Shown here one piece after another: positions 1 through 64,000 of a DNA stretch of 64,000 bases (position 1 is the stretch's first letter; each line of letters begins with the position of its first letter). Location: assembly GCA_002269645.1 (NCBI GenBank), contig NIVC01000942.1, positions 62,001 to 126,000 of the forward strand, written 5' to 3'. Under the pieces are notes generated by a model. The model ran no database searches. It was not told where the DNA came from and worked only from the letters and a program-made list of their open reading frames with translations. This stretch comes from Macrostomum lignano. Taxonomy: Eukaryota. A program made the position numbers and the translations under genes.

Positions 1-445
1 ATATTAGTAGATAGATGCGGATATTAGTAGATAGATACAGATATTAGTAGATAGATGCGGATATTAGTAGATAGATACGGATATTAGTAGATAGATACGG
101 AACGGATAGTAATAGATAGATGCGGATATTAGTAGATAGATGCGGATATTAGCAGATAGATGCGGATATTAGTAGATAGATGCGGATATTAGTAGATAGA
201 TGCGGATATTAGCAGATAGATGCGGATATTAGCAGATAGATGCGGATATTAGTAGATGGATACAGATATTAATGGATAGATGCAGATATTGGTAGATACA
301 TACGGATATTAGTAGATAGATGTGGATATTAGTAGATAGATGCCGATATTAGTAGACAGATACGGATAGTAATGGATAGATGCGGATATTAGTAGATAGA
401 TGCGGATATTAGTAGATACATACGGATATTAGTAAATAGATACGG
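1..445. repeat. 20-bp tandem minisatellite (GCGGATATTAGTAGATAGAT), probably inside an AMDHD2 intron
   Basis: Unit visibly repeated about 20 times from the window start, with variants, ending shortly before the acceptor at 500-501. Confidence 0.9.
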
Positions 446-501
446 ATACGCTTATAGATGGTTCTGTTCCAGAGGTCTGATTGCGCCTCCATTCTTGCTA
501 G

Positions 502-879
502 GTGAACGGCGGCCTTGGCCACGACTTCTCCGTCATCGCCAGCGACGCTGATTTCCGCCAATCCGTGGACGCCGTGGCTCGCGACCTCGTCAGGCGCGGC
601 GTCACCGCCTTCTGCCCGACCCTCATCAGCTGCGATTCGTCCATCTACCGCCGGCTGCTTTCGCCGGTGCCGCCTCCCCAGCTGAAGACGCCCGGCTCGC
701 CAGAGGTAGCCGCAGTGCTCGGCCTGCACCTGGAGGGGCCCTTCATCAGCGCCGACAAGTGCGGCATGCATCCCAAGCGGTGCACCAAGCAGGACTGCCG
801 GGCCGGCTTGGCCGACCTATGCAGCGTCTACGGGACTGAGGACTTCAGGTATGCGGGCTTGCGGGCCTGTCTGCTTGCC

Positions 880-926
<47 letters not shown>

Positions 927-933
927 GTCTGTG

Positions 934-970
<37 letters not shown>

Positions 971-973
971 GCC

Positions 974-1014
<41 letters not shown>

Positions 1015-1743
1015 GCCTGTCTGTCTGTCTGCCTGTCTGTCTGTCTGTCTGTCTCAAAGGCTCGAGCTCACTACCGCAGCCAGGTTGCCATCGTCACGCT
1101 GGCCCCCGAGCTGCCCGGCGCCTTAGACGCAGTCCGTGGCCTCCACAACCTTGGCGTCTGCGTTAGCCTTGGCCACTCGGTGGCCTCTCTGGAAGTTGGC
1201 GAAGCCGCGGTGGCCGCCGGGGCCAGGATGCTGACGCACCTGTTCAGCGCCATGGGCCCCTTCCACCACCGACAGCCGCACCTGCCCGGCCTGCTGGTCA
1301 GCGAGGCCGCCCGCCAGCCCGTGTACTACGGCCTCATCGCCGACTGCGACCACACCCACCCGGCCGCGCTACGCCTCGCCTGGCGATCCAGCTTCCCGGG
1401 CCTCATCCTGGTTAGCGACGCCTGCCCGGCGCGCGGCCTTCCCGACGGCCGGCACTCCTTCGGCGGCGTTGACGTCGACGTCGCTGGTGGCCTCTGTCGG
1501 CTGGCCGGCTTGGACACCTTGGCCGGCAGCATGGTGACACTGGCCGACTGCGTCCAGCGGATGCACCTATCCGGCGTCTGCCCGCCCGAGCGGACTCTCG
1601 AGGCGGCCTCGCTTCACCCGGCCGACATGCTGGGCCTGCGGGACCGCGGCCGCATCGAGCCGGGCGCTCTGGCCGACTTTGTGCTGCTTGACTCCGACCT
1701 GCGGCTGTTGCGCACCTTTGTGCGCGGCCTGTCCGTTGAGTAA
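502..1743 (+). CDS. AMDHD2: N-acetylglucosamine-6-phosphate deacetylase, last two exons: join(502..848,1080..1743); 5' exons lie outside the window
   Basis: NagA/amidohydrolase motifs: (Q)VNGGLGHDFS, GVTAFCPTLIS, LGLHLEGPFIS, IVTLAPE, VSLGHS, LTHLFSAM, YGLIADCDHTHP, LILVSDA, TLAGS, ASLHPA, GRIEPGALADFV. AG at 500-501. GT at 849-850 and AG at 1078-1079 give a phase-2 splice that removes the CLSV repeat run. Confidence 0.9.
869..1054. repeat. (CTGT)n microsatellite inside a 231-nt AMDHD2 intron
   Basis: Direct reading of the sequence; it produces the CLSV/TDRQ ORFs in the track. Confidence 0.95.
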
Positions 1744-1809
1744 TGAGCAGACTAGGTTAACAGATGCGACCTTGGCTGACCCGGTTGCCACCCTGGTTTC
1801 TAGTTTCAT

Positions 1810-2135
1810 GATGACCTTAGCAGACCCTTTTTCAACTGGCTTGACCTTAGCTGACCCCTGTTTAACTGGCTTGACCTTAGCTGACCCATGTTTTAACTGG
1901 CTTGACCTTATCTGACCCCTGTTATAACTGGCTTGACCTTAGCTGACCCATGTTTTAACTGGCTTGACCTTATCTGACCCCTGTTAACTGGCTTGACCTT
2001 AGCTGACCCCTGTTTTAACTGGCTTGACCTTATCTGACCCCTGTTTTAACTGGCTTGACCTTATCTGACCCCTGTTTTAACTGGCTGACCTTAGCTGACC
2101 CCTGTTTTAATTGGCTTGACCTTAGCTGACCCCTG
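1810..2135. repeat. ~31-bp tandem minisatellite (TTAACTGGCTTGACCTTAGCTGACCCCTGTT)
   Basis: About 10 visible copies 3' of the AMDHD2 stop. Confidence 0.85.
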
Positions 2136-3015
2136 ATTAAACTCGCGTAAAATTTGGTGATCCTATTAAAACTGCCGTAACCTTGATTGACCCCGCTTTT
2201 TTATTTGACCTTTAGAATCAGACCTGATCTACATGTATTCATTCCACAGTGCAACTGCAGCATTAGTACTCGTATATTGCGATTCAGCAAGTGCTAATCA
2301 GACTTGCTTAGAATAATCTTTTATTTGCGAAATTTCAGAGCTTCATGTTCGCGAAATGAGAATTTTTGTGCCTTAAATTTGTTTAGCTATCAATCACTGA
2401 GTTGTCATTATTTCTGTAAGTACATTCGTATTCATTTTCATTAACTCTTTCAGATTAGTAAAAGAGTAAGTATTAATAGACACTATTCATAATTCTAGAA
2501 ATTGTTTTCAGATTTAGGTGCAAAATGCTTTGGACTGGGAGATATTAGCCAGCTTATTTGAGTCTTTATACCTTGAGCGCAATAATAAATACACCGTCAT
2601 TTCTTTGTAACTCCCAGCGAGTTGCCCAGTTTTGACCATAGAGCATGTGCAGACCAGCAGTTCTTGTCCTTTATTCCTGATTCTAAAACCGTGATTTACT
2701 TCTCGGTCTTATTGGCACTCAAAATGATTGCATTGTGCGATTTGCGTGTGAGGTTGAGTTGTGCCTTGAGTCCGTGCCACTAAACTCTGCCGCTGACAGA
2801 GCGTTCTGGGCTGCCACCAATGTAAGAGCTGCGAATTTACGGTAACTCCTAAAGGTCAGAGGTTAAAGTGCACAGAGAGCACGTGATCAAACAGGTGGAA
2901 TACGATAGCAAATACAAGCTCAAAGGCGCAACTCAACCTGACATGAGAACCTCACAGCACTACTCGTGAGTAGGCACTCAAGCTTATGCATAAACCGTCC
3001 CCGCAGCCGGCAGCC

Positions 3016-5712
3016 ATGCCCGACCCCGTCGCCGCCGACCAGCAGAGCGCCCTTTCCAGCTGGCTGAACTCCGTGGCCCCGGAGCGAATCTTCTGCGGTG
3101 TCCTTGGCTTCTTCTGGCTCACCTACCTGTGGGAGAACTACCTGGCCTGGCGGCAGTACAAACTCATGCGCGACTCGCCTCAGCTGCCCGAGGCCGCCCG
3201 GCAGCTTACGGACGACCAGACCTACGCCAAGGCCCGGGCCTACAGCATCGACAAGAGCCGGTACAGTGCTGTCCGCGGCCTCTGGTCGCAGCTCCTGTTC
3301 ACCTTCATCCTGCTAGCCGAGCTCATGCCCCGCCTGTGGGCCGTGGCCGGCCGCCATCTGGACAGCCTGGCCGGGCCTGATGCCAGCCGCGGCCAGCTGC
3401 CGCAGTCGATGGTGTTCCTGGTGTACGTCATGCTGCTGTCCTTCCTAATCGACCTGCCCTGGTCGGTGTACAAGAACTTCGTGCTGGAGGCCAGGCACGG
3501 CTTCAACAAGCAGACACCGGGTTTCTACGCCAAGGACCAGCTTAAGAGCCTGCTGCTGAGCATGGCCATCGGCCTGCCGATCGCCGCCGCCCTGCTCTGG
3601 CTGATCGAGCGTGGCGGGCCGTACTTCTACGTGTACGCCTGGCTTCTGGCCTCCGTTGTGATTTTCGTTCTCATGCTGGTGTACCCCAGCTTCATTGCGC
3701 CCCTGTTTGACACGTACGAGCCGCTGCGCGAGGGCCAGCTGAAGCAGCGCATTGAAGATCTGGCTAAGCGGCTGGAGTTCCCGCTGACCCAGCTGCTGGT
3801 GAGACGGTTGGGCGAATGCGGTTAACTGAGAACACTCAATTGCATGGAGTGGGGTTAGAGCTCGGGTGTGGGTGACAGGCGGGTGCGAGGCTTGGGTGGA
3901 TGACATTGGCTTGAGGTAGGTGAGAGTAGCTTGGGGTGGGTGACAGTGGCTTGTGATGGGTGACAGCGGCTTGGGGTTGGTGACAGCGGCTTGGAGTGGG
4001 TGAGAGTGCCTTGGGGTGGGTGAGAGTAGCTTGGGGAGTGTGAGAGTGGCTTGGGTGGGTAAGAGTAGGTTGGGGTGGGTAAGAGTAGGTTGGGGAGGGT
4101 AAGAGTAGGTTGGGGTGGGTAAGAGTAGGTTGGGGAGGGTAAGAGTAGGTTGGGGTGGGTAAGAGTAGGTTGGGGTGGGTAAGAGTAGGTTGGGGTGGGT
4201 AAGAGTAGGTTGGGGTGGGTAAGAGTAGGTTGGGGTGGGTAAGAGTAGGTTGGGGTGGGTGAGAGTAGGTTGGGTGGGTAAGAGTAGGGTGGGGTGGGTG
4301 AGAGTGAATGAGAGCCGCCGGCTGGGTGAGAGGCCGTCAGCCGGCGAGGAGTTCACTCAGAATCGCCGGCACCTCCCCGCAGGTGATCGAGGGTTCGCGC
4401 CGCTCGGCCCATAGCAACGCCTACTTATTCGGGCTGTGGCGCAGCAAGCGCATTGTGCTGTTCGACACCCTAATCGAAGGCTACCAGATGCAGTCGGTGA
4501 AGGAAAAGGAGGAGAAGGAGCGGGAAAAACGGGAGAAGGAGAAGGCCGCCGAAGGCCAGGGTGAGAAAAGCGACGAGGCGAAAGCGGAACCGGATTCTGC
4601 AGCCGGCGAGGAAAATGAAAAGGAGGCCAAGAAGGGCTGCAACGATGATGAGATTCTGGCCGTGCTGGGTCACGAGCTGGGCCACTGGTCTCTGGGCCAC
4701 AACGTGTCCAACATTTTCATCAGCGAGGTCAACCTGTTCCTCATGTTCTTCGCCTTCGGCCAGCTCCTTAACTGCCACTCTGCGTTCGCCGCCTTCGGCT
4801 TCCAGCAGCCGGCGCCGCTGCTGCTCCGGCTGGCCTTCGTGCTGGAGTTCCTGCTGTCGCCATACAATGAGCTGCTCGGCTTCGCCATGATCTGCCTCAC
4901 CCGCCTGTTCGAGTTCCAGGTGCGCTCGCCGCTGCTCAACCTCTTGCTCTCTATCCCCCATCCTCCCTCTCCCTCTCCCTCTCCTCCCTCTCCCTCTTCT
5001 CCCTCTCCCTCTCCTCCCTCTCCCTCTCCCTCTCCTCCCTCTCCCTCTTCTCCCTCTCTAGTCTCCCTCTCCCTCTTCTCCCTCTCCCTCTTCTCCCTCT
5101 CCCTCTTCTCCCTCTCCCCCTCCCTCTTCTCCCTCTCCAGTCTCCCTCTCCCTCTTCTCCCTCTCCCTCTTCTCCCTATCCCTCTTCTCCCTCTCCCCCT
5201 CCCTCTTCTCCCTCTCCAGTCTCCCTCTCCCTCTTCTCCCTCTCCCTCTTCTCCCTCTCCCTCTTCTCCCTCTCCCCCTCCCTCTTCTCCCTCTCCAGTC
5301 TCCCTCTCCCTCTTCTCCCTCTCCCTCTTCTCCCTCTCCCCTCCCTCTTCTCCCTCTCCAGTCTCCCTCTCCCTCTTCTCCCTCTCCCCTCCCTTTTCTC
5401 CCTGTCTCTCTCCTCCCTCTCACCACTGTACCTCTTCTTCATCTCCTCAGCTTTTACTACTAGCAGTAGCCATTCATATAATTGCTTATAAAATTTCATT
5501 CTTTTTTTCAAACTTAGGCCGACCGATTCTCAGTGAGGCTGGGCTTTGGCCAGCAGCTGAAGACGGCGCTAATTAAACTGCACACGGACAACCTGTCCTA
5601 CCCGCTGTTTGACCCGCTGTACAGCGCTTTCAATCACTCGCACCCCACTGTGCTGCACCGGCTGGCCGCTATTGATCAGGCCGAGGCCGAGGACGAGGCC
5701 AAGACTAAATAG
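3016..5712 (+). CDS. ZMPSTE24: CAAX prenyl protease 1 (peptidase M48): join(3016..3798,4383..4919,5518..5712); alternative start at 2986
   Basis: WENYLAWRQY, KARAYSIDKSRY, FVLEARHGFNKQTPGFYAKDQLK, FIAPLFDTYEPL, PLTQLL|VIEGSRRSAHSNAYLFG, KRIVLFDTL, HELGH zinc motif, RLFEFQ|ADRFS, LIKLHTDNLSYP..DPLYSAFNHSHP..LHRL. Both introns are GT-AG and phase 0. Exon 3 is not in the ORF track and was translated by hand. Confidence 0.93.
3870..4310. repeat. G-rich ~20-bp minisatellite (AAGAGTAGGTTGGGGTGGGT) in ZMPSTE24 intron 1
   Basis: Direct tandem units with G3/G4 runs. Confidence 0.85.
4960..5420. repeat. Polypyrimidine (CT-rich) minisatellite in ZMPSTE24 intron 2; related tracts at ~7752-8330 and ~10643-11220
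   Basis: CCCTCTTCTCCCTCT-type units that are almost purely pyrimidine on the + strand. Confidence 0.9.
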
Positions 5713-8410
5713 GGGGAGTCTCAGTGCCGTTTCTTGGATTTCATTCCGTAGGGAGGCCGTCTGTAGCCATACTTTATATAGATTCTTTAACTGCCCTCTG
5801 CCGACACTTATAGGTGTGCCTGAAACTGCTTAGCACAGGGATGGAGATTGGATGAAATCAGAGAGTGAAATAGATGAGTGGAAGTGAGATTAGAGAGTGG
5901 GATAGATAAGAGATGAGATTAGAGAGAGTTAGATAAGAGGAGATGAGATTAGAGGGCGAGATAGATAATAGGCGAGATATGAGACTGTGATAGATAAGAG
6001 AAGGTGAGATTAGAGGGTGAGATAGATAATAGGCGAGAGATTAGAAACTGGGATAGATAAGAGTAGGTAAGATTAGAGAAAGAGATAGATAGTGATTGTG
6101 TAATCAGAGTGTTTGCTGGGATTAAAGAGTTCGATGAGACATAAAATATGAGATTAGCGAAACTAGATAAGAGAAAAGAGAAGTGAGATCACTTTTTAGA
6201 CACTTCGTATATATGGATAAGAAAATGGATTCAGCACAGCTCTATTTATATGATTGATATCAAAATATGTTCATTTCTGTCATGTATCCGCTGTCCTTTG
6301 TTAGCTCGATAATTGCTAAATTTGCTCCGAGTTTTTCGGATGTAATTTTTCATAGCCTGCTGTATGACTTTTCAAATATTTATTCTGAGTTAGGCAAGCA
6401 GTGAGGGCCAGGGACCGGAGCATCCAAGCATTAATTTTGTTTAATTTCATTCGATAATACTTGATTACAGCGCTACTTCTAGTAGTGCATTAAAAACACA
6501 AAGTCTGCTTTATTAAGCTTTTATTTTATTTTCTGTCTTTAAGGCTAAAATAAATCAAATAATATTTGTAGCTGTCAACCCCGTGCGCTGCGATTCGCTC
6601 AAGTTCTTTGCAGTCTGCTAAAGGCAAAACAATATATACTTTACAGTTGTGTACTCCTGCGGCTGCGTGCCAAACTTTGGTTTGTCAGTCTGACATCATC
6701 TGGCTTGAACTAGTGTAGCTCTGATCAATATAATTCAATAAATTTATGCGGCCAAAGCTTCCGCTTCATTTGGTTAAGGGCGAGTTGGCCTGTGGGGCAA
6801 AAAATCGTGCTATTTTCATTCTGGCTTCATTTTTTGATGAATAAAATGTCCATCAGAAATGAAGTCCAGCAAAGGAGGTTACAGACAGTCCGGCACAGGA
6901 TGTGACAAGCATTCCGGCACAGGTCACAGACATTCCAGTGCAGGAAGTCACAGACAGTCCAGCGCAGGAGGTCACAGACAGTCCGGCGCAGGAGGTCACA
7001 GACATTCCGGCACAGGAGGTGACAGACAGTCCAGCGCAGGAGGTCACAGGCAGTCCGGCGCAGGAGGTCACAGACATTCCGGCACAGGAGGTGACAGACA
7101 GTCCAGCCCAGGTGACAGACAGTCCAGGACAGGAGGCCGCAGACAGTCCAGCACGGGAGGTGACAGACAGTCTAGCACAGGAGGCCACAGACAGTCAAGC
7201 ACAGCCCGGTGTAAAATGGTTAGCATGGTTGTGACACTCGAGGACACTCGCACTGTTACACCCTTCCAAAAATGACACTAAACGACACTTATCTCTACTG
7301 TCGCCGGCACGACACTGACGTGCGACACTGCCCTAAGACATTGGCCTGGATTGTCGCCGGCACGACACTGACATGCGACACTGCCCTACGACACTGACAT
7401 GCGACACTGCCCTACGACACTGGCCTGGACTGTCGCCGGCACGACACTGACATGCGACACTGCCCTAAGACATTGGCCTGGACTGTCGCCGGCACGACAC
7501 TGACATGCGACACTGCCCTACAACACTGGCCTGGACTGTCGCCGGCACGACACTGACATGCGACACTGCCCTAAGACACTCATCTGACACTCATCCGACA
7601 CTCATGTGACACTCATCCGACACTCATCTGACACTCATCCGACACTCATGTGACACAGAGGTTAAAGTACACAGAGAGCACGTGACCAAACAGGTGGAAT
7701 ACGATAGCAAATACAAGCTCGAAGGCGCAACTCAACCTGATATGAGAACCTTCTCCCTCTCCAGTCTCCCTCTCCCCTCTTCTCCCTCTCCCTCTTCTCC
7801 CTCTCCCTCTTCTCCCTCTCCAGTCTCCGTCTCCCTCTTCTCCGTCTCCCTCTTCTCCCTCTCCCCCTCCCTCTTCTCCCTCTCCAGTCTCCCTCTCCCT
7901 CTTCTCCCTCTCCCCCTCCCTCTTCTCCGTCTCCCTCTTCTCCGTCTCCCTCTTCTCCCTCTCCCCCTCCCTCTTCTCCCTCTCCAGTCTCCCTCTCCCT
8001 CTTCTACCTCTCCCCCTCCCTCTTCTCCCTCTCCAGTCTCCCTCTCCCCTCTTCTCCCTCTCCCTCTTCTCCCTCTCCAGTCTCCCTCTCCCCTCTTCTC
8101 CCTCTCCCTCTTCTCCCTCTCCCCCTCCCTCTTCTCCTTCTCCAGTCTCCCTCTCCCCTCTTCTCCCTCTCCCTCTTCTCCCTCTCCCCCTCCCTCTTCT
8201 CCCTCTCCCCCTCCCTCTTCTCCCTCTCCCTTTTCTCCCTTCTCCACCTCCTTCCCTCTCTCCTTCTTTCCTCTCCTTCCCTTTCCCTTTTCTCCCTGTC
8301 TCTCTCCTCCCTCTCACCACTGTACCTCTTCTTCATCTCCTCAGCTTTTACTACTAGCAGTAGCGATTCATATAATTGCTTATAAAATTTCATTCTTTTT
8401 TCAAACTTAG

Positions 8411-8603
8411 GCCGACCGATTCTCAGTGAGGCTGGGCTTCGGCCAGCAGCTGAAGACGGCGCTAATTAAACTGCACACGGACAACCTGTCCTACCCGCTG
8501 TTTGACCCGCTGTACAGTGCGTTCAATCACTCGCACCCCAGTGCTGCACCGGCTGGCCGCTATTGATCAGGCCGAGGCCGAGGACGAGGCCAAGACTAAA
8601 TAG
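8411..8603 (+). pseudogene. Orphan copy of ZMPSTE24 exon 3 with a 2-bp deletion
   Basis: Matches 5518-5712, but CACCCCACTGTG reads CACCCCAGTG (frameshift). Exons 1-2 are absent from this copy. Confidence 0.88.
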
Positions 8604-11301
8604 GCGGAGTCTCAGTGCCGTTTCTTGGATTTCATTCCGTAGGGAGGCCGTCTGTAGCCATACTTTATATAGATTCTTTAACTGCCCTCTGCCGACACTT
8701 ATAGGTGTGCCTGAAACTGCTTAGCACAGGGATGGAGATTGGATGAAATCAGAGAGTGAAATAGATGAGTGGAAGTGAGATTAGAGAGTGGGATAGATAA
8801 GAGATGAGATTAGAGAGAGTTAGATAAGAGGAGATGAGATTAGAGGGCGAGATAGATAATAGGCGAGATATGAGACTGTGATAGATAAGAGAAGGTGAGA
8901 TTAGAGGGTGAGATAGATAATAGGCGAGAGATTAGAAACTGGGATAGATAAGAGTAGGTAAGATTAGAGAAAGAGATAGATAGTGATTGTGTAATCAGAG
9001 TGTTTGCTGGGATTAAAGAGTTCGATGAGACATAAAATATGAGATTAGCGAAACTAGATAAGAGAAAAGAGAAGTGAGATCACTTTTTAGACACTTCGTA
9101 TATATGGATAAGAAAATGGATTCAGCACAGCTCTATTTATATGATTGATATCAAAATATGTTCATTTCTGTCATGTATCCGCTGTCCTTTGTTAGCTCGA
9201 TAATTGCTAAATTTGCTCCGAGTTTTTCGGATGTAATTTTTCATAGCCTGCTGTATGACTTTTCAAATATTTATTCTGAGTTAGGCAAGCAGTGAGGGCC
9301 AGGGACCGGAGCATCCAAGCATTAATTTTGTTTAATTTCATTCGATAATACTTGATTACAGCGCTACTTCTAGTAGTGCATTAAAAACACAAAGTCTGCT
9401 TTATTAAGCTTTTATTTTATTTTCTGTCTTTAAGGCTAAAATAAATCAAATAATATTTGTAGCTGTCAACCCCGTGCGCTGCGATTCGCTCAAGTTCTTT
9501 GCAGTCTGCTAAAGGCAAAACAATATATACTTTACAGTTGTGTACTCCTGCGGCTGCGTGCCAAACTTTGGTTTGTCAGTCTGACATCATCTGGCTTGAA
9601 CTAGTGTAGCTCTGATCAATATAATTCAATAAATTTATGCGGCCAAAGCTTCCGCTTCATTTGGTTAAGGGCGAGTTGGCCTGTGGGGCAAAAAATCGTG
9701 CTATTTTCATTCTGGCTTCATTTTTTGATGAATAAAATGTCCATCAGAAATGAAGTCCAGCAAAGGAGGTTACAGACAGTCCGGCACAGGATGTGACAAG
9801 CATTCCGGCACAGGTCACAGACATTCCAGTGCAGGAAGTCACAGACAGTCCAGCGCAGGAGGTCACAGACAGTCCGGCGCAGGAGGTCACAGACATTCCG
9901 GCACAGGAGGTGACAGACAGTCCAGCGCAGGAGGTCACAGGCAGTCCGGCGCAGGAGGTCACAGACATTCCGGCACAGGAGGTGACAGACAGTCCAGCCC
10001 AGGTGACAGACAGTCCAGGACAGGAGGCCGCAGACAGTCCAGCACGGGAGGTGACAGACAGTCTAGCACAGGAGGCCACAGACAGTCAAGCACAGCCCGG
10101 TGTAAAATGGTTAGCATGGTTGTGACACTCGAGGACACTCGCACTGTTACACCCTTCCAAAAATGACACTAAACGACACTTATCTCTACTGTCGCCGGCA
10201 CGACACTGACGTGCGACACTGCCCTAAGACATTGGCCTGGATTGTCGCCGGCACGACACTGACATGCGACACTGCCCTACGACACTGACATGCGACACTG
10301 CCCTACGACACTGGCCTGGACTGTCGCCGGCACGACACTGACATGCGACACTGCCCTAAGACATTGGCCTGGACTGTCGCCGGCACGACACTGACATGCG
10401 ACACTGCCCTACAACACTGGCCTGGACTGTCGCCGGCACGACACTGACATGCGACACTGCCCTAAGACACTCATCTGACACTCATCCGACACTCATGTGA
10501 CACTCATCCGACACTCATCTGACACTCATCCGACACTCATGTGACACAGAGGTTAAAGTACACAGAGAGCACGTGACCAAACAGGTGGAATACGATAGCA
10601 AATACAAGCTCGAAGGCGCAACTCAACCTGATATGAGAACCTTCTCCCTCTCCAGTCTCCCTCTCCCCTCTTCTCCCTCTCCCTCTTCTCCCTCTCCCTC
10701 TTCTCCCTCTCCAGTCTCCGTCTCCCTCTTCTCCGTCTCCCTCTTCTCCCTCTCCCCCTCCCTCTTCTCCCTCTCCAGTCTCCCTCTCCCTCTTCTCCCT
10801 CTCCCCCTCCCTCTTCTCCGTCTCCCTCTTCTCCGTCTCCCTCTTCTCCCTCTCCCCCTCCCTCTTCTCCCTCTCCAGTCTCCCTCTCCCTCTTCTACCT
10901 CTCCCCCTCCCTCTTCTCCCTCTCCAGTCTCCCTCTCCCCTCTTCTCCCTCTCCCTCTTCTCCCTCTCCAGTCTCCCTCTCCCCTCTTCTCCCTCTCCCT
11001 CTTCTCCCTCTCCCCCTCCCTCTTCTCCTTCTCCAGTCTCCCTCTCCCCTCTTCTCCCTCTCCCTCTTCTCCCTCTCCCCCTCCCTCTTCTCCCTCTCCC
11101 CCTCCCTCTTCTCCCTCTCCCTTTTCTCCCTTCTCCACCTCCTTCCCTCTCTCCTTCTTTCCTCTCCTTCCCTTTCCCTTTTCTCCCTGTCTCTCTCCTC
11201 CCTCTCACCACTGTACCTCTTCTTCATCTCCTCAGCTTTTACTACTAGCAGTAGCGATTCATATAATTGCTTATAAAATTTCATTCTTTTTTCAAACTTA
11301 G

Positions 11302-11494
11302 GCCGACCGATTCTCAGTGAGGCTGGGCTTTGGCCAGCAGCTGAAGACGGCGCTAATTAAACTGCACACGGACAACCTGTCCTACCCGCTGTTTGACCCG
11401 CTGTACAGTGCGTTCAATCACTCGCACCCCAGTGCTGCACCGGCTGGCCGCTATTGATCAGGCCGAGGCCGAGGACGAGGCCAAGACTAAATAG
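11302..11494 (+). pseudogene. Second orphan copy of ZMPSTE24 exon 3 with the same 2-bp deletion
   Basis: Same lesion as 8411-8603. Confidence 0.88.
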
Positions 11495-12986
11495 GCGGAG
11501 TCTCAGTGCCGTTTCTTGGATTTCATTCCGTAGGGAGGCCGTCTGTAGCCATACTTTATATAGATTCTTTAACTGCCCTCTGCCGACACTTATAGGTGTG
11601 CCTGAAACTGCTTAGCACAGGGATGGAGATTGGATGAAATCAGAGAGTGAAATAGATGAGTGGAAGTGAGATTAGAGAGTGGGATAGATAAGAGATGAGA
11701 TTAGAGAGAGTTAGATAAGAGGAGATGAGATTAGAGGGCGAGATAGATAATAGGCGAGATATGAGACTGTGATAGATAAGAGAAGGTGAGATTAGAGGGT
11801 GAGATAGATAATAGGCGAGAGATTAGAAACTGGGATAGATAAGAGTAGGTAAGATTAGAGAAAGAGATAGATAGTGATTGTGTAATCAGAGTGTTTGCTG
11901 GGATTAAAGAGTTCGATGAGACATAAAATATGAGATTAGCGAAACTAGATAAGAGAAAAGAGAAGTGAGATCACTTTTTAGACACTTCGTATATATGGAT
12001 AAGAAAATGGATTCAGCACAGCTCTATTTATATGATTGATATCAAAATATGTTCATTTCTGTCATGTATCCGCTGTCCTTTGTTAGCTCGATAATTGCTA
12101 AATTTGCTCCGAGTTTTTCGGATGTAATTTTTCATAGCCTGCTGTATGACTTTTCAAATATTTATTCTGAGTTAGGCAAGCAGTGAGGGCCAGGGACCGG
12201 AGCATCCAAGCATTAATTTTGTTTAATTTCATTCGATAATACTTGATTACAGCGCTACTTCTAGTAGTGCATTAAAAACACAAAGTCTGCTTTATTAAGC
12301 TTTTATTTTATTTTCTGTCTTTAAGTCTAAAATTAATCAAATAATATTTGTAGCTGTCAACCCCGTGCGCTGCGATTCGCTCAAGTTCTTTGCAGTCTGC
12401 TAAAGGCAAAACAATATATACTTTACAGTTGTGTACTCCTGCGGCTGCGTGCCAAACTTTGGTTTGTCAGTCTGACATCATCTGGCTTGAACTAGTGTAG
12501 CTCTGATCAATATAATTCAATAAATTTATGCGGCCAAAGCTTCCGCTTCATTTGGTTAAGGGCGAGTTGGCCTGTGGGGCAAAAAATCGTGCTATTTTCA
12601 TTCTGGCTTCATTTTTTGATGAATAAAATGTCCATCAGAAATGAAGTCCAGCAAAGGAGGTTACAGACAGTCCGGCACAGGATGTGACAAGCATTCCGGC
12701 ACAGGTCACAGACATTCCAGTGCAGGAAGTCACAGACAGTCCAGCGCAGGAGGTCACAGACAGTCCGGCGCAGGAGGTCACAGACATTCCGGCACAGGAG
12801 GTGACAGACAGTCCAGCGCAGGAGGTCACAGGCAGTCCGGCGCAGGAGGTCACAGACATTCCGGCACAGGAGGTGACAGACAGTCCAGCCCAGGTGACAG
12901 ACAGTCCAGGACAGGAGGCCGCAGACAGTCCAGCACGGGAGGTGACAGACAGTCTAGCACAGGAGGCCACAGACAGTCAAGCACAG

Positions 12987-15660
12987 CCCGGTGTAAAATG
13001 GTTAGCATGGTTGTGACACTCGAGGACACTCGCACTGTTACACCCTTCCAAAAATGACACTAAACGACACTTATCTCTACTGTCGCCGGCACGACACTGA
13101 CGTGCGACACTGCCCTAAGACATTGGCCTGGATTGTCGCCGGCACGACACTGACATGCGACACTGCCCTACGACACTGACATGCGACACTGCCCTACGAC
13201 ACTGGCCTGGACTGTCGCCGGCACGACACTGACATGCGACACTGCCCTACGACACTGGCCTGGACTGTCGCCGGCACGACACTGACATGCGACACTGCCC
13301 TAAGACATTGGCCTGGACTGTCGCCGGCACGACACTGACATGCGACACTGCCCTAAGACACTCATCTGACACTCATCCGACACTCATGTGACACTCATCC
13401 GACACTCATCTGACACTCATCCGACACTCATGTGACACTCATCCGACACTTATCTGACACTCATCCGACACTCATCTGACACTGCCCGACACGTATCCGA
13501 CACTGCCCGACACTTATCCGACACTCATCCCACACTGCCCGACATTCATCCGACACTCATCCGACACTGCCCGACACGCATCCGACACTCATCCGATACT
13601 GCCCGACGCTCATCCGACACTGCCCGACACTCATCCGACACTGCCCGACACTCATCCGACACTCATCCGACACTCATAGTCTTCGAAGGAAAAGTCAACA
13701 ACTAAAAGAAAGAATAAATCGGCTGATAACGATAAGTTCAGCAGTGAAAACACCGCCTACTGGATTGTCCGTTTTCAAGATCCGAAACGGCAAGTGGCTT
13801 CAGTTAGCCAGACCCAATTTTCAAACAGTTCCGGCACCGAGGGTCAGCAGGAATACTCCGTGAGAGATGAAGTACGAGTTCGAGTAGCCAAAGGTGGTAA
13901 CTCAAAGGCAGGCCTGCACGAAGCCACAATTTTCAAGGGCCCGTACTCCACTAAGGGACAATCGGAAGTTGCCTTAAAGTGCTGCAAGCTACAAAGCCGA
14001 GGCGGAGGAGAAGACTGCAGAGATCTTGCGGTTGCAAGAACAAGCTGAGAAGTTGCGCTCGTCGGCGGCCGCCGACAGACAAAGCGCAGAAAATATACTA
14101 GACAAGTATAAACGGAGCGTCGAGATGCTCAAGACTGAGTGCCGCGTCCTAGAGGAGACATTCACTGATGCCGCACTGGCTATGACTCGAAATCTAAATG
14201 TTGTCAAGGATAGCAAAAAGTCATGGCTGCAATCTTCGTCACTCAGTCGCAGTCCGGAGATGACACCGCCAGACTGCATGAGGCTACGAAAGCGCTGGAG
14301 AGTGTAGCAGTCTGCAGCATCATCCCAAACAGCAATAGTGCTGCAAATGATGTGTCATTGCTACAGAGCAGTGGTCTGTTCGAAGTCGGCGAGGATGCTT
14401 CAACCGAGGCTCAGGTCAGTTACGCTAACCTGAATGCAGATGTCAAAATTCCGGCCAGTAGCCTTGCCACGGCAAAAGGAGCTTTTCGTGAGCAATAAAA
14501 GGGTGCATCCGCCGGTTCTAACGAAGGCGATACCCAGAAAACAAACAAGAACGGAAAGAAGGGCCGGGCCGACAGAAGTCCGATACCATAGCATTGGACA
14601 GAGGTCTGCGAGTTCTCCTCCGGGCGTGTTTCACACCCGAGGAAATGGCCAAAACGGCGTGGCCAAGGAAGAGCCATCAAAGACGGCGCCAACAGACCGG
14701 CTGCCGATGAACGTCAAGCAACAGCCATAGAATCTTTTCTAGATGCAATGGGGCTGAAAAGCATCGGTCTGCGCAGAATTCCGCGTCTGTACAGTCACAT
14801 GTCGGAAGCTGCGAGAAAGAAGATGAACATTGGCGACGACAAGGCAGGTGACGGCGGCGATAAGGCAGGTGCGGCGACGAGGAAGATGACGCCAGCGACA
14901 AGGCCGACACGGAAACTTTCTAAAGTTTTCTAAAATGCAGTGACAGTGTATCGAGTGACCCGAACGTCTTTTTGTGACCCAAAATCTTTTTGTGAGATAC
15001 TTAGTGAATAAATCCACAATTTGCTTAATAAGCAGATTAAGCAACTTACTTCCTTGGATACAAAATTCATTCGCTACTTCTTGATTAGCTTCGCTACACG
15101 AGTTTCAGGCAGTGTCGGATGAGTGTCGGGCAGTGTCTGATGAGTGTCGGGCAGTGTCGGATGAGTGTCGGATGAGTGTCGGATGAGTGTCAGACGAGTG
15201 TCGGATTAGTGGCGTGCAGTATCGGATGAGTGTCAGACGAGTGTCGGATGAGTGTCAGACGAGTGTCGGATGAGTGTCAGACGAGTGTCGGATGAGTGTC
15301 GGGCAGTGTCGGATGAGTGTCGGGCAGTGTCAGACGAGTGTCGGATGAGTGTCAGACGAGTGTCGGGCAGTGTCGGATGAGTGTCGGATGAGTGTCAGAC
15401 GAGTGTCGTCAGCACGAGTGTCGGATGACTAGTGTCATCAGGTAGTGTCGTTAGGCAGTGTCGTTTTAGTCAAACTTGACAGTGCTAACCACTGTCATAT
15501 TTTAAGTGTCAGTCACTGTAGGTTCAGTGTCACTTTTTTCTTTTTCAGGTAAAGTGTCATTTTGCATCGACGGTGCGGACCCCTTTGCACTGTCAAACAC
15601 TTGGCCCAGTGTTAACAAGTGTCCTATAGTGTCGAAACCACCATACCATTTTACGCCGGG
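12987..15660 (+). mobile_element. Non-autonomous CMC/EnSpm(CACTA)-like DNA transposon, 2674 bp
   Basis: TIR CCCGGTGTAAAATGGT (12987) versus the reverse complement of the right end, CCCGGCGTAAAATGGT (15660): 15/16 match. AG is duplicated at 12985-12986 and 15661-15662. Subterminal GACACTCATCC arrays (~13050-13677) are mirrored as GGATGAGTGTC (~15105-15600). The superfamily is inferred from the CCC termini, 2-bp TSD and subterminal repeats. Confidence 0.8.
13680..14933 (+). pseudogene. Frameshifted cargo ORF: N-terminal YWIVRF segment, coiled coil and C-terminal BEN-like domain
   Basis: Pieces in different frames: TAYWIVRFQDPKRQVASVSQ; AEILRLQEQAEKLRSS..LDKYKRSVEMLK; GLRVLLRACFTPEEMAKT (14603-14656); RPAADERQATAIESFL..YSHMSEAARKKM. 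The last two follow the BEN pattern (LL..FT.EE.A / PALD....AI / ..RK). Confidence 0.55.
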
Positions 15661-17269
15661 AGGAGGCCACAGACAGTCCAGCACGGTAGGTCACAGACAG
15701 TCCAGCACAGGAGGCCACAGGCAGTCAAGCGCAGTAGGTCACACACAGTCCAGCACAGGTGACAGGCAGTCAAGAACAGTAGGTCACAGACAGTCCAGCA
15801 CAGGTGACAGGCAGTCAAGCACAGTAGGTCACAGACAGTCCAGCACAGGTGACAGGCAGTAAGTGACAGGCAGTCAAGCACAGTAGGTCACAGACAGTCT
15901 AGCACAAGTGACAGGCAGTCAAGCACAGTAGGTCACAGACAGTCTAGCACAAGTGACAGGCAGTCAAGCACAGTAGGTCACAGACAGTCTAGCACAAGTG
16001 ACAGGCAGTCAAGCACAGTAGGTCACAGACAGTCTAGCACAAGTGACAGGCAGTCAAGCACAGGAGGCCACAGACAGTCCAGCACAGGAGGCCACAGACA
16101 GTCTAGCACAAGTGACAGGCAGTCAAGCACAGCAGGTCACAGACAGTCAAGCACAGGAGATCACAGACAGTCCAGCACAGTAGGTCACAGACAGTCCAGC
16201 ACAGGAGGTCACAGACAGTCCAGCACAGTAGGTCACAGACAGTCCAGCACAGGAGGCCACAGACAGTCCAGCACAGGAGGCCACAGACAGTCCAGCACAG
16301 GAGGTCAGAGACAGTCCAGCACAGTAGGTCACAGACAGTCCAGCACAGGAGGCCACAGACAGTCCAGCACAGGAGGTCACAGACAGTCCAGCACAGTAGG
16401 TCACAGACAGTCCAGCACAGGAGGCCACAGACAGTCCAGCACAGGAGGTCACAGACAGTCCAGCACAGGAGGTCACAGACAGTCCAGCACAGGTGACAGG
16501 TAGTCAAGCACAGGAGGTCACAGACAGTCCAGCACAGGAGGCCACAGACAGTCCAGCACAGGTGACAGGCAGTCAAGCACAGTAGGTCACAGACAGTCAA
16601 GCACAGGAGATCACAGACAGTCCCGCACCACCGTGATTTTCTTGAGGCCCCACATCTCTTGAATCTGCAGTAAGCTCTACAATTATTGCGTCTTATTCTG
16701 CAAAGTAAGGCGGGTTCTCAGAGGCGACCTAATTAATTATGCATAAAGTTTACAAAAGCATGCAAGCAAGTCCACTATTGAATTTGCTATTGCCTGTTTG
16801 GGTGCAAACCCACGTGCCCTGCACACTAATATTTGCCCTGCATGCACAAGCTATGCTGTCGATAAATTCCCGGATTTAGAACATTTATTCGGCAATTTTA
16901 GTCTGCATCGTATAAATTTAAGTCCTGCCATTGATTCTGAAAGCAGGTGGTTTGTTGCCGCTGTGGTCAAGTGGGATGGCTTAGAACAGACATTGTTGCT
17001 TTGTATACTGCCTTTGGTGGCTGAAGTGACTGATCGGCTGTCACTCTTGGTATGCTAGAAATTTACGATGTCTGGAACCCTGCTGCCCTTTTAGTTCACT
17101 TTGGAAAGGTTAGAAATCGTTTTACAATACGTTCAGTGACTAAAACGATTACGTAGGGAGGACGAGACAAATGGCTTCTTTTCTCGGAAAACTTCTGAAA
17201 GCTGACGCTATGCGAAAAAGTATAAGTAGAAGAAAAGTAGTGAAAATTGTGACTTTCAACTAGTAGCTA

Positions 17270-18235
17270 GTGACTAGTGCAGCTAGTAATCTCTGTATTA
17301 AACAACTAGTACCCTCTTTAGTAAGCAAGCAACCTGTAACCTCTTTAGTAAGCAACTAGTAACCTCTTTAGTAAGCAATTAGTAACCTCTTTAGTAAGCA
17401 ATTAGTAACCTCTTTAGTAAGCAACTAGTAACCTCTTTAGTAAGCAATTAGTAACCTCTTTAGTAAGCAATTAGTAACCTCTTTAATAAGCAACTAGTAA
17501 CCTCTTTAGTAAGCAATTAGTAACCACTTTAGTAAGCAATTAGTAACCACTTTAGTAAGCAATTAGTAACCTCTTTAGTAAAAAAGTAGTATTCTCTTTA
17601 GTAAGCAATTAGTAACCTCTTTAGTAAGCAATTAGTAACCACTTTAGTAAGCAATTAGTAACCTCTTTAGTAAGCAATTAGTAACCACTTTAGTAAGCAA
17701 TTAGTAACCACTTTAGTAAGCAATTAGTAACCTCTTTAGTAAAAAAGTAGTATTCTCTTTAGTAAGCAATTAGTAACCTCTTTAGTAAGCAATTAGTAAC
17801 CACTTTAGTAAGCAATTAGTAACCTCTTTAGTAAAAAACTAGTATTCTCTTTAGTAAGCAATTAGTAACCTCTTTAGTAAGCAATTAGTAACCACTTTAG
17901 TAAGCAAGCAACCAACCTCTTTAGTAAGCAATTAGTAACCTCTTTAGTAAGCAACTAGTAACCTCTTTAGTAAGCAAGTAATTAGTAACCTCTTTAGAAA
18001 GAAATCAGTAACCTCTTTAGTAAGCAACTAGTAACCTCTTTAGTAAGCAAGAAATTAGTAACCTCTTTAGAAAGAAATCAGTAACCTCTTTAGTAAGCAA
18101 TTAGTAACCTCTTTAGTAAGAAACTAGTAACCTCTTTAGTAAACAACTAGTATCCTCTTTAGTAGGCAACTAGTAAAATTTTCAGTAGGCTAGGCAACTA
18201 GTAACCTCTTTAGCAAGCAATTAGTAACTTCTTTA
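17270..18235. repeat. ~22-23-bp AT-rich minisatellite (TAGTAACCTCTTTAGTAAGCAAT)
   Basis: About 40 visible tandem units. Confidence 0.9.
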
Positions 18236-18867
18236 GTTAGCAACAAAGTCTCTATTATCGTTCTCCAAAGCGTCTAAACGAAGCTAAAAGAACCTTTTTG
18301 AAAGTTTAATGTGATTTTTCTAGGCACCTGTTCCGTCCTCAGCCTTCTCTAGTGTTTGTTAATAAATCAAACACGCAGTGCATAGAACTGATGCAGCAGT
18401 TGCACTCGATCGATATCAGAGCGTTGCAAGCCACCTCCCTCCAGCATCCGGAACACGTATTTGCCATTGGGGCTAGAAGGCCTGACCGGAATGGCACTGG
18501 CCAAGGCAAACTTGGTGGCTAAGTGGGTACCGCATTTTGCTATATTTTTAGAAACTGGAACGCCCGATTTTGAGCGAGCAGCCAATGTGCCGCCGGGCGT
18601 TGCTGCTTCGTAAATATTGCAGCAGATGCGGCCGCTTTTTCAGCCTGAGCTGAGCTCGATTGAGAATTTTTTAACCTCGCGAAACCAACTGTAGAAGATG
18701 GAGTTTCTGCAGGATGAAAGCACCTGGGTAAAATTGTTGCTCTGTTAATTCTGCATCTTGTCTATCAGTAAATAATTGAGACTGCCTTGCCATTTGCCTT
18801 GCTGTCGACGAATTTATGAATTTTAATTCGAATTTTTCAATTCAATTTCTGGCGGCGCTGCCGATAG

Positions 18868-21120
18868 CGCCCTCGCCAGTCCCCGGAGGCCGCCGCGGCA
18901 GCTGGCTGGGAGACCGGCAGCCCCAACGCCACTCTCGCGGCTGCGCAGCTCGCCACGGCCATCCAGTCGGCCATCTGCCGGTTTGCCTACCCGCCGCTCA
19001 TCCTGCTTGGCGTCCTCTGCAACCTCGGCGCCCTGGCCGCCTTCCAGCAGCGCCGCCTGCGCCGCAGCCCCGTGTCGCTGGGCCTGTCGGCCCTGGCCGG
19101 CCTCGACACGTTCATGCTGCTGCTGAGCGCCGGCAGGTTCTGGAGCGGCCACCAGCTCGGCTTTAACTGGCAGCTGCGGAACCAGCCGGCCTGCCGGCTG
19201 AGCCTGTTCGCCGAGTACTGGGCTGCCGACTGCTCGGTGTGGACTCTGCTGCTCGTCACCGGCCAGCGCTGGGCCGCCACGCGGCTGCCGCTGCGCGCCG
19301 CCAAGCTGTGCAGCCGCAGGCGCACCGTGCAGCTCCTGGCCGCCGCCGCGCTCGCCTGCTCCGTCAAAAATGCGCCGCTGCTGGCCTGGGCACGAATCCG
19401 CGACCACCCGTTGTCAGGCCCGCGCTGCTTGATCGCCCACGACCGCCGGCTGTGGCTCGCCTTCGCGTGGACTGACGCCGCCTTTCGCTTCCTGCTGCCC
19501 TGGCCGCTGCTGGCGCTGCTCAACCTCAGCATCTGGCGCGGGGTGCGCGCCGCTGGGCGGTTTCGGCGCCAAGCTGGCGTCGATCAGTCTTTCAGATCGG
19601 CTGCCGGTGAGCCATCGATTTACGTATAGATAGACAGATACGCATATATATAGTACTTACCTACTTCAGAAGTAGAAACAATTCATTTTTTAGTATAGTG
19701 GACTAGCTATCTGCGCCCCCCCGTTAGGGAGGCAAGACAAAAAGAGAAAAATGATTGAATAAACTACATGTAGCTTTTGAGCGTAAGAGAAATGATGTAT
19801 GAAGCAACAAGCATCAGCCCTGAAAACCAGCCATCTAGTTTAAGATATCAGATGGAACCCTCATGAGCCACAGCATTTCAGCAAAACCCCAAAGAGTCTT
19901 GACATCTCAGAATTTTTTTAACATGAACATTGACAAATCAGCAATCCCCATGATTTAAATAGGGTTTTAATGTTAGTTTTTAGTTAAAGGCAGGGGACTT
20001 CAAGCGACATTGTCGCACAACCGGCGAGAGGCATTACTGCCCATTCCGCCGACTCCCCTGAGCAGGCATACAAGCGCGCGGATACGTACGCAGTCATCCG
20101 CACAGGCACACACACAGGAGTGTACAGCGGCCCTAACTTTATTTATCGTTAGGCATGTAAACTTCACTGTGCCTTGGGGGTTGGGCCTCAATTGCGTTAA
20201 TTGCACGAGCAGAGCCAAGTGGAGATTCCAATTTAGCCCCAAATTAATTTTACTGCAGTTGGAATCGAGCCTGCGCCGCTATCCCATCAGAGCACCGCAC
20301 TGGACCGACGGGCTACGGCCCCTGAGTTTTACCATAGACAAACTGGGTCAAGAAAACCCGTCTTGAAAAGACGTCAGGCATCCACAGAAACTATTTCGCT
20401 TAGTATATTCATCATGTCAATTTTACTTGGCGCGTACATGCAAAGAAGCACCATTGCACCCGCTGACACCCGATATGGCACCCGCTGAATCCGATATGAC
20501 ACTCACTGACACCCGATATGGCACCCGCTGACACCCGATATGGCACTCACTGACACCCGATATGGCACCCGCTGACACCTGATATGGCACTCACTGACAC
20601 CCGATATTGCTCCCGCTGACAACCATTTTGACACCCGCTGACATTCTATTTGACACCCGCTGACGCCCTTTTGACACCCGCTGACATTCTATTTGACACC
20701 CGCTTACACCCGACACGACTCCAAACCCCAATCAAACTCGAAGGTTCAACGGCCACCGCCGCAGACCCGACGCTGCCACTGCAGCAGCGGCAGCCGCCGA
20801 ACTCCTCGCCAAGTCGAGACGGCCGGCGGATGCTGACCCTGCTGGTTGGCGTCAACCTGCTGTTCCTCATCTGCCAGATCCCCTTCTGCGCCTTCTCACT
20901 GGCCGACTCCGCTCTCGGCCTCTACAGCGGCCTGTCCGAGAGTCCCGATGCCCAGGCCTACATCGCCCTGGCCACCAGCTTCCAGCTGAGCCTCACCCTG
21001 GTGTACGTGTCACACGCCGCCAACTTCTTCCTGTACTTCCTGTCGGGCCGCCTGTTTCGCCGAGCTCTACAGCGAATGCTTCGCCGGCGACGCGTGTGCC
21101 GATGCTGCTACTGTCAGTAG
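18868..21120 (+). CDS. Rhodopsin-class (class A) peptide-type GPCR: join(~18868..19606,20744..21120); possible first exon 18698..18727 (MEFLQDESTW)
   Basis: The frame open from 18868 gives an N-glycosylation site (PNAT), TM1 PLILLGVLCNLGAL, TM2 LSALAGLDTF, TM3 ACRL..SVWTLLLVTGQRWAA..PL and TM5 FLLPWPLLALLN. The second exon gives TM6 LLVGVNLLFLICQIP and TM7 SHAANFFLYFLSGRLFRRAL with a C-terminal CRCC. The phase-1 splice GT(19607)/AG(20742-43) is compatible. The 5' end is uncertain. Confidence 0.8.
20000..20322 (-). mobile_element. tRNA-headed SINE-like repeat; related fragments at ~26010-26045, ~26880-27035 and ~27265-27330
   Basis: The minus strand of 20259-20322 reads GGGGCCGTAGCCCGTCGG...GGCTCGATTCCAA, resembling A and B boxes. 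Body motifs AGCGACATTGTCGCACAACC and CACACAGG(A/G)TGTACAGCGG recur elsewhere in the window. Confidence 0.45.
20460..20705. repeat. 22-bp minisatellite (GACACCCGATATGGCACCCGCT) in the GPCR intron
   Basis: Direct tandem units. Confidence 0.85.
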
Positions 21121-21510
21121 CGAGATAGCGACTTGAGTTGAGAACGGCGTGTGCCGATGCTGCTACTGTCAGTAGCGAGATAGCGACTTGGGTTGAGAAC
21201 GGCGTGTGCCGATGCTGCTACTGTCAGTAGCGAGATAGCGACTTGAGTTGAGAATGGTGTGTGCTGATGCTGCTACTGTCAGTAGCGAGATAGCGACTTG
21301 AGTTGAGAACGGCGTGTGCCGATGCTGCTACTGTCAGTAGCGAGATAGCGACTTGAGTTGAGAACGGCGTGTGCCGATGCTGCTACTGTCAGTAGCGAGA
21401 TAGCGACTTGAGTTGAGAACGGCGTGTGCCGATGCTGCTACTGTCAGTAGCGAGATAGCGACTTGAGTTGAGAATGGTGTGTGCTGATGCTGCTACTGTC
21501 AGTAGCGAGA
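21085..21510 (+). repeat. 55-bp tandem repeat built from the last GPCR codons, stop and adjacent 3' UTR
   Basis: CGAGATAGCG starts at 21121, 21176, 21231, 21286, 21341, 21396, 21451 and 21506. Confidence 0.9.
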
Positions 21511-22134
21511 TAACGACCGCGACCTGAATTGAGAATGGCGTGCGCATGTCATCCTGATTGAAGTTTTCATGGAAGGCACGAATCTTCTCAAAGCTATAGA
21601 TGCACAAAATATATGCAAAATCCTGCTAAAATTGCATATTTACGAGTAACTTCAGGATGCTTCCTGACAATTTGTCATTATGCAAGCTTACTGAAATTAC
21701 ACTCGTGAAAAAAACTTTGAATCTTGCTAGCAATTGGGACATAATTAAAATGCATTTCTATTCTACGAGTAGCAATTGACAAGGATGAACAAATAATTCC
21801 TGGTACGACTTGAAGTTGATTTGACTAAATGGCTTCTCACGGGAGCAGAGCAATTCAGCGGCTATCATGTCTGTGTAGGAAGCTGTTTGCAATTAGCTGG
21901 TGATTGCATGTTGCTAAATTGAAGAAAAACTTGAAAAAAAATTAATGGCTCGATTCGATGCTTTCAGCACTGGAAAAGAAAGCAGGTGGCTGCAGTTCCA
22001 TGCGAAATAGAATCTTGTCTCTAAATTTTCGCGCAGTCGTCATGATTCTCAGGGTCCTCATTAGCAGGATCCCGCGCATCTTCCTAGTTGGCGCGAAAAA
22101 CACAGCGTAAATTCATTGGCTCTTGTGGCCCTGA

Positions 22135-22680
22135 TGGGCAGATGTGCAACCGCCAGCTCAGCCGCAGACAGACAAGCAGAGACAGGCAGACGGAGACAGA
22201 CAGGAGGAGACATGCTTGAAAGTCAGCATGAGCCTCTTAACATCCGATCGAAAGTACATTTGAAATTTTTTTAATGTACTATAATAACAATAATAACAAT
22301 AATAGTAATAATAATACAATAATAATAATAATAACAATAATAATAATACAACAACAATACTAAACAATAAACAATACTAAACAATACTACTACAACAATA
22401 ATAATACAAAATAATAATACAACAATAATAATAATAGTAATAATAATTATCCATTTTATAATTGATTACACCTGTCCTAATGGCCAGATGTGCAACCGCC
22501 AGCTCAGCTATTGCGAGGCGCATCTGAAAGCTGCGTACGCCTGTTCAGTCCAAGGACTGGGGGTTGCCACACACTCTCCATTACCCCAGCTAATGCTGGC
22601 ACCCATTTTACAGCTGAGTGAACTGAAGCAATGCAGAGTTAAGTGCCTTGCTCAAGGACACAAAGGCCAGACTCTTACAG
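22135..22680 (-). mobile_element. 5'-truncated SINE with an (AAT/AAC)n tail and flank, homologous to 47760-48191
   Basis: Shares CCCATTTTACAGCTG..TGAACTGAAGCAATGCAGAG..TG(C/T)CTTGCTCAAGGACACAA and GATGTGCAACC..CAGCTCAG with the 48-kb copy. Confidence 0.65.
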
Positions 22681-23454
22681 AATTCACCACGCCATTTTGT
22701 GCAGGACCTGGGGTCCTGGGGCCAACAGCCCCGATTCTTAACCCCAAAAATAGCTTGACCTCACCGGAAAAGTACCTAGGGACTTCGGACTTGCGCTCAC
22801 CACTTGAAGACTTAATGAGTATTAAACTCTCAATTCATAGGAAAATAACTGCAGGCCAAGGATTATGCAAGCAACAAGGACAAAAGCCAGCCTTTCTTGA
22901 TTTTGCTTCTTCTTTTAAGTGAAAAGCTTTCTTTGACTATACTTTTCACACTGGACAATTTTGTCAAACAGTTCCTCTTCTTTTTAAACTAAAACTGACG
23001 GTGCCACTAAAAGCCACTGCGATGGATTCAGCTGGTGAAATCGCAGCACTTTGCTCCCTTCGCCACTTGCACCTGTGGAAACAATAACAGATAGCATCCA
23101 ACTGAAAAAGAAACTGCTCTCTCTTCACTGAGAAAAATTCTCTGGATTTCATAGAAATAGAATTCCATACTAGAAAAACAGTTTACGGTTTCTCCAAGAC
23201 CGTGTCTAAAGAATTGAGTGCAAGCAGGCTTACGTTGTCCCTGGATACAGTGCAGCAACACTAAGAAATGCCTTCCTATTTGACCGGCCGAGTTCTCTGT
23301 TCTGTCTTCTGGAAAGGAAAAAAGAATTTCACACCATGGTGGGGAGGACGCTAAGCATAAAGCACCTCCAGCTCCCATGCTCACGTAGAAAAAGTGTTTG
23401 GAACTCCGGATTGTAGGATACTGCAGCAGCAAGTATCCTGAATCTGCGCCAGAG

Positions 23455-24433
23455 ATGCAAATCCATGCTTTTCTGTGCCTGTCGCTGGGCATTTTCCCTG
23501 CAGTCAAAGGCACCAACATTTCGCAGTGGATTCGAGTTCGAGACGACCTGCTCGGCGAGTACACCGAAATCGGAGCCGTGGCTGCCTCAAATGCCGTCGC
23601 GTGCTGCTCGAGCGGAATGACGGCTGCACACGCGGTGCAGTTCGATGAGGCTCAGAGACTGTGCCGACTGTTTGCGTGTCGCGGAGGCTGGCGCGGATGC
23701 AGGAAGTGCAGAAATGCTGCGAACTCCAGCCTGCCGTATGTCTGGGTGAGCTGATTAGTTCTAGTCTCCATGATTTCGTTGAAGCCGTCTCAGCTTCTAC
23801 TGGATGACGGGATTGCTCACATTTCAGGTTCGAAAGCTGGGAGACGGTCGCTCGTGCTGGCGGACATTCCAGCACCGAGTGGACGCCTCCGTCAATTTCA
23901 ACGAAAGCTGGGCCAAATACGCGAGCGGCTTCGGACAGGGCGAGAACGCGAACTTCTGGATCGGACTGGACAATCTGCACCTGCTCACGAGAGACGCCGC
24001 TCTCCCTGTTCGATGGGAGTTCAGCGACTGGAACGGAACTCTGAACTGGATGGAGAACGCCTTCTTTCAAGTCGATAGCGCGACTACAAAGTACAGAGTG
24101 AGCGTCGGAGAGCAGCTGATGGACAGGTCGACTGTGAAGCAGTGCTCCACCAGTAGCGAATCGGACATGAACGGCATGAAGTTCTCGACTTGGGATCAGG
24201 ACAACGATGACTATTCATCGGGAAGCTGCGCTACCTACTATGGTGGAGGCTGGTGGATGCAGTACTGCTGCTGCTTGTTCCCGAACGGTCCGTACGTGAG
24301 GCCGCCTGCCGCGCTAAATCTCCCGAAATACTCCCGTGGAATCTGCGTGAAGAACAGAGACGCCAATTACCCTTGGAACAAGGAGTACTCGATGAAGACG
24401 TTTGAAAGCCTGCTGATGGTTGGCATGGACTGA
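23455..24433 (+). CDS. Secreted PAN-like + fibrinogen-related domain (FReD) protein, copy 1: join(23455..23745,23828..24433)
   Basis: Signal peptide MQIHAFLCLSLGIFPAVKG. Cys-rich PAN-like segment ACCS..HAVQFDEAQRLCRLF. GT-AG phase-0 intron. FReD motifs WRTFQHRVDASVNFNESWAKYASGFG, FWIGLDNLHLLT, MNGMKFSTWDQDND, CA..YGGGWW...C. Confidence 0.88.
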
Positions 24434-25292
24434 GAGCTGGAAAGGAATAAAAAGTTTGCATGTTAGCAATAAAATCACAAGTGAAAGTCGGACATCAACA
24501 GACAGACAGGAACAGGAAGAAGTCACTGATCGCATGCTCTAATTGTGATGCACTGCGCTGCTTTTCTCGAGTCTAAGGAAGACAACATCGTAATTATGAA
24601 ATATACTTATGAAAGTAAACTTGCAGCCCTCTTGTGCGATGTGAGACAAGTTGTTAAGTTCTGGCATCAAAATAACTCGACTCAAACTTCAATATTTATC
24701 TATTGAAATTCTGTAATAGCGTCGTACGTGTATTCGAAAAGTTCACAGGGCTACGTGAGTAAAGTTAGCTTGGAATGCGTTAAAATTACGTTTTAAACAC
24801 GCCGGAAGGAGCCAAGCAAGTCAAAGCAGTTGCGAAATAAGCTGGCAGAGACCGAGAAAGCAAATCCCATGCCCAACGGAATTGGAGCCAAGCGTTATTT
24901 GTTTATTTGTTGATTCGTAAAAAATACATAAACAAATTGAGAAATTGCGGCGTAGACAAGATGAGCCGGGTGCATGGGCAACCCCCCCGCCTACACCAGA
25001 GTATAGAGGCATGTACAGCAGCAGGTAGAGTATACGATTGCAATAACACCTGAACCTCACTTAGGTTATGTCAGCTAGCTAAAAGTGGAATCGAACGCCG
25101 GAGGATACTGCCAGGACCCTTTTCCGTCCCTGTAGACTTCTTCAGTTGGCCTGACCAAGACGGGATTTCATCCATCAGCTGGGACGAACAGAAATTTCTT
25201 GCACTCTGCTCTTGCATGGCGACATTTCTTTGCCCGCCATGCAAGCTTTTCGCGCTACACTCTACTTATCAGTAGACTAAGTCTGAAAGATA

Positions 25293-25878
25293 ACAGACAC
25301 ATCGGTAGCAGACACTTCAGTAACAGACACTTCGGTAACAGACACTTCGGTAACAGACACTTCGGTAACAGACACTTCGGTAACAGACACTTCGGTAACA
25401 GACACTTCGGTAACAGACACTTCGGTAACAGACACTTCGGTAACAGACACTTCGGTAACAGACACTTCGGTAACAGACACTTCGGTAACAGACACTTCGG
25501 TAACAGACACATCGGTAACAAACACTTCGGTAACAGACACTTCGGTAACAGACACTTCGGTAACAAACACTTCGGTAACAAACACTTCGGTAACAGACAC
25601 TTCGGTAACAGACACTTCGGTAACAAACACTTCGGTAACAAACACTTCGGTAACAAACACTTCGGTAACAAACACTTCGGTAACAGACACTTCGGTAACA
25701 AACACTTCGGTAACAAACACTTCGGTAACAGACACTTCGGTAACAGACACTTCGGTAACAAACACTTCGGTAACAGACACTTCGGTAACAAACACTTCGG
25801 TAACAGACACTTCGGTAACAAACACTTCGGTAACAAACACTTCGGTAACAGACACTTCGGTAACAGACACTTCGGTAA
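25293..25878. repeat. 15-bp minisatellite (CACTTCGGTAACAGA), about 39 copies
   Basis: Direct; it explains the NRHFG/LPKCL/VTEVS/YRSVC ORFs. Confidence 0.95.
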
Positions 25879-26598
25879 GAGCTGCACCAGAAAGAGCTTT
25901 GCAGCCTAAATAGCCATGGTGGCTTCGAGCACAGCAGCAATTTAATGAGACAGTTGGTTCGCAGCCAGCGAGGTGTCAAACGGCCATTCCGCCGAACCTG
26001 AGCACGCACGCAGACACACGCTCACGCAGGGTGTACAGCGGTCCCCGAAACTTTTTCATAGTCTGTCACATGCAGATGCGAAATATCTAATGACTAGAAT
26101 CGCAAACACCAGGGGCGAAATACCGCTCTAAAGTATTTTTAAAAGTAGCCGATCGCAAATGCTCAAATTTTGAACTATTAGCTTGCTTTCAGTTGGTTTC
26201 GCATTAAGCACGGTTGAAATATGAATCATCTCCTCAGTTCCCTTTGCTCCGTCGGCCCCGCAGTTGGCCCCTTATAGCTCTCATTTCTACAGATGAACAA
26301 CCAATGCACTCGTTCGTTGGAGGAGCCACGGAGCAAAAAAATAGAAAATAGTTGAGTCCTGACTCCGACCAAATGATACTGATAAATAAATCTATTTTTA
26401 ATCAGTGCTCAAGTGAACCAACTTGACACCCTCAGGCAAAATTATTTCTTGCAATGAGCTGATTAAGGACTTGATATGCATCCCTTTGGATGAAATACAG
26501 ATGGATACTTCTGCACTGGGGCGTACAGTGCAGCATAAAAGCCTATTCTACAATGCTTTTATATCATTGAATTTGCCATATGCGAATTCAATGGCAAA

Positions 26599-26796
26599 AT
26601 GCAGCTAAGCCCGTCGCTGGGAATTTTCGCTGCAGTCGAAGGCGGAAACACTTCGCAGTGGATTCGGGTTCGAGACGACCTGCACGGCGAGTACACCGAA
26701 ATCGGAGCCGTGGCTGCCGCAAATTCCATCGCGTGCTGCTCGAGCGGAATGACGGCTGCACACGCGGTGCAGTTCGATGAGGCTCAGAGACTGTGC
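26599..26796 (+). pseudogene. Truncated exon-1 fragment of the PAN-FReD family
   Basis: Near-identical to exon 1 of copy 3, including the upstream TTGCCATATGCGAATTCAATGGCAAA. It has a 12-bp deletion in the signal peptide and breaks off after QRLC into AT-rich repeats. Confidence 0.85.
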
Positions 26797-27776
26797 ATTA
26801 TAGTGCATTAATGATATTATTAATAATGACAATAATAATAATAGTAATAATATTAATAATGATAAATGGAGTAGACTTCTGTGCACCCTGGCGCAACGCC
26901 TTCAGCGAGATCGTCCCACAACCAGCACTGACGCAATTCGGCCCTTTCCTGAGCACAGACAAGCTCGCCAATTCTGTACTCAGACACCACTCACACACTC
27001 GCTCACACAGGGACACAGGGTGTACATCGGTCCTGAGGTCTTGAAGTACTCGTAGGCTGAAATTTGACTTTAACTATTAATATTTCCAATTTTTAACTTG
27101 AATGCAGACTGTTACTGACTGACTGAGAAGTCGGTACGGCTTCGTATGACTTTTACTCTCACCGAGTTGATGCAAGTGTTGAGTTATTAGTGCTACCTAC
27201 AATTCATGTCATCGATTCGATGAGAACTAGCCTAGATTGAACAGACTGAAATGCTAATGCAGAGACCTAGGTTCGAATTCTGAGGTTGTGTGACAATGTC
27301 GCTTGGAGTGCGCCAGGGTGCACAAGGATCTTCAGACTGGATCTTTAAAACTGTTTAGATATTATATTAGAGATAAAAGCAACTTTCTTGGTATCTCAAA
27401 TCAGCTTCATAGAGCATAGCTTTTTTGATTGCAATACCCAGAAGATACAGTTCATATTTTCTGCATTGGAAAACATTTGAAAAGTTCGTGTATGTTAAAT
27501 TATGCAAACTTAAATAAGCCTGAATATGAATATCAACAGTAGGAGCCTCGCATGCTGCAGCTGACACCCTTGCAGCTTTATCAACTGTAGAAAGAAATTG
27601 TGCAAAATTCAAATTGCAAATTGTTGCTATAAAAGGAAATTTGCTATTTAAAACGAAATTTACTCGTATCTCCGCAGCGTACTGTGCTACTAACAGTAGA
27701 AGCTGATTTGAAGTGAATATCCCTTTCTTTGCTCTTTTTCTTGCTTTCGTTAAAGTATAGCTGCAAGCCGGTCCAC

Positions 27777-29315
27777 TTAGCCGCGGACAATGACCTCCTC
27801 ATTGGTGGTTCCGGGCGCGGCTACCGAGAGCTCCGTTGATGCAAACAGACGGCAGAGCTGCAGCTTTCGGGAGAATTTCACAGCCCGACAGCTGACGGAT
27901 GCCTGGCATTCGGTGGCGCACTCGACCAGGTGCGAGCGATGGACGATCGCTCAGGTGAGATGGAGACGGCGGTGCGGTCAGCTGCCATCTCGAAGTACTG
28001 GCTGCCACCTGGGAACATCAGCAGTTGGCTTTTGTGTCAACGATGGCATCATCAAAACAAAGATTGGCGTCACATGACACCACAGACTAGCTCATGGCGC
28101 CTATCTGACACCCTAGATTGGCGCCCCCTCTGACAGTCGTGATTGGCGCCACATGACACCAGACTAGCTCATAGCGCCTATCTGACACCCTAGATTGGCG
28201 CCCCCTCTGACAGTCGTGATTGGCGCCACATGACACCAGACTAGCTCATAGCGCCTATCTGACACCCTAGATTGGCGCCCCCTCTGACAGTCGTGATTGG
28301 CGCCACATGACACCAGACTAGCTCATAGCGCCTCATCTGACACCCTAGATTGGCGCCTCATCTGACAGCCTCGATTGGCGCCCCTCTGACAGTCTTGATT
28401 GGCGCCACATGACACCAGAATAGCTCATAGCGCCTCATTTGACACCCTAGATTGGCGCCTCATCTGACAGCCTTGATTGGCGCCCCCTCTGACAGCCTTG
28501 ATTGGCGCCTCCTTTGACAGTCTTGATTGGCGCCTCATCTGACAGCCTCGATTGGCGCCCCCTCTGACAGCCTTGATTGGCGCCTCATCTGACAGCCTCG
28601 ATTAGCGCCTCTCTGACAGCCTTGATTGGCGCCTCATTTGACAGCCTCGATTGGCGCCTCTCTGACAGCCTTGATTGGCGCCTCATTTGACAGCCTCGAT
28701 TGGCGCCCCCTCTGACAGCCTTGATTGGCGCCACATCTGACAGCCTTGATTGGCGCCCTTTCTGACAGCCTCGATTAGCGCCTCTCTGACAGCCTTGATT
28801 GGCGCCCCCTCTGACAGCCTTGATTGGCGCCACATCTGACAGCCTTGATTGGCGCCCTATCTGACACCCACCTAAAACCTTGGCTCACAGACCCGCTTTT
28901 TGACAACCATGGTTCCGATTACTTGCCGTTATAGACCAGCCTGAAGACCGAGTTTCGGTAGCCTCCACCGCATTTCTGAACAAGCCGAGCCGCACTCAAT
29001 CTCCTGTCTCCGGCCGAATCTGCCGTAGGAGTTGCTGCAGAAGCACTCGTTGCCAATTTGCAGTGCAAAGTACAGAAAGTCCAGCGCTGAGCAAATGTCA
29101 CTGCAGAACTCGTGAGTCATGCCAGAGTTTAGTAGGAAATAATTTTTCACCAAGTGCCCCTGGACGGAGCTCTGGCCAGCGAGTCCCGCCAGGTCCCGGT
29201 CAGCGGTGTCGATGAAGTACCCGATGTAGCTGAAGCTGACCATTTTTTCTCCAATCGAGCTCTGCTGCCACAGAAGCAGAAGAAGCAACACGAAGCTGAG
29301 GCAATGTCTGGGCAT
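27777..29315 (-). pseudogene. Signal peptide-WSC-PAN gene, disrupted (or mis-assembled): exons complement(28927..29315) and complement(27777..28008)
   Basis: Exon 1: MPRHCLSFVLLLLLLW signal peptide, then a WSC pattern YIGYFID..RDL..MTHEFC..C....YFALQ.G.ECFC.NSYG..G....C...C, then a frameshift to KCGGGYRNSVF. Exon 2, hand-translated: GSQYFEMAADRT..(1-nt shift)..HRSHLVECATECQASVSCRAVKFSRKLQLCRLF, a PAN/apple pattern. A phase-1 GCAAGT donor at 28926 matches the TTCCCAG acceptor at 28009. The intron is filled by a minisatellite. Confidence 0.7.
28060..28868. repeat. ~20-bp minisatellite (TGACAGCCTTGATTGGCGCC) with ~68-bp higher-order units, in the WSC-PAN intron
   Basis: Direct tandem units. Confidence 0.9.
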
Positions 29316-29589
29316 TGGGATGTCGATTGAGGGCTCAGAAATAGTTCAGAGAAAATGAGGGACAACAGAAAAATTTATGCTTCTTAAATTCCCAAAAATA
29401 TCCGACAAATGCTTTTTAAACTGCTGAACGTCAATGGGAGATGCCATTACATATTACATATTCATACTTTCTCTTCCGGTTAAAACGGAAGCTGCATCCA
29501 TTTCCTGTCCGACTGCTGCACGCGATTGCATGCGCTGCTGACTGATGCTCTGGTTGTCAGCACTTTGTTTCCATCGGAGTCGGTCTGAG

Positions 29590-31698
29590 TGTGTCTTAGT
29601 GTCTGTCCCAGTATCTCTGTCCTAGTGTCTGTCTTAGTGTGTCTTAGTGTCTGTCCCAGTATCTCTGTCCTAGTGTCTGTCTTAGTGTGTCTTAGTGTCT
29701 GTCCCAGTATCTCTGTCTTAGTGTCTGTCCTAGTGTCTGTCTTAGTGTGTCTTAGTGTCTGTCCCAGTATCTCTGTCTTAGTGTCTGTCCTAGTGTCTGT
29801 CTTAGTGTCTGTCCTAGTGTCTGTCTTAGTGTGTCCTAGTGTCTGTCTTAGTGTGTCTCAGTGTCTGTCCTAGTGTCTGTCTTAGTGTCTGTCCTAGTGT
29901 CTGTCCCAGTATCTCTGTCTTAGTGTCTGTCCTAGTGTCTGTCTTAGTGTGTCCTAGTGTCTGTCTTAGTGTGTCTCAGTGTCTGTCCTAGTGTCTGTCT
30001 TAGTGTCTGTCCTAGTGTCTGTCCTAGTGTCTGTCTTAGTGTGTCTTAGTGTCTGTCCTAGTGTCTGTCCTAGTGTCTGTCTTAGTGTGTCTTAGTGTCT
30101 GTCCCAGTATCTCTGTCTTAGTGTCTGTCCTAGTGTCTGTCTTAGTGTCTGTCCTAGTGTCTGTCTTAGTGTGTCCTAGTGTCTGTCTTAGTGTGTCTCA
30201 GTGTCTGTCCTAGTGTCTGTCTTAGTGTGTCTTAGTGTCTGTCCCAGTATCTCTGTCCTAGTGTCTGTCTTAGTGTGTCTTAGTGTCTGTCCCAGTATCT
30301 CTGTCTTAGTGTCTGTCCTAGTGTCTGTCTTAGTGTGTCTTAGTGTCTGTCCCAGTATCTCTGTCTTAGTGTCTGTCCTAGTGTCTGTCTTAGTGTCTGT
30401 CCTAGTGTCTGTCTTAGTGTGTCCTAGTGTCTGTCTTAGTGTGTCTCAGTGTCTGTCCTAGTGTCTGTCTTAGTGTCTGTCCTAGTGTCTGTCCCAGTAT
30501 CTCTGTCTTAGTGTCTGTCCTAGTGTCTGTCTTAGTGTGTCCTAGTGTCTGTCTTAGTGTGTCTCAGTGTCTGTCCTAGTGTCTGTCTTAGTGTCTGTCC
30601 TAGTGTCTGTCCTAGTGTCTGTCTTAGTGTGTCTTAGTGTCTGTCCTAGTGTCTGTCCTAGTGTCTGTCTTAGTGTGTCTTAGTGTCTGTCCCAGTATCT
30701 CTGTCTTAGTGTCTGTCCTAGTGTCTGTCTTAGTGTCTGTCCTAGTGTCTGTCTTAGTGTGTCCTAGTGTCTGTCTTAGTGTGTCTCAGTGTCTGTCCTA
30801 GTGTCTGTCTTAGTGTCTGTCCTAGTGTCTGTCCCAGTATCTCTGTCTTAGTGTCTGTCCTAGTGTCTGTCTTAGTGTGTCCTAGTGTCTGTCTTAGTGT
30901 GTCTCAGTGTCTGTCCTAGTGTCTGTCTTAGTGTCTGTCCTAGTGTCTGTCCTAGTGTCTGTCTTAGTGTGTCTTAGTGTCTGTCCTAGTGTCTGTCCTA
31001 GTGTCTGTCTTAGTGTGTCTTAGTGTCTGTCCTAGTGTCTGTCTTAGTGTGTCTTAGTGTCTGTCCTAGTGTCTGTCCTAGTGTCTGTCTTAGTGTGTCT
31101 TAGTGTCTGTCCTAGTGTCTGTCCTAGCGTCTCTCTCAGTGTGTCTTAGTGTCTGTCCTAGTGTCTGTCCTAGTGTCTCTCTCAGTGTGTCTTAGTGTCT
31201 GTCCTAGTGTCTGTCCTAGTGTCTGTCCTAGTGTCTCTCTCAGTGTGTCTTAGTGTCTGTCTTAGTGTCTGTCTTAGTGTCTGTCTTAGTGTCTGTCTTA
31301 GTGTCTGTCTTAGTGTCTGTCCTAGTGTCTGTCCTAGTGTCTCTCTCAGTGTGTCTTAGTGTCTGTCCTAGTGTCTGTCCTAGTGTCTGTCTTAGTGTGT
31401 CTTAGTGTCTGTCCTAGTGTCTGTCTTAGTGTGTCTTAGTGTCTGTCCTAGTGTCTGTCTTAGTGTGTCTTAGTGTCTGTCCTAGTGTCTGTCTTAGTGT
31501 GTCTTAGTGTCTGTCCTAGTGTCTGTCCTAGTGTCTCTCTCAGTGTGTCTTAGTGTCTGTCCTAGTGTCTGTCCTAGTGTCTCTCTCAGTGTGTCTTAGT
31601 GTCTGTCTTAGTGTCTGTCTTAGTGTCTGTCTTAGTGTGTCTTAGTGTGTCTTAGTGTGTCTTAGTGTGTCTTAGTGTCTGTTTTAGTGTCTGTCTTA
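29590..31698. repeat. 2.1-kb satellite of 10-12-bp units (TAGTGTCTGTCC / TAGTGTCTGTCT / TAGTGTGTCT) with higher-order blocks
   Basis: Direct. The near-identical ORFs ending at 29873 and 30461 imply a ~588-bp higher-order repeat. Confidence 0.93.
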
Positions 31699-32052
31699 GA
31701 AGTGCGGCATGCAACTCATCGGGCGAGCAGCTTGAGTGTATGAAGCTCAGCATCATGTCGAGAGACTCCTTTGAGGCAGAGTGGTGAGATTGTGGGACTC
31801 CCAGGCCTTAATTAAACTGAGACGTATGCCATTCTTTTCCAGCATTATGAAGAGCAGAGGCTCTGCATGGTAGGTCTTAAGTCCAGGTGTGTCCAGAGTG
31901 AGCGGCAAGTGTTTCTTAAAGGTGAACTTGATGAGTTTAAACAGCTGGCCCTGGACTGTGCTCAGCTGTATCACGATGTCTTCCTCTTGGAAGCTGAAGC
32001 TCACTTTGAGCTCGTTGGTCGAGCTCCCGGTCTGGTCGCCCAAATCGCCCAA
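31698..32052 (-). pseudogene. Fragment of a Mab-21/cGAS-like nucleotidyltransferase (C-terminal helical region)
   Basis: ELKVSFSFQEEDIVIQLSTVQGQLFKLIKFTFKKHL..GLKTYHAEPLLF.MLEK....KAWESHNL, then after frameshifts KESLDMMLSFI..S.SPDE and CMPHF. This matches the Mab-21 pattern SFS..E..l...Q.....LlK....gL.sYH.Kt.lf...e....W...nl....L.....PH(Y/F)F. The catalytic N-terminal part is not seen, and the 3' end is cut by the satellite. Confidence 0.65.
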
Positions 32053-33160
32053 AGGTGAAATTTATCATTATTATACGAGCTATGGAAGCAGTTTTCGAAT
32101 TCTGTTCTCACAGAAACTGCTGCAGCATGGCACGTGTCGTGTGCAGGCCGCAGACCGCACGCCGTGGCTTTCTCTGAGCTTTTCTAGTACACAATGTGCG
32201 TCAAAGCGTGGTTCGGACCGTGTCATTTTTTATTTATAACATTAAATGCTCAAAAAATTGTTAATATAAATGTCAGAAGAGAAACTGAAAGCACTTTATT
32301 ATAGTAAATATAAGATGCGGCTCAAGACTATGGTAGCTTAAAATCTTCAAAAAAACTTTTGAGTGGGTTGTATTGAATTGGGTAGGGAATAGGTAAATTA
32401 AATGATTCCAGAGCTGGTGGTCAGTATTTTTTTCGCGGTCAAAGCTGATGACAACGGCATCGGCTTAATTAATTGAGTTCCCAGGAATTTGACGTCTTGC
32501 ATGGCATTTCCACCATTGGTCATTTAAAGAGGCATCAAAAACGCAAAACTTTCTAAGCAAGACCATACTCCACTGATCACCACATTAGATGGACTCGATT
32601 AAACTCGCAATTCGTGGAAAAATATCTCTGCAAGCCGGGGATGAAGCTGACTCGAGTCTCCAGACTTTTCCCCACAAATGGAAATTTGTTCTCCCACCAA
32701 TGTAATGCAAACTTGAGAGCTTTTGAAAAATAAGTGTAATGCACGCAATGGGTTAGTGAGCCACTGGAAGCCACTGTGACGGATTCGGCTAGTGAAATCG
32801 CAGAATTTGAGTCACTTTGCCTCTTACATCCGTGGGAACCATAACAGATGGCATCCATCTGAAGCTGCTCTCTCTTCACTGCGGAACATTCTCTAGATTT
32901 CATAGAAATGGAATTCCAAATCAGATAAACAATTCACAATTTCTCCGCGACTGTGTCTAAAGAATTGAGTGCAAGTAGGTGTACCGCTGCCACTGGATAC
33001 AGTGGAGCAACACTAAGAATGCCTTCCCGTTTGACTTGCAAAAAGAGAATTTCACCCCAAAGGGGACGAAACTAAGCATAAAACTCCTCCCATTCTCATG
33101 CCACCGCAGGGGCAGATATCCCGAATCCGTGAATCTGCATATCCTGCATCTGCGCCAGAG

Positions 33161-34140
33161 ATGCAAATCCATGCTTTTCTGTGCCTGTTGCTGGGAATTT
33201 TCGCTGCAGTCGAAGGCGCCAACACTTCGCAGTGGATTCGAGTTCGAGACGACCTGCTCGGCGAGTACACCGAAATCGGAGCCGTGGCTGCCTCAAATGC
33301 CGTCGCGTGCTGCTCGAGCGGAATGACGGCTGCACACGCGGTGCAGTTCGATGAGGCTCAGAGACTGTGCCGACTGTTCGCGTGTCGCGGAGGCTGGCGC
33401 GGATGCAGGAAGTGCAGAAATGCTGCGAACTCCAGCCTGCCGCATGTCTGGGTGAGCTGATTAGTTCTAGTCTCCATGATTTCGTTGAAGCCGTCTCAGC
33501 TTCTACTGGATGACGGGAACTGCTCACATTTCAGGTTCGAAAGCTGGGAGACGGTCGCTCGTGCTGGCGGACATTCCAGCACCGAGTGGACGCCTCCGTC
33601 AATTTCAACGAAAGCTGGGCCAAATACGCGAGCGGCTTCGGACAGGGCGAGAACGCGAACTTCTGGATCGGACTGGACAATCTGCACCTGCTCACGAGAG
33701 ACGCCGCTCTCCCTGTTCGATGGGAGTTCAGCGACTGGAACGGAACTCTGAACTGGATGGAGAACGCCTTCTTTCAAGTCGATAGCGCGACTACAAAGTA
33801 CAGAGTGAGCGTCGGAGAGCAGCTGATGGACAGGTCGACTGTGAAGCAGTGCTCTGACAACAGTACTTCGAGCATGAATGGTCAGCAGTTCTCGGCTCCG
33901 GATCAGGACAATGACGTTGCTACAGGCGGAAGCTGCGCTGCCTTCTACGGTGGAGGCTGGTGGATGCAGGCCTGCTGCTGCTTGTTCCCGAACGGTCCGT
34001 ACGTCAGCCTGCCTGCCGCGCTGCACCTTATCACATACTCTCGTGGAATCTGCGTGAAGGACTCTGCTGGCATCTACCCGTTTAACAAGCGGTACTCGAT
34101 GAAGACGTTTGAGTGCCTGCTGATGGTTGACATGGCCTGA
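33161..34140 (+). CDS. PAN-like + FReD protein, copy 2: join(33161..33451,33535..34140)
   Basis: Same exon structure, splice sites and motifs as copy 1; intact frame. Confidence 0.88.
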
Positions 34141-35140
34141 GTGCCAAAGCTTTTTCCAACATTAAAATAACTCTGATTGTTTGACCCTTGGGTAATCATC
34201 ACTCAGCTTTTGCTGCGTGAGAGCAGTCGAGTGCTTGTTTGCATGGAAGGCAAATAACTTGGGTTAAGTTTTATAAAGAATCATAAAGAATGGGCACTTG
34301 CTAAAGAAGCAAGTGCCTATTTTAAAGAAATGCTGTACCCAAGGAACATGGGGTTAATAACTCTGCTGTTCGGGACCACTTGCTACAGTGTGATAGCTGT
34401 TGTAATTAAGAGCCACCTCAACTATTTTAAGTCATTGACTCTTGTAGACAAGATCATAAATTTACCATACTTGACGCCATGTACATTAAGGCTCTCAAAC
34501 CAAACACGAATCTTCCAGCTGATTTTCGTGCACAAGTCTGAAATGAATGTCACCGCGACTGGAATCGACTCAGGGGTCGTAGCGTTCACCACAGAGCTGC
34601 TCTTCACCCTAATCTTGAACAGTCCTTCAAACGTATCCGTCGATGGTGCCAGCCGTGAGCACACGAGCCACCTGTATGCGATAGATTTTTTTGCCTAAAT
34701 CTTGCTCAAAATTAGCGAATATGCAATCTCACTGCTGATTAATGGCAGTCGCCTATCAATAGGACTCAAAAATATTTCTACCTGCCTTAAAGATAAGTGT
34801 ACGAGCAAAGTACCTGTCAAGTGTTCGAATGGCCAAAGGTTTTTAGAGAAGTTCGATGCCAGACAACATAATTGGTCTTTAAAACAGTTTCCGTGATACT
34901 GTGACGCTTCGGTGCCTGAATGCTCATTACAGTTATGAATTATGCATGCGTGTGTACGTGTAGAAACCATCAGCAGTGCTTATAAAGATTACAGTAATCT
35001 TTAACGGAGTCGAACGGAGGAGATCTTCATCTACTCTTCATCTGGCCTATAAAGCCAGCCTCGCCGTGATAAGGTAAGCTTCTAGACTGCATGTCGTTTG
35101 GAGGCATCAAAGTGCAGCTAAGCTCGTGAAGGCGGTAGCG

Positions 35141-35802
35141 ATGGACATCCCGTGTTTGCTGCTTACGCTAGCTGTAATACTTGGCAAGCCTGATGTCGAA
35201 TGTCAGAGGGTATCCATTGCCGAATGGCGCCTGACAAGAGAAGACTTGAAAGGGGAATACGAGCTTATGGGTATGCAAGCATGAAGAGCGATGGCCTGCG
35301 CCATTGCTGGCATGAGCGCAGCGCATGCTGTGCAATCCGATGAAGCTCAGAGTCTGTGCTGACTGTACCTGTGCCTTGGAGGCTGAAATGGATGCAGAAA
35401 ATGCAGGAACGCCCGAAATTCAAGCTTTCCGCATGTCTGGCAGAGTTGAACGCAGAGAAATCTTGAGTCTCTGAGTTTGATTTTCCATTTTTACAAAATC
35501 TGCACTAAACTTCCATGTTCGAAAACTGAAACGTCAATTTTTTCTGGCGGACATTCCAGCACCGAGTGGACGCCTCCGTCAATTTCAACGAAAGCTGGGC
35601 CAAATACGTGAGCGGCTTCGGGCAGGGCGAGAACGCGAACTTCTGGATCGGACTGGACAATCTGCACCTGCTCACGAGAGACGCCGCTCTCCCTGTTCGA
35701 TGAGAGTTCAGCGACTGGAACGGAACTCTGAACTCTGAACGCCTTCTTTCAAGTCGAAAGCGCGACTACGAAGTACAGAGTGAGCGTCGGAGAGCAGCTG
35801 AT
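35141..35802 (+). pseudogene. Degenerate PAN-FReD paralog: diverged exon 1 with stops, plus a near-identical exon-2 fragment (35544-35802)
   Basis: MDIPCLLLTLAVILG..IAEWRLTREDLKGEYELMG* aligns with ISQWIRVRDDLLGEYTEIG. The donor is lost (TGG|CAGAG), there is a TGG>TGA change at ~35700, and the C-terminal subdomain is missing. Confidence 0.8.
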
Positions 35803-36189
35803 GAAGAGGCCGGAATCGGCATGTCTGCCGGTCTCCTCGCTAACTGTGGATCGACTTTCGCCTTGACTTCTGGCAGCGCTCACAACCCCCTGCAAATTAT
35901 TGTAACTGCGAGTTTTCCTGCCTACATGTACTTGCAACGGTAAATTAAATTAAAGATCCGCACCTTTGCTGTTGGGGCCGGAGCCGACAAAAAATATGGA
36001 AGCTGTTTCCAATTGGCAAATTATATTTCAGCTTCTGTGTTTAATTGCGGGTTGCGAAATGAAAGAAGAAAATTTAATGGCTTACTTTGTTGCCTTCACC
36101 ACTGGGAATGAAAGCAGATGGTTGCAGTTCCATGTGGGAGAGAAACTTGTTTGCGACAAACAAAAAAATAAAAAAGCCCCGCATGCAAG

Positions 36190-39180
36190 CTAACAGTTAG
36201 AGAAGGGCGCGTCAGATGGCGCGCCGCAGAGCCTGAGAGCGGACAAAGTACGCCCCATTGGCAATGTCATGTGCCCCAGCGTCGGATAGGAGGCAGTCCA
36301 CGTATCGACGGGTTTGGGCCTGACCAGAACTGAATGAGCCATGCAAAGTGAGCAGCAGGACGTCCTGAACAGGTGGGGACAGTAGCCCTCGGCCCGGATC
36401 ACGTGGATCGTCAGTTGAAGTCGCCGACGGCGCAGGATGATGGAGGAGCGCTGCAGTTTGGCCCAATCGTATAGGGCCTCGGTCCCGACACTCGTCAGCT
36501 CGAAAGGCCGCATGGAGCAGCCCTGAGTGCGCTGAGTCCAAGTGCCGCTCCAACGTAGCCGACAGCGTCCACGTCTCGGCGTTGTATAGCAGGACCGTTT
36601 CGACCACTGCCTGCCACAGCCACAGCTTCTCTGGCGGTCGGGCAGCGCTTCTGACTGAAGGACGTGTTGGATCGTTTGGAAAGCCGGCCAGGCAAGTCCT
36701 CTGAGTCGCCGGAGGTCTTCCTCCATGTGGCGCACCAGACCGCCGAGGTAGGTGAACCGCTGGCAGCGTGCGAGCCTGGTTCTGCCCGTCTGCGCCTCGG
36801 CAAGTCTGGTCGGCTAGCGCAGTCAGCACCTTGATCTTCAGCGTGTTGACAACCAGATCGACACTCGATGCCACCTTGACCAGCCTATCGATCTGGCACT
36901 GCGTGCCTTCAACGGACGAGGACAGGAGGGCGAGGTCTTTGGCGTAGCTAAGCACGCCCAGGCGCTTTTCGCCGTGGCGGCGACCGATGCGTCTGCGAAG
37001 CAGGAAACCATCATCAGCCGCGAGGGGAGTGCGGTCCGAAGCACCCAGTCCAGCAGCAGGACGAAGAGGAACGGCGCCAGCGCGTCGCCCTGCAGAACTC
37101 CCAATGAAGTGTCAAACAGGTCAGACAGGCCGTCCGCCGTCACCACAGCAGCTCGAGTGTCGCAATACAGCGACATGACTGCGTTAGTTAGCTTCTGCGG
37201 GACCCGGTGAGCTCAAAGGACAAAAGGAAGCTCGGCTCTCAACACTGAGTCGGACGCCTTTCGAAAGTCAACGAAGACAATGATCAGCGTAGACTGGCGG
37301 TGCGCGTCTCATCGATTACATGGCGGAGTGCGAGGATCTGTCACTGTATCGCGTTGCGGCCGGAATCCGTTCTGCTCGTACCGCAGATAATGGTCCAGCA
37401 CCGACTGCAGGCGATCGAGTAGCAACCGGTTGAAGACCTACGCCGTGCAAGACATCAGCGAGATCCCGCGGTGGTCTTCCTTCCGCGTTGTCCCTGCCTT
37501 CGTCTGGCGCGAGCGCCTTGCCGCCTCGTGTTTTCCAAACAAACAGCACAACGAGCTCCGTGGTGACTGGGCTGGAGCAGAAGTCCTTCTCATCTGGAAG
37601 CGGCGTGTCTAGTGGGAGCGCAAAACTGGCGGGCAGCGGCGACGCCGGTGGGTTCACGTTGACGGCGACGAAGTCGCACAATTCCTTCCTTCGCTCCTCC
37701 GGGGTGTCGCCGGCCAAGTTCAGCGCCACGCGCTTTCAGCACCCCGTCAGAGTCCGGACGGCCGTCCACACTACGCGACTCTTCACGTCGGGGCCGGCTG
37801 CAGTGATGGTCCGGATCGCGTCGTCGACAGCATTCTGCTGCCTCTCGTCTAGAAGGCGCTCAAACACGTCTTCAGCGTTGCCCGTGGGCCGCCGGTTTCT
37901 GCGGAGTCGCTCGATATTAAGCTGCGCCTGCCTGATGGTCGGGTCGCTCTGCCAGACAGGCAGCGATTTCTGCGCCGGCCGCATCAGCGTGACTGTCTGC
38001 TCCGCAGCGACTCTAGTGGTGGTGCTGATGTCGGAATACTCCGCCTCGCTCTGGTCTCCAAGCGCGCCGACGAAGGCGCCCGCGAATTGACGCTTCACGT
38101 GGGTGTCCAACAGAGCGCGATATTAGCGTCGTGGCCGCTGCTTTGGCGGTCGGTAGAGCTGGTCGCGGAGCCGCAGGTCGCAGAGCAGGAGTCGGTGGTC
38201 TGACCGGAGAGCCAGTGGAGCCATGGTGTCGCAGTTGGTGAGGCGGCGGTGCGAACCAGAGCATGATCGAGCTGCGCCAGTCTCCTCGTAGCGTTCCGCC
38301 CGCTTGCGTTCCGCCGCCTTCTCGATAGAGAGCTCGCAAAGGTGACCAGGCGGGCAGGGGGCTTGCGGAACTGGGTGTTCGCGGACTCCAGGTCCAGCCG
38401 GTCAAGCAGGTCCTCCAGCGCATCAGCGTAGACGTTCTCGCGTCCCTCAACAAAGGGCGAGCGCTCGGACCTCCCGCGGAACTGCGTTCATGTCTTCGAG
38501 CACTGTTAGCGTTTTGCGGTTTGGCACGAGCCTCCTCGAGGTGATCAGCGGTGGGTGCATACGCGCAGAGCAGCCGAATGCAGCGGCCACGCAGGCGCAG
38601 GTCGACCCGCATCAGTCGCAGGGAGAGCGAAGTGCAGTGCACACTCAGCTGAAGGCGCGGTCCGATCAGTACGCCGACATTGCCCGGCCGCGGTCGTCTG
38701 CGGACGTGTACAGGATGCTCCAGCCGGCCCCGAAGTCCTCAGAGTAGAGCACCGGCTCAGCCACGATAGAAAACTTCGTGCAGCATGATGAGGTCCAGAT
38801 GTAGGTCATGGGTCAGCTGGACGAGGATCATGCGACGCCAGGGGGGCATTAGAGTTAGGCAGTTCATCGTGCCGAGTCTGAGGCGCGTCCACCTGGTACA
38901 GCTAGGGCCAGATGAAGATTGGCCTTCAAACCGCGCCAGCCGGCGGATCCATAGTGGGAATTGCAGGGACTGGCGCAACAGGCAACAGGCGCCTGGCCGC
39001 GCCACGAGTCGCCCTCGCCGGTTGAGCTCGCGCCGCCGCTCAGCGCCGACCTCTGAGTGTCCCTGGTGTACGAGCTACTGAGCTTTGCTGCCGCAGCCGA
39101 GGCGCGGCCGTCCGAGCCAACCGAGGTCATGCGCAGTCTGGTGATCTGGCCGCGATGTCAGGAGGTGTCAGCACTATTTG
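36190..39180 (-). mobile_element. Decayed non-LTR retrotransposon (RTE-like LINE): APE endonuclease plus reverse transcriptase with many frameshifts
   Basis: APE fragments (LIMLHE, IRLLCAYAPTA, SDHRLL). RT motifs FVDFRKASDSV, GVLQGDALAPFLFVLLLDWVLR, LSYAKDLALL (YADD degenerate). C-terminal VVETVLLYNAETWTL. Ends are approximate and no TSD was identified. Confidence 0.88.
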
Positions 39181-39508
39181 CACGGGCGTGCAAATATTGG
39201 CGTGGGCGTGCAAATAAAATGGTTTGCAAATACACTGGCTTGGAAATATAATGGCTTGCAAATAAATTGGCTCGCAAATATAATGGCTCCGTCAATTTTC
39301 TTCAAGCTTTCATGAAATTACCATGATTCTCCGAGTGCTCATTAGCACAATAAAACGCACCTAAACGCTTTCCTATTTGGCTGGGAAAAGGACCATCCCG
39401 CGCTTGTCGCAGGAAATTTATCCTCAGGATAGGCGCGAAAAAAACATAAAAACCTATTTCCCTGGCTCTTGAGGCTCTGACTTTGCCATATGCGAATTCA
39501 ATGGCAAA

Positions 39509-40485
39509 ATGCAGCTCACTGTGATTCTAAGCCTGTCGCTGGGAATTTTTGCTGCAGTCGAAGGCACCAACATTTCGCAGTGGATTCGAGTTCGAGACGA
39601 CCTGCTCGGCGAGTACACCGAAATCGGAGCCGTGGCTGCCTCAAATGCCGTCGCGTGCTGCTCGAGCGGAATGACGGCTGCACACGCGGTGCAGTTCGAT
39701 GAGGCTCAGAGACTGTGCCGACTGTTCGCGTGTCGCGGAGGCTGGCGCGGATGCAGGAAGTGCAGAAATGCTGCGAACTCCAGCCTGCCGCATGTCTGGG
39801 TGAGCTGATTAGTTCTAGTCTCCATGATTTCGTTGAAGCCGTCTCAGCTTCTACTGGATGACGGGAACTGCTCACATTTCAGGTTCGAAATCTGGGAGAC
39901 GGTCGCTCTTGCTGGCGGACATTCCAGCACCGAGTGGACGCCTCCGTCAATTTCAACGAAAGCTGGGCCAAATACGCGAGCGGCTTCGGTCAGGGCGAGA
40001 ACGCGAACTTCTGGATCGGACTGGACAATCTGCACCTGCTCACGAGAGACGCCGCTCTCCCTGTTCGATGGGAGTTCAGCGACTGGAACGGAACTCTGAA
40101 CTGGATGGAGAACGCCTTCTTTCAAGTCGAAAGCGCGACTACAAAGTACAGAGTGAGCGTCGGAGAGCAGCTGATGGACAGGTCGACTGTGAAGCAGTGC
40201 TCCACCAGTAGCGAATCGGACATGAACGGTATGAAGTTTTCAACCCGAGATCAGGACAATGATCGTGATGAAGGCAGCTGTGCTGTCCGTCATAACGGAG
40301 GCTGGTGGATGCAGGCCTGCTACTGCATGAACCCCAACGGTCCGTACGTCAGCCCGCCTGCCGCGCTGTACCTCACAGATTACGCGCAGGGAATATGTCT
40401 GAAAAATGACGCCTTTGTATTTCCGTGGAACAATCGGTACTCCCTGAAGACGTTTGAGTGTCTGCTGATGGTTGATGGGAGCTAA
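39509..40485 (+). CDS. PAN-like + FReD protein, copy 3: join(39509..39799,39883..40485)
   Basis: Same structure as copies 1 and 2; signal peptide MQLTVILSLSLGIFAAVEG; intact frame. Confidence 0.88.
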
Positions 40486-41525
40486 AATTACGTGACGTAT
40501 TTTAAACTATCAATCACTTGACCGACTGGAGACAGCTCTATAATCATTCAATTGCTAACTTACACTCTCTGCAAATCAAAGCGACGTTGATCAAATTTGT
40601 GATCTAAAGAATTGTGTGGGTTAATTATTTTTAATAACATCGAGTTTAATAAATCATTGGAACTGTTGCCGAGAATTTCATTAATAGCTTGGCTTAATTA
40701 AGCAGAGTTTCTTTGCAAGCCAAGCAAAAATCGCCTACAAAATATGCTTGGGGCGTCGAGTTGCGTTGGCTTCGTTCATTCCATCAGAATGCGTTTAGAT
40801 TTTTCAACTATATTTCTGTCAATGTCCTGTTGTCTGCCAGCTTTTACTTCAAATCCTCATTTCACTCTCGCTATTTAGCAATTCATTACTTCTAGTGGGG
40901 CTTTTGTCTCTGCACCATTCCTTTCACTCGAGAGCATGTCTTGCCTCTCAGCTATTTTCTTTTAATGCGTAAAAACTTTTCTCTGAATACGAATAGCGTA
41001 TGATGGACAGGTCAGATCAAGACCTCTGCTCACCAATAGCATTTTTTGGCTCGAGTCAATTTTTAGGCATCGTCTGTGGAAAAAACATTTAGACTTTTCA
41101 GTAGTTTTAGCTCTGTTTTTATTTATTACGGTGAATTTGAAAATTGACTAAGTTGAGCATCAAATAACTAACACAAAATATAGATTTCAACTGGCACGTG
41201 ACGAACAGATAAGGAATGTACGCTCGTAGCTAGCACAAAGTTCATTCATTCTATTATGAAATACAAATTCTTTTACGTACATTAAATTTGATGATAACAA
41301 GCGCTCAATCGATGTACTCTGTACTGTGAAGAGCTTTACAGCCCCTCCAACCAATCACGGTTAAGATTCGCATTCTTCATGCGTACATTAGGGACAGAAA
41401 GTACACGGCTAAATCAGTCTGATTGCCCTAAAATTCGTTGACAGATCTGCGGGGCAAGGCGGTGCCAGGTGCCAGTGTTTTCTTTGCATCGTCAAGTCAG
41501 GCCTGGGACATTGGAATCTTCAACC

Positions 41526-43048
41526 ATGAGCTGCTGCTGCTGTTGTTACAGACGCCAAGTCAAAGAGATCAAAGTCAGGGCGGTGTCTACAGAAGCCACC
41601 CGCGGCAAGGTGGCTGATCACTGCATGAACATCTCTGCCGAGAAGCAGCAGGTCTTTAATTCAGCTCTGCTGTCGCTGATCAACGCCAAACGCAAGGAAT
41701 GTCACGTGCAGCCGTTAATCCTGTGCCCCACTCTGTGCAAGGTGGCCAAGACCGTGTGGAATGCCAGGGCCCAGGTGCCGCACGGCCTGTACGCCATTCC
41801 TAACAACGGCTTCGAAGTGATTGTTGAAGTGAACAAGGTCGGGCAGCGGGAAAGCAAGACTCAGGCCTACTTTGTTGACTGCATGTCCTATACTGATAAT
41901 GTTGTCCGGTCGAAGCGGGACCTGCCAGGGGCTGTGTTTCACTTCTGGACAAACGAAGGAAAGTAAGTCTAGTTTAGCAGTTTATTCAGGTAGATCTTGT
42001 TTGTTAGTTTATTTAGGTAAATCTAGTTTGGTAGTTTATTCAGGTAAATCTAGTTTGGTAGTTTATTCAGGTAAATCTAGTTTGTTAGTTTATTCAGGTA
42101 AATCTAGTTTGATAGTTTATTCAGGTAAATCTAGTTTGTTAGTTTATTTAGGTAAATCTAGTTTGGTAGTTTATTCAGGTAAATCTAGTTTGTTAGTTTA
42201 TTCAGGTAAATCTAGTTTGGTAGTTTATTCAGGTAAATCTAGTTTGGTAGTTTATTCAGGTAAATCTACTTTGTTAGTTTATTCAGGTAAATCTAGTTTG
42301 GTAGTTTATTTAGGTAAATCTAGTTTGTTAGTTTATTCAGGTAAATCTAGTTTGGTAGTTTATTCAGGTAAATCTAGTTTGTTAGTTTATTCAGGTAAAT
42401 CTAGTTTGGTAGTTTATTCAGGTAAATCTAGTTTGGTAGTTTATTCAGGTAAATCTAGTTTGTTAGTTTATTCAGGTAAATCTAGTTTGGTAGTTTATTT
42501 AGGTAAATCTAGTTTGTTAGTTTATTCAGGTAAATCTACTTTGTTAGTTTATTCAGGTAAATCTAGTTTGTTAGTTTATTCAGGTAAATCTACTTTGTTA
42601 GTTTATTCAGGTAAATCTAGTTTGTTAGTTTATTCAGGTAAATCTAGTTTGGTAGTTTATTTAGGTAAATCTAGTTTGGTAGTTTATTCAGGTAAATCTA
42701 GTTTGTTAGTTTATTCAGGTAAATCTAGTTTGGTAGTTAATTTAAGACAGAGGTCAGTAACGCGGACATCTTCAAAGTCTCCATCCTCGCCGCCCTCTGC
42801 TCAGGTACACCACGAGCCAGCCCAGCAAGGGGCCGCTGTCCGAAAGCTACCCGGAACTCGACAAAGAAGCCCGCGCCAGCCTGGCAAAGTGCCGCGGCCA
42901 GTTCCTGCCGATGCTGCTGGGCCAGGGTGACTTCGCCAACCAGCGAATCGGCCTGCATCTTGGCCGCTCCAACCGGAGGCTGAGGTCGGCCCGCGAGCCC
43001 TACAGTGTGGTGGCCGTGTTCGATCAGAAGGACCTGGCTGACTTCTGA
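41526..43048 (+). CDS. Divergent CAP/SCP (GAPR-1/GLIPR2-like) protein A: join(41526..41962,42805..43048)
   Basis: FNSALLSLINAKRKECHVQPLILCPTLCKVA resembles GAPR-1 helix 1 (F...L..hN.yR..h...PL.L...L...A). VFHFWTNEGKY matches the conserved W..E...Y. GQFLPMLL..RIGLHLG and PYSVVAVF match GHFT.mvW...iG.G and vVA.Y. Phase-2 GT-AG intron. N-terminus MSCCCCC, no signal peptide. Confidence 0.7.
41985..42740. repeat. 27-bp minisatellite (GTAGTTTATTCAGGTAAATCTAGTTTG), about 28 copies, filling the intron of CAP gene A
   Basis: Direct; it explains the VVYSGKSSL ORF. Confidence 0.93.
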
Positions 43049-43321
43049 GTTTCAACTGACCCCTGCTCACAATGACTCATCTTTTATACACCTTCCTAGA
43101 TTTTAATCCACAAGTACAGTTTGCGAGAATTTTGAGCTCCATCTGTCTTACTGAATTACATCTTGTTAACTTGGCATGTTAAATAAAAATTGTGTGAATT
43201 TTTGTGGAAAAATTAATAAAACATTCGAAAAATTATGCCTTCTATTGTGTCAGATGCTGAGTATGCAAAAATCTCTTAATTATAACTCTTTTTGTAATCG
43301 GTAGAAAATTCATACTCAAGC

Positions 43322-43652
43322 TGCAGGATCATGGGGAGGGTAGCGGCTCCCGGTGCAGGATTATGGGGAGGGTAGCGGCTCCCGGTGCAGGATCATTGGG
43401 AGGGTAGCGGCTCCCGGTGCAGGATCATTGGGAGGGTAGCGGCTCCCGGTGCAGGATCATTGGGAGGGTAGCGGCTCCCGGTGCATTATCATGGGGAGGG
43501 TAGCAGCTCCCGGTGCAGGATCATGGGGAGGGGAGCGGCTCCCGGTGCAGGATCATGGGGAGGGTAGCGGCTCCCGGCGCAGGATCATGGGGAGGATTAG
43601 CGGCTCCCGGTGCAGGATCATGGGGAGGGTAGCGGCTCCCGGTGCAGGATCA
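43322..43652. repeat. 32-bp minisatellite (GCAGGATCATGGGGAGGGTAGCGGCTCCCGGT), about 10 copies
   Basis: Direct tandem units. Confidence 0.9.
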
Positions 43653-44170
43653 CAGGGGCGCCCGCTAATTAATGATGCGAGCTATAATTAATCATATATG
43701 AGTAAGGAATTATATATTTAACAAATTTGTGATTCATTTTTTCATAAGCAGCATCTCCTCTTGATGTTTCGAGAAGCTAAAGGCACGCGCTGTCCTAAAA
43801 TTGAGTCAGGCTCTAAATAAAATTGACTTCAACTAATGAGGTGTTGTTAGCAAACCCTTTTTTACACATTTACAAACCTCAATACAGATGAACTTCAGTG
43901 ATTTTTGGCATTGGATTAAAGAGAGAGAAAGAGAGTTGTTATCATGTAGAGGGGTGGCGGCCTCGGACCGACCATCCACCCAACCCCAGCCAATCAGCGT
44001 GCACTACCTCTTGTAAAATGAGTTTTGTACACCTGCTTGTACGCCGTTTGTCATTAAAATTCCAAAACCAAGAACGTGCAGTGCATTCTTTAAAACCTCA
44101 AGCTGCGAGCTTCTGTCAGCTTCTTGGCAAACGAGAGACAATTCGACGGCTTGTGAAGGTCTTTGCAGCA

Positions 44171-44901
44171 ATGAGCTCTATGTACAAAAGGACTAAACCA
44201 GAAGTCCCGACGACTCAGGAACACGAAGAAGTCTTGAATGTTAATGTCTGTCGTCCCATTTCACAGAAGAAACGGGCCGCTTTCAACGAGGCCCTGGTGT
44301 CGCTAATCAACGCCAAGAGACGAGAGTTCCTGGGTCCGCTCGTGCAGCTCAATGAGCAGCTGTGCAAGATCGCCGAAAAAGCCTGGAACGTCTCGGCCAA
44401 GCAGCCGCATGGCCTGGTAGCCATGCCGTACAACCAGTTCTTGGCCCCTGACTACACAGGTAAGGCCAATTCAGACTCCGGGGAAGGGAAGTTCTACGAC
44501 TGCTTGTCCTACACGGACAATGTCATCCGGTCGAAGCGAGAGCTACCAGAGGCGGCCGTTCACTTCTGGACTACCTGTGGCAGGTAATGCGTCATGATTA
44601 ATGAGCTTAGCTAAGGACTTGAGTCATAGTAAAAATAAATTCGCTACTTGCTTACATGCAACCCTACCATTTTTCCTGCAGGTACACGTCCCGACCGGGG
44701 AAGCGTGCTCTACCGCAGAGCTATCCACCGATCGATGAGACATTTCGCGCGGAGCTGGAGAAATGCCGGGGCTCCTTTTTTCTAATATTGGCAGGCCAGT
44801 GGAAATTCTCTGCCAACAGGCGAATCGGCGTGCACTTCGGCAAGCTGAGTCTGTGCTCATCCAGCAAAACGCCCTACAGTGTTGTTGTCGTGTTCGGCTA
44901 A
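44171..44901 (+). CDS. Divergent CAP/SCP protein B: join(44171..44583,44682..44901)
   Basis: Paralog of gene A: FNEALVSLINAKRR, DCLSYTDNVIRSKRELPEAAVHFW, RIGVHFG, PYSVVVVF. Same phase-2 intron position. Confidence 0.72.
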
Positions 44902-46297
44902 TAATTCTGGGAAAGGGGAAGGCGTGCGGCAACTTCAACTCTCGTACCTCATTTACATCATTCTGGGCCATGTTTTCTAAGAACTAATCTTAGAATCTTA
45001 GAAAATTTTTTTTAGACCAATTGTATTCAAACCATTTTACACGGCCATTTTAAATCCGTAACCAAATACACAGACTGCAGACTGCAGCTCTTGTTATCGC
45101 TTTCGCAAATGCTTCGATTATATAGATTTTATGTACTTTTCTGTTTTTTTCTTAGATTTACGAGTGACTCTGCCGACTTCGTTATCAACGGGAATGTTTT
45201 CATTTAACAATTTGGTTGCCAAGGCAAGACAAGGAGCAGCTGTGCAAGGGAACACTGACGATGGGCGGATTTGAAAGCATTTGGTGAAGAGACCATGAGT
45301 TGTTTGAAGAGATGCAGATTAAAACCTTCCAAGGGTTGAGTACTGCACAGTTTACGAGCTACCTTAAATTTCATTCAAAATCCAATTCACTTTAGACAAA
45401 CGGAAGTTCAACTTCGACAGTTCCAGCTCTGTACATGTAAATCTACATTCATTTTAGCCAAACTCCTTCTCAATATCGGCAGCAAGCGCAAATTTATATG
45501 TTCATTTTCTGTGCAAAAAGCTAACATTTAAGCATCAACTGAGCATCAAATTGCAGCAGATGTAAGTTTCAGCAAGACAACATGAGCTGGGACCCAAGCA
45601 CAGCTGGAATAAAATACCTCCCCGCCGGCGGAGGGGTCGGCGCCCACCCAACCAAAACGAGACAGGGAGTACACATGCGGCGGGGGGCACACAGAAAGAG
45701 CGTGCTTGGGTACAATGTACATGTAAAATCGGTTTGCTCAGGTGCAAGCCCTCAAATGTCCAAATGTCCTACTGACTAAATTGAGTGTAGGCTGACGATT
45801 TTGGACGTAATTTGACGAAAGTGAATCAGAGTTTATAGAAGTTGCGTCAACAGACTGTCGATATGAACTGGAGTTTGACGAAATGGTGTTGTGAATGGTG
45901 GCCCGATTACCGATTGAGGAGTGGAGTAAGCACGTTACACTGCACTACTTTGAGACCTATTAAAATATGGTTTGATCGAGTCAGTAGTAACGTACGACCA
46001 TGTCCATTGCAAATGTACACCAATCCCCAAGACCATTGTCGGTTGTAGAGTCGTGTGGTTTGATGGCATTTGAAAATGCCCCCCGTCATGCCTTTTTTGC
46101 TTATATCATAGAAAACTCGCTAATCCAACAAGCCAGCCTTGTAGCCACGCAGCCCCTCTCTGATTGGCTCACCCGCGGGTCCCATTTTTAATAAACAGCC
46201 GAGACTCCAATAAAAAAGCGCCCAGACCGGCTCTGCAGGCGTCAATCAATCAAACTACAGGCCCTCATCTATACGGCCAGATTTATCAAAGGTCAAA

Positions 46298-47318
46298 ATG
46301 AGACCGCCGCAACTTCAAAATTCCGAAATGCAGAAATTCAAGGAGAATAAAAGTCCCCATCAAAGACGCGACCAAACGCCCAACCGCAGTCGGAGCCTGA
46401 ATCACCGCAGAAGTTCTCGTGAAAATCGGGCTCCGAGCCGGAGTCCGACTCCCAATGGTTCTCCAACACAAAAACACCACCCGCACGCGCGTTCCAGACG
46501 CAGCAGATCGCAGTCCATCTCGCAGTCTGGCACTGAAGAGATCAATGCCCGCGACAAGTCAGAGAGCGAGTACGATCCGGAGCTCAGCAATGCCACTAGG
46601 TTGAAGAATCAAAATGAATACAAACTGGAGTTCTTCGGCGGTCGGTACAGCGGCTTCTGGAAGAAACATTATGGCTCCATCTCTAAAGAGAAACGAAGGG
46701 TGTTCAACGAGTCGCTGGTTTCCTTGATAAACAGCTTGAGACGGCGCTATGGCCAGAGGCTTCGACCGTTGGTCCTGAGCCGCGACCTGTGCCGCGGTGC
46801 CAAAGCCGTGTGGTCTGAACGGGCCCAGACAACCGCTGGTCTGACATTCACCGCTGAGACCCGGTACGAACTCCGCTTCACAGTGAATCACAGCGGCGCT
46901 TCTTTCGACAGACTGGAGATTGTCGACTGCCTTCTGTTTACAGACGTCGCTGTTCGCGCAAAGAGCGACCTGCCTGAGGCAGTTTTTCACTATTGGGTCG
47001 AGGGCAGGTGAGTTTAAAAGTGTGATTTTGTCGCTGTGTTCCTGTTTTACCGGAACCTTTTTTATTTTTCACAGGCACACCGACAAACCTGGCAAGCGGC
47101 CCCTGCCGCCCGGAACCAACAATTCCACAGTAGGCGGCACCGCCCGGAGCGAGTCTGAGAAGGCCTCCAAAGTGCGCGGCTACCGGCAGCTGCTGCTTAT
47201 GTCGAAGTGCCGTTACATCGGCCTACACTTTGCCAAGTTTCGGAAGCATCACGCGGTGCACTCCAACGAGCCGTTCAGCGTTGTGGCCTTGCTGTCTGAG
47301 CAGGACTTGATGCGGTAG
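46298..47318 (+). CDS. Divergent CAP/SCP protein C with an Arg/Ser-rich N-terminal extension: join(46298..47007,47075..47318)
   Basis: FNESLVSLINSLRRR, DCLLFTD..VRAKSDLPEAVFHYW, YIGLHFA, PFSVVALL. Same phase-2 intron. Confidence 0.72.
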
Positions 47319-47759
47319 CTGCATCTCCAGATTTACTGAACTCTTTTCGACGACAGAGCAAATTTTTTATTCCCTCGTTTTTGCATGATTGCATTTTATG
47401 TCCTGCTACTCCAATAAAACAAATATATTCGACGGACTGACTTCTCATAACTCGTTTTACAGACCTTGCATGGTCAAATTAGAGTTTTGCATCACTGAGT
47501 CTGCTATTTAAAAACGACAAATATACTTGTAAGCAATATTTGGATCGTTAATTATTTTAATCGCAATAAATCCAAGTTAATTTGATTGTCTGGCTCCATC
47601 CTGACATTCTTTTGGGCTATCAAAACAAATTTTCCCCGAAAATTAGAGCATTACATTCATTTGAAGTGATAATGAAGACGCAGGAAAATTCTCATGACAG
47701 CCTAGTCAGACAAAGACCGGCCAACAAAAAGAGACAGATGGACAGAGACAGGTACAGAC

Positions 47760-48191
47760 AGACAAGTAGAGACAGACAAGCAGAGACAGACAGACGGAGA
47801 CATGCTTGAAAGTCAGCATGCGCCTCTTAAAAACCGATTTGAAAGTACATTTGAAATTTTAATGACAATAATAATAATAGCAATAATAACTAATTATTTT
47901 ATAATCGATCACACCAGCCCTAATGGGCAGATGTGCAACCTACAGCTCAGCCGCAGCTATTGCGCGGCGCATTGACGGCTGTGTACGGCTGTTCAGTCCA
48001 AAGACTGGGGGTCGCCACACACACACCCTCAATTATCCCAGCGAATGCTGTCACCCATTTTTTACAGCTGGGTGAACTGAAGCAATGCAGAGTATAGTGT
48101 CTTGCTCAAGGACACAAATTGTTCCAGTGGGATCGGGATTCGAACCCCGGACATTCAAGTCGTGAGTCAGACGCTCTAACCACTAGGCTAC
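47760..48191 (-). mobile_element. tRNA-derived SINE with a conserved central domain and a (TAT)n tail
   Basis: The minus strand begins GGGTTTGTAGCCTAGTGGTTAGAGCGTCTGACTCACGACTTGAATGTCCGGGGTTCGAATCCCG: A and B boxes present, anticodon and T stems broken. It continues TTGTGTCCTTGAGCAAGACAC...CCCAGCTGTAAAAAATGGGT, the type of core seen in metazoan SINE superfamilies. Confidence 0.7.
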
Positions 48192-48521
48192 AAACCCGTA
48201 TGAAATAGGAAAATGCTCATTTATACTGCCATCAGATGTGAGCATTTACGCGTCTCACTAGACTGTAAATTCTCGTAAACTGGACTTTATGTTTTCATAG
48301 GCCTAAATCATTTTTTTAGCAAAAACAATGTGCAGCTTCTAAATTTAGAAAACATCATCAAGGGGAGAGAGGTTAAGTGCACCGGCCCCCCTCTCCTCGA
48401 TGCATGTACATGCCAATATGGTTATGCATAGTATTGCGTCATCAGGCCAATTTCAACCGCGTATAAAACTTGAACCATTGGACAGTGTTGAGCACAAGTC
48501 TTCAGACTCCTGTTTAGCAAA

Positions 48522-51500
48522 ATGAGCTCCATGTGCAGCTGTTTCAGGCGCAGAGCCTCCACCGACTCGATCGAAATTCCCAGGACAGATGAAATCGACA
48601 GCTCCGACAGGCCAGAGGCGGCCGCCAAGGACTACCAGTTGGTGTTTCTGGACGGCCGAAATGACCCCGGCCGAAGTAATTCCTACTCAATCGCGAAGGA
48701 CAAGCGGGCCGCATTCAATCAATCGCTGGTGTCGCTGATCAACCAGCGCAGGATCGGTCGCGGTATTCGGCCGCTAATTCTGTCGCCGAGCATGTGCCAC
48801 GGCGCCGAGGCCGTCTGGAATGACAGGGCCGAAGTTGTCAGCGGCCTGCACTACATTCCTGACAGCCGGTTTGACCTGCGGTACACCGTAGTGCCAGTCG
48901 ATGGCCAGCCGCTGGACAAACAGATCAGGCTGGACTGTTTGGTCTATACGGACAATGCTGTGCGGTCCAAGGAGGAGCTGCCCGAGGCTGTGTTTCACTA
49001 CTGGACCAATAAGGGAAGGTGAGACACTGCGTTGGCTTCCCTCTGCTTTTATAGAGATGACCGAATCTTTATTGTAAAACTGTTTAAATTTAAATTCAAT
49101 GCTTTATTTTTTGAATTGTTGAAATCTTGTCCGACGAACCACTCACTTCTCAAGGGCTAAACTCTAGGAGTGCGGGCTAGGGAGTTGGGGCTTGGTATGA
49201 AGTTATTGCGCAATTACGAGTACTTAGGAGTATTGCTCGATTGTGTTCTACAAGTGCGAATTCAAGAGCGAAAGGTGCGTGCACAATGCAGAACCAGCAA
49301 AAGTTACAATTTGTTCGTAAAGTTGCGGAAAGGAAGAAGGCAGTCCTTTTTGGTTCCTTTTCTATTTCCGTAACCAGGCAAAGAAAAGAAGAAACGTGGA
49401 AACGAATTGTTTCCGAATGCAAAGCTAAATGTGGCTTTGACCCTGCAACTGCCGGCAAGGACTGGCGATATGCACGGGCAAGATTTGGGACAACTTGAAA
49501 TGCAACTCTTGGTTGCCTTCTGAAAGGAATAAAATTACGAGTACTCTTTCTGCGGCTGGTTAAAGAATCCCAGAAGTTGTCGTCCTCTTTCTTCATCAGG
49601 GTCAGAAAATATCAGTGCTATGCTATCCTAGTGCTATGATAGGTACGTCTTTCCACTCTTAAGATCTTGAACAAGATTGAGGATTGTGGTCCAGGAGGAT
49701 TCCGTTTTATCGGACACGAACTCCTGAAATTTACTCCTACCGCGGATAAAGTGCCCCCAGCTCTTGAACAGCACTCCTAGTTTTATCGTACACGAACTCC
49801 TGAAATTTACTCCTACCGCGGATAAAGTGCCCCCAGCTCTTGAACAGCACTCCTAGTTTTATCGTACACGCACTCCTGAAATTTACTCCTACCGCGGATA
49901 AAGTGCCCCTAGCTCTTGAACAGCACTCCTAGTTTTATCGTACACGCACTCCTGAAATTTACTCCTACCGCGGATAAAGTGCCCCTAGCTCTTGAACAGC
50001 ACTCCTAGTTTTATCGGACACGCACTCCTGAAATTTACTCCTACCGCGGATAAAGTGCCCCTAGCTCTTGAACAGCACTCCTAGTTTTATCGTACACGAA
50101 CTACTAAAATTTACTCCTACCGCGGATAAAGTGCCCCTAGCTCTTGAACAGCACTCCTAGTTTTATCGTACACGAACTCCTGAAATTTACTCCTACCGCG
50201 GATAAAGTGCCCCCAGCTCTTGAACAGCACTCCTAGTTTTATCGGACACGAACTCCTGAAATTTACTCCTACCGCGGATAAAGTGCCCCTAGCTCTTGAA
50301 CAGCACTCCTAGTTTTATCGTACACGAACTACTAAAATTTACTCCTACCGCGGATAAAGTGCCCCTAGCTCTTGAACAGCACTCCTAGTTTTATCGGACA
50401 CGAACTCCTGAAATTTACTCCTACCGCGGATAAAGTGCCCCTAGCTCTTAAACAGCACTCCTACACCATTTTACCCTCGATTTTGAACAAGGAGAACTTC
50501 GAAACTGACAAACTCCTCTTCAATATTGACACTCTATGGTCGGGCACTCAAAATCTACAATCAATATTGACAGATCAAGCTTCAATTTTGACAAACTCTG
50601 GTTCAATTTTGACAATGCACGTTTAGTCAACTTCTCCTGGGAGAATTCGGTAACAAAGTAATCCAATGAAAGCCTGAACGGGGCTGAAGTGAGCTGTGCA
50701 AAATCAGCTTATTCTGACTTTGCTTTTTGGATCTACAAGTATTGATAAAATTTATTTTTCTCCATCCTTTAGACACACAGACTAAAATAGCCTGACTGGT
50801 TGGGCTGCAAAGTCTGATTCTATTTTGACAGAGTTGCTTCAAAACTGACACTCTATGGTTTGTGTACCCAAAAAGTCCGCTTCATTTTTGACAACTCCGA
50901 ATCAATATTGAACAGTTTACAATCGATTTTGACTAAGACATTTTTTGAAATAGATTTTGACAATTTTTACTAAGATTTCTCTCTTGAGGGGGGGTACTTG
51001 CTATTTGGGAGAAGGGGTACTGGCTGCATGTATCTACGAGTACATGTATGGGAATATTTCTATTTAGGGATGCTTGCTAGAGTCCCTGCTCTCTCAAGGG
51101 ACTCTAGCAAAAGGCCAGTCATTTAACATCCCAAGACAGCAAGCATCCACCCAGATAGCAAGCATCCACCCAGATAGCAAGCATCCACCCAGATAGCAAG
51201 CATCCACCCAGATAGCAAGCATCCACCCAGATAGCAAGCATCCACCCAGATAGCAAGCATCCACCCAGATAGCAAGCATCCACCCAGACAGCAAGCATCC
51301 ACCCAGATAGCAAACATCCACCCAGATAGCAAGCATCATCCAGGTAGCAAGCATCCACCCAGATAGCAAGCATCCACCCAGGTAGCAAACATCCACCCAG
51401 ATAGCAAGCATCATCCAGGTAGCAAACATCCACCCAGATAGCAAGCATCCCTAAATAGAAATATTCCCATACATGTACTCGTAGATACATGCAGCCAGTA

Positions 51501-54500
51501 CCCCTTCTCCCAAATAGCAAGTACCCCCCCTCAAGAGAGAAATCTTAGTAAAAATTGTCAAAATCTATTTCAAAAAATGTCTTAGTCAAAATCGATTGTA
51601 AACTGTTCAATATTGATTCGGAGTTGTCAAAAATGAAGCGGACTTTTTGGGTACACAAACCATAGAGTGTCAGTTTTGAAGCAACTCTGTCAAAATAGAA
51701 TCAGACTTTGCAACCCAACCAGTCAGGCTATTTTAGTCTGTGTGTCTAAAGGATGGAGAAAAATAAATTTTATCAATACTTGTAGATCCAAAAAGCAAAG
51801 TCAGAATAAGCTGATTTTGCACAGCTCACTTCAGCCCCGTTCAGGCTTTCATTGGATTACTTTGTTACCGAATTCTCCCAGGAGAAGTTGACTAAACGTG
51901 CATTGTCAAAATTGAACCAGAGTTTGTCAAAATTGAAGCTTGATCTGTCAATATTGATTGTAGATTTTGAGTGCCCGACCATAGAGTGTCAATATTGAAG
52001 AGGAGTTTGTCAGTTTCGAAGTTCTCCTTGTTCAAAATCGAGGGTAAAATGGTGTAGTTTTATCGTACACGCACTCCTGAAATTTACTCCTACCGCGGAT
52101 AAAGTGCCCCCAGCTCTTGAACAGCACTCCTAGTTTTATCGTACACGCACTCCTGAAATTTACTCCTACCGCGGATAAAGTGCCCCTAGCTCTTGAACAG
52201 CACTCCTAGTTTTATCGTACACGAACTCCTGAAATTTACTCCTACCGCGGATAAAGTGCCCCCAGCTCTTGAACAGCACTCCTAGTTTTATCGGACACGA
52301 ACTCCTGAAATTTACTCCTACCGCGGATAAAGTGCCCCTAGCTCTTGAACAGCACTCCTAGTTTTATCGGACACGAACTCCTGAAATTTACTCCTACGCG
52401 GATAAAGTGCCCCTAGCTCTTGAACAGAACTCCTAGTTTTATCGGACACGAACTCCTGAAATTTACTCCTACCGCGGATAAAGTGCCCCTAGCTCTTGAA
52501 CAGCACTCCTAGTTTTATCGGACACGAACTCCTGAAATTTACTCCTACCGCGGATAAAGTGCCCCTAGCTCTTGAACAGCACTCCTAGTTTTATCGTACA
52601 CGAACTCCTGAAATTTACTCCTACCGCGGATAAAGTGCCCCTAGCTCTTGAACAGCACTCCTAGTTTTATCGTACACGAACTCCTGAAATTTACTCCTAC
52701 CGCGGATAAAGTGCCCCTAGCTCTTGAACAGCACTCCTAGTTTTATCGTACACGAACTCCTGAAATTTACTCCTACCGCGGATAAAGTGCCCCTAGCTCT
52801 TGAACAGCACTCCTAGTTTTATCGTACACGAACTCCTGAAATTTACTCCTACCGCGGATAAAGTGCCCCTAGCTCTTGAACAGCACTCCTAGTTTTATCG
52901 TACACGAACTCCTGAAATTTACTCCTACCGCGGATAAAGTGCCCCTAGCTCTTAAACAGCACTCCTACACCATTTTACCCTCGATTTTGAACAAGGAGAA
53001 CTTCGAAACTGACAAACTCCTCTTCAATATTGACACTCTATGGTCGGGCACTCAAAATCTACAATCAATATTGACAGATCAAGCTTCAATTTTGACAAAC
53101 TCTGGTTCAATTTTGACAATGCACGTTTAGTCAACTTCTCCTGGGAGAATTCGGTAACAAAGTAATCCAATGAAAGCCTGAACGGGGCTGAAGTGAGCTG
53201 TGCAAAATCAGCTTATTCTGACTTTGCTTTTTGGATCTACAAGTATTGATAAAATTTATTTTTCTCCATCCTTTAGACACACAGACTAAAATAGCCTGAC
53301 TGGTTGGGCTGCAAAGTCTGATTCTATTTTGACAGAGTTGCTTCAAAACTGACACTCTATGGTTTGTGTACCCAAAAAGTCCGCTTCATTTTTGACAACT
53401 CCGAATCAATATTGAACAGTTTACAATCGATTTTGACTAAGACATTTTTTGAAATAGATTTTGACAATTTTTACTAAGATTTCTCTCTTGAGGGGGGGTA
53501 CTTGCTATTTGGGAGAAGGGGTACTGGCTGCATGTATCTACGAGTACATGTATGGGAATATTTCTATTTAGGGATGCTTGCTAGAGTCCCTGCTCTCTCA
53601 AGGGACTCTAGCAAAAGGCCAGTCATTTAACATCCCAAGACAGCAAGCATCCACCCAGATAGCAAGCATCCACCCAGATAGCAAGCATCCACCCAGATAG
53701 CAAGCATCCACCCAGATAGCAAGCATCCACCCAGATAGCAAGCATCCACCCAGATAGCAAGCATCCACCCAGATAGCAAGCATCCACCCAGACAGCAAGC
53801 ATCCACCCAGATAGCAAACATCCACCCAGATAGCAAGCATCATCCAGGTAGCAAGCATCCACCCAGATAGCAAGCATCCACCCAGGTAGCAAACATCCAC
53901 CCAGATAGCAAGCATCATCCAGGTAGCAAACATCCACCCAGATAGCAAGCATCCCTAAATAGAAATATTCCCATACATGTACTCGTAGATACATGCAGCC
54001 AGTACCCCTTCTCCCAAATAGCAAGTACCCCCCCCCTCAAGAGAGAAATCTTAGTAAAAATTGTCAAAATCTATTTCAAAAAATGTCTTAGTCAAAATCG
54101 ATTGTAAACTGTTCAATATTGATTCGGAGTTGTCAAAAATGAAGCGGACTTTTTGGGTACACAAACCATAGAGTGTCAGTTTTGAAGCAACTCTGTCAAA
54201 ATAGAATCAGACTTTGCAACCCAACCAGTCAGGCTATTTTAGTCTGTGTGTCTAAAGGATGGAGAAAAATAAATTTTATCAATACTTGTAGATCCAAAAA
54301 GCAAAGTCAGAATAAGCTGATTTTGCACAGCTCACTTCAGCCCCGTTCAGGCTTTCATTGGATTACTTTGTTACCGAATTCTCCCAGGAGAAGTTGACTA
54401 AACGTGCATTGTCAAAATTGAACCAGAGTTTGTCAAAATTGAAGCTTGATCTGTCAATATTGATTGTAGATTTTGAGTGCCCGACCATAGAGTGTCAATA

Positions 54501-56800
54501 TTGAAGAGGAGTTTGTCAGTTTCGAAGTTCTCCTTGTTCAAAATCGAGGGTAAAATGGTGTAGTTTTATCGTACACGCACTCCTGAAATTTACTCCTACC
54601 GCGGATAAAGTGCCCCCAGCTCTTGAACAGCACTCCTAGTTTTATCGTACACGCACTCCTGAAATTTACTCCTACCGCGGATAAAGTGCCCCCAGCTCTT
54701 GAACAGCACTCCTAGTTTTATCGGACACGAACTCCTGAAATTTACTCCTACCGCGGATAAAGTGCCCCTAGCTCTTGAACAGCACTCCTAGTTTTATCGT
54801 ACACGAACTCCTGAAATTTACTCCTACCGCGGATAAAGTGCCCCTAGCTCTTGAACAGCACTCCTAGTTTTATCGGACACGAACTCCTGAAATTTACTCC
54901 TACCGCGGATAAAGTGCCCCTAGCTCTTGAACAGCACTCCTAGTTTTATCGGACACGAACTCCTGAAATTTACTCCTACCGCGGATAAAGTGCCCCTAGC
55001 TCTTGAACAGCACTCCTAGTTTTATCGTACACGAACTCCTGAAATTTACTCCTACCGCGGATAAAGTGCCCCCAGCTCTTGAACAGCACTCCTAGTTTTA
55101 TCGTACACGAACTACTAAAATTTACTCCTACCGCGGATAAAGTGCCCCTAGCTCTTGAACAGCACTCCTAGTTTTATCGTACACGAACTCCTGAAATTTA
55201 CTCCTACCGCGGATAAAGTGCCCCTAGCTCTTGAACAGAACTCCTAGTTTTATCGTACACGAACTACTGAAATTTACTCCTACCGCGGATAAAGTGCCCC
55301 TAGCTCTTGAACAGAACTCCTAGTTTTATCGGACACGAACTCCTGAAATTTACTCCTACCGCGGATAAAGTGCCCCTAGCTCTTGAACAGCACTCCTAGT
55401 TTTATCGTACACGAACTACTAAAATTTACTCCTACCGCGGATAAAGTGCCCCTAGCTCTTGAACAGCACTCCTAGTTTTATCGTACACGAACTACTGAAA
55501 TTTACTCCTACCGCGGATAAAGTGCCCCCAGCTCTTGAACAGAACTCCTAGTTTTATCGTACACGAACTCCTGAAATTTACTCCTACCGCGGATAAAGTG
55601 CCCCTAGCTCTTGAACAGCACTCCTAGTTTTATCGTACACGAACTCCTGAAATTTACTCCTACCGCGGATAAAGTGCCCCTAGCTCTTGAACAGCACTCC
55701 TAGTTTTATCGGACACGAACTCCTGAAATTTACTCCTACCGCGGATAAAGTGCCCCTAGCTCTTGAACAGCACTCCTAGTTTTATCGGACACGAACTCCT
55801 GAAATTTACTCCTACGCGGATAAAGTGCCCCTAGCTCTTGAACAGCACTCCTAGTTTTATCGTACACGAACTCCTGAAATTTACTCCTACCGCGGATAAA
55901 GTGCCCCTAGCTCTTGAACAGCACTCCTAGTTTTATCGTACACGAACTACTAAAATTTACTCCTACCGCGGATAAAGTGCCCCTAGCTCTTGAACAGAAC
56001 TCTCCTAAGCGGCTTGAGACACCTGAACGCGATGGTGCGCTGACTGATCCGGTGGTTGCCGTGGAAGACGACCCGCGGCTCTACCTGGAGCGCCAGGAGC
56101 CCGGAAAAAATTGCCGTCGGGAGCCGTACGAGTTTCGTCCTCGGCAGCCTGTTTGCTACAAGGACTGATGAGTGACATTGACTGTGGGGATTTCAAGTGA
56201 ATGTCTTTGACTTTTGTTTGCTTTTTGTGGGGAGCAAGAGTTTTATAGAACGGGCCCCTGGTCCCCCCACCTGCTGCAAGGTGGCCAGGTTTGCTATCAA
56301 CTTTTGCAGCCATTGCAGTTTATGCGGGGCATCCGATGGCTCTATACAGCGCTGGAAAACTTTACAGCACAGAACTATGTCATCGACCTGTAATTTCTCT
56401 TTCACAGCAGGGCTCAACTTAACTTGTCACTTTTTAATTTACCCGATTTAACTGCTTAATACTTAGCTTGCACGGCATACGAGCGTATGCTCTCACCCGC
56501 TGTGCCATTCTTCCCACTTAACAGTTGCCAAAACTCCCCTCAATTGCACTCTCCAGCCACACCAACGCGCCTGGCAAGGGGCCGCTGCCGCTACCCCGAG
56601 TCAACGCTCTTCGCGAACGTTGCCAAGCCGAAAATCGAGTTCTCATCGCCAACAAAAGCCGGTTTCTGCCTCTCCTACTGCGCCCGTCGAGTACCCACAT
56701 TGGACTGCACTTCGGCAAGGTGAAATTGTCGCATGGCCTGCTGCCTAAGGACAAGCCTTATAGCGTTGTTGCAGTCCTGTCCAATTGTGATTTGAATTAG
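48522..56800 (+). CDS. Divergent CAP/SCP protein D: join(48522..49018,56557..56800), with a 7538-bp intron
   Basis: Exon 1 ends EAVFHYWTNKG AG|GTGAG like its paralogs. The only unassigned exon-2 homolog (HT..PGKGPLP..RFLPLLL..HIGLHFG..PYSVVAVL) begins after CTCTCCAG at 56556, in the matching phase 2. Confidence 0.7.
49241..49530 (+). pseudogene. Myb/SANT-like DNA-binding domain remnant, typical of PIF/Harbinger accessory ORFs
   Basis: QKLQFVRKVAERKKAVLFGSFSISVTRQRKEETWKRIVSECKA...KDWRY, then a frameshift to KIWDNLK. This matches the K..l...v.e.K.vLfg.fs..vt...K...W..I pattern. Confidence 0.7.
50464..52054. mobile_element. Foldback-type element, copy 1: ~616-bp TIRs (50464-51079 / 51439-52054) with a TA target duplication
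   Basis: Ends CACCATTTTACCCTCG...CGAGGGTAAAATGGTG, inserted at CTCC(TA)GTTTT of a satellite unit. The ORF track shows mirror ORFs (50627- and 51667+). The spacer holds a 12-bp-stem hairpin and 19-bp repeats. Confidence 0.88.
52968..54560. mobile_element. Foldback-type element, copy 2 (near-identical, 2504 bp downstream)
   Basis: Same ends, same TA site, same single arm mismatch (GGGCTGC vs GGGTTGC) and same flanking satellite variants. Confidence 0.88.
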
Positions 56801-58741
56801 AAAGTCAACAGCTGTGACATTAAACTGTCTGATGCCTGATGCCTGGATTAAAACTATACTGTTTTAGAATGCCCAGTTCTTTCTGTAGCGGATCGGCACT
56901 TAATATTGTGACTGTTTCGTGAACAAATAATGCTGTATATCTTAAATCAGAAATAAATCTTTTTCGGACTTTTATTCTATTCCAACAATTCCAACATTTT
57001 TGTTATATCTGTAGAGCCAGTCATTTTTCTGTTAATTGCAGTATGAATGTCAATAAATAGTTGAAAGTGTACGTGACTCGGCTAGATAATAGCGCAAATT
57101 TTTCATTTTTTATTGCGCCAGAATCAACCAGCAGAAATCGAGAAGCAGGAAGCAGAAGTTCTCATACTGTTGTAAGCACTTGACTGTCCGACACCCGCAA
57201 CCAGCACTTGACTGGCCGGTAAAAGAAAGCGACCGGACTACTCCAAAGCATTCACAATCAAACATCTTAGACATTAGAATGCAGGACCACACCCGGAGCC
57301 CAGTCCGTCTAGCAGCACTAGGTGAACACTTGAACACTCTCAGGTTCTAGTTCTAATGCCGACTTTGCGTGACTGTGGGAGAGTCTGCGGCTGCCAGAGG
57401 CAAATATAGGTGCAGACCCCAAACAGCCTTTAACCTGCAAAATAGCATCGAGACCGTGGTTCGTATGACTATTAGTCTGGCTCATACTTCACTTGGCAAT
57501 GCTGAACATGCCAATTTGACCAGGAAAACTGTCAAAACCATTCATCGAATGGTTAGAAAAAACTATGGATGAGTGCAGCGCCGGTTGAATCTGCTTTATT
57601 TGAAGGGCTGACACTCATTTTGGTGTAGCAGGTGGATGTCAGCACCCCAATGCCCCTGAAGGAAAGGAGCTAAATTCTGGGGAAGGATAAAAGTTGGAAA
57701 ATCACATTGTGTGCCGCAAAGGATTTTGTTTTAATGAGCACGTGCCCCCGGTTCTGTAAGCATTAACTAGTTAATAGCCAGTACAAAACACGATAATTGT
57801 AATGTAAACCGGAAAATTAAGTATATTTGAATGTCATATAAACAAACGATGTTAGTAATTAATTTTTAGAGTTTAATGAGGATTTATTTATCTGCCCGAG
57901 CTGTTTTTGATCTTAAAGCTTGAATTCAAAGAAACTTTAAATATATAAACTTTCGGCAAATTCAGACTTGTCACCCAAAGTTTTCAGCGCGCGATAATGT
58001 CCATTTTAAGAAGTCGTAGTTAGTCGATCAGTTCAGCGACCATCAACAACAATTTTTAACGTACTGTTTGACGGTAAATATAAATTGTTAACTCCCTAAA
58101 TATACTAATCAGCAAAACAACAGCTACACCATCAGAACAAAGTCTCGACTCTGTGTTTTCATTTAAAGTTTTTGTATTCCTCGTTCTCACTGAAGACAAA
58201 GGGAAGATAAAAATTAGTTAAGAAGACAGGCAGTTGTTAAGTCTATTTAAGTAAGTCTATAATTAATTAAGACTAATTAAGTCTATAACATAAAGAATAC
58301 AAAATGCACATTTGCTTTAGTATTAGTGAAGGCAGATAATCTCAATTTTTGCAGTATACACCTTTTTTTCAAATTGATTGCTGATTAGTATTATTAAGAC
58401 CCATAGCCATAGGCCCATAGACAATTAGCCATAGGCCTAAACATAAATCAATACTACTAGTCAGTAAGGAGTCAGGACTCAAGAGGTGCATGGATTGGAC
58501 AATGGTGGTCCATGCATATTGGCTATAGCTTAAATTTTAGGACTACATTTGTAGTTAAAGTCTAAAAATAAAAAGAAATGAAAAAATTAATATATAATAT
58601 TGGGCCCTATTATCTAAATTGTTTGTTAAAGGCCTTCCTACTTATTGTTAGTCACTATATCATAATATCATTAGGGTAGACTAGGCCTATATATACTAAC
58701 TAAGTATTAAACATGATAATAGTGTGCAACTTTGTCCTATT

Positions 58742-59582
58742 GCAATATTGGCATGGCAGTACTTATCCCCACGGTACTGTAGGAATAATTTCTGTCTTAT
58801 TCCAATGGTACCGTGGGAATAATTTTCTGCTTATCCGCATGGCACACTGACGAAATAGCTGCCATATCTTCTACATATATGTGCTGAATGTAGCAAATCT
58901 CATCATTGAATTTCATATGGATGCATTTTTGTTTAGTTGGGGGTTAGGATTGTTATTGTATATTATTGATAATGTATTTTGTTGTAATTTCCGAAAGTGT
59001 GCCCCAATTTAAAAAGCACTATCACATCAGACCGGGACGTGTTCTGTTCGCATTAAGTGGAGTAGTGACTTGGCACCTCGAAATATAAAGTCAGAATTGC
59101 GTTTGATTGATGTCTCGACAAAGTGCAAGTCTTACATGTACATGAATAGTTTATAGCTTTTTGAAAAGGAATTTGAATTGAGGATACTAAGAAGCTATTG
59201 ATCTGGATCAACACCACGACCAGCATTTTTTTGCATAAAAAGGCCATTAAATCTTTACTTCTAATAAACAAATTGTCAAGCAAAGTTATGTTGTTATACT
59301 GCACTTAAACCGTAAGTACTAAACTAAATTATTCCCGCGGCATATGTAGAAGATGGGCCAGCTATCTCGTCAGTGTGCCATGCGGATAAGCAGAAAATTA
59401 TTCCCACGGCATATGTAGAAGATGAGCCAGCTATCTCGTCAGTGTGCCATGCAGATAAGCAGAAAATTATTCCCACGGCATATGTAGAAGATGAGCCAGC
59501 TATCTCGTCAGTATGCCATGCGGATAAGCAGAAAATTATTCCTATGGTACCGTGGGGATAAGCACTGCCTATTGGCATTGCT
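58742..59582. mobile_element. MITE-like element with imperfect inverted ends and three ~63-bp subterminal tandem repeats
   Basis: GGCAGTACTTATCCCCACGGTAC..GGAATAATTT..CTTATCCGCATGGCACACTGACG (58760-58880) is the reverse complement of 59330-59575. No TSD resolved. Confidence 0.6.
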
Positions 59583-62199
59583 ATTTTTTTATAATATATA
59601 TTTTAATATATCTTTTATCTTTCTACATTTTCATAGTCAAAGTTTGCTTTTTCTGCATAAAAATTGCATAGTTGCTTTGTTTAGGTATGTCTCTGCTTTA
59701 ATTAAAAAACTTTAAACATTAACTAAATGCTTTATAAGCTTAGATAGATATTCTTTAGCAAAAAATATTAAGACATTATAAATATATGAAATGCTAAATT
59801 ATTATTATTAATTTTATAATTGCTAAGCCTAGGAGCTGTATTATTATAATTCCTATTCTTTTTCTTATTAAAAACAAATAAAAAAACAAAAAAATGTTAA
59901 GTAGCCTTTAAAAGTAGTAGCTGCAATTTTACAAAAAAATATTTTATTTGATTGCCATAAAAAGTAATAAAAGAATTCAGGCTTCACCTTATAGCCAATT
60001 TTGAAAAACTGATAATACACTGGTCATATTTTCCTATACCTCTATAAATTCACATTAAAAAATTTCATTGAAAAATAGTTTTTAAACAACTATTACATGT
60101 TTACTAAGTCCCAGGACTGGAATTATCCCTTACTAAATGTAAAATGCATGGGTATTTTACATTAGCATTAATTTACCCATTCAATTTGCTTCCTTTGGCC
60201 AATAGGTTCCTCTAAGCCACATAACCTACAAGGGGGTTGCTTGGCTTTTTCTATGAAAGCAATCATAATATTCTTGTTGGCATACAGCATTTAATTTCTA
60301 TGCTAGGCATATAGACAACAAAGTACACTTATTAAGCAATAAGTTATAGCCAAATAAATAGGTCAGCACTAGAAATCTTTAAATGCCCCCCTTTAGGGCA
60401 CTAAATAAGCAAAGGAGAAAAACAGTTTTCCAAATGCATGTTATATATTAAATATGTTGGGAAAAATGTTATATACAAATCTTTTCTATACTTACAAAAA
60501 TGTTATTTGGCTGCTATTAGCTCTTTTTGAGATTTTTATTAGAATTATATAGCATAAATATTACATATTTCATGCCCATTTGTACAATGCAATGTAACAT
60601 CCATAAGAATGCAATATTAATTATTTAAACAAAGATAAGTAGACTTTTCACACAGAAACAAATTTTTATCTGCAAAAAAATAAATATGGTAAGTTAAGCC
60701 ATTTTTTAAATAGTAATTTAGAGATTAGTCAATTTTTCACACATTGGTTAATGACAACTTGCATTGAATTTAATTCACACCAAAAATTGTTGTTTTTATA
60801 TTAATGTACCACTATACATACAGAATAAACTGTATGATATGCACTAAAATGAACAATATTTGTACTGCAGTGTTCCTTGAAACAGGTTTTATGTAAAATT
60901 ATAATGGCAACAACAAATAGATATTGAATCTTGAATCTTGATTTATTACATATACATAAAATGCTTCAGTTTCTTTCACTTTGTATCAAATCTCCATTTT
61001 AAGTCAAGTTAATAATGCATGAGCTTAGTAGCTAAATTCAGTGGTGACTGCAACTCATACAAAAACTAATATCAGCAATCAAGGACTTAAAAAGGCCTAG
61101 ATTATTTTCCACTGTTATCTTTTATTGGTTTTATAATTTCAAAAATGTGCAGCAGCAAAAGAATATTAATTGGTATATTTTTATGGGAATCTTAATCATT
61201 CAATAGCTCAATTTGACTTTTTTTGAAAACATACTCATATAAACTATGCTGCTTTACTAATAAATTGTTAATTATTACCACAAAAATGTTTAATATTAGT
61301 CCATTTTTCTTTGCCCTTATCTCATTGCTTAGTCTGCTTATAGGTTATACTTTCCATGAAAAATACATACACCAAAATTTAAAATTTTTTATTTATATTT
61401 ATTTATATAAAAACTTATATTTTTGCTAAGTGCACATTTTTGCTACACTTTTAAACCTTTTTCCCTTATATGTTCTATCTGCTTAGAGAGAAAGATAAAA
61501 GGAGGTGAAGGAGCAGAGCTTGATAAAATTAGAAGAGGGCACATAAATTAAGTTAATGTGCCTTGCAAATGTCAAACCTCTATTCTCATATGTACTCAAT
61601 GCCAATTGCTTTCTACTGTCACTGATATATGGAATCTAGGTAGTGCATTATAAGATTGTTGAAGAACATAGCCAAACCCAAAAATAGCTTTTTGTATACA
61701 TTGGAACTAGCATCTTCTTCACTATCTAAAATTTTTAAGAAAATTGAAGAAAACACATGGTTGCATAGCCAGGTCTGGCAGTTGTGTCAAAAAATATATA
61801 TGGGCTAAGGAGCTTGGAAAAGAGGACACTTATTGCAATGCAGGAGGGCAATTCAGGATTGTTTATTATGAAGCAGTGCTACAAATTAAGAAATTGTTCA
61901 GCCCAATACAGGTTTAGGATAGGTGGGCAAGTGCAGCCAAGAGGAGCTCAGGGGAGGGCAAAAACTAAGAAAAGCTCAGCTACAAATTCAGGAAAAAATC
62001 ATAATGCAAAAACAAATTTAACAAAAATACCATTGGCATTGGTCTAAGTTTTATATCAAAGTGCATTTTGCATTTTTATATAAATTGATAGATTAATAAA
62101 ACATTTTATTAATTTTGTCTTTTTTTAGAATATAGTTGTGTATATGTGTTTATAAGCTATGATTGCTATGATTCTTTTTTCTTAGAATATAGTAATACA

Positions 62200-63017
62200 C
62201 GAGGGGCGTCCATAAAGTAGTGTTACTATTACTCGGTGTGGACATATGGAAAGTTGCACTTGCATGAGTTTGGTGTCATTTGAAAGTGGCAAGTCTCTTC
62301 TTTAAAATGACACCAATTGCAAGAGATTTGAATATGTGCTTCAAGAGATATGGACGATTAAGTAGAGAAAGGTCGGTCATAAACTTACTCAAGCTGTGTC
62401 TGCAGAAAACTTTTATTAATCACTTCAAGAAAATCCAAACAACACAACAAAAGTACAGTAAAAAAAACAGGTGATAACAAGCAAAATTGTTATACAAGCG
62501 AACAATGTTAAAATAACTCATTGGTTGGCAGAGTTGTCTTCTCAACGTAGTCACCACCAGACATGATGCACTTCTCCCATCGGTCTCGCATCTTGTCGAT
62601 GGCATCTGCATACAGAGTTCTCGGAATCTGGTGCAGCAGGACCTTCCTAACCTTGCTCTCCAATTGATCGCGACTGTTATGGACTCAGCACAGCAACTGC
62701 AGTCTTAGTTTTCTGAGGCAGCCCCTCTCATTTGCTGCATCGAATTTGGCCATAGACAGTTTATGCATGCAAGAAAAATCGATAAAATTTCAAGCTGAAT
62801 GCTATTTTTAGCTTAAATTTTAGCTTGTGTAAGTTTATGACCGACCTATCTCTACTTAATTATCCATATCTCTTGAAGCACATATTCAAATCTCTTGCAA
62901 TTGGTGTCATTTTAAAGAAGAGACTTGCCACTTTCAAATGACACCAAACTCATACAAGTGCAACTTTCCATATGTCCACACCGAGTAATAGTAACACTAC
63001 TTTCCGGACGCCCCTTG
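62200..63017 (-). mobile_element. Tc1/mariner internal-deletion derivative with ~200-bp inverted ends
   Basis: Left CGAGGGGCGTCCATAAAGTAG and right (reverse complement) CAAGGGGCGTCCGGAAAGTAG, with TA at 63018-63019. The minus-strand interior encodes LYADAIDKMRDRWEKCIMSGGDYVEK, the mariner transposase C-terminal motif RW.KC....GDYvEK. Confidence 0.85.
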
Positions 63018-63353
63018 TATTTGTTTACAAGTTATAATCAGACATGCTATTTAATCTTATTAACTACTTGGCTTGATGTGACTACTTGACTATCAAGTAT
63101 TTGTAGCATTGTAGGCACTATTACTAATGCATAGAGCCCTATTAAACTAAATTAATTTGTTCATTTGTTTCATATATTTAGAATTTAAAATGGAAAGGAA
63201 GTAAATTAGAGTAGAAAAATATTTTAAAGAATGATTCTATAGGTTAACCATTTAGGCTCTAAAACAAAAATCATATAATATCATAAAAAACTTTGCGAAA
63301 ATTTCAATATTAAATATCAATTAGCCACTGTGAAACTCTCCAGAGCCAGCCAG

Positions 63354-63797
63354 ATGTTCCACCTGAAGAAGACGCACCGTCTGGTGCTGATGATCCTCAT
63401 GGCAGTCGGCTATTTTGTAGTGGAATTGGTTGTCGGGCACTTGTGCGACTCCATGACTTTGGTAGCCGACTCTTTCCACATGCTGTCCGACGTGCTGGCG
63501 CTAACGGTGGCGCTTGGCGCCGTTCGCATGGCCAAGAAGCCGCGAGACCGGCGCCACACCTATGGCTTTCAGCGGGCAGAAATTCTTGGCACACTGGTTA
63601 ATACCGTGATGCTGGTCACCCTGTGCTTCACCATCATTATGGAGGCGATTCACAAGCTGTTCGAGCCTAAGCCTGTCACCCAGCCAAAGTTGATTATTGG
63701 GGTTGGTGCTGGCGGCTTGCTAATTAACCTGATTGGCATCCTGTTGTTCTGCGGACACAGCCACGGGCACAGTCACGGCGGCTCGGCTGGACCAGTT
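63354..63797 (+). CDS. SLC30A1: Cation diffusion facilitator zinc transporter (ZnT1-type), exon 1; continues beyond the window
   Basis: YFVVELVVG..SMTLVADSFHMLSDVLAL (HxxxD site), TYGFQRAEILGTLVN, EAIHKLFEP, GLLINLIG, His-rich GHSHGHSHG loop. Phase-0 donor GTAAGT at 63798. The ZnT1 versus ZnT10 assignment rests on the His in SFHMLSD. Confidence 0.88.
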
Positions 63798-63864
63798 GTA
63801 AGTGCCCCAATTGTGCTTTTTAGATATAGCTGTTGTGTACTTTGGTACTGGTGCCGACTGAAGC

Positions 63865-64000
63865 TGTGTTAGACATCCTGTAATGTCACGTGTACTGTTA
63901 CAGATGCAGTGTTAAACATCCTGTATTGTCACTTGTACTGTTACAGATACAGGTGTTAAACATCCTGTATTGTCACTTGTACTGTTACAGATGCAGGTGT
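63865..64000. repeat. ~45-bp tandem repeat in the ZnT intron (GTTAAACATCCTGTATTGTCACTTGTACTGTTACAGAT...)
   Basis: Three visible units up to the window end. Confidence 0.75.

Follow-up and report, generated by a model that had tools for sequence, protein, structure and literature searches.

The window, a 64,000-nucleotide stretch of genomic DNA, contains three intact two-exon genes for proteins with a fibrinogen-related domain (FReD; the genes are c1, c2, and c3 below), and the closest match to them is Macrostomum lignano. All three lie on the + strand, c1 at 23455-24433, c2 at 33161-34140, and c3 at 39509-40485, and they encode proteins of 298, 298, and 297 amino acids, respectively. Each is interrupted by a short GT..AG intron in phase 0 (82 nt in c1, 83 nt in c2 and c3), and the c1 intron differs from those of c2 and c3 only at 23811 and 23813, a 1-nt indel included. 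Two AATAAA motifs follow the c1 stop codon, at +13 and +35. The UniRef models P0175, P0001, and P0177 match c1, c2, and c3, respectively; P0001, an M. lignano protein, corresponds to c2 residues 18-269, and P0177 matches c3 along its full length (c3 residues 3-268). Rebuilding the gene models showed that the peptide strings and coordinates given for the three intact genes in an earlier note on this DNA were all correct. The features of the locus are as follows:

23455-23745, + strand: c1 exon 1, encoding the signal peptide and the Cys-rich N-domain (codons 1-97), from the ATG to a GTGAGC donor, joined in frame to exon 2
23746-23827, + strand: c1 intron, 82 nt, GT..AG, phase 0
23828-24433, + strand: c1 exon 2, encoding the B and P subdomains of the FReD (codons 98-298 and the stop); Pfam Fibrinogen_C, E=8.5e-35
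23479-24147, + strand: homogenised (converted) core of c1, with counterparts at about 33185-33854 in c2 and about 39533-40202 in c3, delimited by a block scan and difference positions
24148-24433, + strand: divergent tail of c1, with counterparts at 33855-34140 in c2 and 40203-40485 in c3, covering the P subdomain and the last beta-strand (c1 codons 205-298)
26599-26805, + strand: fragA, a fragment consisting of exon 1 only, with 93% identity to the core, a c3-like 5' end, and truncation after ...EAQRLC
33161-33451, + strand: c2 exon 1, from the gene model
33452-33534, + strand: c2 intron, 83 nt, from the gene model
33535-34140, + strand: c2 exon 2, from the gene model and Pfam
35210-35809, + strand: fragB, a truncated pseudogene whose exon-1-like part has diverged from c1-c3 and whose intron is unalignable
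35544-35803, + strand: converted patch in fragB, 260 bp at 96% identity to the c1-c3 exon-2 core, carrying a 5-bp deletion
39509-39799, + strand: c3 exon 1, in which the signal-peptide start differs (MQLTVILS)
39800-39882, + strand: c3 intron, 83 nt, from the gene model
39883-40485, + strand: c3 exon 2, with a Ca2+ loop one codon shorter than in c1 and c2

The two fragments are absent from the earlier note's account. Over c1 residues 20-197, fragB retains 40% amino acid identity (tblastn), and it carries in-frame stops on a by-eye reading of the alignment. The patch inside it ends about 27 nt short of the c2 boundary and offers a direct view of the conversion process. Minisatellites lie between the tandem copies, and the interval from fragB to c3 includes a GC-rich block (about 36.0-39.4 kb) that looks retroelement-like by eye, with five ORFs that lack a Pfam match at E<=0.01.

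Several lines of evidence identify the domain encoded by exon 2. The Fibrinogen_C profile (PF00147) is matched at 120-125 bits (cutoff 22), with E of about 1e-35 over profile positions 41-189 of 221, and the sequence matches in the PDB are fibrinogen gamma (E=3e-25) and ficolins (E of about 1e-21). An AF2 model of c1 (pLDDT 87.4, pTM 0.83) finds ficolin-2, ANGPTL2, and fibrinogen gamma in a Foldseek search of the PDB (E of about 1e-17, TMt 0.74-0.78). The c1-c3 proteins thus carry the FReD fold, with B and P subdomains. All copies contain D220-Q-D222-N-D224 followed by C231...C244, the P-domain disulfide with its 13-residue spacing, and this combination of a D-x-D-x-D loop motif and disulfide constitutes a predicted metal site. 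The Ca2+ loop is of canonical length in c3 and one residue longer in c1 and c2. The loop and the pocket disulfide lie in the divergent part of the proteins, which the earlier note rightly placed in the P subdomain.

The N-terminal portion is more enigmatic. The canonical A subdomain, marked by an N-terminal disulfide (C...VyCDM), was not found, Pfam profile positions 1-40 being unmatched; the sequence preceding CWRTFQ is instead a Cys-rich domain of about 80 amino acids that is specific to the family. Pfam returned no PAN match for c1-c3 at E<=1, and none for the N-domains of 12 family members at E<=10. A PAN module runs beta-beta-alpha-beta-beta and has a core disulfide joining helix to strand. 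The order of secondary structure elements in the AF2 model does fit such a module (E25-29, E36-43, H47-53, E60-64, E69-75), and the best Foldseek match of the isolated N-domain model (pLDDT 74) is the PAN module 1hky, a weak match at E=1.7 and TM 0.36. Alignment with hhalign to the PAN domains of PAN+FReD proteins places C50 and C70 on two conserved PAN cysteines, again weakly (P=0.008, probability 5%). A profile search with the N-domain alignment gave 0 matches at E<=0.01 and, having failed to recover its own family too, is uninformative. The "PAN" label is unproven for the Macrostomum N-domain, an uncharacterised module seen only in M. lignano proteins in the searches made.

Over about 670 bp the three genes share a core with 98-100% identity, which takes in the greater part of exon 1, all of the 82/83-nt intron, and the opening 107 codons of exon 2. 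With a 50-nt sliding window, identity holds at 0.96-1.00 from about 23509 to about 24108 of c1, intron included, and then falls sharply past ...KQCS to 55-80% (windows of 0.54-0.90 in the last ~285 nt of coding sequence) and to about 0.2-0.4 beyond the stop codon, just as the earlier note had described a near-identical framework giving way to abrupt divergence. A two-breakpoint scan found 10 differences in 694 positions of the low-divergence block and 64 in 286 positions of the rest of the gene for c1-c2, 13/706 vs 88/274 for c1-c3, and 7/664 vs 97/316 for c2-c3 (Fisher p = 1e-26 to 6e-44 across the three pairs). The limits of the block depend on the pair. The c1-c2 block begins farther upstream, at about 23434, and the 3' end falls at 24147 for pairs that include c2 and at 24183 for c1-c3 (run test p<1e-4). 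Within 23520-24147, c1 and c3 have four private differences each and c2 has none. On the 5' side, c1 and c2 are about 81% identical in part of the flank and c3 is unalignable.

Synonymous divergence in the core is very low (dS 0.016-0.024, Nei-Gojobori). Paralogue identity extends through the intron and the synonymous sites, which are as identical as the protein, with diverged sequence on either side. This is the pattern of concerted evolution, read here from three copies in one genome with no outgroup species and so from within-genome patterns alone, and it upholds the earlier proposal that conversion homogenised the framework. Low core dS, high tail dS, an identical intron, and flanks that have diverged on both sides together point to recent conversion of the core. 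There was no clear signal of GC-biased conversion in the window genes (GC3 0.71-0.72 in the core, 0.63-0.73 in the tail), and core GC3 is only slightly above that of the tail in L001 and L002, two loci of a second M. lignano subfamily (GCA_002269645.1).

The tails have a very different history. Between all pairs, tail dS is 0.45-0.95 (0.45 for c1-c2, about 0.95 with c3), dN is 0.22-0.29, and dN/dS is 0.27-0.50 by the Nei-Gojobori method, estimates that are noisy over 94 codons and, for c3, have a dS near saturation. Bootstrap upper limits on omega are 0.51-0.96, and the fraction of replicates at or above 1 is 0-2%. Such values indicate tails that are old and constrained, and they contradict the earlier description of the tip as hypervariable. 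The earlier note had named a mostly synonymous tail as an observation that would count against it, and this is partly what is seen: synonymous change exceeds non-synonymous change per site, and 42 of 94 aligned residues nonetheless vary among c1-c3. On these codon comparisons, which cover the three window genes and the L001/L002 pair, the tails are old paralogous lineages under purifying selection, and their divergence gauges age, not hypermutation. A locally higher mutation rate in the tail would inflate dS likewise, but is judged less parsimonious because the non-coding flanks have diverged as well. Separately, dS is low (0.09-0.32) across codons 236-256, which could be a second small tract, though few sites are involved.

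The location of the variable residues is informative. The acetyl-binding S1 pocket comprises Tyr405, His415, Tyr431, and Trp443 in FIBCD1 numbering (PMC3908420). Mapped to FIBCD1 by anchor spacing, not by superposition, the c1/c2/c3 equivalents are Y/Y/H for Tyr405, C/C/Y for His415, and Y/Y/Y for Tyr431, and that of Trp443 is ambiguous in all three. Of seven positions that correspond to the acetyl pocket of FIBCD1/TL5A on this spacing, six differ among copies, as against 42/94 in the whole tail (hypergeometric p = 0.03), which is in line with the earlier expectation that variable residues would be found at the ligand pocket. The same pocket positions in a sister subfamily have an entropy of 1.92 vs 0.77 bits (p = 0.0008). 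The proteins may bind acetylated or carbohydrate ligands in defence, and an immune role for c1-c3 is one that we would only infer.

Taken together, these observations are probably explained by a tandem cluster of three old paralogues whose core was recently overwritten by interlocus gene conversion, with the divergent ends kept. They belong to an M. lignano family of secreted FReD proteins, each composed of a signal peptide, the N-domain, and B and P subdomains, and ancient duplications would have produced c1, c2, and c3. These duplications are taken to be ancient because of the tail dS values and because the flanks are weakly alignable or unalignable. Recent interlocus (non-allelic) conversion would then have overwritten an internal segment of about 670-700 bp in all three genes, bringing it to about 99% identity. 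The tracts appear to stop within a zone of about 40 nt where the P subdomain begins, and each copy would in this way keep its own old sequence for the Ca2+ loop and ligand pocket. This boundary may be held by selection against overwriting of the pocket, by divergence that blocks heteroduplex extension, or by both. The outcome would be three lectin-like proteins with a common scaffold and three different pockets.

The main competitor is the idea that the tip is actively diversifying, with positive selection and cassette-shuffling recombination or conversion generating a mosaic, hypervariable repertoire. We regard this as unlikely. The enrichment of variable sites for pocket-homologous positions is what it would predict, and P0178, a c1-like protein, differs from c1 at four tail residues (E208Y, Y234N, Y243A, R255G) and at two in the aligned core. 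That said, omega is below 1 in the tails of every pair, and high dS speaks of age rather than speed. The GMKFST part of 'STSSESDMNGMKFST' is conserved in the protein despite four synonymous differences, an indication of purifying selection.

Mosaicism itself was rejected as a robust feature. The sole significant run in the run test is one in which c1 equals c3 (CDS nt 612-643), which represents a conversion tract extending about 36 nt further. Otherwise the earlier mosaic claim is weak: the remaining tail patterns fit a ((c1,c2),c3) tree with which 5' flank similarity agrees, 'MQAC' and 'FEC' reflect single-codon changes private to c1, and patterns shared by two copies are expected of any three-sequence alignment. 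A PHI-type test on subfamily-B protein tails gave p=0.02 at the shortest window (5), in favor of shuffling, but p=0.21 and 0.42 at windows 10 and 15.

Other routes to a near-identical core are much less probable. Unequal crossing-over or a recent partial duplication could in principle create chimeric genes with a young 5' part and old 3' parts, and the tandem array, the minisatellites between copies, and the partial copies fragA and fragB would suit such a history; we nevertheless consider it very improbable, as a crossover would have duplicated the 5' flank too, and those flanks have diverged. Moreover, the block of identity has its 5' limit within the coding sequence or immediately ahead of it, and with both of its ends within the gene it has the signature of non-reciprocal transfer. 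Slightly less credible still is an assembly or polishing artefact, whether from multi-mapped reads or a mis-joined repeat. M. lignano assemblies are rich in repeats, and the three UniRef models may stem from the same or a related assembly. Yet the private core differences of c1 and c3 (the intron indel among them), boundaries that vary by pair, and a step in identity from about 99% to about 75% that is beyond what polishing can make all argue against it, as does the same layout in L001/L002, with 6% core divergence, and in dozens of other family proteins. Least probable of all is extreme purifying selection at the nucleotide level, imposed for example by a functional RNA or by an antisense ORF that overlaps the core: long minus-strand ORFs do cover the cores (23504-24070, 33496-34026, and 39844-40125), but chance antisense ORFs are expected in coding DNA with GC3 of about 0.72, identity extends over the intron and virtually every synonymous site while the sequence to either side has diverged, and the same patch occurs in fragB, an untranslatable pseudogene.

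In partial concerted evolution of tandem paralogues, gene conversion makes most of a gene uniform and leaves a functionally distinct sub-region divergent; the red/green opsin genes of primates, RHD/RHCE, and the MHC and KIR genes are classic cases. Like c1-c3, these have an island of identity that takes in intron and silent sites between diverged flanks, and the sub-region that diverges is the part of the protein that sets its specificity. What differs is the setting, a flatworm lectin-like family compared within one genome, with the 3' limit falling at a similar place in three subfamilies. The c1-c3 cluster is best seen as a clean case of this established pattern and not as a hypervariable immune system.

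The FREPs of Biomphalaria glabrata combine IgSF and fibrinogen domains, and gene conversion, point mutation, and somatic variation are credited with their diversity (PMC12074976). They resemble the Macrostomum family in being an expanded invertebrate family with a C-terminal FReD and gene conversion in its sequence dynamics; in c1-c3, however, conversion homogenises the framework while the P subdomain diverges, the comparison being one of germline sequence only. Molluscan FREPs have one or two IgSF domains upstream of the fibrinogen domain; no Ig-type Pfam match was found at E<=1 in the full proteins or at E<=10 in the N-domains. Ficolins, tachylectin-5A, and FIBCD1 are acetyl-group-binding FReD lectins (PMC3908420) that share with c1-c3 the fold (Foldseek TMt of about 0.75, E of about 1e-17), the D-x-D-x-D motif, the P-domain disulfide, and, on the anchor spacing, an aromatic residue at the Tyr431 position and, in c1 and c2, at the Tyr405 position. 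Unlike them, c1-c3 have neither a transmembrane part nor a collagen-like one (no Gly-X-Y repeat, the ficolin hallmark, was found in the 298-aa proteins), and the family-specific Cys-rich domain replaces the A subdomain. They also have Cys/Cys/Tyr at the His415 equivalent, extra cysteines (CCC/CYC, GIC), and the additional Ca2+-loop residue in c1 and c2. The PAN_1 + FReD proteins of molluscs and echinoderms (Pomacea canaliculata 'ficolin-like', Asterias, Patiria; precomputed PF00024 and PF00147) likewise place a small disulfide-rich module before the FReD, but in them the A subdomain is complete (…VYCDMETDGGGW…), and Pfam recognises a PAN domain, which it does not do in the Macrostomum N-domain.

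The arrangement is not confined to this cluster. L001 and L002 have a gene-internal similarity island with a core dS of 0.12, a saturated tail dS, and omega of about 0.15, and a third subfamily, compared at the protein level across 16 units, has a mean entropy of 0.17 bits in a 140-column core vs 0.87 bits in the tail. Judged from these alignments, a constant core and variable tail with a similar 3' limit recur in two further M. lignano subfamilies. No description of the M. lignano N-domain+FReD family or of flatworm FReD repertoires was found in the literature. It is possible, though we put this forward tentatively and think it somewhat doubtful, that the whole family, with its dozens of genes and at least three subfamilies, forms a germline 'constant/variable' lectin repertoire. 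Recurrent conversion would hold a framework of 140-185 residues uniform within each subfamily, and selection would shield ancient 'specificity modules' in the P subdomain, whose differences would lie chiefly at the Ca2+ loop and acetyl-pocket positions; the conversion tracts would end at the B/P junction in every case.

If the family-wide pattern is true, a regenerating flatworm that is tractable in the laboratory would provide a simple genetic system for studying how conversion and selection together maintain a uniform scaffold with many old binding specificities, the same problem that is posed by MHC and KIR and by the FREP families of invertebrates. Candidate receptors are few in flatworm immunology, which would likewise gain a concrete set of secreted lectin-like genes.

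All of the proteins closest to the window come from Macrostomum lignano, a free-living flatworm, and the window is eukaryotic. Three intact two-exon genes for fibrinogen-related domain (FReD) proteins, c1 to c3, span 23455-40485 on the + strand, and all three introns are GT..AG and in phase 0. Every peptide string that the earlier note quoted from these genes was verified as correct, and two partial family copies, fragA and fragB, can be added to its list.

FReD genes and fragments
c1, +: exon 1 23455-23745, exon 2 23828-24433; intron 82 nt; protein 298 aa
c2, +: exon 1 33161-33451, exon 2 33535-34140; intron 83 nt; protein 298 aa
c3, +: exon 1 39509-39799, exon 2 39883-40485; intron 83 nt; protein 297 aa
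fragA, 26599-26805: exon 1 only, its 5' end c3-like
fragB, 35210-35809: truncated pseudogene

The subfamily extends beyond these copies. Among M. lignano UniRef proteins from outside the window, P0178 is c1-like, with 4 changes in the tail and 2 in the aligned core, and P0176 has the core of the window copies followed by a different tail start (KQCSNQ), after which it breaks off; the subfamily therefore comprises five or more loci or alleles.

A homogenised front with a sharply divergent end had been proposed for c1-c3, and this layout is confirmed. In 50-nt windows, identity is 0.96-1.00 from ~23509 to 24108 (c1 coordinates), intron included, 0.54-0.90 across the final ~285 nt of the CDS, and at background 3' of the stop codon. 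Upstream of the ATG, c1 and c2 are 50-86% alike and c3 is unalignable. A two-breakpoint scan delimited a low-divergence block in each pair, differing from the rest of the gene at Fisher p values of 1e-26 to 6e-44.

Low-divergence blocks (c1 coordinates)
c1-c2, 23455-24147: 10/694 differences inside, 64/286 in the remaining gene
c1-c3, 23479-24183: 13/706 inside, 88/274 in the remaining gene
c2-c3, 23485-24147: 7/664 inside, 97/316 in the remaining gene

Within 23520-24147, c1 and c3 each carry four private differences and c2 none, so that c2 is the donor or else keeps the consensus unchanged.

Divergence by the Nei-Gojobori method
Core, codons 20-204: dS 0.016-0.024, dN 0.007-0.009, dN/dS 0.29-0.44
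Tail, codons 205-298, c1-c2: dS 0.45, dN 0.22, dN/dS 0.50
Tail, c1-c3 and c2-c3: dS 0.95, dN 0.25-0.29, dN/dS 0.27-0.30

Silent divergence is thus 20-45 times higher in the tail than in the core, in line with the diverged flanks. The tail had been called hypervariable, a description that fails if it is taken to mean an excess of amino-acid replacements, since its dN/dS (0.27-0.50) and the bootstrap upper limits (0.51-0.96) lie below 1, a value reached by 0-2% of replicates. It is the core, rather than the tail, that is unusual in these genes.

Core identity that takes in the intron and silent sites, with old sequence on both sides, is the signature of interlocus gene conversion. The pseudogene fragB is clearly diverged from c1-c3 in its exon-1-like part (tblastn over c1 residues 20-197 gives 40% identity at the amino-acid level), its intron is unalignable, and its alignment, read by eye, contains in-frame stops; yet over 35544-35803 it matches the exon-2 core of c1-c3 at 96% identity, a 5-bp deletion aside. 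Such a match over ~260 bp in a copy diverged elsewhere marks a recent patch received by an old dead copy. Together with intron and silent-site identity and the diverged flanks, this patch bears out the conversion-homogenised framework suggested earlier. That the near-identical cores are an artefact is unlikely, because the cores retain private differences, block boundaries vary by pair, and the layout is repeated at independent loci. Large minisatellites lie between the FReD genes (25291-25878, 28062-28866, 29592-31699), with a 15-bp unit repeated 39 times at 96% match, units of 25, 50, 77 and 99 bp, and a 12-bp unit repeated 180 times.

The tail had also been read as a mosaic, most of which comes down to a longer c1-c3 tract and the tree of the copies. 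Of the 104 tail sites that vary, the first 11 consecutively, and 14 of the first 15, group c1 and c3 against c2 (CDS nt 612-643; run permutation test, p<1e-4), which places the end of the c1-c3 tract ~36 nt further on. Past this extension the same test on the 104 sites gave no further significant runs; c1+c2 groupings number 43 and the other two 20 and 26, a pattern that fits a ((c1,c2),c3) tree. The supposed patches "MQAC" and "FEC" common to c2 and c3 come from single-codon changes that c1 alone has, and the GMKFST stretch common to c1 and c3 has four synonymous differences, and so was kept by selection, not exchange.

The tail starts ~10 residues into the P subdomain, the part named in the earlier note, and both the D220-x-D222-x-D224 Ca2+ motif and the disulfide C231-C244 lie within it. 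Using spacing from these anchors, the S1 acetyl-site residues of FIBCD1 (PMC3908420) were placed on the three proteins.

FIBCD1 S1 equivalents by anchor spacing (c1/c2/c3)
Lys381: D/S/D
Tyr405: Y/Y/H
Asn413: Y/A/A
His415: C/C/Y
Tyr431: Y/Y/Y
Ala432: S/S/A
Trp443 (mapping ambiguous): N/I/V

As placed by anchor spacing, six of the seven differ among the copies, compared with 42 of 94 positions in the whole tail (hypergeometric p=0.03). The Ca2+ loop of c1 and c2 is one residue longer than that of c3. By family resemblance, the proteins may have an immune or lectin role. Extra family-specific cysteines occur at residues 203, 245-246, 270 and 291 (codons in 24061-24433 and equivalents); C245 and C291 are found only in some copies. 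Both C203 and C246 occur in c1-c3, P0002, P0008 and P0035, and P0004 and P0012 have neither, a co-occurrence that suggests an extra disulfide between the pocket loop and the end of the constant part.

Pfam Fibrinogen_C matches residues 106-255 (120-125 bits; profile positions 41-189 of 221), and PDB sequence searches found fibrinogen gamma and ficolins. An AlphaFold2 model on the family alignment (pLDDT 87.4) matches ficolin-2, ANGPTL2 and fibrinogen gamma (E~1e-17, TMt ~0.75). The canonical A subdomain is absent; residues ~20-100 instead form a Cys-rich domain, W..R(D/E).L.(E/D)Y…C…F(D/N)…C.L..C..G…CRKCR. Among the best 150 of 7,298 FReD matches in 1.84 billion representative proteins, only ~15 cover this domain, and all those looked up are from M. 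lignano. The earlier note called it PAN. Searches of 12 family members gave no Pfam PAN match at E<=10; for the model of the isolated domain (pLDDT 74), Foldseek ranks the PAN module 1hky first, but the match is weak (E=1.7, TM 0.36). In a profile-profile comparison with PAN domains of PAN+FReD proteins from Pomacea, Asterias and Patiria, C50 and C70 line up with two conserved PAN cysteines (P=0.008, probability only 5%). A PAN-like fold is plausible, though unproven.

Two further subfamilies share the layout. The second (P0025/P0155 and ~35 more 90%-identity clusters, all M. lignano; 16 aligned units) has a nearly invariant 140-column core (mean entropy 0.17 bits, 95 invariant columns) between a variable N-terminal stretch (1.28 bits) and P-subdomain tail (0.87 bits). 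Mean entropy is 1.92 bits at its seven S1-equivalent positions and 0.77 bits in the remaining columns of the tail (Mann-Whitney p=0.0008). The third was examined as DNA at two loci of GCA_002269645.1, L001 and L002, whose 93-94% similarity is limited to exon 1, the intron and the 5' portion of exon 2, with unalignable flanks; dS is 0.12 in the core and saturated in the tail, and dN/dS is ~0.15. The 3' limit lies after the last B-subdomain strand and before the Ca2+ loop in each of the three subfamilies, although the exact codon differs. From these alignments, the constant core and divergent tail appear to be family-wide.

Between c1 and c2 there is a WSC-domain ORF (28929-29315, -; Pfam E=4e-11). 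WSC and FReD parts are fused in P0195, a UniRef model from M. lignano, so genes of these two types may also adjoin at other loci. Directly 3' of fragB, ~36000-39400 (-) is a GC-rich (0.59) block of broken ORFs, retroelement-like by eye (e.g. ...GVLQGDALAPFLF...), though five of its ORFs gave no Pfam match at E<=0.01. Four tandem + strand ORFs (41469-41966, 43898-44587, 46298-47011, 48522-49022) form an unrelated paralogous family with the motif ...AFN.(A/S)L(L/V)SLIN..R......P L(I/V)L...LC..A..VW...A....GL......F........DC(M/L)(S/L/V)(Y/F)TD(N/V).VR(S/A)K.(D/E)LP(G/E)AVFH(F/Y)W; none of the four has a Pfam match at E<=0.01. Low-complexity ORF sets at 7646-8410 and 10537-11301 are identical and 2,891 bp apart, pointing to a block of proline/serine/glutamate-rich repeats that was recently duplicated in tandem. 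The remaining flanking genes are ordinary.

Flanking genes
502-1743, +: amidohydrolase-family, broken up by CLSV-type minisatellite
2986-5576, +: CAAX prenyl protease (Peptidase_M48_N E=4e-59, M48 E=6.5e-20)
20650-21120, +: rhodopsin-type 7TM, fragment, weak match
63330-63872, +: cation-efflux (CDF/ZnT) transporter

The cluster is best explained as an array of old paralogues in which gene conversion would have homogenised the scaffold again and again, while every copy would have kept its own pocket-bearing P subdomain as an old, constrained lineage. The limit of conversion could be held by selection against loss of a specificity, or by sequence divergence that blocks heteroduplex extension; for gene pairs converted in part, both ideas are already established.

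Neither the expansion of FReD families nor partial concerted evolution that leaves a specificity region protected is new. Gene conversion is also known in snail FREPs (PMC12074976). A literature search found nothing on this M. lignano family with its N-terminal domain or on flatworm FReD repertoires. The cluster, with its unusual N-terminal architecture, homogenised framework and divergent fibrinogen P subdomain, is a clean new variant, not a new type of system.
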